Assembly: GCA_033344795.1 (NCBI GenBank)
Contig: JAWPMS010000001.1
Coordinates: 4,488,966-4,552,965 of the forward strand
DNA from: Acidimicrobiia bacterium
GTDB taxonomy: Bacteria; Actinomycetota; Acidimicrobiia; Acidimicrobiales; SHLQ01
Direction: 5' to 3'
DNA length: 64,000 nucleotides
Under the pieces are notes generated by a model, which saw only the letters and a list, made by a program, of their open reading frames with translations, searched no databases and had not been told where the DNA came from. This document shows positions 1-64,000 of the stretch, piece after piece (position 1 is the first letter of the stretch; each line of letters opens with the position of its first letter). The position numbers and the translations under genes are program-made.

Positions 1-1
1 G

Positions 2-352
2 GAGTACCTCCCCGCCGAAGAGCAGGCCGCCGCTTTCGATGCCCTGACTGCTGACCAACAGGCATATGTCGTCGAGGACCAGGCCGAGGACGCCCTCGAA
101 CTGATGGAAGAGCTCGACGAAGTCGGCGTCGGATACACGCTGGTGATCGACCCGGTCACGGGCGTCGAGATCCCGGAGTTTGACGAGACCGATCCGGCCG
201 CTGCCGATATCGTCGCCGACGAGCTCGAAGACGAGCACGATGAACTCCATGACGATGACGATGACGACGACATGGACGAAGAGGACGACGATGAAGACCA
301 CCTCGACGAGATGGATGACGAAGACACCGAGACGGAGGTGGGCAACGGCTGA
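2..352 (+). CDS. Very acidic hypothetical protein, 5'-truncated by the window edge
   Basis: Frame is open from base 2 (EYLPAEEQAAAF...) to TGA at 352; Asp/Glu-rich tail; followed by a hairpin. Confidence 0.75.
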   Translation, partial: EYLPAEEQAAAFDALTADQQAYVVEDQAEDALELMEELDEVGVGYTLVIDPVTGVEIPEFDETDPAAADIVADELEDEHDELHDDDDDDDMDEEDDDEDHLDEMDDEDTETEVGNG

Positions 353-419
353 ACCTAGAAACGCTGCACTTCCTCCGCCCCTGCTCCCCACACACCGCCA
401 CCATGGGAGAAGGGCATAG

Positions 420-455
420 GGTGCACCGGACGGGCTTTCGCCAGTCCGGTGCACC
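420..455 (+). terminator. Stem-loop, probable terminator
   Basis: GGTGCACCGGAC(gggctttcgcca)GTCCGGTGCACC: perfect 12-bp arms after a stop codon; no immediate U-tract. Confidence 0.55.
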
Positions 456-502
456 GGCGCGTCAGTCTCCCACGCTCACCAACTACCTCTTTCACCTGAC
501 CA

Positions 503-1189
503 ATGGCACGAATCCTCGTCGCTGAAGACGACCCCAAACAGGCCGACGTTCTCCGCCGATACCTCGAGAGCGAGGGCCACCAAGTGGTGCTCGCCCCGGA
601 CGGGCGCACAGCGCTCGATGAAGCCCGCCGCCGCACGCCGGACCTCGTGGTGCTCGACGTCATGATGCCGGGTATGGACGGCCACGACGTATGTCGCATC
701 CTGCGATACGAGACCGACATTCCGGTCATTTTCGTGACCGCGCTCAGCACCGAGAACGACCTGCTCTTGGGGCTGGACTTGGGGGCCGACGACTACATCA
801 GAAAGCCATTCAGTCCCCGCGAGTTAGTGGCTCGAGTACGCGTCGTTCTTCGCCGAGTGGGAGCTGACGGTACTGGTGCTGATGATGTCACGACGCATGG
901 TGGTCTGGTGATCGACCGCCGTCGAGCCCGCGTGCAGGTCGGGGGTGAGACCGTCGAGCTCACACCCAAGGAATACGGACTGCTCGTTGCCCTGGCAAAT
1001 GATCCAGGACGTGCATTCAGCCGGCGACAGTTGATCGAAGCGGCCTTTGGATTCGAGGCTGACCTGCTCGATCGAACAGTCGATGTACACATCGCCAATC
1101 TTCGTCGCAAGCTCGAGCATGAACCAACCAAACCTGAACACGTGATCACGGTGAAGGGCATCGGCTACGCGTTCGCCGACGGGTCATGA
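503..1189 (+). CDS. OmpR/PhoB-family response regulator
   Basis: Receiver motifs ILVAEDD, VLDVMMP, KPFSPREL; winged helix RTVDVHIANLRRKL...TVKGIGY. Confidence 0.95.
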   Translation: MARILVAEDDPKQADVLRRYLESEGHQVVLAPDGRTALDEARRRTPDLVVLDVMMPGMDGHDVCRILRYETDIPVIFVTALSTENDLLLGLDLGADDYIRKPFSPRELVARVRVVLRRVGADGTGADDVTTHGGLVIDRRRARVQVGGETVELTPKEYGLLVALANDPGRAFSRRQLIEAAFGFEADLLDRTVDVHIANLRRKLEHEPTKPEHVITVKGIGYAFADGS

Positions 1190-2658
1190 GCATCGGCAGC
1201 CTCCGATCACGTTTGCTCCTCGTAGCCATTGCTGTCGCCCTGATCGCGGTCATGGCTACAGCCCTGATCGCGCAGCGAGTAGCGAGCGATGACCTGCGAT
1301 CAACGCTCGATAGCGACCTCCAGACGGACAACGACGTGGTCAGCGACCTGAACAGCTTTCTGGTCGAGAACGGTTCCTGGAACGGGGTCTCCGCGCTCGT
1401 CACCTCGTTGGCCGATCGCGAACAGGAGCGCATCGCACTGACCGACGATGCGGGTCGGATCATTGCAGATTCAGACCCCGAAGCCAACCTCCCATCACAA
1501 CCAACCGGCATCGTCAACGCTCGATCGCTTTTCGACGACGAGCTCGAGGACGAGGCCGAAGAGCGGTGCGAAGAGATCGCCGATGATGATGACGACGACG
1601 ATCGCGAGGACGGCTCGTTCGATCAGACGATCTACGAGGAGTGCATCGATCTCGAGGTGGCGCGTCTGGCCCTCGCCACCACCGGCTTGCCGGCCACAGC
1701 CTTCGTGTACGTGGGCGAAGGCGACGACGACGCGTCCTCAATTCTCGGCGAGGACGGTCCCGACGCGCGACTGGTGATCGTGGCGCTGATCGTGTTGGCT
1801 GGTGCTGCGGGACTCATGGCGCTCGCGCTGCGTCCAGTTCTGGCACCGATCGACTCGCTCAGGTCGGGAGCGCAGCGGCTGGGTGCCGGTGACCTTTCTG
1901 CTCGAGTGCCAACACAAGGCGCCACCGAGCTTGTCGAGCTCGCCAACAGCTTCAACCACATGGCCGATTCACTCGAGGCTGACGACGAACGACGTCGTCG
2001 CTGGACGAGCGATGTCGCTCACGAACTCCGCAGCCCGTTGCAGAACCTGCGGGGCCAGCTCGAGGCGGCCAGCGATGGGTTGATGGACACCGACGAGGCG
2101 TGGTTCGAGTCGATGGTCGACGAGGTTGGCCAGCTCGGTCATGTGGTCGACGATTTGCAAGTGCTCACGCTGTCAGACGCTGGCCAGCTCACGCTCGAGC
2201 TGCAACCGCTCGATGTCGGCTCGGTAGCGGTCGACGTCGTGACCGCGCACGAGGCCCGAGCTCAGGCCGGCGGAGTCGCGCTGACGGCGTCGGGTTCTGG
2301 CGTCGCTGAGATCGATGGCCGTCGGATGCGCCAGATACTCGGCAACCTCGTTGACAACGCGCTACGACACACCCCCTCTGGCGGAACCATCGAGATCGAG
2401 GTCGTTCGAAGCAGCGATGACGTCGCGGTAACCGTGGTGGACAGCGGCGACGGGATTCCAGACGACCAGCTGGGTCGCATCTTCGATCGCTTCGCTCGCG
2501 CCGACGAACATCGTGGCCGTGCGACGGGCGGCACCGGTCTTGGGCTAGCGATCGTCGCCGCGCTGGTCGACGCACATGGCGGCTCGGTCGAGATCGACAG
2601 TGAGATGGGTGTGGGCACGACCTGCGTCGTGGTGCTTCCGGCTGTTCACCAGCCGTAA
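1186..2658 (+). CDS. HAMP-domain sensor histidine kinase (BaeS-like)
   Basis: Two TM segments, HAMP, H-box AHELRSPL, N-box NLVDNALRH, G-boxes DSGDGI and GTGLGLAI; ATGA overlap with the regulator. Confidence 0.95.
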   Translation: MSIGSLRSRLLLVAIAVALIAVMATALIAQRVASDDLRSTLDSDLQTDNDVVSDLNSFLVENGSWNGVSALVTSLADREQERIALTDDAGRIIADSDPEANLPSQPTGIVNARSLFDDELEDEAEERCEEIADDDDDDDREDGSFDQTIYEECIDLEVARLALATTGLPATAFVYVGEGDDDASSILGEDGPDARLVIVALIVLAGAAGLMALALRPVLAPIDSLRSGAQRLGAGDLSARVPTQGATELVELANSFNHMADSLEADDERRRRWTSDVAHELRSPLQNLRGQLEAASDGLMDTDEAWFESMVDEVGQLGHVVDDLQVLTLSDAGQLTLELQPLDVGSVAVDVVTAHEARAQAGGVALTASGSGVAEIDGRRMRQILGNLVDNALRHTPSGGTIEIEVVRSSDDVAVTVVDSGDGIPDDQLGRIFDRFARADEHRGRATGGTGLGLAIVAALVDAHGGSVEIDSEMGVGTTCVVVLPAVHQP

Positions 2659-2737
2659 CAAGCGCCGGCGCCAGGGACTCTCGAACGCTGCCACCCCAGG
2701 CGATCCTCACCGCGCAGCCGCCACACGGCCCCGGTCA

Positions 2738-4324
2738 CTAGCTCCGCACAAACCGCCTGATCGACGCGGCGATCGACTCGACATGCTCGGGAGGCGGCGT
2801 GTGAAATGGGCCGTCGAGCGGCTCAATCTCGGCGTTTTCGATGCCGAGTGCGAGCTGTCGACCGCCTTCGTAGGGAATGGCCGGGTCTTCTCGATAATGC
2901 AGAACGAGGCACGGCTGCTCGATCTGGGCCAAGGCCGGGCTCGCGTCTACCTCGAACAATTGCTGCACGTAACCCGCCGCTACCTTGGCCGTTGCGGTTC
3001 GACGTTGGAATCGAGCGAATTCAGACCGGGTGACCGCATCGATTCCTGGGACGATCATGTCTGCAAGGATTCGAGACCCCAGCCCCCACGATTGTTCGAC
3101 CGCTTGGACCAGGTTCGTCTTCGTCTCCGGCTTGGTGAACAATGCGGGCCCGCTGGCGTACGTACACATGAGCACGATTCGTTCAACGGCAGGATTCCCC
3201 GCTGCGGCCACGAGCGCGGCAGGGCCAGCGGCGCTCGACGCGAACAACGTCGAGGGCCCGTCGATCATCCCCAGAACCGCTCGGACCTCATCGGCGCTGG
3301 CGTCGAGCCCGAAGTCGACTTCGGAGGCCGACGACAACCCCGTTCCATACCGATCGAAAGCGGTCACGCTGAACTCGCGCGACAAAACCTCGAGCAAGAC
3401 CGCTCGGGGGTCGGTGCCATCGGCGAAGGCATCGAGACTCGAAATCCAGCCTGGCATGAACACCAGCGACTGTCCGAAGCCCACGGTCGCATAGGCGATT
3501 CGTTCGCCCGGTCGCCGTTCGATCTGTTTGGCCGCGAGTCGAAGCGGAAAGCCCGTCCGCGTCTCAGAAGTCTCTGAGCTCGGCGGCGCGGCCACGACAA
3601 ACCGACCGGCGAGCACCGCCTCCTCGACGCTGCGCAGATTCGCCGACGGATCGAGGCCGGCTTCTTCGACGAGCCGTTCGCGCAACATCGAGAACTGTCG
3701 GAGCGCTTCGGTTTGACGGCCCGTCCTCGCCAAAGCCTCCATGACGAGGGCGACCGGCGCCTCCCTGAACGGATGTTCATCGATGAGCCGCTCGAGGCGA
3801 GGAACAGCGTCGGCGGATCGACCCACATCGATCATGAGGCGAGCTTGCCGCTCGGACGCAACGACGTGGAGTTCGTCGAGCTCGACCGCCCGGTGCTGAA
3901 TGCCCGGACGGTCGGCAACCGAACCGAACGATCGACCTCGCCACAATGCGATCGCCTCGTCGAGCATCTCGAGCGCATGCGCCGCTGGAACCTGCTCGGC
4001 CTTCGAAATCAGCCGTTCGAACCGGCTCACGTCGAGGACATCGGGATCGGCGGACAACACGTATCCCGCTCCCTGGGTTGCCAACGAATCCGCAGGTAGC
4101 TGGGGCCGCAACCTCGATACCAGGGTGTGCAGTGCCCCCGATCGAGGCGTCGCGATGTCGTCGCCCCAGATCGCCTCGATCAGCAGGTCGGTCGACACGA
4201 CGTTGCCAGCGTTCGCGGCCAAGGCGCCCAGAAGCACCTCTTGACGCAACCCGAGCGCAAGAGGCCCCGAGGGTCCAGCGACCTCAATCGCCCCGAGAAC
4301 CCGAATAGCAGCCCGCTCTCCCAC
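2738..4324 (-). CDS. SARP-type regulator (wHTH + BTAD) fused to an alpha/beta-hydrolase fold
   Basis: IRVLGAIEV, LIEAIWG, LVSRLR...GAGYVL, ALWRG, HPFRE, GLDPS; C-terminal hydrolase-like FDRYGTGLS...PCLVLH. Confidence 0.9.
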   Translation of the reverse strand: MGERAAIRVLGAIEVAGPSGPLALGLRQEVLLGALAANAGNVVSTDLLIEAIWGDDIATPRSGALHTLVSRLRPQLPADSLATQGAGYVLSADPDVLDVSRFERLISKAEQVPAAHALEMLDEAIALWRGRSFGSVADRPGIQHRAVELDELHVVASERQARLMIDVGRSADAVPRLERLIDEHPFREAPVALVMEALARTGRQTEALRQFSMLRERLVEEAGLDPSANLRSVEEAVLAGRFVVAAPPSSETSETRTGFPLRLAAKQIERRPGERIAYATVGFGQSLVFMPGWISSLDAFADGTDPRAVLLEVLSREFSVTAFDRYGTGLSSASEVDFGLDASADEVRAVLGMIDGPSTLFASSAAGPAALVAAAGNPAVERIVLMCTYASGPALFTKPETKTNLVQAVEQSWGLGSRILADMIVPGIDAVTRSEFARFQRRTATAKVAAGYVQQLFEVDASPALAQIEQPCLVLHYREDPAIPYEGGRQLALGIENAEIEPLDGPFHTPPPEHVESIAASIRRFVRS

Positions 4325-4365
4325 CAGCCCACCTTATGTCCGTCTCAGGGACCGAGCGTCGCCAT

Positions 4366-4392
4366 GACAGCGCGACGACAGACCCATGCAAG
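4366..4392. promoter_or_regulatory. 11-bp-spaced direct repeats, candidate SARP binding site
   Basis: GACAG (4366), GACAG (4377), GCAAG (4388) in the divergent gap between the SARP gene and the methyltransferases. Confidence 0.4.
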
Positions 4393-4451
4393 GCGAGCTG
4401 ACGACGATCAACCCATTCACACCTCGACCGCTCATCTCAAAGGAGCCTCCC

Positions 4452-5207
4452 ATGTCCTCCATCACACTCCCTTCGACCACACCGGCCTCGAACGTCACCT
4501 CATCGACGTTCACCGAATTCGACGACTCTGCTGGATTCGACAACGGCATGCGGGGCAGGTTCAACGCCTGGTTCTTCGCGGCGTTCGACCGTTACATCGC
4601 CCACGTGTCGCGCAACAACAAACAAGCAGCCTTCGCCGACATGCAACGTGGTGACATCGTCGAGCTTGGCGCTGGCGTCGGCGCCAACTTCGATTTCATC
4701 GCTCCAGGCAGTCGTCTCGTCGCAATCGAACCGAACCTCGCCATGCACCCCAGATTGCGTGATCGTGCCGCCGCCCGAGACGTCGACATCGAGGTCCTCA
4801 CGGCATCGGCCGAACGGATCCCGCTACCAGACAACTCGGTCGACGACGTGATCTGCTCGCTCGTGCTTTGCACCGTCGACGACCAGAAGGCCGTTCTAGA
4901 CGAGGTGCAACGCATCCTTCGCCCAGGCGGGCGCTTTCGATTCGTCGAACACGTTGCCGCCCCGCAGCCGAGCGCCCGACGCTGGCTACAGCTCGGGCTT
5001 CGACGCTCGTGGAAGTGGCTGTACGAGGGCTGTGATCTCTGCCGCGATACCGCTTCGGCGATCGAGCACGCGGGCTTCGACGGGGTCGCCCTGAATCGGA
5101 GCCGACTCCGTCACTCGCTCTTCGTTCCGGTCAACTCGACGATCCACGGCGTCGCCACCACACGGCCGGGAGCTCCCGTTCTCAACAACAACCAACCAAG
5201 AAAGTAG
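4452..5207 (+). CDS. Class I SAM-dependent methyltransferase (Methyltransf_11-like)
   Basis: VELGAGVG, AIEPN, SVDDVICSLVLC, RILRPGG; AGGAG RBS before ATG 4452. Confidence 0.9.
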   Translation: MSSITLPSTTPASNVTSSTFTEFDDSAGFDNGMRGRFNAWFFAAFDRYIAHVSRNNKQAAFADMQRGDIVELGAGVGANFDFIAPGSRLVAIEPNLAMHPRLRDRAAARDVDIEVLTASAERIPLPDNSVDDVICSLVLCTVDDQKAVLDEVQRILRPGGRFRFVEHVAAPQPSARRWLQLGLRRSWKWLYEGCDLCRDTASAIEHAGFDGVALNRSRLRHSLFVPVNSTIHGVATTRPGAPVLNNNQPRK

Positions 5208-5215
5208 ACACCCAC

Positions 5216-6352
5216 ATGTCCATCACATCCGCACCCATCACAGCAGCAGAGCCCGTCGACCGAGGAGTTCTCGACCCGGTCGCGACAGAGGAGAGCATCG
5301 AGATCTTTGCCGACAAGGTCTTCAACGATCTGGTCGGTGCACTGAACACCTACGCCACGACCATCGGAGTGACCCTCGGCTGGTACGAAGCGTTGGCGTC
5401 CGGCGCACCGATGACCGCAGGCGAGCTCGCCACGGCGACCGACACCGACGAGCGCTACGCCCGAGAGTGGCTCGAACAGCAGACGGTGAGCGGCTACCTC
5501 ACGGTGGTTGACGCAAGCGCACCACCGGCGGATCGCCGATTCTCAATCGAAGCCGAAGCCGCCGAGATCATGACCGACCGATCAAGCCTTGCCTACATGG
5601 CACCATTCCCTGGGCTCGCGAGCTCGCTCGGACGGAGCCTTCCAAAGGTCATCGAGGCCTATCGATCTGGCGACGGGTTCGGCTGGCACGAACACGACGG
5701 AGGTGCGCGTTGCGGCCAGGCCGAAGCGAACCGGCCGATGTTCCTGAACGTGCTGGGCCAGGAATACCTGGCCTCGGTGCCATCGGTTCGTGACGCCCTC
5801 AACGATGGCGGCACTGTGGCCGACGTCGGCTGCGGGTTGGGTTGGTCATCAATCGGTATCGCTCTCGCCTATCCGACCGCCCGGGTCGATGGTTACGACG
5901 TCGACGGACCATCGATCGAGCAAGCTCGCATCAACGCAACTGAAGCGGGCGTTGCCGATCGCGTGCAGTTCCACATCGTCGACGCCGCCGACGTCCAACC
6001 GGCGCCGTACGACCTGGTGCTGGCGCTCGAGTGTGTGCACGACATGTCCGACCCAGTGTCGGTTCTGGCATCGATGAAACGCATGACCAAACCGACGGGC
6101 TCGGTGATCGTCATGGACGAACGGGTGGGCGAAACCTTCACCGGCGAACCCGACCCGCTCGAGTCGTTCATGTACTGCTTCAGCCTGATCTGCTGCCTGC
6201 CCGATGGTCGCAACGCCGCCGAGTCGGTGGCCACGGGCACGGTCATGCGCCCGGCGACGCTCGAACAGTACGCCAAGGATGCCGGGTTCTCAGCGCTTGA
6301 AATTCTCGACATCGAGAACGACTTCTTCCGCTTCTACAACCTGGTGCTGTAG
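5216..6352 (+). CDS. SAM-dependent methyltransferase with N-terminal wHTH (Rv2258c-like)
   Basis: ERYAREWL wHTH motif; VADVGCGLGW; ECVHDM; TGTVMRP. Confidence 0.9.
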   Translation: MSITSAPITAAEPVDRGVLDPVATEESIEIFADKVFNDLVGALNTYATTIGVTLGWYEALASGAPMTAGELATATDTDERYAREWLEQQTVSGYLTVVDASAPPADRRFSIEAEAAEIMTDRSSLAYMAPFPGLASSLGRSLPKVIEAYRSGDGFGWHEHDGGARCGQAEANRPMFLNVLGQEYLASVPSVRDALNDGGTVADVGCGLGWSSIGIALAYPTARVDGYDVDGPSIEQARINATEAGVADRVQFHIVDAADVQPAPYDLVLALECVHDMSDPVSVLASMKRMTKPTGSVIVMDERVGETFTGEPDPLESFMYCFSLICCLPDGRNAAESVATGTVMRPATLEQYAKDAGFSALEILDIENDFFRFYNLVL

Positions 6353-6410
6353 ACGGCGAGTGTGACCGGTCGCCTGCACGCGGTACTTCGCACTCCCCAA
6401 ATCCACAAAC

Positions 6411-6437
6411 GGGCGGCCGCCTTCGGGCTGGCCGCCC
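6411..6437 (-). terminator. Intrinsic terminator-like hairpin between convergent genes
   Basis: GGGCGGCC...GGCCGCCC arms, followed by GTTTGT on the minus strand. Confidence 0.6.
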
Positions 6438-6463
6438 TCCTTGGTGAGGTGAGCGAGGGGACT

Positions 6464-6787
6464 CTAAGCCTTCTTCACCTTGTCGGCCATGATCAGCACG
6501 CCCCGCCCGTTGACCTTGCCATCGATCGGGTGATCGCCCGGGATGAGGCGAATCGACTTCACCTTCGTGCCGACCTTGATGCCGCCAGTCTTGCCGTCGA
6601 GCTTGAGGTCTTTGACGATCACGACGTCGTCGCCTTCGGCGAGCAGATTGCCGTTGACATCGCGCACTTCGCCAACCTCGTCGACATCAGCGAGCCATTC
6701 GTGGCCACAGGTCGCGCACTCGTACCCGTCTTCGGCCAACAAAGGATCGGGCATGGCGCAGATTGGGCAGTCGAGGGTCGCAGACAT
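6464..6787 (-). CDS. phnA: PhnA/YjdM zinc-ribbon protein
   Basis: CPIC...CATCGHEW, RDVNGNLLAEGDDVVIVKDLKL, GTKVKSIRL; start reassigned to MSATLDC. Confidence 0.88.
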   Translation of the reverse strand: MSATLDCPICAMPDPLLAEDGYECATCGHEWLADVDEVGEVRDVNGNLLAEGDDVVIVKDLKLDGKTGGIKVGTKVKSIRLIPGDHPIDGKVNGRGVLIMADKVKKA

Positions 6788-6813
6788 CGGTGGGAGCCTA
6801 CGGGCCGACGCTG

Positions 6814-8532
6814 CTATGGCGATGCCCGTCGATCGACCGATGCCACTCGACCGGCCTCCATGGTGATGACCTGGTCGGCTCGCTCCAGGGCGTGTTGGCG
6901 GTGCGAGATCGCGATGATCGTGCTCGACCCGTCGGATCGAAGCCGTTGCCACAGCTCGCGTTCGGTGTTCACGTCGAGCGCGCTCGAGACATCGTCGACA
7001 ACGAGCAGCTCGGGCTTGGTGAAGAGCGCCCGAGCGGTCGCCACCCGCTGTGCCTGACCCCCCGACAGCCGCAGGCCGCGCGCACCGACGGTCGTATGCA
7101 CACCCTGGGGCATGTCGGCCAGATCGGTTCGCAGGGTGGTGAGCTCGAGCACCTCGTCGAGCCGGGAGGTCTCGCGCCCGAGTGCGATGTTGTCGGCGAG
7201 CGTTTCGCTGAACAGATTCGGCACTTGCGGAAGGTAGGCCGCGTTGGGCGGCACGAACCAGGCCGCCGGATCGTCGATCTCCGCGCCGTTCCAACGGATC
7301 GTGCCCGCCTGCATGGGTGAGAGGCCGACGATGGCCCGCAGCAGTGTCGACTTGCCGGACCCGACACCACCGGTGACCACGACGAAGCTGCCGCGCTCGA
7401 TGTCGAGGTTCACGTCGGCAACACCACTCGAGCCACCGGGGTAGACCGACGTGAGGCCTCGAATCTCGAGGTGGTCGAGGGCGACGCGTTCAGGGTCGGG
7501 CAGACGTTCGAGCATCTGATCGTTCGGCTCGATGGTCACGTCGATGTGGTCGAGCAGGTCGTCGATTCGGTCGGAGGCAACCATGTCTCCCATCCGACCG
7601 TACGCCACCATCGCTTGTTCGCGCGAGGTGATGAGGCGTGCGAGGAATCGAGGCAGCTGGCCGAGCTCGACGGCATACGCGACGAACAGTGCGAGGTCGC
7701 CGACGCTGAACTCGCCGGATCGGACGGCTGGCACCAAGACGAGCAGCGTCAACCCAATCGTCACGTCGGAGGTCGAAGATGCGATGCCGTCGACGGTCTG
7801 TTGCAGCACGGTGTCTCGAACGGCGGTGCGCCGACGAATGGCGGTGTGACGCTCGAGTCGGTGGATCGCGGCTTCCTCTTTGCCAGCGAGGCGGAATGCG
7901 AGAAGCCCGGCGAAGGCTTCGCCGAGGAAGGAGGTCACTCGACTCGTCGCTTCGCGGTCGGCGGCGCGCGCCGCGTAGAGCCTCGGTGTCAGGTAGCGGG
8001 TGATGGCGGTGACCACCGCAACGGGAACGAGGGCGATGAAGGCCGCGCCCAAGTGGATCGACGACATGACGGCCATGGCGCCGATCGAGTAAACGATCAT
8101 GCCCGAGCCATCGAGCCACGAGTCGGTCCAGAGCACAGCGTCTCGGGCATCGTCGCCGAAGCGCGTGATCGCCTCCGCGGGGCTGGCGGGCAGTGTTGCG
8201 GCTCGGGGGCCTCCGCTCTCGGTTTGTGCGGCGAGCATGTTGGTCCGCAGCAAGGTGAGCGCGGCCAGCCACCACCGCACCACGTAGTAGATGGCGAACC
8301 AGAAGACGATCCATCCGACGGCTTCGCTCACGCCGATGGCGATAAGCAGCCCGTTGACCGACTGACTTTCCGCCAGCGCGTCGAAGACGAGTTTGAGAAG
8401 CCAACCGGTCCAGAGGGGAAGCAGGAAGAAGGCGGTCCACAGCACCCATGAGGCACCCCAGAGGCCGCGGCGGAAGGTGCCAGTTCGCCATCCGAAGCGA
8501 AACGGTCTGATGTCGGTGCGCGTGTCGGTCAT
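6814..8532 (-). CDS. ABC exporter, fused permease/ATPase (heterodimer subunit)
   Basis: TM domain; GGVGSGKST; LSGGQ; degenerate Walker B LVVDD. Confidence 0.92.
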   Translation of the reverse strand: MTDTRTDIRPFRFGWRTGTFRRGLWGASWVLWTAFFLLPLWTGWLLKLVFDALAESQSVNGLLIAIGVSEAVGWIVFWFAIYYVVRWWLAALTLLRTNMLAAQTESGGPRAATLPASPAEAITRFGDDARDAVLWTDSWLDGSGMIVYSIGAMAVMSSIHLGAAFIALVPVAVVTAITRYLTPRLYAARAADREATSRVTSFLGEAFAGLLAFRLAGKEEAAIHRLERHTAIRRRTAVRDTVLQQTVDGIASSTSDVTIGLTLLVLVPAVRSGEFSVGDLALFVAYAVELGQLPRFLARLITSREQAMVAYGRMGDMVASDRIDDLLDHIDVTIEPNDQMLERLPDPERVALDHLEIRGLTSVYPGGSSGVADVNLDIERGSFVVVTGGVGSGKSTLLRAIVGLSPMQAGTIRWNGAEIDDPAAWFVPPNAAYLPQVPNLFSETLADNIALGRETSRLDEVLELTTLRTDLADMPQGVHTTVGARGLRLSGGQAQRVATARALFTKPELLVVDDVSSALDVNTERELWQRLRSDGSSTIIAISHRQHALERADQVITMEAGRVASVDRRASP

Positions 8533-10289
8533 GTCGGCACCTCGTCGATGACTGCGCCGGAACCGGCTCGGAGGAATCGTGCGTAGTGGCTGGCCGCGTC
8601 GTCTCGGAGCGCCGCCGTGGGGCCTACTTCGATCGCCTCGCCGCCATCGAGGATCAGGATCTGGTCGAGGCGTTCGACCGTCGACAGTCGGTGGGCGATC
8701 ACGACGGCCGTCCGTCCGCGCAACAACCGGTCGATCGCCGTGGTGACTCGAGCCTCGGTTTCGGGGTCGATCCGCGACGATGCCTCATCGAGCAGCACGA
8801 AGTCGGGCGATCGGAGGAACAGTCGGGTCAGGGCAATCAGCTGCCCCTCCCCCGCCGACAGCCCTGAGCCGGCCGGCCCGAGCGTGGTCTCGAGGCCATC
8901 GGGCATCCCCTCGACCCATTCGAGCAGGTCGAGGCTGGCGAGCGCGTTGCGGACATCGGCGTCGCTGATGCTCTCGTCGAAGAGTGTCATGTTGTCTCGG
9001 ATCGACGCCGAGAACAGGTGAACGTCTTGGGAGACGACCCCGGTGCGGGCCCGCAGGTCGGCCAGCGCGATCTGGTCCAGCTCGACCCCGCCGAGGCGGA
9101 TCGATCCATCGGTTGGTTCGACCAGACGGAGGAGCAGCCGGGCCAACGTGGTCTTGCCGCTGCCGGTTCGGCCGAGCACGCCGATCGATGTTCCCGCCGG
9201 CACCGAAAGCGTCACGTCGTCGATGACTCGTAGGGGGTCGTCCTCGTCGGCGTAGTTGAAGCCGAGCGACTCGAGCTCCAAGCCGAGCGCCCCCGAAGGC
9301 AGGGTGGCCGACCCGGTATCGGCAATGGCCGACGATTCGTCGAGCAGTTGCAGCGTGCGGATCATGCCACCGGCAGCTCGTTGCACGCGCTCGGTCTCGT
9401 CGGCCAGCTCGCCGAGTGGGACGCGAAGAATCTGGGTGTACTGGAACAGGAGATATGCGGTGCCGAGGGTGATCGCATCCCGCTGGAGGAGCGCAGCGGC
9501 GATGGCCAGAACGACGAGCCCGCCGACAACGAACACGGCGTTCGAGATGACCCAGAGCGTGACGGCCTGACGCTCCCGTCCGAGCGTCGACCGCAACACG
9601 GCGGCGCTGGCCCGTTGGAAGGTTGCGACGGCATGGCTGCCGCTGCCGTTGCTACGCAAGTCGTCGGCGCCGGCGAGCCGTTCCTCCACTTCGCCGAGCA
9701 TGCGGCCTGTCGTCGCCTGCTCTGACGCGGCTTCGTCAACGGCACGGTTTCTGAGCAAGAAGACGGTGGCGATCGCTAGCCCGAGGTAGGCCGCGAGGCC
9801 GAGGCCGATCAGCGGGTCACGCCAAAACACGATGGCGATGAGCCCGAGGAGGGTGACGAACGCCGCCACTGCCTTGACGGCGAACCTCGACACGAACTCG
9901 CTGAGCGCGGTGACGTCGCCGTCGACGCGGCTGACGAGCTCGCCGGGACTCGTGCTCCGGTGGAACGCAAGGTCGAGGTGCATCACGTGTCGGGTGAGGC
10001 GAGACCGGAGCTCGTTGGTCACCGTCCATGCGAGGTCGGCGGCCGTCCAAGCCACGGCGACCGACATGAGTTGGCGAGCGATACCCATCGCCACGTAGGC
10101 ACCTGCGAGGAACAACAGCTGCTGACGCGAGGCGCCCGCGGCTGCGTCGTCGATGAACTTGGCGATCAGCAGCGGGCCGGCGAGAGGCAGCGCGCCGGCA
10201 ATGGCGAGCACGCCGCTCATCACGGCCATGCGGGCGCGATGGGGCGCGACAAGCGCAAGCAATGCAGACCACGGACTCTGACGTTTCAC
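8529..10289 (-). CDS. ABC exporter, fused permease/ATPase (heterodimer subunit)
   Basis: TM domain; GRTGSGKTT; degenerate signature LSAGE; LLDEASS; AHRLST; 4-nt overlap with partner. Confidence 0.92.
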   Translation of the reverse strand: MKRQSPWSALLALVAPHRARMAVMSGVLAIAGALPLAGPLLIAKFIDDAAAGASRQQLLFLAGAYVAMGIARQLMSVAVAWTAADLAWTVTNELRSRLTRHVMHLDLAFHRSTSPGELVSRVDGDVTALSEFVSRFAVKAVAAFVTLLGLIAIVFWRDPLIGLGLAAYLGLAIATVFLLRNRAVDEAASEQATTGRMLGEVEERLAGADDLRSNGSGSHAVATFQRASAAVLRSTLGRERQAVTLWVISNAVFVVGGLVVLAIAAALLQRDAITLGTAYLLFQYTQILRVPLGELADETERVQRAAGGMIRTLQLLDESSAIADTGSATLPSGALGLELESLGFNYADEDDPLRVIDDVTLSVPAGTSIGVLGRTGSGKTTLARLLLRLVEPTDGSIRLGGVELDQIALADLRARTGVVSQDVHLFSASIRDNMTLFDESISDADVRNALASLDLLEWVEGMPDGLETTLGPAGSGLSAGEGQLIALTRLFLRSPDFVLLDEASSRIDPETEARVTTAIDRLLRGRTAVVIAHRLSTVERLDQILILDGGEAIEVGPTAALRDDAASHYARFLRAGSGAVIDEVPT

Positions 10290-10301
10290 CGGCGGGACTG
10301 C

Positions 10302-10739
10302 CTACAGACCGAGGGCGCTGCGGATCGGGTCGCCGAAGAGGACGAGCACACCCAGCACGGTCATCAACACGGTCTGCACGTTGAACCGAGCGTCGAGTTT
10401 GGAGTCAAGCCGATCAATACGTGCGTCGAGCCGGCTGATGTCGCTCCGAACATCTGTGAAGCGACGGTCCATGTCAGATGCGATTGCGTCGAAACGCTTG
10501 TCGACTCCATCGAAGCGGCGGTCGAGGTCGCTCGACAGAGCATCGAATCGGCGATCGATGTCGGCCGACAGGGCGTCGATCCGAAAGTCGACGGCGTCGA
10601 TGCGTGCTTCGATGCCGTTGAAGCGTTCGCCGTAGGATCCGATTGCTTGGGCCATACTCACGTGTTCAACGGTAACAGTTGTGATCTTGGTCTCGAGCTC
10701 GAGACGCACACGGTCGAGCTCGGCTTGCGTGATGGCCAT
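10302..10739 (-). CDS. Coiled-coil repeat protein with C-terminal membrane anchor (DUF1640/CCDC90-like)
   Basis: Repeated DRRFD units, hydrophobic C-terminus, GAAGGA RBS. Confidence 0.75.
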   Translation of the reverse strand: MAITQAELDRVRLELETKITTVTVEHVSMAQAIGSYGERFNGIEARIDAVDFRIDALSADIDRRFDALSSDLDRRFDGVDKRFDAIASDMDRRFTDVRSDISRLDARIDRLDSKLDARFNVQTVLMTVLGVLVLFGDPIRSALGL

Positions 10740-10794
10740 CTGGCCATTCCTTCAGGTTTGGGGCGACGGAAGGTTCAGCCTTCGAGAGATCGCC

Positions 10795-10816
10795 AACGTA
10801 CCGAGCCGGTGTGACA
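10795..10816 (-). promoter_or_regulatory. PafBC/RecA-NDp-like promoter
   Basis: TGTCAC-accggctcgg-TACGTT upstream of the 10739 start. Confidence 0.6.
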
Positions 10817-10841
10817 CTCCGTCATGTCCGCAAGCAGGCGA

Positions 10842-12407
10842 TCAGGTGGCCGATGTCGACGCAACTTCGAAGAGCAGCTCGCACGAGCGGGGTGGTTCAA
10901 TCATGTCGTCGGCTCGGTGACGACACGTGTCTTCACCGAGTCCGCCACTGGTCGCGTCGGAGTCGAGAATGAAGATGTTGTCGGGGCCGGTGTTTCCGTT
11001 GACGTCGTCGATTCCACGACCACCGAATATCGCGTCGTTGCCCGGTCCGCCGCGAACGTAGTCGCGCCCTTCGAACCCCCAGAGAGTGTCGTCGCCGACT
11101 CCCCCGAACATTCGATCCCAGCGGTTGCTGCCCACGAGGAGGTCGGCACCCGCGCCTCCGAAGAGCCGAGCGCCTGCGCTGTCGAACCGTGTTGTCTGCC
11201 CGTTCACGCGAAGGTCTTGCTCGGTGTTCGAAAAGAGCGTGTCGTCGCCATCGCCGCCGCGCAGCGTGTCTGCGCCGTCCTCACCGAAAAGGGTGTCGTC
11301 GCCAGTCCATCCGCTGAGCACGTCGTCTCCGCCGCGACCGTGCAGTTCGTCGTTGCCAGCTCCACCAAAGATCTCGTCTGTGCCGCGACCGCCCGTGATG
11401 TGATCGTCACCTGCCGACCCGAACAACCGAGTCGGCCCGGGCCCGAGGATTCTGATCGTGTCGTCGCCTTCCTCGCCGTCGACGATTGCGTCAACTCCGC
11501 CATTTGTGCTAATCGAGTCGGCGCCCATTCCGCCTCGGACCGTTGTCGAACGGAAGCCCAAGAAGTAGATCTCATCAGCGCCACCGCCGCCGTCGATGAA
11601 GACGTTCTCGGCAGCGCCCCCGAGAATCAGGTCGCTGCCTGGCCCACCGGTGAGAGTCCCGTTCTCCACGTTGCCCATGAGTATCCTGTCTTCACCGAAC
11701 CCACCGTTGACGGAGGAACCGCGCATGTTGCCGTCACCCAAAGTGACCTCGTCGTTTCCTGCACCGGCATTGACGAGCGATGCGACGACCAGGGACCCCG
11801 AGATCTGGTCGTCGCCGTCGCCGCCGAGGATGGTCGAGTTGGTGGTATCGCCAAACGTCAGGCGGTCATTGCCGCTTCCGCCCTGAACCCAGGTCACGTC
11901 TCGAAAAGTGATGTAGTCATCACCTTCGCCGCCAAAGAGGGATGAGCCACTCCCCGAGCTATTGATTCTGTCGTTGCCACGTCCACCTTGGACCCAAGCA
12001 TCGTCCCCGGAATTGAGGTTGTCGTTGCCCTCGTCACCATAGATCGCTGAGCCACTTCCGAAGCTCAGGATTCTGTCATCACCCTCGCCGCCGTGGGCAA
12101 TCTGATCGGTGCCCTGCAGCAGGATGCTGTCGTCCCCGAGCCCACCGAGGACGGTAGTGCCCGCGCTGTCCACACAGATCGAGTCATCGCCCCCGAGACC
12201 ACTCACCACGAGAGGGCTATCGCCTGTCTTTCCGTTCCCGATGACAACAATCGCGTCGTCGCCGTCAGTTCCTGTCACGTCTGTCGTCGGGTTTTCCAGA
12301 AACATCGTCGGGATGGCTCCGAGGCAATTGCCTTGCGCACCCGCTGTCGAGGTCGTGCCCATGATCAGCAAGATCACTACCGCCGCGCCGACTTTCGGAT
12401 TCATCAT
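10842..12407 (-). CDS. Secreted RTX/hemolysin-type calcium-binding repeat protein
   Basis: Signal-peptide-like MMNPKVGAAVVILLI...AGA; many GGxGxD nonapeptides. Confidence 0.9.
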   Translation of the reverse strand: MMNPKVGAAVVILLIMGTTSTAGAQGNCLGAIPTMFLENPTTDVTGTDGDDAIVVIGNGKTGDSPLVVSGLGGDDSICVDSAGTTVLGGLGDDSILLQGTDQIAHGGEGDDRILSFGSGSAIYGDEGNDNLNSGDDAWVQGGRGNDRINSSGSGSSLFGGEGDDYITFRDVTWVQGGSGNDRLTFGDTTNSTILGGDGDDQISGSLVVASLVNAGAGNDEVTLGDGNMRGSSVNGGFGEDRILMGNVENGTLTGGPGSDLILGGAAENVFIDGGGGADEIYFLGFRSTTVRGGMGADSISTNGGVDAIVDGEEGDDTIRILGPGPTRLFGSAGDDHITGGRGTDEIFGGAGNDELHGRGGDDVLSGWTGDDTLFGEDGADTLRGGDGDDTLFSNTEQDLRVNGQTTRFDSAGARLFGGAGADLLVGSNRWDRMFGGVGDDTLWGFEGRDYVRGGPGNDAIFGGRGIDDVNGNTGPDNIFILDSDATSGGLGEDTCRHRADDMIEPPRSCELLFEVASTSAT

Positions 12408-12506
12408 CTTGTTGGATCCCCTGTTGACGTCCGCAATGAATCGCCAAGGCTTACACATCGTGTTCGCACGGTGGGCGACTCTTGACCGTGACGAGGAGAG
12501 CCCGAA

Positions 12507-12543
12507 CCGGGCCGCCACCTCCGTTGTGGAAGTGACGGCCCGG
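12507..12543 (-). terminator. Hairpin immediately after tuf stop
   Basis: Minus strand CCGGGCCGTCACTTCC-acaac-GGAGGTGGCGGCCCGG. Confidence 0.6.
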
Positions 12544-12546
12544 GGG

Positions 12547-13734
12547 TCAATCGGGTGTACCGATTGTGGTGATGGTGCCGGCGCCGATGGTGCGGTTGCC
12601 TTCACGCATGGCGAAGGTCAGACCGACATCGATGGCCACCGGACGCTGCAGCGTGACGCTCACGTCGCAGCGACTACCCGGCTGCACCAACGATCCGTCA
12701 TCGACGGTGATCACACCGGTGACACCTGCAGTGAGGAAGAAGAACTGCGGCGCGTAGCCGCTCTGGAACGGCCGAGACCGTCCTCCCTCTTCCTTACTGA
12801 GCACGTACACCGAAGCGGTCAGCTCGCGCTGGGGCTCAATCGAGCCCGGCGCGCACACGACCATGCCACGCTCCACGGCGTCCTTGTCGACGCCGCGAAG
12901 CAACATGCCGACGTTGTCGCCCGCTTCGGCCTCGGTCATCGTCCGCCGGAACGACTCGATGCCCGTGACCACCGCTTCGACCGGCTCGCGCAGGCCAACA
13001 ACCTCAACGGTGTCGCCAACGTCGAGCCGACCTCGGGTGACCATGCCGGTGACGACGGTTCCACGTCCGGTGATCGTCTGCACTCCCTCCACTGCGAGCA
13101 GGAAGGGGTCGGCAATCGATCGATCCGGAAGCGGAATCGTGGCGTCGACCGCGTCGAGCAACTCCATGACGGTCGCCTCCCATGCCAGGTCGCCCCCGAG
13201 GGCGCCCAGTGCGGAGACGGCAACCATGGGCACTGTGTCGCTGTCGTAGCCGTGGGCTTCCAACATCTCGCGCAGCTCGAGCTCGACGAGCTCGAGTAGT
13301 TCGGGATCGGCCTGGTCGGCCTTGTTGATGGCAACGACCATGTGCTCGACACCGACCTGACGGGCCAGGATGATGTGTTCACGTGTCTGGGGTGCGGCAC
13401 CGTCGGCGCCGGACACCACGAGGATCGCACCGTCGACCTGGGCCGCGCCGGTGATCATGTTCTTCACGAAGTCGGCGTGGCCGGGCATGTCGATGTGGGC
13501 GTAGTGACGGCTGGCCGTCTCGTATTCGACGTGGCTGATGTTGATCGTGATCCCGCGGGCCTGCTCTTCAGGCGCCTTGTCGATCTGATCAAACTCCATC
13601 CACGTGTCGACACCGTTGGCCTTGGCCAGCACCTTGGTGATAGCGGCGGTCAGCGTGGTCTTGCCGTGATCGACATGACCCATCGTTCCGATGTTGACGT
13701 GCGGCTTCGTGCGAACAAACTCTTGTTTTGCCAT
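12547..13734 (-). CDS. tuf: Elongation factor Tu, divergent EF-Tu3-like paralogue
   Basis: [39 protein letters not shown]; stand-alone, not beside fusA/rps genes; AAAGGAG RBS. Confidence 0.95.
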
Positions 13735-13744
13735 GATCTTCTCC

Positions 13745-13905
13745 TTTCATGAGCGCCGCACACCCCGTTGGCGCGCGGCCCATGGCACAACGCACACGCG
13801 TGTCAGCGGTGCGTTGGTTCGGAGCCCCTCACGTCAGGCGACGTGCATCGATCTCTCGTTTGTTCAGACCCCGTTCCCAGGGCTCCGAAGATGCGGGAAG
13901 GGGTC
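13745..13905 (-). promoter_or_regulatory. Structured tuf leader, putative attenuator
   Basis: Complementary segments GACCCCTTCCC/GGGAACGGGGTC, TTCGGAGCCC/GGGCTCCGAA, and ACAAACGAG complementary to CTCGTTTGT inside the uORF. Confidence 0.55.
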
Positions 13906-13981
13906 AGCTACGTTCGCCGCTGAGCGCGACAAACGAGACGTCTGATGAGACGCTCGCCAAGGAGAAGAAGATGTCGCGCAC
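13904..13981 (-). CDS. Putative leader peptide (uORF) MRDIFFSLASVSSDVSFVALSGERS
   Basis: GTG..TGA, 25 codons, 7 nt after a CACACT -10-like hexamer (TTGACA 15 nt further upstream), so probably leaderless. Confidence 0.55.
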   Translation of the reverse strand: MRDIFFSLASVSSDVSFVALSGERS

Positions 13982-14120
13982 GGCAAGCAGTGTGACGGGC
14001 GAGGGCAGGTGTCAACGAGTTGCGCGTGAAGAAGGCGATGGCCTTGACTCCTACCGAACGTCCCGCTGGCGGGAGAAAGACGGCGCGCACAGGGCCGATG
14101 ACCATGTTAAGAATGTGAAC

Positions 14121-14486
14121 ATGTCCTCGATTCGTATGCTTGGCCGCCGCAGCGGTATCCGGTCGAGCCTTAGGTTCTTGGTTCTGGCACTTGTCCTTAC
14201 TGCGGTGACCGTGCCTGCCCTTACGATCGAGTTGGCGGCAGCTGGTGAGATCCACGAGGCCCTGGAAGAGCTCACACCGGTGATCGGATCACTGGTAGCT
14301 GCGGTCGCCCTCGGCCGCGGGATGTCTGGTGTATATCCATCAGAATTCTCGGTGCATAATGCCCTTCATTCCCTGGCACCCATCATGTCGCCGAATGTCG
14401 CGACTCCTGTCGCTTTGAGGTTCGGTTCAGACCAAAGTGAAATCGTCCTTCCACCGCTCGCCGGAGGCCTTCGAGAAGTCAGCTAG
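14121..14486 (+). CDS. Hypothetical membrane protein
   Basis: Two hydrophobic stretches; no family recognised; start uncertain. Confidence 0.4.
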   Translation: MSSIRMLGRRSGIRSSLRFLVLALVLTAVTVPALTIELAAAGEIHEALEELTPVIGSLVAAVALGRGMSGVYPSEFSVHNALHSLAPIMSPNVATPVALRFGSDQSEIVLPPLAGGLREVS

Positions 14487-14550
14487 TGGCGACCCACGTC
14501 GTCACCTACGCAGATTCTCAAGACCACCACGAGCAAAGGAAGGCACTGCC

Positions 14551-14775
14551 ATGTCTGACGACGAAATACTCGCCGATGTTCTCGGCGTCCTAACCCCTGA
14601 AGAGCGCTCCATAGTGAAGATGCTCTACGTAGCCGAAGCTGATCTCGGACTCACACGAAGCGACATTGCCAAGCTGCTGGACGTAAGTCGTTCGAGCCTC
14701 TATCGCCTCGAGCAACGGGCAATGCAGAAGATGAAAACTCGTGCACGCCGAGCCGGCCTGAGGCCAGCACCGTGA
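14551..14775 (+). CDS. Stand-alone sigma-70 region 4-like HTH protein
   Basis: LTPEERSIV...LTRSDIAKLLDVSRSSLYRLEQRAMQKM; AAGGAAGG RBS. Confidence 0.75.
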   Translation: MSDDEILADVLGVLTPEERSIVKMLYVAEADLGLTRSDIAKLLDVSRSSLYRLEQRAMQKMKTRARRAGLRPAP

Positions 14776-14918
14776 AACAGGGAAGCCTCATCTACGCCAA
14801 GGCCACGAAACTTGCGCACTTCTTGGAGGCGCACCCCCTTCCAAGGTTGTTCTTCTGGTTGGCGATGGTCACCGCAGCGATCTTCACCATCGCCCTCGGC
14901 GTCCAGAGTCTCTTCTAG
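14772..14918 (+). CDS. Small membrane protein (48 aa), not in ORF track
   Basis: GTGA overlap with previous stop; MKQGSLIYAK...LFFWLAMVTAAIFTIALGVQSLF. Confidence 0.4.
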   Translation: MKQGSLIYAKATKLAHFLEAHPLPRLFFWLAMVTAAIFTIALGVQSLF

Positions 14919-15020
14919 GCAGGGACGCTCCCTGCGGGCAACCGCGCACTCCGCCAAAACTGAATGGGGTGAAGCACTGACCGGACGGGCTGGGACCGTG
15001 CGTACAGCCGGTGCCGGCGT

Positions 15021-18000
15021 CTACGTCGCACCGATTTCAGCCAAACGGCAGAGAGCTGACGCCAGCCGGACTTGCTCCGGCGTCTTGCATCGCGGTGATA
15101 GCAGCATCGGCGAAGCAACGACGATCGCCAGGCCTTGCGCGCGGGACACGGCAACATTCAAGCGGTTGGTGCTGTAGAGAAACTCCATTCCGCGGGGAGC
15201 TGACGTCGAATCTGAGCTCGTCATCGAGTAGATCACGATCGCTGCTTCTTGCCCTTGGAACATGTCGACCGTGCCGATCCTGGCGCGGTCGCCGAGCCGT
15301 CGCTTCAAGGCCGCGACCTGAGCGTTGAACGGTGCGACAACCATGATTTCCGCAGGCGAGATTGGCCGGACCGTACCCTGCTGGTCCGTCCACTCTTGGC
15401 CGATCAGCTCCCGGACCAACTCGTCAACACGGTCGATCTCTTCGTCTGAGCGGGACTTGTTGCCCGTGTGTTCGACTTCTTCGAATCGGATGCCAACGCC
15501 CGCTGGTGAAAGCGCCTGCCTGTCGGTCGCCGGAAACGACGCAAGTCGGCCTTCGTAGAACTGTTCGCTGATGAAGGACGTGACCGCAGAGTGCATCCGT
15601 CGGGTTTCCGGAAGAAACACCCCATGTCCGAGAGCGACGGTTGGTGAGTCTCCCAGCAGGTAGGCGAGTGCCGAGCGATCCGCGCCCTCTGGGTGTGTTG
15701 CGCGCGCCGGCTGATCGAGCTGCTGCGGATCTCCGACCAGGATGAGGTTCGGGGCAGCTGAGGCGGCGGCGAGTGTGTTTGCGAGCGAGATCTGTCCTGC
15801 CTCATCCACAAGCAGGGTGTCGAATGCGGCCGATACCTCCCGTCGAGCGAAGTAGAAGGCTGTTCCACCGACTACGTCGACTTCACCCGCTGCGAGCGCA
15901 GCATCCATCTGCGCGTTGCTTGCGAAGACAGTGACACCGGCGATGGCCGATTCTCGTTCCTTCTGGCGCCTTGCGAGACGAGCGCCAAGCCCTCGTTCCT
16001 GAGCTTGAGCCTGCACCGCCCTCATCAGGTTGTCGACAACCGCATGGCTGTTGGCCATCAGGGCCACTCGTCGCCCTTGTGCGACCAGATCACAGACGAT
16101 GCTCGCCGACGTGTAGGTCTTGCCGGCTCCAGGGGGCCCCTGAATGACCAGGTAGTCGCCATCAAGCTCCATTGCGCGGGCTCTGGCCTCAGACAGCGCG
16201 TCCGGATAGGACTGGATCGGGTCCTTGGGCGAGCGCAGCAGCAGCGACGCCACTGCGGGGTTATCCGAACTCAGATCTTCAAGTCCTCCGGACTTCGTCA
16301 CCTCGCCGAGTTGCTTGAGCGCCAGTTTCTGAGCTCGAGCCGGGATGGTTGCGTCCTTCGGGACAATCGATGCCGGATGCGTGTGACTGTCGACGGACCT
16401 CTTCCCGACCGAGATCGAGACGATCCAATTCTCGAAGTCGACCTCTTCGACCGTGCCGGCCCGGCTTCCGTTCGCTGGGTTGATCACCTGGACACCGCGC
16501 TTCAGGCGTAGCTCCTGGGGAGGGACCTGATACCGAAAGACGACACTCTGTCGAATAGGGTCACCCATGCCGATGAACTTCATTCCGCCGATGGCGACTG
16601 AGTTGTCGATGAGCTCTTCGTCTGTCATCGACAGTCGATCAAAGTGCTCCCACCAGTCGACCCGTTCTTCGCGCGCATGCCATTGCAGCAACTGAGCGAG
16701 CGTCCAGATCGCGTTGTCACGAACGCTCCGGTCTAGAGGATCGGACGGCACCATCGCTTCGAGGTCGAGTCGCAGGAGATCAACTTCCTCTGCGGCATCC
16801 GCCGAGCTCGGGTCTGGGCTCGGATCTGGAGTGGGCGGCCGGTCGATCAAGCCCCACTTCGCTTCAGCTTCGAGACGTCGATCTTCGAGCCAGTCGAGAA
16901 GCTGGCGTGTCGAGACACAATCGTCGAAGTTGTACTCGCCGATCTTGCAGAGGTGGTTCCGGTCACCCGAGACTAGCCACTTCTCATATTCGACTGCGCT
17001 CTCAACACCCGAACTCAGCTCGGTCTCCCGCCTATCCCGATAGAACACCTCGAGTTTCTTGATCGAGTAGCTGTCGATGGATGCCTGTAGTGCCTGCCGT
17101 GTCACCTGATGTAGATCGATCAACGCGCCGCCACGGAGCAATCTGTCAAGATCTGCTTGTCGCGTCCCGTGGCGGGCGGCGAGCCGCTTGAGTGCCGTCG
17201 GTTCGTAGATGCCGAAGTGGTAGATGTGCATCTCGGGGTTGTTGGCAAGTGCATCCATGAAAAGATCCATCGTCCGTTCGAACGCTCCCCTCTCATCCGA
17301 CGCTGCTTCTGCCCAAATCGGCGTGAATTGATCATCACGGTCGGTTATTCCGAACAGGTACTCGAGCCCACCAGCTGTGAGGAACGGGTCGCTCTCGATA
17401 TCGAAGAACAGGTCGTCAGCAGTCGGCGCCGGAAGCCTCCCAAAACCTGTCGGCGGTCCGTCAGCGTCAACTGGCTCGAGCAATCGCCACACATGCTGGC
17501 CCTTCTGCCGTTGTTCGAGCTGCAGCGCTGCCTGCTGTTGATACTTCGCAAACGAGTCGAGTCCGGCGTGCCCCTCTCGCTCAGTTGACTGAGCAAGTTC
17601 GGTGAGTGTGGTGACTCCGGCAGCTTCGAGTTTGGTTGCCTGCGAACGACCAACATCGGCGACGAGCGTCAGGTGATCGTCATCGAGGCGTTGGCTTCGG
17701 CAAACAGATGACCAGTCACAACGAGAACAGTGTTCAACCGGGTCAGGGTAGACGGCGAGGAGGTCCGGACCGACCGAAGCCTCGAAGTCCGCCTTTACTG
17801 ACCGGTGATAGGGGGCGATCTGGACAAGAGCAAAGGACTCGACTCGGCCATCTCCGAGCACGAGGTGAACGTTCTCGGGCTGTTGCCCTTGGATCCGTTT
17901 GATGTGAGTCGAGTACTCGGCAAGCTGCACCAGCGCTGTCGCTTTTGCAACGTTGCTTAGCTTCGTGTCGTACACCTCGTAACCGTAGGCACCGAGCGCT

Positions 18001-18371
18001 GTCTGGAATTCATCCCGACGGATGAGAAAGTCAGCCTTGCCGCCCCAGTTCTTGTCTTGAAAGACTGCTTGGTAGATGACCTGAACACCGGACCGCATCG
18101 CCACTTCGGTTTCAGCTACCTGCGCCGCCAAGTCGGCCGACTCATCAATCGCCAGGACCTGTATTCCGTCTGCTCGGAGCTGGGTGAGGCACCGCTGCTC
18201 ATGGAGGAGACCGTGAGTGCGGACCAGGTCGGCGGCCGCGTCGTTTGCAAAGCGTGGTCGCTGCCGGTCGCCGGTCGCTGCTGCATGGTTGAGCCCTGTC
18301 AGATGCCGACATTCGAGGTGGTTGACGAGATCCGTTGGGCTGAAGACGAGGTTCTGGTTGCGTTCCATCAT
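15021..18371 (-). CDS. TM0106-family RecB-like nuclease / RNase H-like / SF1 helicase fusion
   Basis: KADFL...VYDTK nuclease motif with Cys cluster (HCSRCDWSSVC); LFFDIE...YSIKKLE...YNFDDC; QGPPGAGKT, VDEAGQ, VGDPQQL, TVDMFQGQE, NVAVSRA. Confidence 0.92.
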   Translation of the reverse strand: MMERNQNLVFSPTDLVNHLECRHLTGLNHAAATGDRQRPRFANDAAADLVRTHGLLHEQRCLTQLRADGIQVLAIDESADLAAQVAETEVAMRSGVQVIYQAVFQDKNWGGKADFLIRRDEFQTALGAYGYEVYDTKLSNVAKATALVQLAEYSTHIKRIQGQQPENVHLVLGDGRVESFALVQIAPYHRSVKADFEASVGPDLLAVYPDPVEHCSRCDWSSVCRSQRLDDDHLTLVADVGRSQATKLEAAGVTTLTELAQSTEREGHAGLDSFAKYQQQAALQLEQRQKGQHVWRLLEPVDADGPPTGFGRLPAPTADDLFFDIESDPFLTAGGLEYLFGITDRDDQFTPIWAEAASDERGAFERTMDLFMDALANNPEMHIYHFGIYEPTALKRLAARHGTRQADLDRLLRGGALIDLHQVTRQALQASIDSYSIKKLEVFYRDRRETELSSGVESAVEYEKWLVSGDRNHLCKIGEYNFDDCVSTRQLLDWLEDRRLEAEAKWGLIDRPPTPDPSPDPSSADAAEEVDLLRLDLEAMVPSDPLDRSVRDNAIWTLAQLLQWHAREERVDWWEHFDRLSMTDEELIDNSVAIGGMKFIGMGDPIRQSVVFRYQVPPQELRLKRGVQVINPANGSRAGTVEEVDFENWIVSISVGKRSVDSHTHPASIVPKDATIPARAQKLALKQLGEVTKSGGLEDLSSDNPAVASLLLRSPKDPIQSYPDALSEARARAMELDGDYLVIQGPPGAGKTYTSASIVCDLVAQGRRVALMANSHAVVDNLMRAVQAQAQERGLGARLARRQKERESAIAGVTVFASNAQMDAALAAGEVDVVGGTAFYFARREVSAAFDTLLVDEAGQISLANTLAAASAAPNLILVGDPQQLDQPARATHPEGADRSALAYLLGDSPTVALGHGVFLPETRRMHSAVTSFISEQFYEGRLASFPATDRQALSPAGVGIRFEEVEHTGNKSRSDEEIDRVDELVRELIGQEWTDQQGTVRPISPAEIMVVAPFNAQVAALKRRLGDRARIGTVDMFQGQEAAIVIYSMTSSDSTSAPRGMEFLYSTNRLNVAVSRAQGLAIVVASPMLLSPRCKTPEQVRLASALCRLAEIGAT

Positions 18372-18373
18372 CG

Positions 18374-19627
18374 CTACTCACCACCCCGCATCGCTCGTGA
18401 GGCGCGATCAAGTGCGGATTCCACTTCTCGGCGGAGGGTTGCGACATGTTCGGCCGCGGTGTCAATAGCGTTCCGGGCCTGCGTGTGGGACCGTTTGATC
18501 GTGCGTTCGGCTTCGAGTGCTCGCACTGCGTCGTCGATCGCTACACAAACCTGCTCGGCGTCGATCTCCGTCTGCTGCGGAGCGGTACAGTCTCGCTGCG
18601 CCACCCACCGAGCCCACATGTACGCGACCCGAAGCGCAGCGTCGTCCTCACAGTCTTTGTCGAGAACTGCGATGGCCTTGTTGCCAAAGGTATGGAATGG
18701 GACTGAAGTCGGCGCCAGGTCCTGACCTCGGAAGACAGCAATCGCCGCAGAGGCGTCGCGATTGTCGAGCGCCTGATCGAGTTCGTCAAGAATGTTGCGG
18801 AGCCCGAGCTTGCGGGCCTTCGCCTCAAGGACGAAGCGGACGGTCGAACCGCCCACATCGGCTGGGTTGAGGGTGATGACTTCATCGCCCTTCTTGGAGC
18901 CAGCGCTGCCGACATCGGTGCCCGTCTGTTCTGGCAGATCGCCATGTGGCGCTGCGAGTGTGAGCAGTACTTCGTGAATTGTGTCTTCGAAGGCCACACC
19001 CTTTGCCGGACTCAGCTCGATGACTTCAGCAACTGCCTCCTTGACTGAGACCGACTCAGCGATCCGGTTGATCTCTTCGCGCATCGAACGAAGTTCGCCG
19101 GCGAGTCGCTTCTCCAGTCCCTGCCCGAGAGCCCGCAACGGGCTTCCGTCAGAATCGAGAGACACCAACGCTCGCAGGCGTTCCATCTGGTCTCGACCCA
19201 TCCGATCGAGGTGGGGTGAGATCTGTGAGGCGATGCTTCGCGCCGAGTCGGGGTCGGTTGCGATCTCGAGGAGCTGTACCAGTTCTCGCTTCTGGGCGTC
19301 GAGGGCCTGTGTCATCGAGCCGTTCTCTGGGTCGAGAAGGCTCATGGCGGCACTATTGATCTCGGCGACCGCTGCGTCGACGTTGGCGCGGAATGTGGTG
19401 GTCATGGAGTCGAAGGACGCGGTAACCGTCGTCTCATCGATCCCTGCTTGTGCAGCGCGGATGGCACGAGCTCCGAGCGCAAGGCACTCGACCACAGCAT
19501 CAGCTGGATCGGTTGCGTTCTGAACGTGAGCGACGACGTCTCGGTCAACGACTACGAGTTCGGAGATTCTGAGTACGTCGTCGTTGCACGTGACCAGCGA
19601 CTTCGGGAACTTCAGAGGTTCTGCCAT
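18374..19627 (-). CDS. Coiled-coil protein with C-terminal PD-(D/E)XK-like domain (RmuC/DUF2130-like architecture)
   Basis: Long helical N-terminal half; KGVAFE...KKGD...VLEAK...NRDA; AAGGAGG RBS before ATG 19627. Confidence 0.75.
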   Translation of the reverse strand: MAEPLKFPKSLVTCNDDVLRISELVVVDRDVVAHVQNATDPADAVVECLALGARAIRAAQAGIDETTVTASFDSMTTTFRANVDAAVAEINSAAMSLLDPENGSMTQALDAQKRELVQLLEIATDPDSARSIASQISPHLDRMGRDQMERLRALVSLDSDGSPLRALGQGLEKRLAGELRSMREEINRIAESVSVKEAVAEVIELSPAKGVAFEDTIHEVLLTLAAPHGDLPEQTGTDVGSAGSKKGDEVITLNPADVGGSTVRFVLEAKARKLGLRNILDELDQALDNRDASAAIAVFRGQDLAPTSVPFHTFGNKAIAVLDKDCEDDAALRVAYMWARWVAQRDCTAPQQTEIDAEQVCVAIDDAVRALEAERTIKRSHTQARNAIDTAAEHVATLRREVESALDRASRAMRGGE

Positions 19628-19756
19628 GACACCTCCTTTCGGGTTCTTGGTGAGCAGGTGACCAAGAACGGTTACGCAACGAAGTGTCAGAGGATTCTTG
19701 TTTTCTCTCACCGCGGACGCGGCCGATTGCTGTTTCGCTATGAGATAGTGGGGCCA

Positions 19757-20149
19757 ATGACTCCGAACAACCTTGGCGTGCTGCTCTCAAATATGAGCAC
19801 GAACGGAGGTTCGTTCTACCGACTTCGGGAAGCCGACACCTGTTGGTCAGTCAAAGAAGACCGCCCTTGGGTCTTTCCCAACGGCTACGACCCTGGGCGC
19901 AGCATCAACTACGCCCTGCCCCGGTCGACTACCGACCGCAGAACTGGCCCCAACTCATCACCGTCAATCCCTCACGCAAAGCACGAACACGACGATGAGG
20001 AGATGTGCGACATCAACTGCGATGGCTGGGTTGTGGGTGAACCGCACCCGGTGAAGCGGGAGTGGATTCAAAACGCTTCCTTCATTTGCGATGAGCCTGA
20101 TTGGAGAGTGCTCACAGACATCAAGCTCCTCTTCAACGAGTGCCTATGA
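19757..20149 (+). CDS. Hypothetical protein, possible PemK/MazF-like fold
   Basis: GSFYRL...DRPWV...ALPRST...DGWVV spacing resembles PemK; stop overlaps next ATG; alternative start 19793. Confidence 0.6.
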   Translation: MTPNNLGVLLSNMSTNGGSFYRLREADTCWSVKEDRPWVFPNGYDPGRSINYALPRSTTDRRTGPNSSPSIPHAKHEHDDEEMCDINCDGWVVGEPHPVKREWIQNASFICDEPDWRVLTDIKLLFNECL

Positions 20150-21069
20150 CGAGCCTCGTCGAACTTCGGGTTGAGTACGAGCGTGAGCACTTCGGTGCAT
20201 TGCTGTACGACCTCTCCTCACGTGTCGTGACAAACGGCCTACGAGGCAAGCCACCGTCGATCTATCAGCCGACAGGTCCGGAAGACGTTCTCCACGGTTT
20301 CATCGAAACCGTGCTCCTCGGCCAGAACCAGCTCGAGTACTTCTTCACCGTGGCGACGGACGTTCAACACTTCGAACGCTTGTGCTATCGACAGCTGAGG
20401 CGCTATCTCGCTTCAACCCGGGTGCAAACAGATGTGGACAGACTCATGAAGCGGTCAGTCAAGATTCTCAGGGACGATGATCGATTCGAATCGATCGATG
20501 GCCCCCCTGATCGTTTTTTCATGTCAAGCGGTTCTAGCTTGCCGTTCGCCCCCGGCCGCTGGCGCGCTGCCGCCACGCTGGCATTGAACGGTGTACCGCG
20601 GATCTTCTCCGAGCCCAAGCAAAGATCACCAAAGATCTACACCGACGACAACCTTGGAATCCTCCTATCCATCGTGCTCCGAGAATTGGAGGGTTCAGTC
20701 TCGCGCTCCGACCTAGCGAAGCTTTTTGAAGAAATTCTGACACCATGGCTTACAACGGTCCTTGAAGAGGATGAGGCAGCGCGTCTGCCTTCCCACAAAC
20801 CGACCGGAGAAGAGGATGCGATCGTGAGCGAGGCGCTCGAGGCAATCTTGCCGCTCCTAGACGAGGAAGCTGCCTTCGTGTTCCGGCACTGGTACGCGAA
20901 GACAAAAGACGACTATGTCGCCGACCGTCTAGGCGTGAGTCGTACGACTGTCATCAATAGACGGAACGCAGTTGGTTCGGCGCTGCAACCGCACCTCGAG
21001 GGCTTGCCAGTTCACCTGCAGGAGGCGACCCTCCGATCTCTCTTCTTGGCTACCGGAGGGTCACCATGA
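20146..21069 (+). CDS. Sigma-70-like protein (region 2-like N-terminus, region 4 HTH C-terminus)
   Basis: PEDVLHGFIE...YRQLRRYL; LDEEAAFVF...YVADRLGVSRTTVINRR; ATGA overlaps at both ends. Confidence 0.65.
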   Translation: MTSLVELRVEYEREHFGALLYDLSSRVVTNGLRGKPPSIYQPTGPEDVLHGFIETVLLGQNQLEYFFTVATDVQHFERLCYRQLRRYLASTRVQTDVDRLMKRSVKILRDDDRFESIDGPPDRFFMSSGSSLPFAPGRWRAAATLALNGVPRIFSEPKQRSPKIYTDDNLGILLSIVLRELEGSVSRSDLAKLFEEILTPWLTTVLEEDEAARLPSHKPTGEEDAIVSEALEAILPLLDEEAAFVFRHWYAKTKDDYVADRLGVSRTTVINRRNAVGSALQPHLEGLPVHLQEATLRSLFLATGGSP

Positions 21070-21998
21070 TCCCAGAACCGCTTCAGACCAAGATCGCATC
21101 TGCCAAAGCAAGGCGCGCGCCGTCAAACCGCCCTCTTCCAGCTTTCGAGACGGGCGAGCTAGCCGTCGCAAAGTCGCCTGACGGCGACGTGCGTCGGATC
21201 ATCTTGATCACGAAGATCGAGAACGCCGGGGTATGCAGGGTGAGGCTGGCAACAAATGAGATCGAGATGGCGACAGATTTCGATTTAAGGGTCGAACCTG
21301 CTGACTCTGGCTTTCCAGCAAGACTTCTCGTGCAGCCTGAGCTCTTCGGGCCAGTCTTCAAGAGCCAGCTAGTCGAACTCGTCGGTTCCGTCGCCGACGA
21401 GCTAACCAATGCCGTTGCTGAAGCCCTTCGCACCGACGCTGACTCGATACCCCAAGACAGAACCGGTTTGCCGCTCGGTGGATCAGTCGACCTTCGCCGC
21501 GACTTCAAGGAAGACGAAATCGATGACCTTGAAGCACTCGTACGCGAGTGCCGAGCCTGGTTGATGGGGGCCCCATCCGATCGACGGATCCTCGACCCGA
21601 AGGCCTTCCTGCCGCCACCAGCCACGGCGTCACAAGATGAGATGTTCGACGCCTACCTCGACCTGCTCGACACACTCAAGAGTGTCGACTCGGGCGAAGT
21701 CGAGCTTCCTGATCTTGAGTCGCTGTTCGACACCGAGGCATTCACGCAGATCCGCCGATGGCAGGAGTTGTTCAACTTCAACTTCTGGGACTGGTGGTCG
21801 CTGCACTGCACACGCGCTGATATCGCGCGAGCCAGCAGCGCAGGCGAAGAAGTTCCTGTTGATGAATTGCGCCTCGCTGCGCTGGACAGAGGGAACCCCG
21901 AGCCATCAGTGACAGTCGACTTTGTGAGCCGTCGTTCGTTCGCCGGGGAGACCGTTACACACGAGTTCACCGCAATCCGAGTGCTGGAGGCAGCCTGA
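21066..21998 (+). CDS. Hypothetical protein, N-terminal PemK/SH3-like beta domain
   Basis: GELAVA...RRIILI...VRLATNEIEMATDFDL...LLVQPEL...QLVELVGSV; GGAGG RBS. Confidence 0.65.
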   Translation: MIPEPLQTKIASAKARRAPSNRPLPAFETGELAVAKSPDGDVRRIILITKIENAGVCRVRLATNEIEMATDFDLRVEPADSGFPARLLVQPELFGPVFKSQLVELVGSVADELTNAVAEALRTDADSIPQDRTGLPLGGSVDLRRDFKEDEIDDLEALVRECRAWLMGAPSDRRILDPKAFLPPPATASQDEMFDAYLDLLDTLKSVDSGEVELPDLESLFDTEAFTQIRRWQELFNFNFWDWWSLHCTRADIARASSAGEEVPVDELRLAALDRGNPEPSVTVDFVSRRSFAGETVTHEFTAIRVLEAA

Positions 21999-23758
21999 TG
22001 ACGAAGACCACCCTGCTTATCGAGCGAGTCGAGATCGAGGCCTTCAAATCGATCAGCAGTGCAGAGATCTCGTTGTCGCCGCTCACGGTCGTTACCGGTC
22101 AGAACTCCGCGGGTAAGAGTTCGCTGCTACAGGCGGTTCGGCTTTGTGCTCATCTTTCTTCACTTCGGGGAGGTGAGGGCGCGGTGCAGCTCAATGCGCC
22201 TGAGCTTCGACTTGGGGATTTTGGAGACATCCTGCATAAGAGCGCTGGAAGAGAAGTTCGAATCAACCTGCAAATTTCAGGCGAACATCCCGCTACTCGG
22301 TGGGGCTATATTCTCGGCGCTCGCTCCAACCGCGTGGGAGCGCAGCTCGAGGGGATGGAGTTGTTTGGCCGCGAGGAGGGCCTGGTCCTCGCACGGAGGG
22401 CGGAAGACGACGACTCCTCCGACCTTTGGAAGTTGTCTGAACAAACTGAGACTTACGGAGGTGCGTCTGACACATTGCGACGACTTGGCTTTGCACGTGA
22501 TCGCAACATGACCAGCGCGTCCGCCGGCTTCGAAGGATCAATCCGAACCATTCGCTCAATTAGGTCTGGTTCGCGCGAAAACAGGCCGGTGAGGCTTGCA
22601 GAGATTGCTGGCGCTCTGCCAGCGGAACTCCTCGAGGAACACTCTTACGCTCGCTCATTGGCTCGTAGTTACGTACAAGAGCTCCGTGAGGATGATTGGC
22701 TGTTCGCCGAGCAATCCTTCTTCCCTGGAGACTGGCAACTCGACTTTGAACATGATCTCCATCACTACCTTGCCGACCGCCTCGGCAGCAGCGTTGAACT
22801 GGACATAGAAGAGTCAGATGAGCGTCCCTCAGCAAGCGGCAATATCCCGGCAGGTGCGGAGCCCGAATGGTGGCGAGACCAAGAACGACTCGTCGAGCGC
22901 CACATCAAGCAGCTAATTGAGCTCAACAAGATTCCTCCAGGAACTGTCTTGGATGAGCTTGAGTCGGACGACCTTGATGATGCGAAGAATTTTGTCCGCT
23001 CTCTTCCTGAGCGAATTCACTACCTTGGTCCGCTCCGGTCCGAGCCTGCTGCGAGTCTGCCCGCTGGTCACTCGACCTCAGGCCTAGCGCTGCTGGGTAC
23101 GCGAGGCGAGTCCGCTGTTCCATTTCTATTCGAGTACCAGGACCTCGAAGTCTCCTGTCCCATGCCAGACGGGCGAGGGACGGAGGAGATGCCCCTGTTG
23201 CGAGCGGTAGGTGTTTGGCTGGAAGCACTTGGCATCGCCGAACGGCACGAAATTCAGCCGGTGTCACAGTCACTGGAGTACAGGCTCATCGACCCTCAGA
23301 CGAAGGAGAAGCGCGACCTGACGTCTGTCGGAGTGGGCGCCTCTCAGATTTTGCCGGTCCTTGTTCTATGCCTCGCCGCCAAACCCGGCGAACTCGTACT
23401 GCTCGAGCAACCTGAGCTCCACTTACACCCCAGGCCGCAGCAGATCTTGGGAGACTTCTTTCTGGGCATCGCCCGAACAGGTCGGCAGCTTCTCCTGGAG
23501 ACGCACTCGGAATACTTGATCAATCGTCTTCGGCTCCGGCTCGCCGAGCAACCGGATGAGGTCTCGGCTCTAACGAGCATTCTCTATGCAGAGCGCACAG
23601 CCGGGGCAACAGACTTTCTCGAGTTGCGCCCAAATGACTTTGGTGGATTCGAGGACTGGCCAAGCGGCTTCTTCGACCAGCTGCCAGCCGAGGCAGAGAA
23701 GATCGTGCGGGCGGCGGCTGAACGCCGACGTGAGCAAGCTCGCCTAGAAAGTTCCTGA
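21998..23758 (+). CDS. ABC-type (AAA_15/AAA_21) ATPase with DUF3696-like C-terminus
   Basis: AFKSI, GQNSAGKSS, VGVGASQILP, LLEQPELHLHP, ETHSE, WPSGFFDQ; TGATG coupling. Confidence 0.9.
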   Translation: MTKTTLLIERVEIEAFKSISSAEISLSPLTVVTGQNSAGKSSLLQAVRLCAHLSSLRGGEGAVQLNAPELRLGDFGDILHKSAGREVRINLQISGEHPATRWGYILGARSNRVGAQLEGMELFGREEGLVLARRAEDDDSSDLWKLSEQTETYGGASDTLRRLGFARDRNMTSASAGFEGSIRTIRSIRSGSRENRPVRLAEIAGALPAELLEEHSYARSLARSYVQELREDDWLFAEQSFFPGDWQLDFEHDLHHYLADRLGSSVELDIEESDERPSASGNIPAGAEPEWWRDQERLVERHIKQLIELNKIPPGTVLDELESDDLDDAKNFVRSLPERIHYLGPLRSEPAASLPAGHSTSGLALLGTRGESAVPFLFEYQDLEVSCPMPDGRGTEEMPLLRAVGVWLEALGIAERHEIQPVSQSLEYRLIDPQTKEKRDLTSVGVGASQILPVLVLCLAAKPGELVLLEQPELHLHPRPQQILGDFFLGIARTGRQLLLETHSEYLINRLRLRLAEQPDEVSALTSILYAERTAGATDFLELRPNDFGGFEDWPSGFFDQLPAEAEKIVRAAAERRREQARLESS

Positions 23759-23821
23759 CACCTCAAGCCGCAAGCCTGCTTGATGATTGTGTAAGCGAAG
23801 CCGAACTACGGAAGCGAAACT

Positions 23822-25366
23822 GTGCTCGAAGCCGAAACAAAAAGGCAGATTGACCAGGTCTGGAACGACTTCTGGTCGGGCGGGATCTCCAATCCTCTTG
23901 AAGTGATGGAGCAGCTCACCTACCTGCTGTTCATCAAGCGGCTCGACGATCTCCACACGCTGGAAGAACGACGGGCGAACCGGACCGGGCGTCCAATGGA
24001 ACGACGCATCTTTCCCGAGGGAAACGACCAGTCGGGTATGCCGTATGAGAACTACCGCTGGTCGCGCTTCAAGGGTCTACGCAACGAGGAGATGTACTCC
24101 ATCGTCGCCGACTCCGTCTTCCCCTTCCTCCGCAAACTCTCCAACAGTGCGACCTACCTCGAGAACATGGAAGGGGCGCGGTTCACCATCCCGACAGCAT
24201 CGCTCCTCGGACGAGCAGTGAAGGGCCTCGACTCGATCCAGATGGACGACAGTGACACCAAGGGCGATGTCTACGAACACATGCTGTCGAGCATCGCTAC
24301 TGCTGGACAGAACGGACAGTTTCGCACACCTCGACACATCATCGAGCTCATGGTCCACATGATGGACCCCCAGCCTGATGATGTCGTTTGCGACCCCGCC
24401 TCCGGGACCGCTGGATTTCTGGTGGGTGCTGCGGAGTACGTCCGCAAGAACAACCCAGAGCTCTTCACCGACGAGAAGAGCCGTCGTCACTACATGCAAA
24501 CAATGTTCCACGGCTTCGACTTCGATCGGACCATGCTGCGAATCGGATCGATGAACATGATTCTGCACGGCGTCGATGACCCAACGATCAAATACCGGGA
24601 CTCGCTGCTCGAAGAGTCGGAACAAGATGAATCGAAGTACACCGTCGTGCTGGCCAACCCGCCTTTCGCAGGCTCGCTCGATGCCGACGCCGTGGCGAAA
24701 GACCTAGTGCGAGGTCCACGCAAGACCCGGAAGACCGAGCTCCTATTCATCTCGCTGTTCGAACGGATCCTCAAGGCACCGCATGGGCGGGCCGCAGTGA
24801 TCGTTCCTGACGGTGTTCTGTTTGGATCGACGAAGCCGCACAAGGAGCTTCGCCGCATGCTGGTCGAAGACCACCGACTCGACGGCATCGTGTCGCTCCC
24901 CTCGGGCGTGTTCAAACCGTACGCGGGTGTGTCGACGGCGATCCTTCTGTTCACCAAGACCAACTCGGGTGGCACCGACCATGTGTGGTTCTACGACATG
25001 CAAGCCGACGGCTTCAGCCTCGACGACAAACGCGCAGAGCTCCTCGACCCCGACAAGCTCGGCGCCACCGCCACGCTCACCGACGACGAGCACGACAAGA
25101 ACAACCTCCCCGACGCCCTCACCCGCTGGAACACCCTGCGCACCAACCCAGCCGCCGAACAGGAACGCGCCCGCACCGAGCAGAGCTTCTGCGTGCCGAA
25201 GGACGAGATCGCCGACAGTGAATACGACCTTTCGATCAACCGCTACAAGGAAATCGTCTACGAACAGATCGAGTACCCCGCCCCCGCCGATATCATCGCC
25301 AACCTCGAACAACTCGAAGCCGAAATCACCCAAGGCCTCGCTGATCTTAAGGCGATGCTCGCATGA
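23822..25366 (+). CDS. hsdM: Type I R-M methyltransferase subunit
   Basis: GQFRTPRHII, DPASGTAGFL, ANPPF, VPDGVLFG, YDLSINRY. Confidence 0.96.
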   Translation: MLEAETKRQIDQVWNDFWSGGISNPLEVMEQLTYLLFIKRLDDLHTLEERRANRTGRPMERRIFPEGNDQSGMPYENYRWSRFKGLRNEEMYSIVADSVFPFLRKLSNSATYLENMEGARFTIPTASLLGRAVKGLDSIQMDDSDTKGDVYEHMLSSIATAGQNGQFRTPRHIIELMVHMMDPQPDDVVCDPASGTAGFLVGAAEYVRKNNPELFTDEKSRRHYMQTMFHGFDFDRTMLRIGSMNMILHGVDDPTIKYRDSLLEESEQDESKYTVVLANPPFAGSLDADAVAKDLVRGPRKTRKTELLFISLFERILKAPHGRAAVIVPDGVLFGSTKPHKELRRMLVEDHRLDGIVSLPSGVFKPYAGVSTAILLFTKTNSGGTDHVWFYDMQADGFSLDDKRAELLDPDKLGATATLTDDEHDKNNLPDALTRWNTLRTNPAAEQERARTEQSFCVPKDEIADSEYDLSINRYKEIVYEQIEYPAPADIIANLEQLEAEITQGLADLKAMLA

Positions 25367-26463
25367 CGGCCGCATGGCCGGAGGTCTCCCTCGGCGAGAT
25401 CGTCGAATTGAAGTATGGAAAGTCGCTTCCGAAGGCGAAGCGGACGGGAAGTGGGTTCGGCGTCTACGGCTCGAACGGTGAGGTCGGGCGACACGAGCTG
25501 GCTTTGACATCTGGACCGACGATCGTCGTTGGCCGGAAGGGCTCCCATGGAGCAGTGAATTTCAGCTCGGACTCGTGCTGGCCAATCGACACCACGTACT
25601 TCGTGGATCACTCGTGTACCACAGCTGACCTTGATTGGCTCAAGTACCGCCTGAAAGGTCTACGCCTAGACGAGCTAAACCAGGCCGCAGCCGTCCCGGG
25701 CTTGAACCGCGAGGATGCTTACCGACGCAAGCTGATGCTGCCACCGATTGAGGAACAGCGGCGAATTGCCACGTTGCTGGATGCGGCCGACGAGCTCCGA
25801 ACCAAACGCCACCAAGCCCTCGCCAAGCTCGACAACCTCACCCAAGCCATCTTCATCGACATGTTCGGCGACCCCGCTCGAAACACGAAGGGTCTCCGTG
25901 TCCAAACTCTCGGAGAGCTTGGCGAATGGCGATCAGGAGGGACTCCGCCCCGAAACAATTCTGACCACTTCGTTGGCCCGATCCCGTGGTACTCCTCGGG
26001 CGACCTGAAGTCCGAGTTCCTTAGCGAAGCCTCCGAGAGCATTAACCAGAGAGCAATCGAAAGCACTTCAGCGAAGGCAGTACCGGTCGGGGCTTTGTTG
26101 CTCGGGATGTACGACACTGCCGCTCTGAAATCTGGCATAGCGACTACAGCGAGCTCCTGCAATCAGGCCGTTGCATTCGCCCGCTTGGACGAATCGGTAG
26201 TTTCAACACGCTACGTCTACGCCGCAATTCAGCTCGGTAAGGACCACTTCAAGCGAAATCAGCGGGGGGTTCGTCAGAAAAACCTGAACCTTACGATGAT
26301 TCGCGAGATCCCGATACCGGTCCCAGCTAGAGAAGCGCAGCGCGAGTTTGAGGCTCACCTTCAACATGTGGACGTTCTTCGAACGACGGCCATGAGTTCA
26401 GACGACCACCTCGACACGCTGTTCGCTTCGCTGCAGCAGCGGGCCTTCGCAGGGGAGCTCTGA
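25363..26463 (+). CDS. hsdS: Type I R-M specificity subunit
   Basis: Two TRDs with LPPIEEQRRI and IFIDMFGDP spacer; SLQQRAFAGEL terminus. Confidence 0.95.
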   Translation: MTAAWPEVSLGEIVELKYGKSLPKAKRTGSGFGVYGSNGEVGRHELALTSGPTIVVGRKGSHGAVNFSSDSCWPIDTTYFVDHSCTTADLDWLKYRLKGLRLDELNQAAAVPGLNREDAYRRKLMLPPIEEQRRIATLLDAADELRTKRHQALAKLDNLTQAIFIDMFGDPARNTKGLRVQTLGELGEWRSGGTPPRNNSDHFVGPIPWYSSGDLKSEFLSEASESINQRAIESTSAKAVPVGALLLGMYDTAALKSGIATTASSCNQAVAFARLDESVVSTRYVYAAIQLGKDHFKRNQRGVRQKNLNLTMIREIPIPVPAREAQREFEAHLQHVDVLRTTAMSSDDHLDTLFASLQQRAFAGEL

Positions 26464-29400
26464 TGGGCCAGTTCAACCATCTCGAAGAGTTCGAGGAGGC
26501 CAAGAAGACGGCCGACCAGGCCTCGTTGTTCGCTCTGCCCGACCCGCGCGCCTCGTGCTTCTACTCACGTCTCACGCTCGAGCTGTTGATCAAGTGGGCC
26601 TTCGAGCACGATCGCTCACTTGATCGGCCCTACGACGACAACCTGTCGGCTCTGCTCCACTCGCGGAGCTTTCGCCAGCTTGCTGGCGATCGGATCTTCA
26701 AGATTGCAAAGGAGATCATCCGGTACGGCAACAAAGCTGTCCACGACGCTGGGGCGCCAAGCCGTCACGACTCGGTCGCATGCGTCGCTGCACTCTTCAG
26801 CTTCAGCCACTGGTTTGCCCGCACCTACGCACGAACCCACCGTCCGTCAACCGAACTTCGCTTCGACCCGAACGAACTGCCGAACCCAGCTAATCGCGCT
26901 CTGAAGAGCCGTCAGCAGTTGGAAGAACTCGAACAGGAGCTTGAGGCGCAGCGCCTTGAGACCGAGCTCGTCCGAAAACGTCTGCACGGCGCTGAGAAAC
27001 TCGAGGAAGAGACCGCCGCCCTCCGGGCCCAGATCGACGAGCTACGCAAACAGCGCGCTGGCGAGCCAGCCAACTTCGACCTCAAAGAGGACGACACACG
27101 CGAGTACCTCATCGACCTTCTCCTGCAGGAGTCCGGGTGGTTGATCGGAACCACCGCCATCACCGAGCATCCAGTGTCCGGCATGCCAAATACGAGCGGC
27201 ACCGGCCGAGTCGACTACGCGCTCATGGGTCAGGACGGTCGGCCTCTGGCAATTCTTGAGGCAAAGCGGGCAAGCAAAGACCCAGGCTCTGGGCGCCAGC
27301 AAGCGTTGCTCTATGCGGACCAGATCGAGGCGGCTACCGGCCAGCGTCCGATCATCTTCTACAGCAACGGCTATGAACACTGGATCTGGGACGACGCTCG
27401 CTACCCACCTCGTCAGATTCAGGGATTCCTGACTCGCACAGAACTCGAGCTCGCGATCAACCGACGGACGACCCGCAAGTCACTGCTCAGCACCCCCGTG
27501 AAGCCGAGTATCGCCGACCGCTACTACCAACAACGGGCGATCCGGTCGATCACCGAGTCGTTCGAGAACGACAACGAACGCAAAGCGTTGCTCGTGATGG
27601 CGACGGGCACCGGCAAGACCCGCACTGTCGTTGCGCTCACGGACCTCATGATGGACACCCGATGGGCGCACCGGATCCTCTTCCTCGCCGACCGGCGCGC
27701 GCTTGTGAAGCAGGCGGTCCGCGCGTTCAAGGAGCACATCCCCGATTCCCCGCCCGTGAACCTGCTTGAAGACCGGCATGGACAGGGTGACATCTATGTC
27801 GCCACATACCCCACGATGAGCGGGCTCATCGACGAGCTGCAACCGGACGGTACTCGTCGGTTCGGCCCTGGCTTCTTCGACCTCGTGATCATCGACGAGG
27901 CCCATCGCTCTGTCTACAACCGCTATCGGCACATCTTTGAATGGTTCGACAGCCTCCTCGTTGGCCTCACGGCGACGCCAAAGGACGAGATCGACCGAAA
28001 CACGTACAGCCTGTTCGACCTTGTGACCGGATCGCCAACAGACGTCTACGAGCTCGAGAGCGGTGTCGCCGACGGTTTCCTTGTCCCCCCGCGAGCTATC
28101 TCCGCACCCCTGAGGTTCCCCAACATGGGTATCACCTACGACGAACTCACCGACGCCGAGAAAGAAGAATGGTCGGCCCTCGATTGGTCACCCGACGCCG
28201 ACGACGACCCGGACGTCCCGCAACGTGTCGATCCGAAGGCACTCAATGACTGGCTCTTCAATGCCAACACCGTCGACGAATCGCTGAAGATGCTGATGCG
28301 CGACGGCCAACACGTCGAGGGCGGCGAGCTGCTCGGAAAGACGATCATCTTCGCCAAGAGCCGAAAGCACGCCAACTTCATCGTCACGCGCTTCGATCAG
28401 CTCTATCCGCATCTCAAGGGCTCCTTTGCCCGCGTGATCACGGCAGACCTCGACTACGCGGAGGATCTTCTTGAGGACTTTGAGGACGCCGGAAGCGAGC
28501 TGCGAATCGCAGTGTCGGTCGACATGCTCGACACCGGCGTCGACATCCCCGAGGTGGTCAACCTCGTCTTCTTCAAGCCAGTTCGCTCGAAGGCCAAGTT
28601 CTGGCAAATGATCGGCCGAGGAACCCGGCTGCGCCCCGGGCTGTTCGGGCCAAGCCCAGATGGCGACAAGCACTCATTCACGGTGATCGATCACTGCATG
28701 AATCTTGAGTACTTCAGCCAGAGCATGCTCCCGGCAGAGGGCCCGGTCGGACCGACCCTGGATGCACAGATCTTCGAGGCGAGGATGGACATCGTTGCGC
28801 ACCTGGACGAAGCCGGAGACCGAAGCGAGCTCCGCCCCAGGATCGTGAACGACCTCTCTGAGCGCATAGCGGACATGAACCTCGAGAGTTACCAAGTTCG
28901 ATCACATCGAGCACTCGTGGAGAAGTACCGCGAGGCCGAGTCATGGGACGAAATCTCGCTCGAGGACCGTGGTGCGCTGATTCGAGACGTTGCGCCGCTT
29001 CCCGTCATGACCCGCGGCGACTCCCAAGACGTCAGGCGATTCGACCTCCTGATGTTCAAGCTCGAGCTGGCAGTGCTCCAGAACCACCCAGCGCGAGACC
29101 GATTGCGACGACGTCTCGTTTCGCTTGTAGAACGATTTGAAAAGGCCCAGTCGGAAAGTCACGCCGAACTTATGGAGGAGATCCTGGGCGATAGCTGGTG
29201 GGATGGCCTATCGGCAGACTCAGTCGAACACGCGCGGCGGGAGCTGCGAGCCTACGCGGAGTACGTCCAAGCGGAAGAACGAGACATCCTCTACACGAAC
29301 TTTCAGGACGACTTCATGGACTTGTCCGAGGTCGACCTCGCTGATCTCTCTGACGCGGCCGCGTTCAGCGAGTTCCGAAAGAAGGCGAACGCCTACCTAC

Positions 29401-29843
29401 GAGAACACTTGAACGAAGGCGTCGTGGCCAAGCTCCGCAAGGCAGAGCCAATCGACGAGAACGACATTCTCGAGCTGCAGAGCATCTTCGTAGCTGCCGG
29501 AATCGGGAGCCCAGCCGATTTCGAGTTCGCGACCGAACGCGCTGGGAGCTTCGGCCGGTTCATCCGATCACAGGTCGGGCTCGAAACCGCCGCTGTTCAA
29601 TCAGCCTTCTCCGAATTCCTCGACAACAAGGCCTACTCGTCGGCACAGATCCGCTTCATCGAGCTGGTGATCAGCCAGCTGGCTACTGCGGGCTCGATCG
29701 CCGCCGGCGATCTGTACACGGCTCCGTTCACACTCCTTGCGCCGCAGGGTCCAGAGTCACTGTTCAACGAAGGCCAGATCGACTCGGTTCTTGCCATCGT
29801 CGATGGCATCGAGCAACGCGCCAGCGGGGGTAGCCGCAAGTGA
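26463..29843 (+). CDS. hsdR: Type I R-M restriction subunit (EcoAI/EcoEI-like)
   Basis: VDYAL...ILEAK nuclease; MATGTGKT, IIDEAHR, LTATP, QMIGRGTR; EcoEI_R-like C-terminus. Confidence 0.96.
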   Translation: MGQFNHLEEFEEAKKTADQASLFALPDPRASCFYSRLTLELLIKWAFEHDRSLDRPYDDNLSALLHSRSFRQLAGDRIFKIAKEIIRYGNKAVHDAGAPSRHDSVACVAALFSFSHWFARTYARTHRPSTELRFDPNELPNPANRALKSRQQLEELEQELEAQRLETELVRKRLHGAEKLEEETAALRAQIDELRKQRAGEPANFDLKEDDTREYLIDLLLQESGWLIGTTAITEHPVSGMPNTSGTGRVDYALMGQDGRPLAILEAKRASKDPGSGRQQALLYADQIEAATGQRPIIFYSNGYEHWIWDDARYPPRQIQGFLTRTELELAINRRTTRKSLLSTPVKPSIADRYYQQRAIRSITESFENDNERKALLVMATGTGKTRTVVALTDLMMDTRWAHRILFLADRRALVKQAVRAFKEHIPDSPPVNLLEDRHGQGDIYVATYPTMSGLIDELQPDGTRRFGPGFFDLVIIDEAHRSVYNRYRHIFEWFDSLLVGLTATPKDEIDRNTYSLFDLVTGSPTDVYELESGVADGFLVPPRAISAPLRFPNMGITYDELTDAEKEEWSALDWSPDADDDPDVPQRVDPKALNDWLFNANTVDESLKMLMRDGQHVEGGELLGKTIIFAKSRKHANFIVTRFDQLYPHLKGSFARVITADLDYAEDLLEDFEDAGSELRIAVSVDMLDTGVDIPEVVNLVFFKPVRSKAKFWQMIGRGTRLRPGLFGPSPDGDKHSFTVIDHCMNLEYFSQSMLPAEGPVGPTLDAQIFEARMDIVAHLDEAGDRSELRPRIVNDLSERIADMNLESYQVRSHRALVEKYREAESWDEISLEDRGALIRDVAPLPVMTRGDSQDVRRFDLLMFKLELAVLQNHPARDRLRRRLVSLVERFEKAQSESHAELMEEILGDSWWDGLSADSVEHARRELRAYAEYVQAEERDILYTNFQDDFMDLSEVDLADLSDAAAFSEFRKKANAYLREHLNEGVVAKLRKAEPIDENDILELQSIFVAAGIGSPADFEFATERAGSFGRFIRSQVGLETAAVQSAFSEFLDNKAYSSAQIRFIELVISQLATAGSIAAGDLYTAPFTLLAPQGPESLFNEGQIDSVLAIVDGIEQRASGGSRK

Positions 29844-29874
29844 CAAGACTGGCCGAACCCAACCGGAGAGCGAA

Positions 29875-31215
29875 TTGAGTCATATCTCACAGAGTGAGGC
29901 CAAGAGCCGAGTCCTCGCTGGTGGCATTTTCGAGGCTGGGGACGACTTTGTCTTCACGTCGAAGCGAGAGCCAGTGAGTGCAAGGTGTGTCAAAGCCGGT
30001 CACGAGGTTGTCGTTTCGTGGGATACAGCGCGCAACGCAAGAAATCGCGGAGCGTGTTCCAAGTGTCGGGACACGAGCAAGGCAGACCGGCTCCGAGAGT
30101 TCCTGAGATACGAACAACCGAAGGGTCAGCGCATCGAGCTTCTCTCCACAGGCTATTCGGAGGGCACGTTCGCGCACGTGTCAGTGCGTCACGACGATCC
30201 AGCCTGTGGTCACGAGTGGACGGCAAGCCCAGCGAATCTCTACGCCGGTTGGGGTTGCCCCGCATGCAAGGAACGCGACTTCGTCGCACGGCGAGCCGTG
30301 CCGAAATTCAGCCGCGAATCGCTCTCGGAAGCGCTCAACGACCACGGCGCCACACTTGCGGATGGAGCTACATTCGACGGCAACACGAGCCACTCTGTCG
30401 CGCTGCAGTGCCTTAGGTGTGGCTACGGCAGTAATCAGCGCGATCTATGGAGCACGCCGCCGAAGCACGTACTGAATGGCATCGGTTGTCCATGCTGCGC
30501 TGGACTCGCCACGACCTACGAAGACTTCGTTCGAACACTCGAAGAATTCGGTGCAGCTATCGGCCACGACTTCGAGAAGACTCCAAGCCACAAGCCAATG
30601 AAGGGCGTCTACTGTGCCAGCTGCGGTCTGCCGTGCACAAGCGCCTATGCAAACATCAGAACCGGAAACTCCACCGTTTGCCTCACCTGCCAAGACCCGG
30701 AAGGTCATCGGACGGCGAGCTACCACAAGTGGCCCCTCGCACATCTCGTCGCCCAACCCGGTGCGAGGTCACACATCGCGGGTGTGTATGTAAAACGCGT
30801 GAAGCCGCGAAATACGTCCACCGACGCCGTCTCATGGACAAAGGTGGGGTACGGCACTGAAGGCCGATCGCTCATCGGTGGCCCGCGTATTGCTATCGAG
30901 CGACTCTTCTACGCCCCGCTGCCTGCACCAGTCGCGGCTGCGATTGAAAGGGAGTGCCATCGCAGATGTCGCCGCTACACAATTGAGGATGCAGAGCAAC
31001 AAGGAGTTCCTAGCGAACTTGGAATTACCGAGTTCGTGCAGGATCCCGACCTTGCGCTTGAGATCGTCACAGCCCGAGGTCAACAGTGGGGAGACACAGA
31101 CCCTGATGACGTTCAAGCGCTTCAAGGATTCATCGACGAGTGCGAAGGCAACGACGACTGGCGAAGTGGTCTGGATCTGACGGCGCCGAAACCATGGGCT
31201 CAACCTGTCTCATGA
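29875..31215 (+). CDS. Four zinc-ribbon repeats plus GIY-YIG (T5orf172-like) domain
   Basis: GHEV..CSKC, CGHEW..GCPAC, CLRC..GCPCC, CASC..CLTC; GVYV..TKVG..IERECH..TEFV; TTG start after GGAG. Confidence 0.7.
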   Translation: MSHISQSEAKSRVLAGGIFEAGDDFVFTSKREPVSARCVKAGHEVVVSWDTARNARNRGACSKCRDTSKADRLREFLRYEQPKGQRIELLSTGYSEGTFAHVSVRHDDPACGHEWTASPANLYAGWGCPACKERDFVARRAVPKFSRESLSEALNDHGATLADGATFDGNTSHSVALQCLRCGYGSNQRDLWSTPPKHVLNGIGCPCCAGLATTYEDFVRTLEEFGAAIGHDFEKTPSHKPMKGVYCASCGLPCTSAYANIRTGNSTVCLTCQDPEGHRTASYHKWPLAHLVAQPGARSHIAGVYVKRVKPRNTSTDAVSWTKVGYGTEGRSLIGGPRIAIERLFYAPLPAPVAAAIERECHRRCRRYTIEDAEQQGVPSELGITEFVQDPDLALEIVTARGQQWGDTDPDDVQALQGFIDECEGNDDWRSGLDLTAPKPWAQPVS

Positions 31216-31236
31216 GAAAGTCGATATTTGGTCTCG

Positions 31237-32616
31237 ATGAACTCGACTGAGTGCCCACATGGCAGTCATCCTGCGTACTGCACCGACTGCTTGGAAGCCC
31301 CAAGGCCGTACCTACCACCCCAGGTGCAGTCCAGAACGACGACGGCTCCGAAGGGGCCCGATGACGTCATCGAACCGCTGAGTGGTGACTTCGATATCAG
31401 CTACCCCGTGTATGAGCTCAGCCCTTATACAGAGCCCGGCACAGACTGGCTAGCGGCTATCAAGAACAGCTACCCCCACCAGCTTCGCCCCGAAGGATGG
31501 CTGTACCTACGATCCCGCGGGCGCCTTTGGGCTCGGGTAAGGGTACGAGGCGTGGAATGGCGTGAACACCGCCCGCACCGAACCGGCGTGGATGGGACTG
31601 AGTTCGGCCCCGGAATGGTCATCCTGCTTCGGCCTGAGACTTGGGAAACCGATATCGAGGTTGATTTAGGCGACCTAGCCACGAACCAAAGGGCCGGCTA
31701 CCGCTACCTCCAGACCGTCGGGTCAAATGCGGTTCAGCATGTAAGAAACGGGGAGGAAATCGGAGAACCACAAGCAATCAAAGCAAGGGTCTACGGCCAT
31801 CGCTCAGCCATCTTGCTGTTGTGGAATGCAGATCGATTCGACTTCGACCAATCATCGAGAATCGCAGCGCAGACGGCAGCTGGGAATATCTTCGAAGGTT
31901 CATGGTCGACCGGCAGTCGCAAGGAGTTCGTGGTTGGGGAACGCTTCTACTTGCTCCGAACTGGTGATGACGGCGGCATAGTCGCAACCGGAATGATTGC
32001 GGGCCTGCCCTTCAGCGATCACCACTGGGAGTTCACCGATGAGGAGACGGACTACGTACCGGTCGAGTTCGATGCGCTTACAGCTGAGCCGTTGCCAACT
32101 GAGGTGTTGGAAGCAACCTTCCCTGGTCTGCACTGGAGGCCTCAAGCTTCGGGAACAAGGATCAGCAGCCCTGATGCCGTCGAAGCGGTTGATCGACTAT
32201 TCGTCGAACATCTAGCTCGCCGGGGTATCGAAGTCGCCGGCGAGAGCCGCTCGCCCGAAGAACTCGGTGCGCAGCAGATGTATAGCGAGGGCTCCGTGCG
32301 GCGCGTCTCCGTGAACAGCTATGAGAGAAACACCAGGGCCCGGCGAGCGTGCCTCGAGCACTACGGAGACTCCTGCGCCGCATGCGGTTTCAATTTCGGG
32401 GAAGTCTATGGGCCTGAAGGAGAGGGGTTCATTCATGTCCACCACGTGCGCGAGATTTCGAGTATTGGCGCGGAGTACCAGGTGGACCCGATCAACGACC
32501 TGATACCGCTCTGCCCTAACTGCCACGCCATGGCGCACCACAAGCGTCAGGGCCAGGCAGCGCGAACCATCGGCGGACTACGAGGTCTCATCGATTCGCA
32601 AAGACAACGTCCGTGA
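31237..32616 (+). CDS. McrA-like HNH endonuclease with EVE/PUA-like domain(s), candidate type IV restriction enzyme
   Basis: YERNTRARRACLEHYG.SCAAC...HVHH...LCPNCHAM; central LLWN..WSTG..GERFYL..GIVATG..QASG. Confidence 0.85.
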   Translation: MNSTECPHGSHPAYCTDCLEAPRPYLPPQVQSRTTTAPKGPDDVIEPLSGDFDISYPVYELSPYTEPGTDWLAAIKNSYPHQLRPEGWLYLRSRGRLWARVRVRGVEWREHRPHRTGVDGTEFGPGMVILLRPETWETDIEVDLGDLATNQRAGYRYLQTVGSNAVQHVRNGEEIGEPQAIKARVYGHRSAILLLWNADRFDFDQSSRIAAQTAAGNIFEGSWSTGSRKEFVVGERFYLLRTGDDGGIVATGMIAGLPFSDHHWEFTDEETDYVPVEFDALTAEPLPTEVLEATFPGLHWRPQASGTRISSPDAVEAVDRLFVEHLARRGIEVAGESRSPEELGAQQMYSEGSVRRVSVNSYERNTRARRACLEHYGDSCAACGFNFGEVYGPEGEGFIHVHHVREISSIGAEYQVDPINDLIPLCPNCHAMAHHKRQGQAARTIGGLRGLIDSQRQRP

Positions 32617-32617
32617 G

Positions 32618-34819
32618 CTACTTCCGGAAGGGTTCTCCCGACTCGGCGTGGTCCTTGAGGATCTGGGCCGGCTGGAAGCGGTCGCCTTGGGTTTCCGCGA
32701 GGCGTTCCATCCGCTTCACCACCTCGGCGGCACCGAGATGATCAACGAGCATGAACGGCCCACCGGTGAAGGGCGGGAAGCCGAACCCGAAGATCGCACC
32801 GATGTCGCCGTCACGGGCCGATCGCAATATGCCATCCTCGAGACAGCGGGCAGCTTCGTTGATCAACTGCAGGGAGAGCCGCTCCTCGATCTCGGCCCTC
32901 GACATGCTCGCGCTCGGTGTGACACCGAGAACCGAATACACCGACTCGTCGACGTCGCTCTTCTTTCCGTCCTCGTACCGGTAGAACCCGCGCTCGTTCT
33001 TCCTGCCCTTGCGGTCATCAGCGATCATCTTGTCGAAGCCCGCGGCGGCTGCCATACGGTCACCGAACGCAGCCACCATGATCTCGCCCACCTTCACGGC
33101 AACGTCGATGCCGACCTCGTCGATCAGCGTCACCGGCCCAACGGGGAACCCCCATTGCACCATCGTGTCGTCGATGAGCTCGATGTCGACGCCTTCGGAA
33201 AGGAGATAACCCACCTCGTTCATGTATGGGGCCAACGCGCGATTGGCGTAGAAACCAGCCCCATCGTTCACGACGATGACGGTCTTTCCCTGCCGCTTCC
33301 CGAGCTCGACGCACGTCGCCGTCACCCAGTCGGCCGTCTTCTCGGTCGTGATGATCTCGAGCAGCGGCATCTTCTCGACCGGCGAGAAGTAGTGCATCCC
33401 GATCACGTTCTCCGGACGTTTCGCGCCCGCCGCGATGTCGGTGATCGGTATCGACGACGTGTTGGTGGCGAAGATCGTGGCGTCGTCGGTCGCGTCCTCG
33501 ACATCGGCGAGGATCGCGTGCTTCAGCGCCAGATCCTCGAACACGGCTTCGATCACGACATCGACAGTGTCGAACCCGCTGTAGTCGAGGGTTCCCGTCA
33601 CGAGGTGCATCAATCGTTCGGCTTCGCGTGGCGTCATCCGACGGCGCTTCACCTGCCCTCGTACGTACTTGTCGACGTAGCCGAGCCCGCGGGCGACCCC
33701 CGCGTCGTCGACCTCTTTGATACGGATGCTGGTGTTCGCCTTGGTTGCGGTGACGGCGGCGATCCCGCCACCCATCAATCCACCGCCGATCACGCCGACC
33801 TTCTTGACGGTCGCCGGTTGGACGCCGTCCGGTACCCAGGTCTCCTTCTTCAGTTCCTGCGATGCGAAGAAGACCGACCGCAGTGCTTTGCTCTCCGGTG
33901 TCACGACGAGGCGACCGAAGGCCTCGGCCTCGAAGGCCAGACCGGCGGCCATACCCTGCTCGACCCCCACCTTGACGGCTTGCAAGATCTCCTTGGGGGC
34001 CGGGTAGTTGCCCTTCGTGGTCTCCAGCATCTGCTGTTCGGCCTTCTGGAACAGAACCTTGCGCCCCATCGGGTTGTCCTCGAGCGCAAGCTGTTGGAGG
34101 CGCGCCGGCGTCAGGAAGCCCTTCGCACGGGCTAGCCCGCCGTCGCTCGTTTCGTTTCCGAGCGCGCCGACGGCGTCGAGGGCGCGGCGGCGGGCAACGT
34201 CGAGCAACATCTCCCGGGGGCATACCTCGTCGACCAATCCCAACTTGTGGGCCTTGCGAGGACGAATCGAGCGCCCGGTCATCACGAGGTCGAGCGCCGT
34301 GGCGATGCCGACGAGCGGCGGGAGTCGTTGGGTGCCTCCGGCTCCCGGCAACAGGCCGAGCTGAACCTCGGGTTGCCCGAGCTGGGTCTTCTTCTCGTCG
34401 TTTGAGGCGATACGCGTCGAACAGGCGAGGGCGATCTCCATGCCGCCACCGAGGCAGGGACCGTGGATGGCAGCCACGACCGGCTTGCCCCGCTCCTTGT
34501 GCAGATTCTCGAGTCGGTTGATGACCTCTTGCCCCTGGGTGAGCATGTCGGCGGCCGTTTCGGCATCGGTCAGGCTCTGGAACCATCGGATATCAGCCCC
34601 GGCGAGGAAGTTGTCGGGCTTGGCGCTGCCGAGCACGACGGCCACGACGTCGGGGTCGTTCTCGATGCGCTCGATGACGGCATTCAGATCCATCATGAGG
34701 TCGGGCGACATCGTGTTCATCGCTTCGCCGTCGCGGTCGATGAGCACCAGCGCGACGCCGTCGTTATCGACGCTGTACTCGAAGTGGGTGAGCTCGAGGT
34801 CTTTGGCGGTTGTGGCCAT
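32618..34819 (-). CDS. fadJ: Fatty-acid oxidation complex alpha subunit (enoyl-CoA hydratase / 3-hydroxyacyl-CoA dehydrogenase)
   Basis: FLAGADI, CLGGGME, PEVQLGLLPGAGGTQRL, GGGLMGGGIA, TNTSSIPI, MHYFSPV. Confidence 0.93.
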   Translation of the reverse strand: MATTAKDLELTHFEYSVDNDGVALVLIDRDGEAMNTMSPDLMMDLNAVIERIENDPDVVAVVLGSAKPDNFLAGADIRWFQSLTDAETAADMLTQGQEVINRLENLHKERGKPVVAAIHGPCLGGGMEIALACSTRIASNDEKKTQLGQPEVQLGLLPGAGGTQRLPPLVGIATALDLVMTGRSIRPRKAHKLGLVDEVCPREMLLDVARRRALDAVGALGNETSDGGLARAKGFLTPARLQQLALEDNPMGRKVLFQKAEQQMLETTKGNYPAPKEILQAVKVGVEQGMAAGLAFEAEAFGRLVVTPESKALRSVFFASQELKKETWVPDGVQPATVKKVGVIGGGLMGGGIAAVTATKANTSIRIKEVDDAGVARGLGYVDKYVRGQVKRRRMTPREAERLMHLVTGTLDYSGFDTVDVVIEAVFEDLALKHAILADVEDATDDATIFATNTSSIPITDIAAGAKRPENVIGMHYFSPVEKMPLLEIITTEKTADWVTATCVELGKRQGKTVIVVNDGAGFYANRALAPYMNEVGYLLSEGVDIELIDDTMVQWGFPVGPVTLIDEVGIDVAVKVGEIMVAAFGDRMAAAAGFDKMIADDRKGRKNERGFYRYEDGKKSDVDESVYSVLGVTPSASMSRAEIEERLSLQLINEAARCLEDGILRSARDGDIGAIFGFGFPPFTGGPFMLVDHLGAAEVVKRMERLAETQGDRFQPAQILKDHAESGEPFRK

Positions 34820-34828
34820 GTTGGGCTC

Positions 34829-36112
34829 CTAACGTTCGAGTACGACGGCGGCACCGAGGCCACCGGCCGCACACTGGGTGATGAGCGCGGTGCCGCTATC
34901 ACGGCGAACCAACTCGTTTGCCATCGTCAGCGCCTGCCGGGTCCCGGTGGCGCCGAACGGGTGACCCAGCGAGATCGACCCGCCATACGGGTTGAGCTTC
35001 TCGGCGGGTATCTCGCCAATGGCCTTGTCTCGGCCGAGGTGTTTCTCTGCCCACTCCTTCGACGCAAAAGCTGCCATGTTCGACAACATTTGGGCCGAGA
35101 ACGCCTCGTGCATGTCGATGATGTCGATGTCGTCGAGTGTCATGCCGGCTCGATCGAGCGCAATCGGGGTGGCGAACGACGGTCCCATCAGCAACTGCCA
35201 GCTCGGATCGAGGGCAGCAAAGGCCCAAGACTTGACCCACGCTCTCGGGATGAACCCAAGACGTTCCGCAGTCGCCTCTTCCATGAGCAGAACGGCGGAC
35301 GCGCCGTCTGTCAGAGGCGAACTGTTTCCTGCCGTGACCGTTCCGTACTTTCGGTCGAACACCGGTCGAAGCGTGGCGAGCTTCTCGACGGTGGTCTCGG
35401 CGCGCGGAATGCCGTCCCGCGACACCGTGTCTCGGTAACCGTTCACCGGGATGTGCATCACCTCGTCGTCGTAGACACCCTTCTCCCAGGCCTCGACGGC
35501 CTTCATGTGCGACTCATAGGCGTACTGGTCTTGATCCTCGCGGGTGATCCCGTTTTCTCGAGCCATCTTCTCGGCGGACTCGCCCATGGTGAGCCCAGTG
35601 CTTCTCTCGGCAAGGGCCGGCGGCTGCGGGGCCAGATCTTTGGGCCGCACCGACCCGAAGGCCCTCACCTTCGACGGCAGGTCCTTGGCCGAGTTCGCCT
35701 CCATCAGCGCATCGACGAACGTGTCGCTATAAAGGATGGGCGGTTTCGACAGCGAATCAGCGCCGCCGGCGATCACGATGTCGGCGTCGCCGGTCAGGAT
35801 GGCCTGCGTGCCGTTGACCAGGGCCTGGGTGCTGGTCGCGCATGCCCGTGTCACCGAGTAGGCGTCGACAGTCTGTGGCATGTCCGTTCGCAGCACGATC
35901 TCGCGAGCCAAATTGGGGCCTTCGAGATCGGGGATGACCGAGCCGTACACGACCTGGTCGATCTGGCCTCCCTCGACCCCCGCCCGCTGGAGCAGCTCGT
36001 TGACGACCGCCGCACTGAGATCGAGTGCCGACAGGTCTTTGAAGACGGTGCCCGACTTCACGAAAGGCGTCCTCAACCCGTCGACGATTGCGACCCTTCT
36101 GTTCTTACCCAT
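34829..36112 (-). CDS. fadI: Acetyl-CoA C-acyltransferase (thiolase)
   Basis: LRTPF, RACATS, NSSPLTDGA, HEAF, GHPFGATG, CAAGG. Confidence 0.93.
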   Translation of the reverse strand: MGKNRRVAIVDGLRTPFVKSGTVFKDLSALDLSAAVVNELLQRAGVEGGQIDQVVYGSVIPDLEGPNLAREIVLRTDMPQTVDAYSVTRACATSTQALVNGTQAILTGDADIVIAGGADSLSKPPILYSDTFVDALMEANSAKDLPSKVRAFGSVRPKDLAPQPPALAERSTGLTMGESAEKMARENGITREDQDQYAYESHMKAVEAWEKGVYDDEVMHIPVNGYRDTVSRDGIPRAETTVEKLATLRPVFDRKYGTVTAGNSSPLTDGASAVLLMEEATAERLGFIPRAWVKSWAFAALDPSWQLLMGPSFATPIALDRAGMTLDDIDIIDMHEAFSAQMLSNMAAFASKEWAEKHLGRDKAIGEIPAEKLNPYGGSISLGHPFGATGTRQALTMANELVRRDSGTALITQCAAGGLGAAVVLER

Positions 36113-36191
36113 TCGAATCCTCGTTTCGCTCGACTAGAGGAGTTTCGCACCATATGCGCTCGTTCACGCTCCCCAGTAGGCAGCGAATCGC

Positions 36192-36213
36192 TGTCACAGC
36201 CCACCAGTAGCTT
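36192..36213 (+). promoter_or_regulatory. PafBC/RecA-NDp-like promoter
   Basis: TGTCAC-agcccaccag-TAGCTT. Confidence 0.6.
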
Positions 36214-36296
36214 CGCCCTTGCCTCGGCGAACGGGCTCACGTTCACCCCACGACCAGCGCCCCTCGACGGGCCGGGCAACATCTGGGAAACTGAAC

Positions 36297-36671
36297 ATGG
36301 CAATCAGCGAACGCGAACGACGCGATGCGTACACCGGGCTCGAACAAGCCCTCGGCGAAAACATCGCAAACACCATCATGCAACTCCTCCCCAACCAACC
36401 CGCAGACCAACTCGTCACCCGCACCGACATGCACGCGTTCGGTACCGAGCTCCGCGGCGAAATGGCCGAACTCCGCGGCGAACTGCGAGGAGAGATGGCT
36501 GAGCTACGCGGCGAGGTTCGTGGTGACATTGCGCGCCTCGATGCCAAGATCATCGAACTCGGCGGCGATCTGCGTGCTGAGATCTCGCAGCTCCGCAACC
36601 ACACGACTCGCATGATGTCCGGCGCTATCGCGGCGAACGCCGTGGCGCTTGTCGGTGTCCTCGTCGCGTAA
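36297..36671 (+). CDS. Coiled-coil repeat protein with C-terminal membrane anchor (DUF1640-like)
   Basis: QLVTRTDM neck, ELRGEMAELRG repeats, hydrophobic C-terminus. Confidence 0.8.
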   Translation: MAISERERRDAYTGLEQALGENIANTIMQLLPNQPADQLVTRTDMHAFGTELRGEMAELRGELRGEMAELRGEVRGDIARLDAKIIELGGDLRAEISQLRNHTTRMMSGAIAANAVALVGVLVA

Positions 36672-36699
36672 GAACCACACACCAGCACCAACACTTGAC

Positions 36700-36721
36700 T
36701 GTCATACCCCACGGCAATAGT
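36700..36721 (+). promoter_or_regulatory. PafBC/RecA-NDp-like promoter, leaderless
   Basis: TGTCAT-accccacggc-AATAGT, 6 nt before ATG 36728. Confidence 0.5.
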
Positions 36722-36727
36722 GGACAC

Positions 36728-37030
36728 ATGGCTACATGCACCGACTGCAAACAAGACATGCGCAACGCTTCAGGCTGCACGATCAGCGAACTGACGCTCG
36801 ATCGGGTCGTCTATCAGCGCCAACCCTTCGGCTCCGAACCCGGCTGGCCGACCACACGTGAACGGTGCGGCGACTGCGGTGCGTCCCAGGGCAACCACCA
36901 TCACCTCGGCTGCGACATCGCCCGATGCCCCGCGTGCGGTTGGCAACTGCTGTCGTGTGGCTGTCCGTTCGACGAGTACGGGCCAGCCGAGCTCGAGCTT
37001 CTCCTCGACGACCTCATGGCCTGGGCTTGA
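36728..37030 (+). CDS. Small Cys/His-rich metal-binding hypothetical protein
   Basis: CTDC, CGDC..HHLGCD..CPAC..SCGC. Confidence 0.75.
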   Translation: MATCTDCKQDMRNASGCTISELTLDRVVYQRQPFGSEPGWPTTRERCGDCGASQGNHHHLGCDIARCPACGWQLLSCGCPFDEYGPAELELLLDDLMAWA

Positions 37031-37117
37031 GCAGTGAGCATCCAACTTGGGGCCAGCACGGTGGTGAGCGTCGCAGCGCTCGACTGCCCATGCCGTCCGC
37101 GTGAGACGCTCAGCCCA

Positions 37118-37843
37118 CTAACTAGAGAGTGCGTTATCTAGACGCTCCAAGTCACAACCACTCGCCTCCGGTTGAGAACGGAGAATGAGCATCAATTCTC
37201 GAATCGAGGCCTCCACGACCCGCTCTTTGCCGACCGACTCAGAGAACAGCAAAGGCAGTTCTCCATCGTCGACCTCTGCAAGTTGTGCCTCCAACCTCAC
37301 CGAAGCGTCGGACACATCCCTCGAGATGACTCCGACTTCACCCATCGCGTCGAACGTGCTTGCGAGCAGCTGCGACACATCCGGTTCCGCTGATCCGGCA
37401 AAAGCCCAGCTCTCGAGGTCGCCCCATTGTTCTATCCCGTCGATCAGACGCTGGAACTCGCCCGAACACGGCCCGGTGAATGCACCTTCAGGAACCACCT
37501 CAATGTTGTCTCGATCAGCAATATCGATCGATTGCGTGTCGGAGCTGACCAGCGACAGCACGCCGACGCCCACCACAACAATGAGCGCAGCGGCGACAGC
37601 CCAAACCCATCGTCGCAACCTGAGGTTCTCATTGCGCGTCGGGCTCAGCTCCAAGTTCAATACGACGGCTTCCGCGTCGGAGGAGACGGCTTCCACGTCA
37701 GAGGAATCGTCAGTCACGAGCAGTGTCGATGAAACGGTCGTGCGTTCAGTCAACCGTCGCAAGCCGCGGAGGCGCTCCTCCGAGGTCAGCTGGCGCGGGC
37801 GGTCTGCTGACGCAAGCAGCTCGCCAATTTCCTGCTCATCCAT
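37118..37843 (-). CDS. Single-pass membrane protein, probable anti-sigma factor
   Basis: AAGGAG RBS; WVWAVAAALIVVVGVG TM; overlaps the end of the ECF sigma gene. Confidence 0.65.
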   Translation of the reverse strand: MDEQEIGELLASADRPRQLTSEERLRGLRRLTERTTVSSTLLVTDDSSDVEAVSSDAEAVVLNLELSPTRNENLRLRRWVWAVAAALIVVVGVGVLSLVSSDTQSIDIADRDNIEVVPEGAFTGPCSGEFQRLIDGIEQWGDLESWAFAGSAEPDVSQLLASTFDAMGEVGVISRDVSDASVRLEAQLAEVDDGELPLLFSESVGKERVVEASIRELMLILRSQPEASGCDLERLDNALSS

Positions 37844-38342
37844 CTGTTGCTCCTTCATACGACGCTCGGAAAGCGGCTCGTGCTCTTCCCAGTAGCGACT
37901 CAGTCGCCTTGTAGCTCGACCCGATGGCTTCTGCCACCTCACTTGTGGAGAAGCCGTCCAGATACCGAAGCACGAGGACGGCACGCTGACGGTCTGACAT
38001 CGCGTTGAGCGCCATCTCGACCCGACCATCCGGATCGGTATCGGGCGCGGGTGACGGTTTCGTGGCCTGCGCAAGTTTCGCTAGCCCCTCGCGGGCCGTT
38101 CCTTGCCGTCTCCAGTGATCGATCAGTCGCCGCCGAGCCACCGTTCGCAGCCACGATGCCGTCACCTCGTGGCCCCGTCCCTTCGAGAACAGACCGCTCG
38201 CCTGTGCGAATGTCTCGGCCATCAGGTCTTCCGCGAGAGCTCGACTACCACATCGCAGCAGCAGAAATCCAAAGACGCCGGGCGACTCAGCGTCAAAGAG
38301 CGCCGCCAGCCCATCACGCCGGTGAATCATCAGACCATCCAT
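37836..38342 (-). CDS. ECF RNA polymerase sigma factor
   Basis: AEDLMAETF, WLRTVARRRLIDHWRR, RQRAVLVLRYLDG.STSEVA; start uncertain. Confidence 0.88.
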   Translation of the reverse strand: MDGLMIHRRDGLAALFDAESPGVFGFLLLRCGSRALAEDLMAETFAQASGLFSKGRGHEVTASWLRTVARRRLIDHWRRQGTAREGLAKLAQATKPSPAPDTDPDGRVEMALNAMSDRQRAVLVLRYLDGFSTSEVAEAIGSSYKATESLLGRARAAFRASYEGATDG

Positions 38343-38460
38343 CGTTCCATCAGTCGTTGCACGCAGTCGAGATCCTTCGCGAGAATTCTCATCGCAGCGA
38401 GGGATTCGTTGTCGCCAGTGCGAATGGTCTCGAAAAGCGACCGAGTGACAAGGATCCAAG

Positions 38461-39912
38461 ATGATGCCGGACCACAGCCAGAACAGCCCTACCCATCTAC
38501 TCAGTGCGCGGCATTTGGTTCTTGCGCTGGTGATCGTGATATCGGCGTGTGGCTCTTCGACATCGACGTCTCCTGCGAGTGATCTCGACGTGTCCCCATC
38601 CACGACCTCTTCAGACACAATTGGCTCGACGAGCTCGTCGAGTCAATTGTCGAGCACGACCACCGGCGCCCCATCGGTCACGATCGACGAGGGCACCATG
38701 ATCTCTGCCGTTGTCGCCGGCGCCACAAGCGTCGACCAGTGGACACTCGAGCCAGGCACGTGGACCTCGACGGCGTTCTCGACACCGGTGACGTGGACTT
38801 CCTCGATGGAGTTGCAGCTCATGCGCGAGGCGGCCGGCTTCAGCCAGGTTCGATCTGGCAACACGTCCCTCATGATTCTCGACGTCGAGCGTGTGGCTGA
38901 CGCCCAAGGTTGGAGCGCGTATTCCGGGCTCGACCCCGACCAGCTCGCATCTCGCACTGGAGTCACCGTGGTCGACCGCGGAACGGTCGCGGGCCGAGCC
39001 ACCCAGGTCGAGTGGGCCGACTTCACAATCGACAGCGGTCAGCTTCCCGAAGGTTGGCCATGCGAGTACGCCCCCGAGGCCACCTGTCACTACGGCCTCG
39101 CATCGTCCGGGTTCAGTCTGGATCTGCCACTCGACACGATCATTCGCTGGGCGGATGCAACGGTGGACGATGCCGTGCTGTCGTTCATCACCTTCGGTGA
39201 TCGCGACTCGACCGGGCCCATGGCCGAAGAGGTACTCAATATGGCATCGTCCGCTCAGGTTGGTGCGACGGTCTCCGAAGACGGCATGTCGTTCATCTCG
39301 ACCATTGGCAACAGGGTGAGTTCGTTCGCGTCCGGAACGTACACCGGCCGCGTCGCTGACACGCTTCTGACGTTCGACTTCGACACCGACGTCGACGATT
39401 GGCACGTGAACTTCGCCGGATTCCGCACGCTGGGTTTCTCAAGCACCGAGCCAGCCGCGTCGCTGTTCATCATCGAGTTCTCCGGTTTGATCGATCCAGC
39501 GGCTGCACAGGTCCCCCCACCCGACTTTCCCGAACCGACTCTCGGGGTCACTCCGACTGATGTCGAGGGCGTGGAGGAGTGGCTGGGTCAGATGGTGTCG
39601 ATTGTCGACTCGGGCGACATCGAACTCGGTGGACTCTCAGCGCGATGGTGGGATGTAACGGTTGACGAGTCGGTGGCCAGCTCTCGGTGCGGTCTGGAAC
39701 GCGACTTCAACCCGGACGCTCAATGTGTGACTTTTCTTGCCAACGAGTTGGCGTTCGGCCAACCTTCTTCGTCTGAGGGCCGAGTCTTTTACGTGCCAGA
39801 TGCCAATCTCTGGCTGCAGCTACAACCACAAGATCCGTCTGGGCTCGTGACGTTGGAGGATGCGATCGTGCTGACAGCTCCCCTGATCGATGCGCTCACG
39901 ATCCACTCGTAG
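38461..39912 (+). CDS. Putative lipoprotein
   Basis: Lipobox ISAC, Ser/Thr-rich linker, two loosely similar beta-rich halves; start uncertain. Confidence 0.7.
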   Translation: MMPDHSQNSPTHLLSARHLVLALVIVISACGSSTSTSPASDLDVSPSTTSSDTIGSTSSSSQLSSTTTGAPSVTIDEGTMISAVVAGATSVDQWTLEPGTWTSTAFSTPVTWTSSMELQLMREAAGFSQVRSGNTSLMILDVERVADAQGWSAYSGLDPDQLASRTGVTVVDRGTVAGRATQVEWADFTIDSGQLPEGWPCEYAPEATCHYGLASSGFSLDLPLDTIIRWADATVDDAVLSFITFGDRDSTGPMAEEVLNMASSAQVGATVSEDGMSFISTIGNRVSSFASGTYTGRVADTLLTFDFDTDVDDWHVNFAGFRTLGFSSTEPAASLFIIEFSGLIDPAAAQVPPPDFPEPTLGVTPTDVEGVEEWLGQMVSIVDSGDIELGGLSARWWDVTVDESVASSRCGLERDFNPDAQCVTFLANELAFGQPSSSEGRVFYVPDANLWLQLQPQDPSGLVTLEDAIVLTAPLIDALTIHS

Positions 39913-39921
39913 CGTTCCCCA

Positions 39922-40776
39922 CTACACCGCAGCCCCGACCACGGTGAGATAGCCGTCCTCGAGTGTTGGCGCCACGAGCTCGGCACCTGGTGGCGCTGGC
40001 TCCGAGCCGAGGATGCGATAGCGCCCGTCGGCTTGTCGCCACGAGGCTCGAGCCCACGCTGGCGCTGCGTCGGCTTGCACCCACGTACGACCCGTGGCGG
40101 CGCGGGCCAAAGCATCGGGTGACCCCACGAAACACACCGAACCCTCATCCAGCACCACGATCGTGTCGCAGACCGCGGCCTCGTCGGTGAGGTGCGTCGA
40201 CATCAACACCGTGGCCTCGGTGCGGCGCTGGGCAACGAGGTCGCGGATTCGAAACCGCTCATCAGGGTCGACACCGGCTGCCGGTTCGTCGAGCACAATC
40301 AACGACGGCTGACCGAGCAAAGCCTGGGCCAACCCAAGACGCTGCTTCATACCACCCGACAACGAACCCACCGTGTCGTGCGCACGATCACGCAAGCCCA
40401 CCAGATCGAGCACGTGAAACACCCACTGCCGCCGGCGACGGTCGTCGTCGATGTTCTTGAGTACGGCGATGTAGTCGAGCGCGTCGAACACCCTCGCCGA
40501 CAACGCGAAGCTCACCTGCTGGGGCTGATACCCGAGCCGGCGCCTCACCTCGATGCGATCGGACTCATGCGCTGGGTCGAGACCATCGATCAGCAGCGAC
40601 CCACTGTCGGGCCGAACCACGGTGGCCACACAACGCAGCAACGTCGTCTTGCCTGCACCATTCGGTCCGAGGACAGCGATGAGACCACCCTGCACAGCCA
40701 GGTCGACCCCCGCCAACGCGGGGCGTTTGCCGAAGTTCTTCACCAGGTCGGTGCCGAGGATCTGCGTGGCGGTCAC
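39922..40776 (-). CDS. ABC transporter ATP-binding protein
   Basis: GPNGAGKTT, LSGGM, VLDEP, STH. Confidence 0.93.
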   Translation of the reverse strand: MTATQILGTDLVKNFGKRPALAGVDLAVQGGLIAVLGPNGAGKTTLLRCVATVVRPDSGSLLIDGLDPAHESDRIEVRRRLGYQPQQVSFALSARVFDALDYIAVLKNIDDDRRRRQWVFHVLDLVGLRDRAHDTVGSLSGGMKQRLGLAQALLGQPSLIVLDEPAAGVDPDERFRIRDLVAQRRTEATVLMSTHLTDEAAVCDTIVVLDEGSVCFVGSPDALARAATGRTWVQADAAPAWARASWRQADGRYRILGSEPAPPGAELVAPTLEDGYLTVVGAAV

Positions 40777-41483
40777 AGCCGCACTGCCAACAGGTCGAAG
40801 CGGTCACGTCGTTGCCACAACACTGCGAAGGCCGCCGCCGCACCGAAGAGGTACAACACCTGCGCTGGGGCGGTGAACGCTGCCAGCCGGTCGCTCGCGG
40901 CGCCGTTCACCACGAGCAGAAACACCAGCCACATACCTGTGGTGACAGCCGCGGCCTTGCGGGGCGACAGCCAGGTCGAAACGGCGAGCGAGGTAAACGT
41001 GAGAGCGAACGACGGCAACAACCACGCCACGGCCCAGAAGCCAGCGGCCGGGTTCAACACCGCAGCGAAGGTCAGCAGCAATGCAGACACGATCAGGATC
41101 ACGGCCGCACGGGTGAGCACGAGGGTCAGACCTCGCATGGGGGTCGCCACGCCGATCTCGTGGCTCGGATCTGCCTCGACCCCATACGCGAACGACACGC
41201 CCAGCACCGGAATCAACGGCGCCAACGCCAGGAAGCCAAGGATGTTGTCGGCATTGGTAGCCGTGTCGCCCGCAATCAGCGCAACGAACATCACCACGGC
41301 GACCGCCACGAACCATGCCCGACGCAGGCCGGGGGTCGCAAGCGCCACACGGGTCAGGCGTGGCGCCAACCCGAGTCGACGCACCAACCGCTCGAGTCGG
41401 CTCGCCGCAGGAACGTCGAGCTCGACCGTGATGGCTTGCCAGTTTCGCTCGAGGCGAGCGGGATCAATGAGTGGAGTACTCAT
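40773..41483 (-). CDS. Multi-pass membrane protein (ECF-associated permease / anti-sigma-like)
   Basis: ATPGLRRAW, LAPLIPVLGV..YG..DP; about six TMs; 4-nt overlaps on both sides. Confidence 0.8.
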   Translation of the reverse strand: MSTPLIDPARLERNWQAITVELDVPAASRLERLVRRLGLAPRLTRVALATPGLRRAWFVAVAVVMFVALIAGDTATNADNILGFLALAPLIPVLGVSFAYGVEADPSHEIGVATPMRGLTLVLTRAAVILIVSALLLTFAAVLNPAAGFWAVAWLLPSFALTFTSLAVSTWLSPRKAAAVTTGMWLVFLLVVNGAASDRLAAFTAPAQVLYLFGAAAAFAVLWQRRDRFDLLAVRL

Positions 41484-42010
41484 GTCAGGATCTCCTGAAG
41501 TTGGGTGCGGGCCCGCATCATCCGGGTCTTCACCGTGCCTTGCGGAACACCGAGCAAACGGGCCGCTTCTTTCGTGCTGAGACCATCGATCGCCGTGGCG
41601 ACCATGACGGCCTGAAGGTCTGGTTCGAGCTGACGCAGCGCAGCTGGCAGCGGGCCATGGGCACCGCTCGATACAAACGTCTCTTCGAAACTCACCGCGC
41701 CCTCGGTGATGGTGTCGGGGGCGACGGGGACTGCGCGCGTCTTGCGCATCTGGTCGATCAACTTGCGAATGGCGATGCCCCACAACCACGCCGCCACCGC
41801 ACCCTGCCCCTTGTAGTTGCCGGGTTTCTTCCACACAGCAACAAACGTGTCTTGGATGGCGATGTCGACCATGTCCTCATCGGAACAACGGGTCTGCAAG
41901 CGCTGGGTCAACCAGAGGGCGTTGCGACGATAGAGCTGCTCGAGCGCGCTCCTGTCTTGGCGCGCGATGCGAGCCAGCAGCGCTTCGTCCTCACCGCGTT
42001 GTTCGTCCAT
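41480..42010 (-). CDS. ECF RNA polymerase sigma factor
   Basis: QDTFVAVW, WLWGIAIRKLID, EAARLLGVPQGTVKTR. Confidence 0.92.
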   Translation of the reverse strand: MDEQRGEDEALLARIARQDRSALEQLYRRNALWLTQRLQTRCSDEDMVDIAIQDTFVAVWKKPGNYKGQGAVAAWLWGIAIRKLIDQMRKTRAVPVAPDTITEGAVSFEETFVSSGAHGPLPAALRQLEPDLQAVMVATAIDGLSTKEAARLLGVPQGTVKTRMMRARTQLQEILT

Positions 42011-42156
42011 CACATCTCTGTCGTGTCGGCGAACCAAAACGGTTCACGCATCGCACATCTTTCCTTGGGCCCATCATTTCGCATAGTGCCCATCGGCGGC
42101 GGAACGGCTGGAAGTAGGCCAAACGACCTACTTGTTCGGCGCAGTCGTTTCCTGCC

Positions 42157-42178
42157 TGTCAGATGCCCTCTGTATGGT
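42157..42178 (+). promoter_or_regulatory. PafBC/RecA-NDp-like promoter
   Basis: TGTCAG-atgccctctg-TATGGT upstream of the TA pair. Confidence 0.55.
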
Positions 42179-42223
42179 CGGTTGTGCCTCGTGGAACGGC
42201 CGGTTCCTCCGTCGATCTCCCTC

Positions 42224-42242
42224 TGCATGCAGAATGCATGCA
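42224..42242. promoter_or_regulatory. Palindromic operator of the TA operon
   Basis: TGCATGCA-gaa-TGCATGCA, 20 nt before the antitoxin start. Confidence 0.6.
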
Positions 42243-42262
42243 TCACAGGTATTATGATATTC

Positions 42263-42496
42263 ATGCCCGCCGTCACCATCCGCGACGTACCCGACGAGAC
42301 CCGCAACGTGCTTGCCGCTCGAGCAGCCAGGAACGGTCAATCGCTCCAGGAGTTCCTCCGTGGCGCGCTCATGCAACTGGCTGACCAACCAGACCTCCAC
42401 GAACTGTTCGATGAGGTGCGGGCTCGCAAGAACGCAGCCGGTTCCCAGATCGGCACCGAAACAATCGTCGACGCCGTCCATGGCGACCGGCCATGA
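42263..42496 (+). CDS. vapB: FitA-like ribbon-helix-helix antitoxin
   Basis: VTIRDVPDE..LAARAA..GQSLQEFL; ATGA overlap with PIN gene. Confidence 0.85.
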   Translation: MPAVTIRDVPDETRNVLAARAARNGQSLQEFLRGALMQLADQPDLHELFDEVRARKNAAGSQIGTETIVDAVHGDRP

Positions 42497-42888
42497 CAAT
42501 CGTCGTCGACGCATCAACCGTCGTCGCTGCACTCGTCGACAACAGCGCCGAGGGGCGATGGGCCGAGGAACAGCTACGAAACGCAACCCAACTGATCGCT
42601 CCCGCCCACATGCATATCGAGGCGGCCAATGCGCTCCGTCGGCTCGAAGCAAGTGGTCATATCGACGCCACTACGGCCAACATCGCCTTCACCGACCTGC
42701 AACGTCTTCCCGTACTCCCGATGGCCTTCGGTGTCATCGGCGATCGAGTCTGGAGCCTGCGCAACAACCTGACGAGCTACGACGCCGCCTACGTTGCGAC
42801 CGCCGAACTGGTCAACGCTTCACTCGCAACGCTCGATCGCCGGCTTTCGAACGCACCCGGCACACGGTGCGCCTTTCTCACTCCATAA
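42493..42888 (+). CDS. vapC: PIN-domain toxin
   Basis: VVDAS, E, YDAAYVA, TLDRRL. Confidence 0.92.
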   Translation: MTIVVDASTVVAALVDNSAEGRWAEEQLRNATQLIAPAHMHIEAANALRRLEASGHIDATTANIAFTDLQRLPVLPMAFGVIGDRVWSLRNNLTSYDAAYVATAELVNASLATLDRRLSNAPGTRCAFLTP

Positions 42889-42910
42889 CGTTCCGACGAA
42901 TAGCCGAAAC

Positions 42911-43441
42911 TCACTCGTCCCAGAACTCACACGTACCCATCCGCCGTTCCTGCGCCCGCCCACCGCAGTTCTCGGCGATCTGTTCTTCGACGCTGTCAAT
43001 GGGAGACGCCAGCCAGAGGTCGTCGCACGCGGCATTGTCGCCACCCTCACACGAGGTGACGAGGGCGCCAAGATCAGCGTCGACGCTGTCGTTGAACGCA
43101 ATCGCGCCATCGGAATCGAAGTCCTCGAACGCCTCTGCCATGTCGGCCTCGAGCTCGGCGAAACCTTCGCTGAACATCTCGTTGAAGATCTCCTCGAGAC
43201 AACCAGCCATGGCGAGCTCTGCGTCGGCCGGGATGTCGCTGCTCGGAGACATACCCTCGACATCATCGAGGTCGATGCCTGCGTCCTCGAACGACGTGAT
43301 GATGCAGTCGGCCGAGGTTTCGCTCATCCCCTCGGCGAGTAGGTCGGAACGAAGATCGTCCTCTGGTGACGAGCATCCCGTGGCGAGAAGGGCGATGGCG
43401 ATGGCCAGCCCGGCGGCGTGGACAAATCGAGGAGTGTTCAT
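42911..43441 (-). CDS. Acidic lipoprotein with Cys-containing C-terminal domain
   Basis: Lipobox ATGC; CEGGDNAACDDL..CGGR. Confidence 0.75.
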   Translation of the reverse strand: MNTPRFVHAAGLAIAIALLATGCSSPEDDLRSDLLAEGMSETSADCIITSFEDAGIDLDDVEGMSPSSDIPADAELAMAGCLEEIFNEMFSEGFAELEADMAEAFEDFDSDGAIAFNDSVDADLGALVTSCEGGDNAACDDLWLASPIDSVEEQIAENCGGRAQERRMGTCEFWDE

Positions 43442-43580
43442 GCACTCGTAGTTCGACGCGCCCAAGAAACGACTTGAGCCTGCCCGCACATCTCAACTGC
43501 GGATCGACCCTCACCTAGGCCGAACGGCCCAAATCAGCGTTCTCGTGAACCGGTCGACCATCTCGCCACGACAGAGGGGC

Positions 43581-44765
43581 ATGACTGACACACTCACCCC
43601 TCCCTCCGCCGGAGATGAGCCGAGCTTCCGCTGGGACTCCGCCCCGACGACCCCACCTCTCCCCCACGCACTCGTCCCGCCACCCGCGCCGGACGCCGTG
43701 CAGACCACCCCTCCACCACCGCAACCGCCCGAGACATCGAAGCTCCGCCGTGGTCTCGGCATTCTTGGCCACATCCTCTTCGTGGCCGGAGGTGTAGCGC
43801 TCTCCTTGCAGATCGATAGCGGCGTCATGACCGCCGTCGTGGTCCTCTTTGTGATCCTCGCCCCATTCGAAAAGCTCTATCCCCGCCAGAAGGGCCAGAA
43901 GTGGCGCCGGCCGCTGGCCGCCAACGACATCAGCTTCGCGCTGATGAACCCGCTGTTGAGCGTCGTTGGTGGCATCGCCTTCATCGGCATCGGCGCCCTG
44001 AGCTTGTTCTGGCTCCCCGGCCTCGCGTTCCGCCCACTGGTCGCCATGATCCCCGGCTGGGCCTTGCCGATCGTCGCGTTCGCCCTCTTCGACTTCCTCG
44101 GCTACTGGACGCACCGCTGGGCCCACGAGGTGCCGTTCCTGTGGCGCTTCCACGCCGTGCACCACTCGCCCGAACACATGGACTGGGTCAGCGGTTTCCG
44201 CATCCACCCCTTCGACGGCGTGCTCATCGGCCCGGCTGTGCTGTTCCTGCTCGCCGCTGGCTTCGATGCCGAACTCACCGGTGTGCTGGCCATCGTGCAG
44301 ATCGTCCTCGGCCTGTTCTTCCACGCCAACGTTCGAGTTCGCTGGCGTCGCCTCGACAAGTTCCTCGCCAACCCCGAGTTCCACCACTGGCACCACGCCA
44401 ACGAAGCCGACTCCATCGGCCACAACTACGCCCCAGGGCTGCCCCTGTGGGATCTCGCCTTCGGCACGTTCTTCATGCCCAACCATAAAACCGGACGGCG
44501 CCCGCAGCACTACGGCATCGACGAGTACCTCCCCCGGAACATGGTCGGCCAGCTCAGCTACCCACTACGCGGCTCGCGGCAGTACGTGAGCCTGTGGCGT
44601 CACCCGATCAAGGCCACCAAGCTCGGTTACCGCGGCGTGCGAAAACTGCTGGGCGACGTGTGGGCCACGACCCGCCGCCCCACCCACTCGGTGCGCCGCG
44701 AGACCGTGCCCGGTTCGTTCTCGACCAACTCGAGCCTCTTCGACAAGACACCTGCTGATGCATAG
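43581..44765 (+). CDS. Sterol desaturase / fatty-acid hydroxylase family protein
   Basis: His boxes HRWAH, HAVHH, FFH, HHWHH; NYA; TM segments. Confidence 0.92.
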   Translation: MTDTLTPPSAGDEPSFRWDSAPTTPPLPHALVPPPAPDAVQTTPPPPQPPETSKLRRGLGILGHILFVAGGVALSLQIDSGVMTAVVVLFVILAPFEKLYPRQKGQKWRRPLAANDISFALMNPLLSVVGGIAFIGIGALSLFWLPGLAFRPLVAMIPGWALPIVAFALFDFLGYWTHRWAHEVPFLWRFHAVHHSPEHMDWVSGFRIHPFDGVLIGPAVLFLLAAGFDAELTGVLAIVQIVLGLFFHANVRVRWRRLDKFLANPEFHHWHHANEADSIGHNYAPGLPLWDLAFGTFFMPNHKTGRRPQHYGIDEYLPRNMVGQLSYPLRGSRQYVSLWRHPIKATKLGYRGVRKLLGDVWATTRRPTHSVRRETVPGSFSTNSSLFDKTPADA

Positions 44766-44771
44766 GACCGT

Positions 44772-44793
44772 TGTCACACCCCAGCGCGAGGCT
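44772..44793 (+). promoter_or_regulatory. PafBC/RecA-NDp-like promoter, leaderless
   Basis: TGTCAC-accccagcgc-GAGGCT, 6 nt before ATG 44800. Confidence 0.5.
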
Positions 44794-44799
44794 CGTGAC

Positions 44800-45276
44800 A
44801 TGTGCATGACATGTGATGGATACACCGAAGAAGAACAACACCGTTGGCGCGAACTCACCATCCTCACGAATGGTTGGGCAGTCCTCGGCGTCGAACCAAC
44901 TGACCCTCACGACCCATTCGGCGGCTGGGCGTTCACCATCGGAGCGACCGAGAGCTTCGGCCTGCAAGAGTTCATCATCACCGACCGACCGTGGGCTGAA
45001 GCTGGTCACGTCTTGAACTGGGTGATCGAGAAGCTGCGAGACGGCGGCACGATGGCCGATCTCGAAGCCGACCAAATTCTCTGGCAGCCGGTGCACGACG
45101 ACCACCTCCGCACCGACCTATTCAACCAGTTCCACTGGCACTACGACGAATGGCCACGACCAGGGCAGGTCATTCAACTCTTCCCGTCTTCCCACGACAC
45201 CTGCGCCACATGTGTCAAAGATGCGAGCGTCGACCTGTCGGATTCGACCTCCCGGGTCGACCAGAACCGCCTCTAG
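44800..45276 (+). CDS. DUF4262-like protein
   Basis: MCMTCDG, GWAVLGV, WAFTIG, GLQEFII, IQL. Confidence 0.75.
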   Translation: MCMTCDGYTEEEQHRWRELTILTNGWAVLGVEPTDPHDPFGGWAFTIGATESFGLQEFIITDRPWAEAGHVLNWVIEKLRDGGTMADLEADQILWQPVHDDHLRTDLFNQFHWHYDEWPRPGQVIQLFPSSHDTCATCVKDASVDLSDSTSRVDQNRL

Positions 45277-45319
45277 CCAGCGGCCACTCGACCGAAAGGG
45301 ATTGCTTGTGGCTGGAGTA

Positions 45320-45331
45320 ATACGATCGTAT
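45320..45331. promoter_or_regulatory. Palindrome, candidate TA operator
   Basis: ATACGATCGTAT, flanked by GCTTGT...ACAAGC. Confidence 0.5.
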
Positions 45332-45361
45332 GATGATTACAAGCTAGGCGTAGGACGCTCG

Positions 45362-45646
45362 ATGACCAAGAATAAGCAACGTCTGACCATCACCGTCGAC
45401 CCGCGGCTCGCCGACGCTGGACAGCAAGCAGTCGCGGACGGCAAAGCCGACTCCGTGAGCGGCTGGATCAGCGACGCAATCGAAGAGAAGATCGACCGAG
45501 ATCGCAAACTCGAACACTTGGCAGCTGCGATCGCCGACTTCGAAGCGGAGTACGGCGGCATCACCGAAGAGGAGATCGCTGCGCAGCTACGTGCCGACCG
45601 AACCAAAGCGACCGTGGTGCGCGGCGCAGCGGCCACGTCTGCATGA
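45362..45646 (+). CDS. Ribbon-helix-helix antitoxin
   Basis: KQRLTITVD, SVSGWI, FEAEYGGITEEE; ATGA overlap. Confidence 0.8.
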   Translation: MTKNKQRLTITVDPRLADAGQQAVADGKADSVSGWISDAIEEKIDRDRKLEHLAAAIADFEAEYGGITEEEIAAQLRADRTKATVVRGAAATSA

Positions 45647-46020
45647 GTCTCATCCTCGACACCGGTGCACTGGTAGCGCTCGAACGAAATGAACGGCCGA
45701 TGTGGGTGCGCCTGAAAGCAGCACAGCTCGATGGTGACGTACCTCTAACCCATGCCGGAGTCATCGGCCAAGCGTGGCGGGGCGGCCCTCGGCAAGCGCG
45801 CCTTGCAACCGCGCTCAAAGGCATCCACATCCATTCAATCGACGAAACGACCGGCCGTCTCGCCGGACAACTCCTCGGTGCCGCCGAACTTCACGATGTG
45901 ATCGACGCGGCCGTCGCCCTCCTTGCTCACGACGGCGACAGCATCATCACCTCCGACCACGACGACCTCGAAACGCTCGCAAACACACTCGGCCGTCACA
46001 TCGAGCTCGTCTACCCGTAA
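45643..46020 (+). CDS. vapC: PIN-domain toxin
   Basis: ILDTGALVA, DVIDA, TSDHDD. Confidence 0.85.
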   Translation: MSLILDTGALVALERNERPMWVRLKAAQLDGDVPLTHAGVIGQAWRGGPRQARLATALKGIHIHSIDETTGRLAGQLLGAAELHDVIDAAVALLAHDGDSIITSDHDDLETLANTLGRHIELVYP

Positions 46021-46057
46021 GGCAAAGCGGACCCCGGACCTGCCCAGCTCGGCGGCG

Positions 46058-46079
46058 TGTCAGAGGCATGTGCCAAACT
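46058..46079 (+). promoter_or_regulatory. PafBC/RecA-NDp-like promoter
   Basis: TGTCAG-aggcatgtgc-CAAACT. Confidence 0.45.
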
Positions 46080-46160
46080 ACCGATACCCCTTGGATGCAC
46101 GGTACTGAGTGCGCCCCGCTGAACATCACGCCCGTCTGGGCATGTCACCGGAGCACTCAG

Positions 46161-46658
46161 ATGCGATTTCCCACACCCCTCGACCAGCTGATGGCCGACA
46201 TGGAGATGCGAATCATCACCAACGGCTACACCATCCAAGGCGTACTAGCGGACCAAAGCAGCGTCGCTTGGACCTACACGATCGGGCTCTCGAAGAGCTT
46301 CGATCTGCCCGAGCTCGTCATCACCAACCTCGACAACCACGATGCAGTCGCGCTGCTCACGTGGACGATCGAGCAACTGCGCAATGGCGAGAGCCTCGAC
46401 GACCTCGACCCCCTTCAGTTGGCGGCAGTACCCGTGCACCGCTCGCACCTTCGCGGCGATCTCATGAACATGTGGCGCGAGTACTACGACGAGGACCCGA
46501 GTTCGGTCGATGTCATCCAGCTACAACTCGGCGACGAGCTGACTTGCCCCTGCTGCCTCGACACGCAGGTCGACCTCGCCGACCCGAACGCCACGTTTGG
46601 CCTCACTCAACCGACCAACCGGGCACAACGCCGAGCTCAACGCAAGAAGCGCCGATGA
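46161..46658 (+). CDS. DUF4262-like protein (paralogue of 44800..45276)
   Basis: NGYTIQGV, WTYTIG, LPELVI, PVHRSHLRGDL; NRAQRR tail; start uncertain. Confidence 0.75.
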   Translation: MRFPTPLDQLMADMEMRIITNGYTIQGVLADQSSVAWTYTIGLSKSFDLPELVITNLDNHDAVALLTWTIEQLRNGESLDDLDPLQLAAVPVHRSHLRGDLMNMWREYYDEDPSSVDVIQLQLGDELTCPCCLDTQVDLADPNATFGLTQPTNRAQRRAQRKKRR

Positions 46659-46713
46659 TCCGGGACCAAGGGTCACAATAGACTCTGCGAGCGGCAAACC
46701 TGCCTACTCGGGT

Positions 46714-48393
46714 TCAGTCCAACCCGTACGAGCGGAGTCGGCGGTAGAGGGTCGCTCGCGAAACCCCGAGCAACTGCGCCGCCTCGGTTCGATTGCCGTT
46801 CACCTGCGCCAGCGCGCGGCGAATCGCCGCGTCTTCAGCTTGCTGAATGGTGCCGCCTATTCCCGTCCGCGGCGTACCGGCGGGCGGTGGCAGATGGCTG
46901 GCTTCGAGCGGCGCGTTTCGTGCAAGATCGAGCGCGCTGTCGAGTGTGGCAATCAAGCCCGCCACGTTGCCAGTCCACGGTCGACGCCGCAGCGCTGCGA
47001 AGAAGCGATCGGACGCCGTCGTCCGTCCAACAGCAGCCAGATGCTGTCGCGCGATCGGCTCGATGTCCTCGGGTCGCGATCGAAGTGGCGGAACAACGAT
47101 CAGAAGCGGAACGAGGCTGCGAAGACGAGAGACCGGTTCCGAACTTGAGTCGTCCGATGCCATGGTGATGATCAGGCGGGCGGTGCTCGGGCGACGAGCC
47201 AGCGAGGTCAATGCGCGCACGACTCCGTCATCGAGCGAGTCCACATCTCGCACGATCACGACCTGAGGCTGGTCGAGCGCCCCATCGATCGCCGCGAGCC
47301 AATCCTTGGGGCCGTCGAGGGCCACCATCCCAGCGTCGAACACCGAGACATCGACTCCCGACCTCGATGCAATCGATTTGGCGATCTCACACCGCCCCGT
47401 GCCGAACTCGCCGCAGATCAGCAGCGGCTGGCGAACCCTCGCCGCCGATTCAGCCTGACGTACGACCTGCTGCCATGCGGCGCTCTGACCCACCATGGTG
47501 CCGAGCCGAGGTTCTGGCGGAGCAAGGCGAGGCGGCACTCCGATCGTCGAGATCGTCTCCGACACTGTGAAGACCGCGGCATCGGCGTCGAGCACTTCCT
47601 GCACGTCGAGCTGCACCAGACGCCCGTTCCGCCCACCGATCTGAATCGGTGTGCCATTCGCGAGCGACCGTTCGACGTGTCGCCAAATGGAGTCGTGGTC
47701 GTACTCCGCCAAGATCTCTCGAGCCGTCGGTGTCGCGATCCACGTCAGCGGGTTGACGGCAAGTAATGCCGCACTGCGATTCCGACGGTGCCGGATGAAA
47801 CCGTCCAGTAAGAGGCGGTCGCTCGGTGACGCCTTGCTCAACAATCGCTCCTCGATGGTCTGAGCGAGTTGCATGGCCGTGGGCAAAAGAAGTGGCGAGG
47901 TTTCGCTCACCGGGCACACGAGGCCGATCGCTCCGGTGATGCGATGGCTGATCGGATGAATCACCGGTGAGTGCACACACGAGAAGCGCTGGAAGACCTC
48001 GAGATGGTGGTCGGCCCCGACAACGACTGCGGGCCGCTTCGTCGCAAGAGCCGTTCCGACGCCGTTCGTCCCCACCCGATCCTCGGCGAGGCTGTAACCC
48101 ACGGCCAGCGCGTGCTGATCCATCGCTGCAGCTACCTCGTGGGTCCCTGCTCCACGCCAGGCAATGTTGCCGCGGTGGTCTGCAAGGATCACGCCGATGT
48201 CGACGTCGGCGAGCTGATTGAGGATCGTTCGGAACACCGGGTCGGAGAGATCGGCCAGGCGTTCAGCTGCCTCGCCCATGTCACCAAGACTCAGCAACTC
48301 TGCGCCGGACGGGTCGATCCCGTAGAGCGCCGAGCGGCGCGCCGCTTCCCGTAGGTCAGCAGGTTCTACTGAATGGTGCCTACGAACGGTCAT
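46714..48393 (-). CDS. AcoR-like activator (GAF, degenerate AAA, Fis HTH)
   Basis: GTNGVGTAL, GEFGTGR, PPLRSR, WTGNV, GVSRATLYRRL; no GAFTGA loop. Confidence 0.88.
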   Translation of the reverse strand: MTVRRHHSVEPADLREAARRSALYGIDPSGAELLSLGDMGEAAERLADLSDPVFRTILNQLADVDIGVILADHRGNIAWRGAGTHEVAAAMDQHALAVGYSLAEDRVGTNGVGTALATKRPAVVVGADHHLEVFQRFSCVHSPVIHPISHRITGAIGLVCPVSETSPLLLPTAMQLAQTIEERLLSKASPSDRLLLDGFIRHRRNRSAALLAVNPLTWIATPTAREILAEYDHDSIWRHVERSLANGTPIQIGGRNGRLVQLDVQEVLDADAAVFTVSETISTIGVPPRLAPPEPRLGTMVGQSAAWQQVVRQAESAARVRQPLLICGEFGTGRCEIAKSIASRSGVDVSVFDAGMVALDGPKDWLAAIDGALDQPQVVIVRDVDSLDDGVVRALTSLARRPSTARLIITMASDDSSSEPVSRLRSLVPLLIVVPPLRSRPEDIEPIARQHLAAVGRTTASDRFFAALRRRPWTGNVAGLIATLDSALDLARNAPLEASHLPPPAGTPRTGIGGTIQQAEDAAIRRALAQVNGNRTEAAQLLGVSRATLYRRLRSYGLD

Positions 48394-48422
48394 GCAATCC
48401 CCTTGTCCACAAACCTAAGTCT

Positions 48423-48484
48423 GTGTCTCGCCAAAGAAAAGGGCTGGTGTCTCATTGCGGCCCACGTGTCTCAAATCGCGACAC
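48423..48484. promoter_or_regulatory. Three GTGTCTC half-sites, candidate activator binding array
   Basis: GTGTCTC at 48423, 48447, 48466; the last forms the imperfect palindrome GTGTCTCAAATCGCGACAC. Confidence 0.6.
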
Positions 48485-48585
48485 ATTCACGGCCAGAGCG
48501 GGGCGGAGAATTCCTGTAGTTCGATCAGGTCTCGTTCGGCGTTGGGAGCCGATGCATACGGCTTGCGATCGACGAGAGGGGTTCC

Positions 48586-49608
48586 ATGGTTCAGAACGCA
48601 ACAGTTGGCATCATCGCCAACCCCGCGTCGAGCCGCGACATTCGCCGTATCGTCGCCCGAGGACCAGCGACGACCACGAACGACAAGATCAACTCGTTGG
48701 CTCGGCTCATGGAAGGACTCGCAGCCACCGGTGTGCAACGCGTCCTCTCGATGAGCGACGCCGGGGGAATCGCTGCGGGCCTGGCCGCCATTGCGGCAAA
48801 GGCCACGGCATCGCACTGGCCCGAGCTCGACTTCGTCGATCAAGAGATCACCCACAGCCCCACCGACACGGTCAACGCTGCGCGTGCCATGCACGACTGC
48901 GACGTCGGCGCAATCGTCGTCCTCGGCGGCGATGGTACGAATCGTCTGCTCATCGGAGAGACGGGTGACATCCCGGTCGCCTCCGTATCGACCGGAACCA
49001 ACAACGCATTCCCACGCCATGACGAGCCGACCGTCGTCGGCTTCGCCGCGGGGTTCCTGGCGACCGGACAAGTCGAAGCCGCCACGTGCACGTATACGGC
49101 GAAGTCACTCACGGTCACCGCTGGCGCCGAATCGATGCGTGCGCTCGTCGACGTCGCGATCGTCGAGGGCGACCGCATCGCAAGCGGCGCCGTGTGGGAC
49201 GAGCGGAGCCTGCGCGAGGTATTCCTCTGTTTTGCCGAACCCGAAGCGGTGGGCCTCTCCTCGATCGGTGGTCACCTCCATCCGGTCTGCCGTCGCCAGC
49301 CACACGGCCTGCACATCAGACTTGACCAAGCGGCGCGCCAACGAGTCACCGTTCCGATCGCACCCGGGCTCGTACGCAAGCTCGGCATCTCGTCGCTGGC
49401 GACGCTCGAACCCCACACCGAAGTCGCGGTCGAGGCCGAATCCGGCGTCATCTCTGTCGACGGCGAGCGCTCGATGCGTTTCGCCCCCGACACACCGATC
49501 TCCGTGTCGCTCGGGCCGAACGGCCCGCTCGTACTCGACGTGCCACTTGCCATGTCCGAAGCCGCAAACACAACCACCACAACCAAAGGAGAAGACGCCC
49601 ATGGGTGA
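48586..49608 (+). CDS. acoX: AcoX-like ATP-NAD kinase family protein
   Basis: GIIANPASSRDIRR, LGGDGT, STGTNNAFP, VDGER. Confidence 0.85.
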   Translation: MVQNATVGIIANPASSRDIRRIVARGPATTTNDKINSLARLMEGLAATGVQRVLSMSDAGGIAAGLAAIAAKATASHWPELDFVDQEITHSPTDTVNAARAMHDCDVGAIVVLGGDGTNRLLIGETGDIPVASVSTGTNNAFPRHDEPTVVGFAAGFLATGQVEAATCTYTAKSLTVTAGAESMRALVDVAIVEGDRIASGAVWDERSLREVFLCFAEPEAVGLSSIGGHLHPVCRRQPHGLHIRLDQAARQRVTVPIAPGLVRKLGISSLATLEPHTEVAVEAESGVISVDGERSMRFAPDTPISVSLGPNGPLVLDVPLAMSEAANTTTTTKGEDAHG

Positions 49609-50575
49609 ACTCGACCGATTGGCCATGTACCGGCAGATGGTTCGCATCCGCCAGTACGAATCACGCATCATGCAGGAATACCACTCTGACAAGTCGCCGG
49701 CTTGGGACATCGGCGCTGGGTTGATCCCCGGCGAGATGCACCTGGCTGCCGGCCAAGAACCAGCTGCAGTCGGTGTATGTGCACATCTGAAGAAGGGGGA
49801 CGCGATCACCGCACCGCACAGGCCGCACCACTTCGCACTGGCACACGGTGTCGACATGAACGCTATGACCGCCGAGATCTATGGCCGCACTGGCGGACTG
49901 TGCAAGGGCAAGGGCGGACACATGCACCTGTTCGATCCCGAGAACCACTTCTCGTGCTCGGGCATCATCGCCCAGGGTCTGCCCGTCGCTTGCGGTCAGG
50001 CCATGGCGTTCCAGCGAAAAGGGACCGACAACGTCGCCATCGCAGTCACCGGCGAAGGCGCAGCAAACCAGGGCGCCTTCCACGAGTCGCTCAACCTCGC
50101 TGCGGTGTGGAACTTGCCGGTCATCTTCGTGATCGAAGACAACGACTGGGCCATCTCGGTTCCGAAAGACGCGTCAACCGCCGGGGCATCGAACGCCGAC
50201 CGCGCCGCGGGCTACGGCATGCCCGGCGTCCGCGTCGAAGACAACGACGTCGAAGCGGTCTTCGAAGCAGCGGGTGCGGCCATCGATCGCGCTCGAGCGG
50301 GCGACGGACCGAGCCTGATTGAGATCCACACCCTGCGACTCTTCGGCCACTTCGAGGGTGACGCTCAGGCGTACCGACCCGAGCTCGACACCGTGAACGA
50401 CCGGGACCCGATCCCGAAGTACGCCGCAAGCCTTCAAGAGCTCGGGGAGCTCTCCAACGACCAGATTGCCTCGATCCAGGCCGAGGCCGATGCCGAAGTC
50501 GACGCCGCGATCGAGTTCGCGAAGTCTAGCCCAGAACCTGCCCCCGAAGACGCGCTGTTGCACGTCTTCGCCTAA
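49601..50575 (+). CDS. acoA: TPP-dependent dehydrogenase E1 alpha (acetoin dehydrogenase-like)
   Basis: HLAAGQE, GKGGHMH, GEGAANQG..N, GHFEGD. Confidence 0.88.
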   Translation: MGELDRLAMYRQMVRIRQYESRIMQEYHSDKSPAWDIGAGLIPGEMHLAAGQEPAAVGVCAHLKKGDAITAPHRPHHFALAHGVDMNAMTAEIYGRTGGLCKGKGGHMHLFDPENHFSCSGIIAQGLPVACGQAMAFQRKGTDNVAIAVTGEGAANQGAFHESLNLAAVWNLPVIFVIEDNDWAISVPKDASTAGASNADRAAGYGMPGVRVEDNDVEAVFEAAGAAIDRARAGDGPSLIEIHTLRLFGHFEGDAQAYRPELDTVNDRDPIPKYAASLQELGELSNDQIASIQAEADAEVDAAIEFAKSSPEPAPEDALLHVFA

Positions 50576-50597
50576 CCGGAACGAAGAGGAGAACGTG

Positions 50598-51617
50598 ATG
50601 AGTACAACAACTGAGGCCCGTCGAATCACGACGGCAAAGGCAATGGCTGAGGGAATCGGGCTGGAGATGCGGCGCGACCCGAACGTCTTCGTGATGGGCG
50701 AAGACGTCGGTGCCTACGGCGGGATCTTCGGATCAACCACTGACTTGTTCGGCGAATTCGGCGCCGAACGAGTAATCGATACACCGATCTCGGAGACCGG
50801 CTTCATCGGTGCGGGCATCGGTGCGGCCGTGGAAGGGCTTCGACCGGTCGTCGAGCTGATGTTCGTCGACTTCTACGGCGTGTGCATGGACCAGATCTCG
50901 AACCACATGGCCAAAATTCACTACGAGTCCGGCGGAAACGTCAAGGTACCGATGGTGCTGATGACCGCCACCGGAGGGGGATATTCCGATGCGGCCCAGC
51001 ACAGCCAGTGCCTCTGGGGCACCTTCGCCCACCTTCCCGGCATGAAGGTGGTCGTTCCGTCGAACCCGTATGACGCAAAGGGATTGATGATCTCTGCCAT
51101 TCAGGACGACAACCCGGTCATGTACATGTTCCACAAGGGTGGGCAGGGACTGGTGTGGATGGAGAAGAATCCGCGGTCGATCGGCGACGTGCCCGAGGAG
51201 TCCTATACCGTGCCGATTGGCAAGGCAGCCATCGCCAAGGAAGGCAGCGACGTCACGATCGTGACACTGTCGCTGTCGGTCCAACACAGCCTCGATGTTG
51301 CAGAAGAGCTCGAAGGTGAGGGCATTAGCGTCGAGGTCGTCGATCTTCGTTCGCTCGTTCCGCTCGACACCGAGACCGTCCTCGAATCCGTCGGCAAGAC
51401 CGGCCGCGTGCTCGTCGTTGACGAGGATTACAAGAGCTTCGGCCTCACCGGTGAGATCGCCGCCGTGATCGCGGAGAACGACCCCGGCCTGCTCACGAAG
51501 CCGTTTAGCCGCCTGGCCGTTCCCGATGTGCCGATTCCCTACGCTCGCCCACTCGAATACGGCATCTTGCCCACCCGAGACAAAATCAAGGCCGCCGTGA
51601 AGGACCTGATGTCGTGA
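50598..51617 (+). CDS. acoB: TPP-dependent dehydrogenase E1 beta
   Basis: MGEDVG, DTPISE, ELMFVDF, AQHSQ, DLRSLVPLD. Confidence 0.88.
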   Translation: MSTTTEARRITTAKAMAEGIGLEMRRDPNVFVMGEDVGAYGGIFGSTTDLFGEFGAERVIDTPISETGFIGAGIGAAVEGLRPVVELMFVDFYGVCMDQISNHMAKIHYESGGNVKVPMVLMTATGGGYSDAAQHSQCLWGTFAHLPGMKVVVPSNPYDAKGLMISAIQDDNPVMYMFHKGGQGLVWMEKNPRSIGDVPEESYTVPIGKAAIAKEGSDVTIVTLSLSVQHSLDVAEELEGEGISVEVVDLRSLVPLDTETVLESVGKTGRVLVVDEDYKSFGLTGEIAAVIAENDPGLLTKPFSRLAVPDVPIPYARPLEYGILPTRDKIKAAVKDLMS

Positions 51618-51853
51618 TCACCCAGGTTCCGTTCCCAGCGATGTCGGAGGAAGACCCGACCGGCGAGGGCGTGGTCGGCACCTGGTTCGTGAACCACGGC
51701 GAGCCGGTCACCATCGGTCAAGTGATCGCCGAGGTGCAGTTCGAAAAGGTCTCGCAAGACGTCGAAGCACCGGTCGCAGGGATTATGTACCAGCTCGTCG
51801 CCGAGAGCGTCGGCATCGCCCAAGGGCAGCCCATTGCCCGAATCGACAGTTGA
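51614..51853 (+). CDS. Stand-alone lipoyl-carrier domain protein
   Basis: 79 aa; EVQFEKVSQDVEAPVAG. Confidence 0.85.
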   Translation: MITQVPFPAMSEEDPTGEGVVGTWFVNHGEPVTIGQVIAEVQFEKVSQDVEAPVAGIMYQLVAESVGIAQGQPIARIDS

Positions 51854-51871
51854 ACAAGAAGGAGAAAAATT

Positions 51872-52174
51872 GTGACGTACTACTCAGTATTGGAAGTGAC
51901 ACCCACCGACGACGCCTGGATTCCCGGGTATCTCGAGCCGGTAGGAAAGATCATCGCTGGCCATGGCGGTAAGTATCTCGCCCGAACTCAGACGCATGAG
52001 CGGGTCGAAGGCGAGGGGCCAGACGTAGGCCTGCGGGTGATCCTCGAATGGCCGTCGAAAGAGGCTGCGCTCGCGTTCGTCAACGACCCGGAATACGCGC
52101 CGTTTCTCGCGGCACGCCATGCCGGGTCCGAGAGCCACCACGTGATCATCGCTGGCCAGGACGACTTCGGATAG
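51872..52174 (+). CDS. DUF1330 protein
   Basis: HGGKYLAR, ILEWPS..A..F..PEY; AAGGAG RBS. Confidence 0.85.
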   Translation: MTYYSVLEVTPTDDAWIPGYLEPVGKIIAGHGGKYLARTQTHERVEGEGPDVGLRVILEWPSKEAALAFVNDPEYAPFLAARHAGSESHHVIIAGQDDFG

Positions 52175-52236
52175 AACGACCAATCTGCTGGCTGCTCGAG
52201 TTGGGCGCCCGGTGTCGCACGTAACCTGAGGTCACT

Positions 52237-52977
52237 ATGTACGACCCGGTCAAAGATGCAGTCGACAAGTCGGTGCAAGCGGTCACCTACACCGAGGTGG
52301 CCGCCCCCGACTCGCTCGCCGAGCTCGTGCATTGCTTCTGGGAGATGAAGACCGAGACCGAGCTCGACGACGACTTCGTCCTTCACGCGCTGCCCGACGC
52401 GTGTGTCAACGTGCTGCTCGACCAGCACGACACGCGCATCGCCGGAGTGACCGCCCTCCACACCACGCACACCACCCTCAACCTCGGGCGTTCGTTTCAC
52501 TACGTCGGGGTGCAGTTCTACCCCGGCGTGTGGCGTGGAGCGCCAGAGGGAACGGTCGATCACTATGTGGGCGAGCCGTACGACGGCGCACTTCCGCTGG
52601 TCGAAACGAGTCGGGCGATCGTCAAACTCGACCTCGATGAGAAGGCGCCGATCCTCTCGCAATTCGTCGACGAACTACGATCCGACGGCGTCGTCGCCGC
52701 AAACCCCGTGACCGCGGCCATCCTGCGCAACATCGGCGACATCCTCAGCGTGGCGGACATGGCCAACGTCGCCGGACTCTCGCCACGGCATCTCCAGCGA
52801 AAGCTCAAGGCCACCACTGGCTTCTCACCGCACGATCTGTTGAAGGTGCTTCGCCTCCAACACTCGTTCCGCCAGGACTACCTGCTGGCGTTCGCAGACC
52901 AGTCACACTTCATCCATTCGTTCCGAGACATCACCGGCTACACGCCCGCGCAATTCCAAAAAATCTTCGATGTCTGA
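52237..52977 (+). CDS. AraC-family regulator (DUF6597-like N-terminus)
   Basis: LPDAC, SPRHLQR, FADQSHF. Confidence 0.85.
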   Translation: MYDPVKDAVDKSVQAVTYTEVAAPDSLAELVHCFWEMKTETELDDDFVLHALPDACVNVLLDQHDTRIAGVTALHTTHTTLNLGRSFHYVGVQFYPGVWRGAPEGTVDHYVGEPYDGALPLVETSRAIVKLDLDEKAPILSQFVDELRSDGVVAANPVTAAILRNIGDILSVADMANVAGLSPRHLQRKLKATTGFSPHDLLKVLRLQHSFRQDYLLAFADQSHFIHSFRDITGYTPAQFQKIFDV

Positions 52978-53065
52978 TATCTACAATCCCTGCTGAGCGA
53001 CCTCTGGTTGAGTTCTCTTTGAAGGCAAGTGGCCTTCGCAACAACCCAATGAAGGAACGACACTC

Positions 53066-53440
53066 ATGCGCAAAGTTGGATGGTTCGATATCTACGTGGA
53101 CGACATGGATCGGGCACAAACGTTCTACGAATCGGTCCTGCAGACCACGCTCGCACCGATGGGAGATCCCAACGATCCGAGCGTGCAGATGCGAGCGTTC
53201 GAAGACGACTTCGCCAGCCACGGCGCCGGTGGTGCACTGGTGAAGCTCGAGTATGCGTCACCCGGCGTGGGCGGGTCGATGGTGTACTTCTCGTGCGACG
53301 ACTGCGAGGTCGAGCAAGGCCGAGTCGAAGCCGCCGGAGGCTCGATCACGCGGCCAAAGTTTCAAATTGGCGAACATGGATTCGTCTCGCTCTTCGTCGA
53401 TACCGAAGGCAACATGGTGGGCTTGCACTCGATGCAGTGA
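53066..53440 (+). CDS. VOC/glyoxalase family protein
   Basis: [19 protein letters not shown]. Confidence 0.9.
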
Positions 53441-53450
53441 CGAGGACGCC

Positions 53451-53472
53451 TGTCACAACGGTGAGCTAACGT
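53451..53472 (+). promoter_or_regulatory. PafBC/RecA-NDp-like promoter
   Basis: TGTCAC-aacggtgagc-TAACGT. Confidence 0.55.
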
Positions 53473-53507
53473 TTCGTGAAACACCTCGACGAGCTACGGA
53501 GGACCCG

Positions 53508-53879
53508 ATGACCGCCACGAAGCCCAAACATCGTGTCTATGCGATCGCCTTCGGTGAGGTGTATCCCCACTACCTCGCCAAGGCGGAGAAACACGGGCGC
53601 ACGAAGCGCGAGCTCGACCAGATCATCCGCTGGCTCACCGGCTACTCCCAGCGACAGGTCATGGCCCATGTCCGCAAAGGCACCGACTTCGAAACCTTCT
53701 TCGGCAACGCACCCGAGCTGCACCCCAACCGAACACAAATCACGGGGGTTGTCTGCGGCGTGCGGGTCGAAGAGGTCGAGGAGCCACTGATGCGAGAGAT
53801 CCGCTACCTCGACAAGCTCGTCCTCGAGCTCTCGACGGGCAAGGCGATGGAGAAGATTCTCCGCACCCCGCCGACCTAG
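53508..53879 (+). CDS. DUF2200 protein
   Basis: [31 protein letters not shown]. Confidence 0.88.
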
Positions 53880-53888
53880 AGACGTCGT

Positions 53889-54161
53889 GTGACAACTCGG
53901 GCCCACATCATCGTGACCGGACGCGTGCAAGGGGTGGGTTTTCGAGCGTCCTGCGCCCGTGAGGCAAGTCGGCTGGGCGTCGCGGGGTTCGTTCGCAACC
54001 AGATCGACGGAACGGTTGAAGTGGTCGCCGAAGGCGACGACGCAGCGGTCGAGGCGCTGACCCAGTGGTGTCGAGTCGGGCCGACGTTCTCTCACGTGGT
54101 CACCATCGATGTATCTACCCAAGTCCCAACCGGGGAGACCGCGTTCCATATCGCCGGATGA
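53889..54161 (+). CDS. acyP: Acylphosphatase
   Basis: GRVQGVGFR, GFVRN..DGTVE. Confidence 0.93.
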   Translation: MTTRAHIIVTGRVQGVGFRASCAREASRLGVAGFVRNQIDGTVEVVAEGDDAAVEALTQWCRVGPTFSHVVTIDVSTQVPTGETAFHIAG

Positions 54162-54193
54162 GCTTTTCGGGCGAGCAGCATGCTTCCCTCCCG

Positions 54194-54529
54194 CTATTCC
54201 GCAGGACCGGCCCGAGCCGACCAGCGGTCGAGGATCATCGGCGCGAGACGGCCCCACGCCTGCGACAGCGTGGCCCCACCCACGCCCACGATCGCGACGA
54301 AAACAAGCACGGCTGCAACGACACCGAACAGCACAGCGAATCCGCCTTGCACGATGGCCGCCAACACCGCAAGCATCGGGTGGAGATCCGACTCGCCATC
54401 TGGAATGAACCGCTCATAGAAGTACGACAGCACCTGGCCAGCTGCGACATACCCGGCAAGCACGGAGATTCCGTACGCAACGACGTGGCCGGCGCGCAGG
54501 AAAGCGCCATGCCAGAACGATTTCGTCAC
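54194..54529 (-). CDS. Small hypothetical membrane protein
   Basis: Two hydrophobic segments; co-oriented with the upstream gene. Confidence 0.45.
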   Translation of the reverse strand: MTKSFWHGAFLRAGHVVAYGISVLAGYVAAGQVLSYFYERFIPDGESDLHPMLAVLAAIVQGGFAVLFGVVAAVLVFVAIVGVGGATLSQAWGRLAPMILDRWSARAGPAE

Positions 54530-54559
54530 GACGCCAGTTTGTCAGATGGCCGGTTCGCT

Positions 54560-55045
54560 CTACGGCTTGTCTCGACCTACGAAGCGATCGTCGCCGACGA
54601 GGAAGCGGATCGCTCGCTCGACGTTGCGGTCGACCGCGGCCTCAGTCTTCAAGCTCGAGATGTATCGAATGATCTCCTTCTGCCTCGATGGGGTGAGTCC
54701 GGCGAACACCTCACTCGCCTGCGCGTTGTCCCGCAATGCGGCGGCGAACTTGGGAGGCGTCTCGATCGTGCGATCGCTCGGGTCGTAGGCGACCTCAACG
54801 TCGAGTGCCTCGCCAATACGGCGCGGAGAATCGTGCAACATCTGCATGTTCACGTAGAGGCGCCAGGCACCACGGAATCTGACGAGAGTCTGCTGGTAGG
54901 GCTGACCGTTGATCGATCCCCGAATCGGAATCGGACCCTTCTCGCGTCCTGCTACCTCGAACACATCCTCAAGCACTGTTTCGGGCACATCCACATACGG
55001 GTTGCCATCGATGATGTGCAGCTCAGCGCGAAAGCTCACGGTCAT
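54560..55045 (-). CDS. DUF1905 / YdeI-OmdA family protein
   Basis: PYVDVP, IPIRGSING, LTPSRQKEI..LKT. Confidence 0.82.
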   Translation of the reverse strand: MTVSFRAELHIIDGNPYVDVPETVLEDVFEVAGREKGPIPIRGSINGQPYQQTLVRFRGAWRLYVNMQMLHDSPRRIGEALDVEVAYDPSDRTIETPPKFAAALRDNAQASEVFAGLTPSRQKEIIRYISSLKTEAAVDRNVERAIRFLVGDDRFVGRDKP

Positions 55046-55143
55046 TTCGGGGCGGGATTGCTTTGCTCATCGTTCCGACCCACTCATGTTCCAGACATTA
55101 CTTCTCCCGGTTTACCGTCGGTGACGCGACTACCGTCGATGCC

Positions 55144-57720
55144 GTGCCGCGATTGCTGGAACGAGAGGACGCGTTAACGACAGCCGAGGGTGCGCTCGCC
55201 GCTGCCGCAGGCGGAAATGGGCAGGTCGTTCTGATCTCCGGCGAAGCGGGAATCGGCAAGACGAGCTGCGTACGAGAGCTGCTCGACCGCCATGAGCGAG
55301 ACGCACGATTCTTCCTCGGAGGCTGCGACGAGCTCGGTACGCCTCGTCCGTATGGGCCACTGTTCGATCTTGTTCGCCATGGAGCGAACGCGCTTGGCGA
55401 CGCGCTCGACGCTGGCGGAGACATAGGCACGGTTCTCGAGGCCTTACTCGACGATCTGACGTCGGCCACCACTCCGGCGGTCGTGCTCGTGGAAGATGTG
55501 CATTGGATCGACAGCGCCTCGCTCGATGTGCTCACGATGCTCAGCCGTCGCATCACCGACCTCCCCGCCACCCTCGTGCTCACCTACCGCGAACTCGAGC
55601 GAAGCCACATCGCGTTCGGCCTGTTGGGATCCGCACCGCCCGGACGGACGCAACGAATCAAACTGTCGCCCCTCAGCCCGACCGCCGTCGCTGAGCTCGC
55701 GGGCCGATCGATCGACGAGCACAGCGACCTGTACGAAGCCACCGGCGGGAACCCCTTCTACGTGTCCGAGCTGCTCGCTGCGCGCGGCGAAGGCGTGCCG
55801 GCAACCATTTCAGACGCCGTGCTCGCCCGAACGTCAGGCCTCGACGCCGAAACACGAAATCTGCTCGATCTGCTCTCGGTCATCCCGGGTCGCATGACCC
55901 ACGACTTCCTCGACGAGCTCGATCCGACCTGGACCCAACATGCCGAGTCAGCCGCCGAGCACGGTCTTCTCGACGTCGCCGACCAAGTGACGTTTCGGCA
56001 TGCGTTGACCCGCAAGGCGATCGAACAATCGCTGTCGGCAATTCAACGTCGTCGACTCAATCGGCAGGTGCTCGAGGTGCTCGTCGAGCGGGATGCTCCC
56101 CTCGCCGAGATGGTTCACCACGCGCATGCGGCGGGAGCGGCGAACGACGTCGTTCAATACGCGCCGGCAGCAGCGAGGGAGGCCGTGGCCGCCACCGCAC
56201 ATCGCCAGGCAATCTCACACTTCCTACTGGCGTTGGCGCACGAGGATCGTTACAGCCTTGAAGAACGAGCAGATCTGCACGACGAGCTCTCACGCGAATA
56301 CTGGTTTGCGGGCGAACAAGTGTCTGCACTGTCGGAGGCGCAAACCGCGATCTCGCTGTGCGAGGAAGCCGACGACCACGTGCGACTGGGCAGGGTCCTG
56401 CGTTCCGCCGCAAATCTCAGCGAGTGGAACGGTGACTTCGACGGTTACCGAACGCTGCGCGCCCGAGCGGTCGAAGTGCTCGAACCTCTCGGGCCGAGTG
56501 CAGACCTTGCGATGTTGTACGGCGATCTGACGATCGATCAGGCCTTCCGGCTGCAGATCGACTCTGCCGAAGCGCTCGCGGCACGGGCCATCGAGGTCGC
56601 GGACGCTGTGGGTGATGCCGACGCCCGGGCGATCGCGTACGTGTCAGCTGCGTACCCCGCGCATTGGGCGCGCAACGATGAGACCCTCTGGCGCACCGCG
56701 ATCGAAGCTGGAGCCGCATCGCTCGAGGCGACCGTCGTCGCCTTTGCGAACCGGGCCTTCTGCTCCCTCGAATGGATGCAGGACGAATCGGCTGCCTCTC
56801 AGATCGAAGAGGCCATGCACATCACCGAGAAACACGAGGCCAGCGCGGCGGCGGCGTTCGTGCGTGTTTATCGCGCGCGGCTTTCGCTCAAGCAGGGCGA
56901 GTGGTCTGCGGCCGACGCTGACCTCGCCGCTTGCCGTTCGTTGGTCGACGTCGAGACGACAGGTCCGCTCCTCGTTACCGAATACAACTATGTCGCGGGA
57001 CGCTTGGCCGCACGTCGAGGCGACCTCGACGCAACCGAGCTCCTCAACGCCGGATGGCACGCGATCAAGCCGCTCGATCAGGTGGCGCGGTTCATCCAGC
57101 TCGCGGTGGCGCAGGCGGAGCTCGGCGAGCTCTCGGGTGACGTGACCCGCGCGATAGGACATCTCGAAGACTGCACCCCTGTCCTTGCTGACCCGACGTG
57201 GCCGTGGAGTGCTGAGGTTGCGTACTGGCTGTGGCGTGCCGGGGCATGGAATCGGCCCGTACCGCCGACCGACCATCCTCGTCATCTGGCGATGCGAGGC
57301 GAGTGGATTGCGTCGGCCGAACAGTGGGGGCAGCACAACCGCCCCTACGAACGAGCCGAGGCACTCATCCACTCAGGCGACGTGGCGCGCAGACTCGAGG
57401 GGTTGGCGATCCTCGACGCCCTTGGTGCGGTGCCACTGGCGTCTGCGACGAGGAAAGCGCTGCGCGAAGACGGTGTCGAGCGAGTGCCGCGAGGTCCCAA
57501 CCGGGCCACACGCGACAATCTGGCAGGCCTCACGGCCCGCCAGATCGACGTACTCGCGCTCGTCGGCGAAGGATTGACCAACGCCGAGATTGCCGAGCGA
57601 CTCTTTGTCTCGGTTCGAACCGTCGACACGCACGTTGGTGCAATTCTTCAGCGCCTCGGCGCCGAGACCCGCCGTGACGCTACGCGACAGGCTCGGGAGC
57701 TCGGGATCCTCGAGACGTGA
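55144..57720 (+). CDS. LuxR-family regulator with N-terminal ATPase (MalT/LAL-like)
   Basis: GEAGIGKT, VEDVHW, TGGNPF, FRHAL; LTARQ..GLTNAEIA..RTVDTHV; start uncertain. Confidence 0.92.
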   Translation: MPRLLEREDALTTAEGALAAAAGGNGQVVLISGEAGIGKTSCVRELLDRHERDARFFLGGCDELGTPRPYGPLFDLVRHGANALGDALDAGGDIGTVLEALLDDLTSATTPAVVLVEDVHWIDSASLDVLTMLSRRITDLPATLVLTYRELERSHIAFGLLGSAPPGRTQRIKLSPLSPTAVAELAGRSIDEHSDLYEATGGNPFYVSELLAARGEGVPATISDAVLARTSGLDAETRNLLDLLSVIPGRMTHDFLDELDPTWTQHAESAAEHGLLDVADQVTFRHALTRKAIEQSLSAIQRRRLNRQVLEVLVERDAPLAEMVHHAHAAGAANDVVQYAPAAAREAVAATAHRQAISHFLLALAHEDRYSLEERADLHDELSREYWFAGEQVSALSEAQTAISLCEEADDHVRLGRVLRSAANLSEWNGDFDGYRTLRARAVEVLEPLGPSADLAMLYGDLTIDQAFRLQIDSAEALAARAIEVADAVGDADARAIAYVSAAYPAHWARNDETLWRTAIEAGAASLEATVVAFANRAFCSLEWMQDESAASQIEEAMHITEKHEASAAAAFVRVYRARLSLKQGEWSAADADLAACRSLVDVETTGPLLVTEYNYVAGRLAARRGDLDATELLNAGWHAIKPLDQVARFIQLAVAQAELGELSGDVTRAIGHLEDCTPVLADPTWPWSAEVAYWLWRAGAWNRPVPPTDHPRHLAMRGEWIASAEQWGQHNRPYERAEALIHSGDVARRLEGLAILDALGAVPLASATRKALREDGVERVPRGPNRATRDNLAGLTARQIDVLALVGEGLTNAEIAERLFVSVRTVDTHVGAILQRLGAETRRDATRQARELGILET

Positions 57721-58651
57721 TCGCCGAGCCGATCGCATCGACGTGGCGATGATCGGTTCCGCAGCACCCACCCATCACCCGAAGGTTGGGCAGAAGTCGC
57801 TGGAGCTCGAGGTAACGCTGGCCAAGATCGACTGGATCTCCGTCATCGAGCTCGGTTGCCTCGTCGAGTTCGGCATGACTCGCCGTTGACGCGTTGGCCC
57901 GAACTGCACCAATCCGGCTTATCCAATCACCGCCCACCTCGAGCACTCCAGCGAAGTGTGTCGGGTGTGCGCAGTTGATCATGAAGTACACGGCTGCTGC
58001 GTTCGTCGCTCCATCGATGCGTTCGATCGCCTCCCCAAGCGGCGTGCCGTCAGGCAGCCGCCCGTCGGTCTCCACCGTGAGTCCAACGACGACAGGCATG
58101 TGCGCGGCGACCGCAGCAAGCACGATGCCGGTGGCCTCTTCGACGTTCGTGATGGTGAACGCCGTGACGAGATCCGCTTCGGTTTCTGCGAAGGTTCGGA
58201 TCTGCACGGCGTGATAGGCCTCGGCCTCCGACGTCGACATGATTTCGCCCGGGTCGTAGCCGTCACCACGAGGACCGACGACGCCGGAGATCACGATGGG
58301 CTTGTCACTCTCGGCCCGAGACCGCATCTCGGCGAGCTCGTCGACGGCCACACGATTCAAGCGGTCGAGCGCTGCGGCATCGTGACCGAGCACCGTTCCC
58401 CAATCGGCGTTGGCCCGCCACGTTGCCGTCTCGAGCACGAATCCGGTGCCGTGGTCAGCGGCGCTCGCCAGATAGGGGGCGAAATAGTTGGCGATGGCCT
58501 CGCGTCCCTCCGCGCTTTCGAGCAGAACGTACGACGCGAAGTGTGGGAGGTCGAGTCCGTCGTGGAAGATCATCGTCGTCTCCATGCCTCCGTCGGTGAG
58601 ATAGAGGTCGGTTCCCTCGAGCTGGGGAAGGTTGTCTCGGTACTGAGCCAT
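57680..58651 (-). CDS. Homocysteine S-methyltransferase family protein
   Basis: TDGGMET, GPRGDGY, INCAHP, GGCCG; GAAAGGA RBS. Confidence 0.92.
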   Translation of the reverse strand: MAQYRDNLPQLEGTDLYLTDGGMETTMIFHDGLDLPHFASYVLLESAEGREAIANYFAPYLASAADHGTGFVLETATWRANADWGTVLGHDAAALDRLNRVAVDELAEMRSRAESDKPIVISGVVGPRGDGYDPGEIMSTSEAEAYHAVQIRTFAETEADLVTAFTITNVEEATGIVLAAVAAHMPVVVGLTVETDGRLPDGTPLGEAIERIDGATNAAAVYFMINCAHPTHFAGVLEVGGDWISRIGAVRANASTASHAELDEATELDDGDPVDLGQRYLELQRLLPNLRVMGGCCGTDHRHVDAIGSAITSRGSRAPEPVA

Positions 58652-58817
58652 GATGTTGTCCTTTCGGTCTGTGTATCGATGACTCTGCGCCATTCGGTGC
58701 TCGGGCACATCCGGAACTCCTACGTAGTTTCGAATCGCGGGTACCGAGATCTCGGTATCCGCCGCCACGTGAGCCGGTTTACTCAACACGACGTCCGAAA
58801 TCGTCGATAATCAGAGA

Positions 58818-59252
58818 ATGGAATTGCTCGATATCAACGGAGTTGGGCCGGCCACCGCCGAACTGTTGACCGAAGCGGGGTTGGCCACGGTGACCTCGGT
58901 CGCCGACGCAGACGCAGAAACGCTGGCGAACATCCGAGGAATCGGGCAAGTGAGCGCTGCGTCGATCAAGGCAGACGCAGCTCGACTGCTCGGCACGGAT
59001 GTATCGGAGCCTGCCGAAGACGGCAGTGGCGCGGCCGAAGATGTCAGCACGCCAGAATCGAAGCACGAGCGCCGGGTGAAAGACCTGCGCAAGCGAGCCA
59101 AAAAGCTTCAAAAACAAGCCAAAAGCCAGGCGGCGAAAGCCAAGGCGGCAAGCTCAAAAAAGAAGCGCAAACGGCTCAAGAACAAGGCGGCCCAGCTCGA
59201 CGCAGCGGCCAAGAAAGCTCGTCGCAAAGCCAAGAAGCTGCTCGCCAAGTGA
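58818..59252 (+). CDS. Helix-hairpin-helix protein with Lys/Ala-rich tail
   Basis: INGVGPATA, IRGIGQ; strongly basic C-terminal half. Confidence 0.82.
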   Translation: MELLDINGVGPATAELLTEAGLATVTSVADADAETLANIRGIGQVSAASIKADAARLLGTDVSEPAEDGSGAAEDVSTPESKHERRVKDLRKRAKKLQKQAKSQAAKAKAASSKKKRKRLKNKAAQLDAAAKKARRKAKKLLAK

Positions 59253-59325
59253 CAGCAACAGACCCCTCACAGACGGCAACTAGCTCCAACGCTTGACGCG
59301 TCAGCTCACCTACCGAATGGAGAGA

Positions 59326-60537
59326 ATGAGGTCTACATCCGCTCTCCTCGCCACAGCGCTGCTCATTGGGGCATGCGCTTCGCCTTCCGAGCCAGTTATC
59401 GAAGAGGCTGGATCGACTGCCGCGACGCTGCCTTCGCCTCAGACGACTCGGTCCACTGAAACGCCAGAATCTATGAGCTCTATCCAGGCTGAGCCTGTCA
59501 CTGAAAGGTCGGCCGGGGCCGTTCTCAATGCACTCGCGTCGATCGAGGATGAATATGACGCAAAGACCGCCCACTCACTTGCTGAGCTTGTCGACCTGCC
59601 CACGTTCGGCGCCATAGAGACCAACACCGGATACGTGGGAATCGGGGCGCACTCGACTCACGGAGAGCCACGGCTCGTAGAGAGCGACGACGGACTTACG
59701 TGGCACGGTCGCACTGAACTCGACGGTTTGCCGGCAGGAGCACGAGGCCCCTTCGTCCTCACTCGATTGGAGGGCGAAATGATATTGTACGGGTTCGCCA
59801 ATCACCGCAGCGATGAGACCCGCTCAAGGACCTTTCTGGCAGTGTCATCAGACGGAGCGTCGTGGCGCGACCTCGACGTCGATATCACCTTGACGATGGA
59901 TCGGAATGGTCCGCGTCAAACCTTCGTAGCTGCTGCCGACGGATCGATCGCTGCCTTTGCTGGCCCTCTTGCTGATCCGACCGAGGATGCCGCGTACGCC
60001 GCGTATGCCTACCGTCCCGGCGCAGAATTGCCTTTTCTACTAAAGAGCACATCACGCGAGCTCGTCACGGCCGTCAGAGCCCTCGAAGACGATGTGCTCT
60101 CCTACTGGATTACAGACGCAGACCAGGCGAGGGTTGAGCGCGTCAGCGACGGAACCGTTAGCGACTATGTGGGCGAGTTACCGACTTCCGTGAGCGGCAA
60201 CCTTCTCCATCGACAAAGCGGCCAATACACGATCAGCTCGGACGGTGGCGCAAACTACTTTCCCGTCGAAGGGCCCGACACTCTCACTTGGTTACAGGGG
60301 ACGTTCACACAATACGGGGCTGTGGGTGTCGCACAGTCGGTGGGAAGCGATGCTGCGCACTTCGAAGCGAGTGAGGGTGGCGAGGCGTGGCACCACGTGG
60401 TACTGCCACCGACTACTCACATGATCAGGCCGGTATCTATTGGTCCTCGCGGAATCCTCCTCTTGATCACGCTCTCGAAAGGCGTTGGCGATCTCGTTGC
60501 GTCCATCCCATGGACCGCCCTCGCCGCGTCAGGTTGA
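59326..60537 (+). CDS. Putative lipoprotein
   Basis: Lipobox IGAC; SxDGxxW BNR-like repeats; start uncertain. Confidence 0.65.
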   Translation: MRSTSALLATALLIGACASPSEPVIEEAGSTAATLPSPQTTRSTETPESMSSIQAEPVTERSAGAVLNALASIEDEYDAKTAHSLAELVDLPTFGAIETNTGYVGIGAHSTHGEPRLVESDDGLTWHGRTELDGLPAGARGPFVLTRLEGEMILYGFANHRSDETRSRTFLAVSSDGASWRDLDVDITLTMDRNGPRQTFVAAADGSIAAFAGPLADPTEDAAYAAYAYRPGAELPFLLKSTSRELVTAVRALEDDVLSYWITDADQARVERVSDGTVSDYVGELPTSVSGNLLHRQSGQYTISSDGGANYFPVEGPDTLTWLQGTFTQYGAVGVAQSVGSDAAHFEASEGGEAWHHVVLPPTTHMIRPVSIGPRGILLLITLSKGVGDLVASIPWTALAASG

Positions 60538-60580
60538 ACCAGGGGCCCACGAGACTCACACGCTCTTCTCCGTGGCGTAT

Positions 60581-61279
60581 TCAGCCCTCGAGAATTTTCA
60601 AGACCTGGTCACTCGGCATTACCCAGGCAATCGACCGGGCCATCAGCTCGAGGGCCATCTCGTGACTGTCCTCGCCGCGCATGCTCGCAACACAATCTGA
60701 CAGCACGACCGGCGTGTACCCGAGGTTCGCTGCGGTGAACGTGGTCGAGTAGACACATGTATCGGTATTGATGCCGCTCAGCAGCACGTTCTTCGCCTTG
60801 TACGTGCGCAGCAGCAAGAACTCAAGATCGGTCCCGCTGAAACTGTCGAGACTCTTCTTCGTGGTCACGTGCACGTCGCTCGGCTCGACCAGCATCGCCG
60901 GAACCTCGGACTCTGGAGAGCCGACCACCCGATCACCACGCGTTCGGGTAGGCAGATGTGGCGCCTGCGATGCGTTCAGATCTCGGCCCACGATGTTGTA
61001 CGCGAGCCCTCCGGTGTGAATACCAGCGTCGAGTTCTTCTTGGCGACGCGTGACGTACGCATGGATCACCGGAATCCCCATCGCTCGACACCTGTCGAGG
61101 AACATCTTCGAAGACGACAACACCCGATCAGCGGCCTCTTGCTCGACCACAGCCTGGCCGACCGATGCGTCGAGATACTCCCGCTGCATGTCGACCGTGA
61201 GAGCGACGGTCTCCGATGGGTCGAGGCTGAGCGCCTCATTCATCGTCTGCTTGAAGCTCGACGTGTCACGAATTTCCAT
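60581..61279 (-). CDS. Isochorismatase-family cysteine hydrolase
   Basis: VDMQ, KKSLDSF, GINTDTCV. Confidence 0.9.
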   Translation of the reverse strand: MEIRDTSSFKQTMNEALSLDPSETVALTVDMQREYLDASVGQAVVEQEAADRVLSSSKMFLDRCRAMGIPVIHAYVTRRQEELDAGIHTGGLAYNIVGRDLNASQAPHLPTRTRGDRVVGSPESEVPAMLVEPSDVHVTTKKSLDSFSGTDLEFLLLRTYKAKNVLLSGINTDTCVYSTTFTAANLGYTPVVLSDCVASMRGEDSHEMALELMARSIAWVMPSDQVLKILEG

Positions 61280-61313
61280 TGGGCCCTCTTTCGATCGTGC
61301 GCCTTGGGCCAAC

Positions 61314-62336
61314 TTAGCCCGCCAGCTCCATCGCCAACCTGAGATTCGCTGGGTCTGGTTCGAGCTCGCCGGAATGAATCCGTCTCGTCACTTCGACCAT
61401 CGCCGCGTTCGCTGGCGCACTCATGCCTCGTTTGACACTCTCCTCGACGATCAAACCATTGATCCCGTCGACTTCGCTCAGCCGACCCTTCAGGTGATCT
61501 TGCAGGGTCGTGTTGGCTCCCCGTTTCGGGCCGATATCTCGGTTGAGTTTGTCGATGAACTTCTGCAATAGCTCGTCCGACGCTCCGAGATCCTCGAGCT
61601 CGAGACCGAACAGAGGCACCACCGGATGCCCAAGCGCCTCCCCAACCGCGAGCGACTCATGGCCAAGCCGCATCATCAACTCGCGCATCGCCACCGGCTG
61701 TTCGTCGGCAAGGTCGCCACCGACCATCGCCATCGTGCCGAGCGTCATCGAGTTGACGACCAGCTTCATGAACTTCGCCGCGAGGATGTCGTCTACGAAA
61801 TCGACCGTGCCCGCATGCTCGAGCACGGCCGCCACCTCGACCTCCCTGCCCTCGGTCGAAGGATCGAAACTCCCGAGGCCAAACCAGGTGCGCTCGGGCG
61901 CCGTGTTTCGTTTGATCTCGGCGGGCGTAAAACAATACGAGGACAACTCGGCAACACAGCCGAGCGTTCGCGACGCTCCGACCACATCGGCGATCGTGCC
62001 AGCGGTCATGCCGTTCTGCACACCGATCAGGAACCCATCGTCGGCCAGGTAGGGCTTGATCAACTCGGCATGCCAACGCGTGTCGTAGGCCTTGGACAAC
62101 AAGAACACGACATCGAACACCTGGTTCATCGACGCGAGCTCACACAGGTGATGGGCCCGAACGTCCGCGTGGATCTCGCCTTCACGCAGCGTGATGTGCA
62201 ATCCGTTGGCCCGCATCGCCTCGACGTGTGCGGGCCACTGATCGATGAGCACGACGTCGAGCCCAGCGTTCGTGAGATCGGCGGCGATGCAACTGCCGTT
62301 GGCGCCCGTACCGAGCACCGCGATCTTCTTGTCCAT
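61314..62336 (-). CDS. Ketopantoate reductase (PanE/ApbA)-like oxidoreductase
   Basis: GTGANG, KAYD, QNG, KLVVN, SEVDGING. Confidence 0.88.
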   Translation of the reverse strand: MDKKIAVLGTGANGSCIAADLTNAGLDVVLIDQWPAHVEAMRANGLHITLREGEIHADVRAHHLCELASMNQVFDVVFLLSKAYDTRWHAELIKPYLADDGFLIGVQNGMTAGTIADVVGASRTLGCVAELSSYCFTPAEIKRNTAPERTWFGLGSFDPSTEGREVEVAAVLEHAGTVDFVDDILAAKFMKLVVNSMTLGTMAMVGGDLADEQPVAMRELMMRLGHESLAVGEALGHPVVPLFGLELEDLGASDELLQKFIDKLNRDIGPKRGANTTLQDHLKGRLSEVDGINGLIVEESVKRGMSAPANAAMVEVTRRIHSGELEPDPANLRLAMELAG

Positions 62337-62345
62337 GCTCTCTCC

Positions 62346-63383
62346 TTACACGCTCTCCGGGGCAAGCTCCGCGAGAAGTACCTCGAGGTTGGAGCGGCCT
62401 CGATCGCGTTCGCCCCGTTCGATCTCCATCGCCAGCTTGATCATCGCTTCATTGACGGGCGCGGCACCTGTGGGCAGCGCCGCCACGACCGGCCCATGAA
62501 TCTCGTTCACCTCGCTGTGCCGACCTCGAATCCAATCCTGCAGCACGGTCGAGCGAGTCGTTTCGAGGACGAAGTCATCCATGAGCTTCTCGAGCAGGGT
62601 GATCACATACTGATGGGGCCGCGCCCGATCGATGTCGTCCAAACCAAAGATGGGGACGATCTCATGGCCCGCGGCAAGACCGGCGTCGATCGCTTCGTTT
62701 CCCGCCCTGATCATCAGCTCGCGCATCTGCGGGACCTGCGACGCGCCCGGGATCGACATGTCCAACACGGCCGACGGCACCAGCTCGACCGCGTTGATCA
62801 CGAGCTTCATCCACTTCGCCGAACGGATGTCGTACACGACCTCGACCTCGCCGACATGGCGCATGAGATCAGCAACTTCGAGCAATCTCGGGGTGACCTC
62901 TCCGTCATCGGTGCCCACACCGAACCACGAACGAGCGTGCGGCGACTGCCGCTCGACAAACCCCGGTTCGAGCATCGTCGACGAAACCTCGATGACCGAT
63001 CCGATCGAGCGGTCAGCACCCATGATGTCGATGATGTCGTCGAAGGTCATTCCATTTTGCACCCCAACCACAACACCGTCGTCGGCGACGTGCGGCTTGA
63101 TCAGCTCGCACCCCCAACGCGTGTCGTAGGCCTTGAGCAGCAGAAACACGATGTCGAACGGCTCGGTGAGCGTCGCGACATCACACAGGTGCAGCATGTT
63201 GTCGACCTGCGTGACGACCGTGCCCTCCTCCTCGATGTCGATCGTGATGCCGTCGGCACGAATCTTCTCGACGTGCTCAGGCCATTGCTCGATGCACGTC
63301 ACATCGTGGCCAGCCAAGATCAGGTCCGAAGCAAATACCGAGCCGTTGGCTCCCGTGCCGAGAATGGCGATTCGAGGTCCCAT
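62346..63383 (-). CDS. Ketopantoate reductase (PanE/ApbA)-like oxidoreductase, paralogue
   Basis: GTGANG, KAYD, QNG, KLVIN, SEVNEIHG. Confidence 0.88.
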   Translation of the reverse strand: MGPRIAILGTGANGSVFASDLILAGHDVTCIEQWPEHVEKIRADGITIDIEEEGTVVTQVDNMLHLCDVATLTEPFDIVFLLLKAYDTRWGCELIKPHVADDGVVVGVQNGMTFDDIIDIMGADRSIGSVIEVSSTMLEPGFVERQSPHARSWFGVGTDDGEVTPRLLEVADLMRHVGEVEVVYDIRSAKWMKLVINAVELVPSAVLDMSIPGASQVPQMRELMIRAGNEAIDAGLAAGHEIVPIFGLDDIDRARPHQYVITLLEKLMDDFVLETTRSTVLQDWIRGRHSEVNEIHGPVVAALPTGAAPVNEAMIKLAMEIERGERDRGRSNLEVLLAELAPESV

Positions 63384-63406
63384 TTGTGCCCTGGGTTTCA
63401 GCGTCG

Positions 63407-64000
63407 CTATTTCCGTTCGAGACCAGCGCTGGTTTCGAGATAACGCAACAGAGCTGCTGCGTCGAGATCACCGAACCCAGCATCCTTCGTCGCCTCATAC
63501 ACCGGCACGGTGGTGTCGAGCAACGGAGTCGGCGCTCCAACACTCCGAGCAAACGCCTGGATGATGCCTGCGTCCTTGAGGATCGTGGTCAGCTTGGCCG
63601 ACGGAGGCTCGTACGTGTCCGTAGCCATCATCGGACCTCGGATCTCGAAGATTCGTGAAGACCCCACGCCGTCCGCGATCACTTCCTGCACGGTCTCGGG
63701 GTCCATTCCCGCCGCAATCCCAAGTGCATGGGCCTCGGCGCTCGACAGGTTGTGGATCGCCACCAAGAGGTTGGCGATGAACTTCATCACCGAACCGTTG
63801 GGGAATGGCCCAAGGAAGTATGTGGCCCGACCAACGGTGTCGAAAACGTTGCTTGTGCGAGCGAACGCCTCGGGTGTGCCCGAAGCCATCACGACCAGCG
63901 TGCCATCTTCGGCCTGGAGCCCGGTGCCGCTCACCGGGACGTCCATCAGCTCGACCCCGACTTCGGCCAGCCGATCATGGGAAGCCTGCTTCGACTCGAT
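63407..64000 (-). CDS. 3-hydroxyisobutyrate dehydrogenase-family oxidoreductase, 5'-truncated
   Basis: DVPVSG, MKFIANLL, KD; frame open to the window edge. Confidence 0.88.
   Translation of the reverse strand: MESKQASHDRLAEVGVELMDVPVSGTGLQAEDGTLVVMASGTPEAFARTSNVFDTVGRATYFLGPFPNGSVMKFIANLLVAIHNLSSAEAHALGIAAGMDPETVQEVIADGVGSSRIFEIRGPMMATDTYEPPSAKLTTILKDAGIIQAFARSVGAPTPLLDTTVPVYEATKDAGFGDLDAAALLRYLETSAGLERK

Follow-up and report, generated by a model that had tools for sequence, protein, structure and literature searches.

A conserved four-gene actinobacterial cassette with an ABC ATPase and a MazF/PemK-fold protein beside type I restriction genes is a candidate anti-phage module

HEC-03 (Hma-embedded candidate 3) consists of an ABC ATPase and a PIN protein, and phage protection needs both genes (Payne et al., bioRxiv 10.1101/2024.01.29.577857). 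In the Menshen system (NsnA-NsnB-NsnC) the DUF3696 tails of NsnB are predicted to clamp the non-catalytic domain of the effector (Li et al., NAR 2025, PMC12065111). The linked restriction-modification (R-M) enzyme keeps the anticodon nuclease PrrC silent, and a phage anti-restriction factor activates it (PMC2610378). In PARIS the trigger is the anti-restriction protein Ocr, and hence the system is described as a guard of restriction.

Here we describe a locus that shares parts with each of these systems. It lies in a 64,000 nt stretch of DNA from an Acidimicrobiia bacterium (the window), where the open reading frame listing and the translations show four genes between positions 19757 and 23758, followed by a type I R-M operon:

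19757..20149, + strand: g1, small protein of 130 aa
20146..21069, + strand: g2, sigma-70/ECF-like protein of 307 aa
21066..21998, + strand: g3, protein of 310 aa in three parts with a MazF/PemK-fold N-terminus
21998..23758, + strand: g4, ABC ATPase of the NsnB/HEC-03B class, 586 aa
23822..29843, + strand: hsdM-hsdS-hsdR, type I restriction-modification operon (Pfam)
23822-25366, + strand: hsdM (Pfam N6_Mtase/HsdM_N)
25363-26463, + strand: hsdS (Pfam Methylase_S)
26463-29843, + strand: hsdR (Pfam ResIII/HSDR_N/EcoEI_R_C)

Successive genes of the cassette overlap by 4, 4 and 1 bases (ATGA at 20146, ATGA at 21066 and TGATG at 21996-22000). Between the end of g4 and the start of hsdM there are 63 bases, in which a search found no terminator-like site. 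The hsdMSR genes are a linked neighbour of g1-g4 and are possibly co-transcribed with them. The cassette is part of a lower-GC island that holds further defence-type genes. A search of 60 relatives, among them 25 of the same genus, did not find g3, which would be expected of accessory DNA gained by transfer.

A motif scan across species genomes yielded 13 loci, all of them labelled Actinomycetota except for one that is unclassified. The genes g2, g3 and g4 were adjacent and in this order in 11 of the 13 loci, and the g1 homologue immediately preceded that of g2 in all ten loci in which that side was visible. All four genes thus recur in other genomes in unchanged order, an arrangement far beyond chance. 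An hsdM gene directly follows the g4 homologue in the window and in 8 of the 10 other loci with a visible downstream side, in every case in the orientation of the cassette and after a short gap (about 80-90 bases in three other loci, compared to 63 in the window); in G407 a complete hsdM-S-R set was confirmed. In two of the three loci of the window's own clade (L031 and L025) hsdM does not adjoin the cassette, so adjacency to restriction genes is not a strict rule. The original prediction had proposed from this single locus a chain of four genes joined by stop/start overlaps directly upstream of hsdMSR, and had named conserved gene order as a check; the overlaps, the Pfam identity of the hsd genes and the neighbourhoods bear this out. 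It had also known of no named system with this composition. No complete system in PADLOC 2.0, Pfam or NCBIfam was matched, which agrees with this view, but the underlying logic, an ATPase joined to a toxin of RNase fold, has a precedent in HEC-03. Relatives of g1-g3 gave no above-threshold match in any of the three collections and are annotated as hypothetical in public records. In PADLOC, g1-g3 themselves had no match; none of 83 g3 relatives matched a model apart from one chance-level Csn2 hit, and the same was true for three proteins of locus L028 (0/3).

In g3, three parts can be distinguished:

bases 21138-21446, + strand: MazF/PemK-fold domain, residues 25-127 (AlphaFold2, VIA, Foldseek, hhalign)
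bases 21489-21518, + strand: D-x-R-x3-K-x2-E motif conserved in the family, residues 142-151
bases 21552-21995, + strand: C-terminal domain with no clear fold match, residues 163-310

An AlphaFold2 model based on 83 sequences reached a pLDDT of 91.3 and a pTM of 0.84. In the VIA comparison its N-terminus superimposed on MazF-mt3 with a Z of 12.5 (rmsd 2.6 over 98 residues), and the top 11 matches were all toxins, either of the MazF, Kid or CcdB type or without a name in toxin-antitoxin entries, with a drop to Z values of 7.6 and 5.5 after them. The gyrase poison CcdB has the same fold (Z 8.9). Foldseek returned 45 matches at E<=1e-3 (best E 2.5e-5), and those listed were without exception MazF-family toxins or an unnamed mycobacterial endoribonuclease. 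Alignment to 23 PemK proteins by hhalign gave 96.3% and an E of 1.5e-9, although the Pfam PemK_toxin model did not match g3 at E<=1. From these models and profiles we are confident in predicting a MazF/PemK fold for the N-terminus of g3. The family comprises 657 representative clusters. Among 83 members the catalytic positions of MazF are mostly kept (Arg 44 in 64/83, Ser/Thr 63 in 68/83), and the family adds invariant acidic positions, E67, D71 and D73 (the latter kept in 82/83), that are not found in canonical MazF. Since the catalytic positions are present in about 80% of the relatives and acidic residues are added, the chemistry of g3 may differ from that of MazF. Further invariant residues are D142, R144 (83/83), K148 and E151 of the motif. 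For the C-terminal domain there was no clear fold match (best YdcF, Z 5.5); its three strands are unlike PIN, so an analogy to NsnC is architectural only. The N-terminal domain also occurs solo in proteins of about 150 aa, one of them in a toxin-antitoxin-rich plasmid region, and no g2 homologue was present at the solo loci. In G288 a C-terminal domain of the g3 type forms the N-terminus of another partner, which adjoins a related ATPase. Both observations are consistent with a modular design of effector plus adaptor like that of NsnC.

The ATPase encoded by g4 carries the following features:

bases 22097-22120, + strand: Walker A, GQNSAGKS, residues 34-41
bases 22160-23002, + strand: variable insert that differs sharply between clades, residues about 55-335
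residues 342-347, + strand: YLGPLR motif at the Q-loop position
residues 445-450, + strand: signature, GxGxSQ
bases 23393-23416, + strand: Walker B, EQPE at residues 470-473
residues 501-505, + strand: H-loop, ETHSE
bases 23573-23692, + strand: DUF3696-type tail (Pfam, below cut-off in the window protein)

Across 12 relatives the ATPase motifs show little or no variation. DUF3696 scored 18.2 bits in the window protein, below the Pfam cut-off of 22, and 28.8-42.2 bits in relatives, above it. Pfam further assigned AAA_15 and AAA_21. The best PADLOC match was NsnB (9.7e-64), with residues 8-569 aligned to positions 2-342 of the 345-position profile, followed by HEC-03B (5.4e-43) and PDC-M55A (3.7e-33); g4 is longer than proteins of the NsnB/HEC-03 class by about 240 residues. 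Among relatives of this ATPase type, one is located inside BREX (G282) and one in a true HEC-03 locus (G189). Judged by its sequence, the g4 ABC ATPase is intact and has NsnB of Menshen and HEC-03B as its nearest counterparts.

For g2, a region 4-type helix-turn-helix was located by fold match and profiles:

bases 20776-21015, + strand: sigma region 4-type HTH, residues about 211-290

Its fold matches are region 4 of WhiG, AlgU and SigE (Z 8.5-7.5). A profile of 11 g2 sequences aligned to SigF region 4 with an E of 0.002, and hhalign to ECF sigma factors gave 38% and an E of 3e-4 for this region. The C-terminus of g2, as modelled, is a sigma region 4-type HTH. Relatives of g2, a family of 307-384 aa, covered the whole TIGR02937 profile at an E of 1e-5, below the cut-off, and hhalign to sigma region 2 extended over 15 columns only, which weakly hints at a region 2. 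The product of g1 is a real, conserved small protein (E25, P37, R56, H76, C84, G90 and C111) that matched nothing in Pfam, PADLOC or NCBIfam, and its likeness to PemK was insignificant in profile tests. From the letters alone, genes 1 and 3 had been taken as PemK-like and gene 2 as a protein with both sigma regions. The assignment of gene 3 and the region 4 part of gene 2 held up; for gene 1 the profile tests gave a PemK fold no support, and region 2 is weak. The intact ATPase motifs and the DUF3696-like tail of gene 4 were read correctly, and its class is a known one.

We see about an even chance that g1-g4, a conserved actinobacterial cassette in front of type I R-M genes, works as an anti-phage module of the abortive type, with an ABC ATPase and a toxin-fold effector. 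That the nearest relatives of g4 are ATPases of experimentally tested defence systems was counted in favour of this reading. Counted against it were the missing PADLOC matches of g1-g3 and their relatives, the lack of a clear fold match for the C-terminal domain of g3, the incompletely kept catalytic positions, the fold shared with CcdB and the two loci in which no hsdM adjoins the cassette. The g4 ATPase would act as sensor or switch that controls the effector g3, whose N-terminal domain, with its Arg and Ser/Thr positions, probably cleaves RNA and whose C-terminal domain probably docks onto the ATPase. We can only guess at the role of g2, which may bind DNA as a regulator or may be a subunit of antitoxin-like or sensor type, and at that of g1, perhaps an accessory protein that binds metal through its invariant His and Cys. 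Like PrrC and PARIS, the module would serve as a backup or guard of restriction, and the silencing and activation of PrrC offer a ready model for the position of the cassette at hsdM.

The core of the cassette could instead be an addiction module similar to type II toxin-antitoxin systems, with g3 as toxin and g2 as antitoxin and autorepressor. In that case g4 would be an addition that modulates the module and does not sense phage, and the module would serve to maintain the restriction island or a mobile element. The MazF fold with its conserved positions fits this view, as do the HTH-bearing gene that overlaps g3 by ATGA in the usual antitoxin-then-toxin layout, the solo relatives in the plasmid region and the apparently transferred, lower-GC island. 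However, g2 is sigma-like and with 307-384 aa unlike a small MazE-type antitoxin, the solo loci lack it, and g4 and g1 accompany g2-g3 in every complete locus, so that a two-gene view explains only half of the unit. We consider this explanation unlikely; it also overlaps with the anti-phage reading, since many toxin-antitoxin modules are phage defences.

The frequent position before hsdM could also mean that the cassette serves the R-M system as a regulatory or accessory unit and is no independent defence. The sigma-like g2 and its partner g1 could then set hsdMSR transcription, and g3/g4 could tune restriction (alleviation, timing after transfer). The HsdM of the window matches those of other loci with E values of 1e-18 to 1e-21 only; close kinship thus does not extend to all linked R-M systems, a hint of a functional link. 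Upstream of g1 the window has a perfect 9-base inverted repeat, which would suit such control but was not seen at this place in five other loci, and two loci have the cassette without adjacent hsdM. R-M controller proteins are small HTH proteins, and we know of no R-M regulation for which both a MazF-fold protein and an ABC ATPase are needed. The g4 protein is most closely related to defence ATPases that are coupled to effectors. We regard such a regulatory or accessory role as decidedly unlikely. Very improbable in our view is a diverged Menshen system with g2 as NsnA, g4 as NsnB and g3 as NsnC, despite the full-profile NsnB match, three core genes of similar kind (DNA-binding-type protein, ATPase, two-domain effector) and the 27.9% of Menshen operons reported beside BREX, R-M or methylase genes (PMC12065111). 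The defining ParB-DUF262 was not detected by Pfam in g1, g2 or g3, nor in 11 g2 relatives, and the PADLOC models for NsnA and NsnC did not match. The gene order differs, a fourth gene is conserved here, and g3 has its effector domain first, opposite to NsnC. The 15 effector families of NsnC do not include MazF, a word that occurs zero times in the main text of PMC12065111.

Among known systems, HEC-03 is a close parallel to the anti-phage reading: its ABC ATPase is of this class and has a partner with the fold of a toxin-antitoxin RNase, and the system occurs within or next to restriction-like systems. The partner there is a PIN protein (VapC-like) of about 140 aa, whereas g3 combines a MazF fold, a motif and a C-terminal domain of 150 residues, and the PADLOC partner model matched none of g1-g3. 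The cassette also differs by the extra 240 or so residues of g4, the conserved g1 and g2 and its fixed position upstream of hsdM. Menshen shares the NsnB features of g4 (arginine at the Q-loop position in YLGPLR, GxG in place of SGG, DUF3696 tail; PMC12065111), a two-module effector and frequent R-M or BREX neighbours. The cassette has no ParB-DUF262 protein and instead codes for one that is sigma-like and for a further, fourth one that is small; the effector domain of g3 is N-terminal and of a fold outside the NsnC families listed in that source, and its second domain is not recognisably PIN-like. MazEF and PemIK (Kid-Kis) resemble g3 in N-domain fold (Z 12.5), PemK profile homology, mostly kept Arg and Ser/Thr positions and the overlap with an upstream gene (g2/g3), but the cassette has no small MazE/PemI-type antitoxin, g3 adds the invariant motif and the C-terminal domain, and the full-length g3 gene is always accompanied by an ABC ATPase. 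In PARIS an ABC ATPase (AriA) likewise holds a nuclease effector (AriB, TOPRIM), but AriA models match g4 far more weakly (1e-22) and the cassette has no TOPRIM partner. The anticodon nucleases PrrC and RloC also couple an ABC ATPase to RNA cutting at a type I R-M operon, but in one polypeptide and with a nuclease that is not MazF-like, and their sequence match to the cassette is limited to the general ABC core. The prrC gene sits between hsd genes, unlike the cassette upstream of hsdM. Most likely, the cassette is a variant form, as yet uncatalogued, of anti-virus modules already known, and follows the logic of HEC-03, Menshen and PrrC.

The four genes of the cassette, g1 to g4, and the two genes upstream of them are arranged in the window as follows:

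15021-19627, minus strand: gene pair, a 417-aa gene followed by a 1116-aa gene whose product combines RNase_H_2 (RecB-like) and SF1 helicase domains
18374-19627, minus strand: the 417-aa protein of this pair, no family match
19757-20149, plus strand: g1, ORF of 130 aa
20146-21069, plus strand: g2, ORF of 307 aa
21066-21998, plus strand: g3, ORF of 310 aa
21998-23758, plus strand: g4, ORF of 586 aa

The ORFs and their translations bear out the end overlaps that had been claimed for the four genes (ATGA, ATGA and TGATG). The hsdM, hsdS and hsdR genes, expected directly past g4, are indeed found there (confirmed with Pfam) after a gap of 63 bases. No terminator-like site was found in this gap, and region 19400-24000 showed no promoter-like site of the sigma-70 type. 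The divergent gene upstream of g1 most likely starts at 19627, with a good ribosome-binding site before this position; with this start the intergenic region between the divergent gene and g1 is 129 bases long. It contains a perfect 9-base inverted repeat (GTTCTTGGT-N9-ACCAAGAAC, 19643-19669), which is a candidate operator. The corresponding stretch before g1 in five other loci showed no comparable inverted repeat. The codon-position GC of g1 (0.54/0.46/0.69) is like that of the neighbouring genes.

The cassette lies within an island of about 18 kb (window ~14500-32600) with a lower GC content than its flanks (0.56-0.61 versus mostly 0.62-0.68). The island is located between an EF-Tu-like gene (12547-13734, minus strand) and fatty-acid oxidation genes (32618-36112, minus strand), and no tRNA genes were found in the 64-kb window. 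The 417-aa and 1116-aa genes may represent a two-gene module of their own that moves together with the cassette; the best PADLOC match of the 1116-aa protein is Mokosh MkoA (1e-43, on the helicase part). HsdR (26463-29843) carries a DUF4145 domain at its N-terminus. Two proteins are encoded in the region past HsdR, up to 32616: one of 492 aa that matches a treble-clef zinc finger (DUF4379), and an HNH protein of 462 aa that weakly matches a type IV restriction enzyme. These two proteins and the DUF4145 domain of HsdR add to the defence-type cargo of the island.

In order to see how far the cassette is conserved, one genome per species was scanned for the g3 motif with a degenerate DNA pattern. 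This resulted in 13 motif-selected loci, 12 of them labelled Actinomycetota and one from an unclassified MAG, and the counts describe only g3 genes that keep the scanned motif. Homologues of g2, g3 and g4 were adjacent and in this order at 11 of the 13 loci, while the other two had only an N-domain-type g3 ORF (234 and 155 aa). A g1 homologue preceded g2 at every locus with that side visible (10 of 10; at the eleventh locus a contig end intervenes), so g1 is not an artefact. The conserved gene order for which the original prediction had proposed a search is thus present in other genomes, and we reject the view that g1 to g4 are chance neighbours, since the same order recurs. Directly past g4, hsdM was found at 8 of the 10 visible loci, and in one of these genomes, G407, Pfam confirmed hsdM, hsdS and hsdR past the cassette. 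Both loci lacking hsdM belong to the clade of the window itself, and at one of the two a homologue of the upstream 417-aa gene takes that place. A homologue of the 417-aa protein is encoded directly past the cassette in Mycobacterium sp. RTGN5, beside an HNH-helicase (locus L033, 102-3752). The cassette is rare. A search of 60 relatives, 25 of which are of the same genus, found no g3, and of 400 genomes sampled from the phylum two contained it. In public records 'hypothetical protein' is the name given to relatives of g3; those of g2 appear as 'hypothetical' or 'helix-turn-helix transcriptional regulator', and those of g4 as 'DUF3696 domain-containing protein'.

The protein encoded by g4 matches Pfam AAA_15 and AAA_21. 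DUF3696 reaches 18.2 bits in g4 itself, versus a cut-off of 22, and 28.8-42.2 bits in its relatives. Among the PADLOC models (version 2.0.0), the strongest of the matches compared was to NsnB, the ATPase of Menshen (9.7e-64, profile positions 2-342 of 345). HEC-03B matched more weakly (5.4e-43) and chiefly at residues 336-578, and PDC-M55A gave 3.7e-33; the same HEC-03B model reaches 7e-147 with the true HEC-03 ATPase of another genome, G189. AriA (1e-22), GajA (7.5e-15 or weaker) and Old were all far below NsnB, and PtuA (2e-6, NCBIfam) was far weaker as well. The g4 protein exceeds the NsnB profile by about 240 residues, and the extra sequence sits between Walker A and YLGPLR and is strongly divergent among relatives. 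Across 12 relatives Walker A, YLGPLR, GxGxSQ, the EQPE Walker B, the ETHSE H-loop and the WP..FFDQ tail motif are invariant or nearly so. The NsnB match and the kept motifs agree with the prediction of an intact defence-type ABC ATPase with a DUF3696-type tail.

Such g4-like ATPases (E<=1e-20) occur in 7 of 400 sampled genomes of the phylum. One long NsnB-type ATPase related to g4, in genome G282 (locus L011, 8230-14023), has another partner, an unmatched 351-aa protein; this protein is encoded within a BREX locus, flanked by a PglX-type methylase and by PglZ. A 1:1 complex prediction for g4 and g3, each with its own alignment, gave a score of 0.00, a value that counts neither for nor against binding.

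No match to g3 was found in Pfam, PADLOC or NCBIfam, and none of 83 full-length members of its family matches a relevant Pfam or PADLOC family. A word-index protein search with g3 returned one relative (57% identity), and a Protein Atlas search gave nothing usable. By a full HMMER profile search, the g3 family comprises 657 representative clusters at E<=1e-3 and 364 at E<=1e-10. The version of g3 on record begins at Met68 (243 aa). The residues before Met68 are kept by the 57%-identical relative and by 15 others, so the start that gives 310 aa is to be preferred. A tblastn search of 50,697 phage records with a g3 relative found no match.

An AlphaFold2 model of g3 based on the 83 sequences (pLDDT 91.3, pTM 0.84) predicts an SH3-like barrel of the MazF/Kid/CcdB type for residues 25-127. 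The best structural match to this barrel in VIA was MazF-mt3 (8zws_A; Z 12.5, rmsd 2.6, 98 of 105 residues aligned). All of the top 11 rows had Z>=8.9, eight of them named MazF, Kid or CcdB and three being unnamed toxin-antitoxin toxins, followed by CptN (7.6) and then by unrelated folds (5.5). Foldseek returned 45 matches at E<=1e-3 (best E 2.5e-5), and the rows listed were all MazF-family toxins or unnamed mycobacterial endoribonucleases. At the sequence level, Pfam gave no PemK_toxin (PF02452) match to g3 at E<=1, and the 83-sequence profile found only MazF6 and MazF9 among PDB sequences, weakly (E 0.07-0.3). In a profile comparison, hhalign of the N-domain profile against 23 canonical PemK proteins of related genomes gave 96.3% (E 1.5e-9, 94 columns). 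The genome of the window has no canonical PemK_toxin match at E<=1e-8, and 7 of 12 searched relatives have one to six.

In the PemK alignment, R44 of g3 falls on the arginine of the 'RP' motif and T63 on the conserved Thr, positions that we take to be those of the catalytic Arg and Thr/Ser of MazF. Among the 83 relatives, position 44 is Arg in 64 and position 63 is Ser or Thr in 68. Other positions are kept more strictly: Asp73 in 82, Gln101 in 81, Arg144 in all 83, and Lys148 and Glu151 in 78 each. The last three belong to a conserved D-x-R-x3-K-x2-E motif that follows the barrel (residues 142-151). Considering the extra invariant acidic residues, and CcdB with the same fold, the chemistry of this domain may differ from that of MazF. 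Residues 163-310 form a further domain, for which a single weak structural match was obtained (YdcF, Z 5.5).

The two parts of g3 are also found separately. The N-terminal part (barrel plus motif) occurs on its own in proteins of about 150 aa, and short relatives of this kind were found at four loci from other genomes:

L089, 7001-7450: short stand-alone relative of the g3 N-domain
L018, 1453-2229: short stand-alone relative of the g3 N-domain
L024, 3033-3737: short stand-alone relative of the g3 N-domain
L029, 1078-1545: short stand-alone relative of the g3 N-domain

No g1, g2 or g4 was found near the stand-alone relatives. One lies on a 322-kb plasmid of Mycobacterium intracellulare, in a region rich in toxin-antitoxin genes, another next to a Cas6-like gene and a third next to a gene for an RlaP RNA-repair nucleotidyltransferase. 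Conversely, in genome G288 (locus L012, 9085-11549) a 284-aa partner is encoded downstream of a long NsnB-type ATPase related to g4; its N-terminus matches the C-terminal domain of g3, while its C-terminus is DUF2325-like and unlike g3. That the N- and C-terminal parts of g3 each recur without the other resembles NsnC of Menshen, for which sections 18-19 of the published account describe a constant ATPase-binding domain combined with exchangeable effectors (PMC12065111). On the basis of this modular pattern, we infer that the C-terminal domain may dock g3 to DUF3696 tails.

The original prediction had described g2 as a sigma-like protein with a region 4-type HTH at its end and a region 2-like start. 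An AlphaFold2 model calculated without an alignment was confident for residues 220-304 but not for residues 1-219. Compared to known structures, residues 211-290 (pLDDT 71-87) matched region 4 of sigma factors with Z 8.5-7.5, and the top 10 rows were all sigma factors. HTHs of the LuxR/GerE type followed closely (Z 7.4-6), and since they score nearly equally, 'region 4-type HTH' is the safe wording. The 11-sequence g2 profile matched SigF region 4 with E 0.002, and hhalign to ECF sigmas of related genomes gave 38% (E 3e-4) for region 4, while for region 2 the alignment was limited to 15 columns (0.4%) at a DLVQ-like motif. Two g2 relatives matched TIGR02937 (sigma70-ECF, NCBIfam) at positions 2-165 with E ~1e-5 and 25 bits versus a cut-off of 42.9, and g2 itself scored 16.3 bits. 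None of the 20 Pfam Sigma70_r2 matches at E<=1e-10 in the window genome is g2, and the Protein Atlas returned only unnamed actinobacterial clusters and weak Sigma70_r2 leads. The region 4-type HTH of g2 is therefore established, while the short region 2 alignment and the TIGR02937 scores below the cut-off make the remainder of the sigma likeness a lead.

A PemK-like fold had been predicted for both g1 and g3, and it held for g3 (Z 12.5; hhalign 96.3%). For g1, the profile tests were insignificant: hhalign of an 8-sequence g1 profile to PemK was co-linear over 79 columns at 1.2% (E 0.042), the search of PDB sequences returned Staphylococcus aureus MazF at an insignificant E of 1.5-1.6, and no likeness was seen between the g1 and g3 profiles. 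Invariant in the eight g1 sequences are E25, P37, R56, H76, C84, G90 and C111. Word-index protein searches with g1 and g2 found no relatives, which reflects the limited sensitivity of these searches and not an orphan status. The view that g1 and g2 are orphans, and that G407 lacks g2, was discarded, since profile and six-frame searches of the loci did find relatives.

Most likely, g1 to g4 constitute an abortive-type anti-phage module that is genetically coupled to restriction. We base this reading on the nearest systems, HEC-03 and Menshen, and on the precedents of PrrC and PARIS. In such a module g4 would be the sensor and g3 the executor, g2 could act as regulator or as a further sensor, and g1 would have an accessory role. 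A more elaborate scheme, which we consider rather unlikely, would make the four proteins a four-part switch that guards restriction and responds to its failure with a combined shutdown of transcription and translation. With its variable insert, g4 would then monitor the state of the neighbouring type I restriction complex, or detect an anti-restriction protein of a phage, and would release g3, whose MazF fold would cut RNA. The sigma-like g2, restrained by the small His/Cys protein g1 as by an anti-sigma factor, would redirect or block RNA polymerase. If true, such a transcription-factor logic would be without parallel among known ABC-ATPase defences.

Should the abortive-type module protect against phages, the growing group of immune modules composed of an ABC ATPase plus an effector would gain an effector with a MazF fold, a subunit resembling sigma factors and a fourth protein. 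The g3 family with its 657 representative clusters, today without a Pfam, PADLOC or NCBIfam model, would receive a named function, and a toxin of toxin-antitoxin systems would have been recruited into multi-gene immunity via a gained docking domain. The near-constant place before hsdM also provides a tractable case for the wiring of a second-line (abortive) defence to restriction, which so far is represented mainly by PrrC and PARIS.

A search of the full-text literature found no account of this cassette or of a MazF/PemK protein as the partner of an ABC ATPase. Like NsnB of Menshen, g4 has a DUF3696-type C-terminal tail and shares the peculiarities described for NsnB in section 12 of the published account (PMC12065111), an Arg at the Q-loop position and GxG instead of SGG. 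NsnA (ParB-DUF262 plus ParBDB), however, has no counterpart among g1 to g3 in Pfam or PADLOC; DUF262/ParB was found neither in g1 to g3 (Pfam, E<=1) nor in 11 g2 relatives (E<=0.1), though a very remote likeness might lie in the N-terminal 220 residues of g2, where the AlphaFold2 model was not confident. NsnC consists of an inactive PIN-like N-terminal domain and a C-terminal nuclease, whereas in g3 the MazF-type domain comes first, and the PADLOC model of NsnC did not match g1 to g3. With no DUF262 protein and a different effector layout, the cassette is outside Menshen. The partner in HEC-03 is a small PIN (VapC-like) protein, whereas the catalytic-type domain of g3 has a MazF fold. The PADLOC partner model HEC-03A matched the G189 partner (5.4e-31) but none of g1 to g3, and lacking a PIN partner the cassette is outside HEC-03 as well. 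Pfam detected no TOPRIM or HNH domain, as in partners of the PARIS, Gabija and Septu type, in g1 to g3. Since membership in Menshen, HEC-03, PARIS, Gabija and Septu all fails, the cassette belongs to no named system.

The nearest of the tested systems are HEC-03 and Menshen. HEC-03, as far as it is described in 10.1101/2024.01.29.577857, combines an ABC ATPase with a PIN RNase, and protection needs both genes. The link to restriction has two precedents. According to the account in PMC2610378, PrrC is an ABC-ATPase-linked RNase that a linked type I restriction-modification enzyme keeps silent, which is a precedent for coupling an RNase and an ABC ATPase to type I restriction-modification. PARIS, in the description of 10.1101/2024.01.29.577857, is triggered by anti-restriction proteins and provides the precedent for this kind of triggering.
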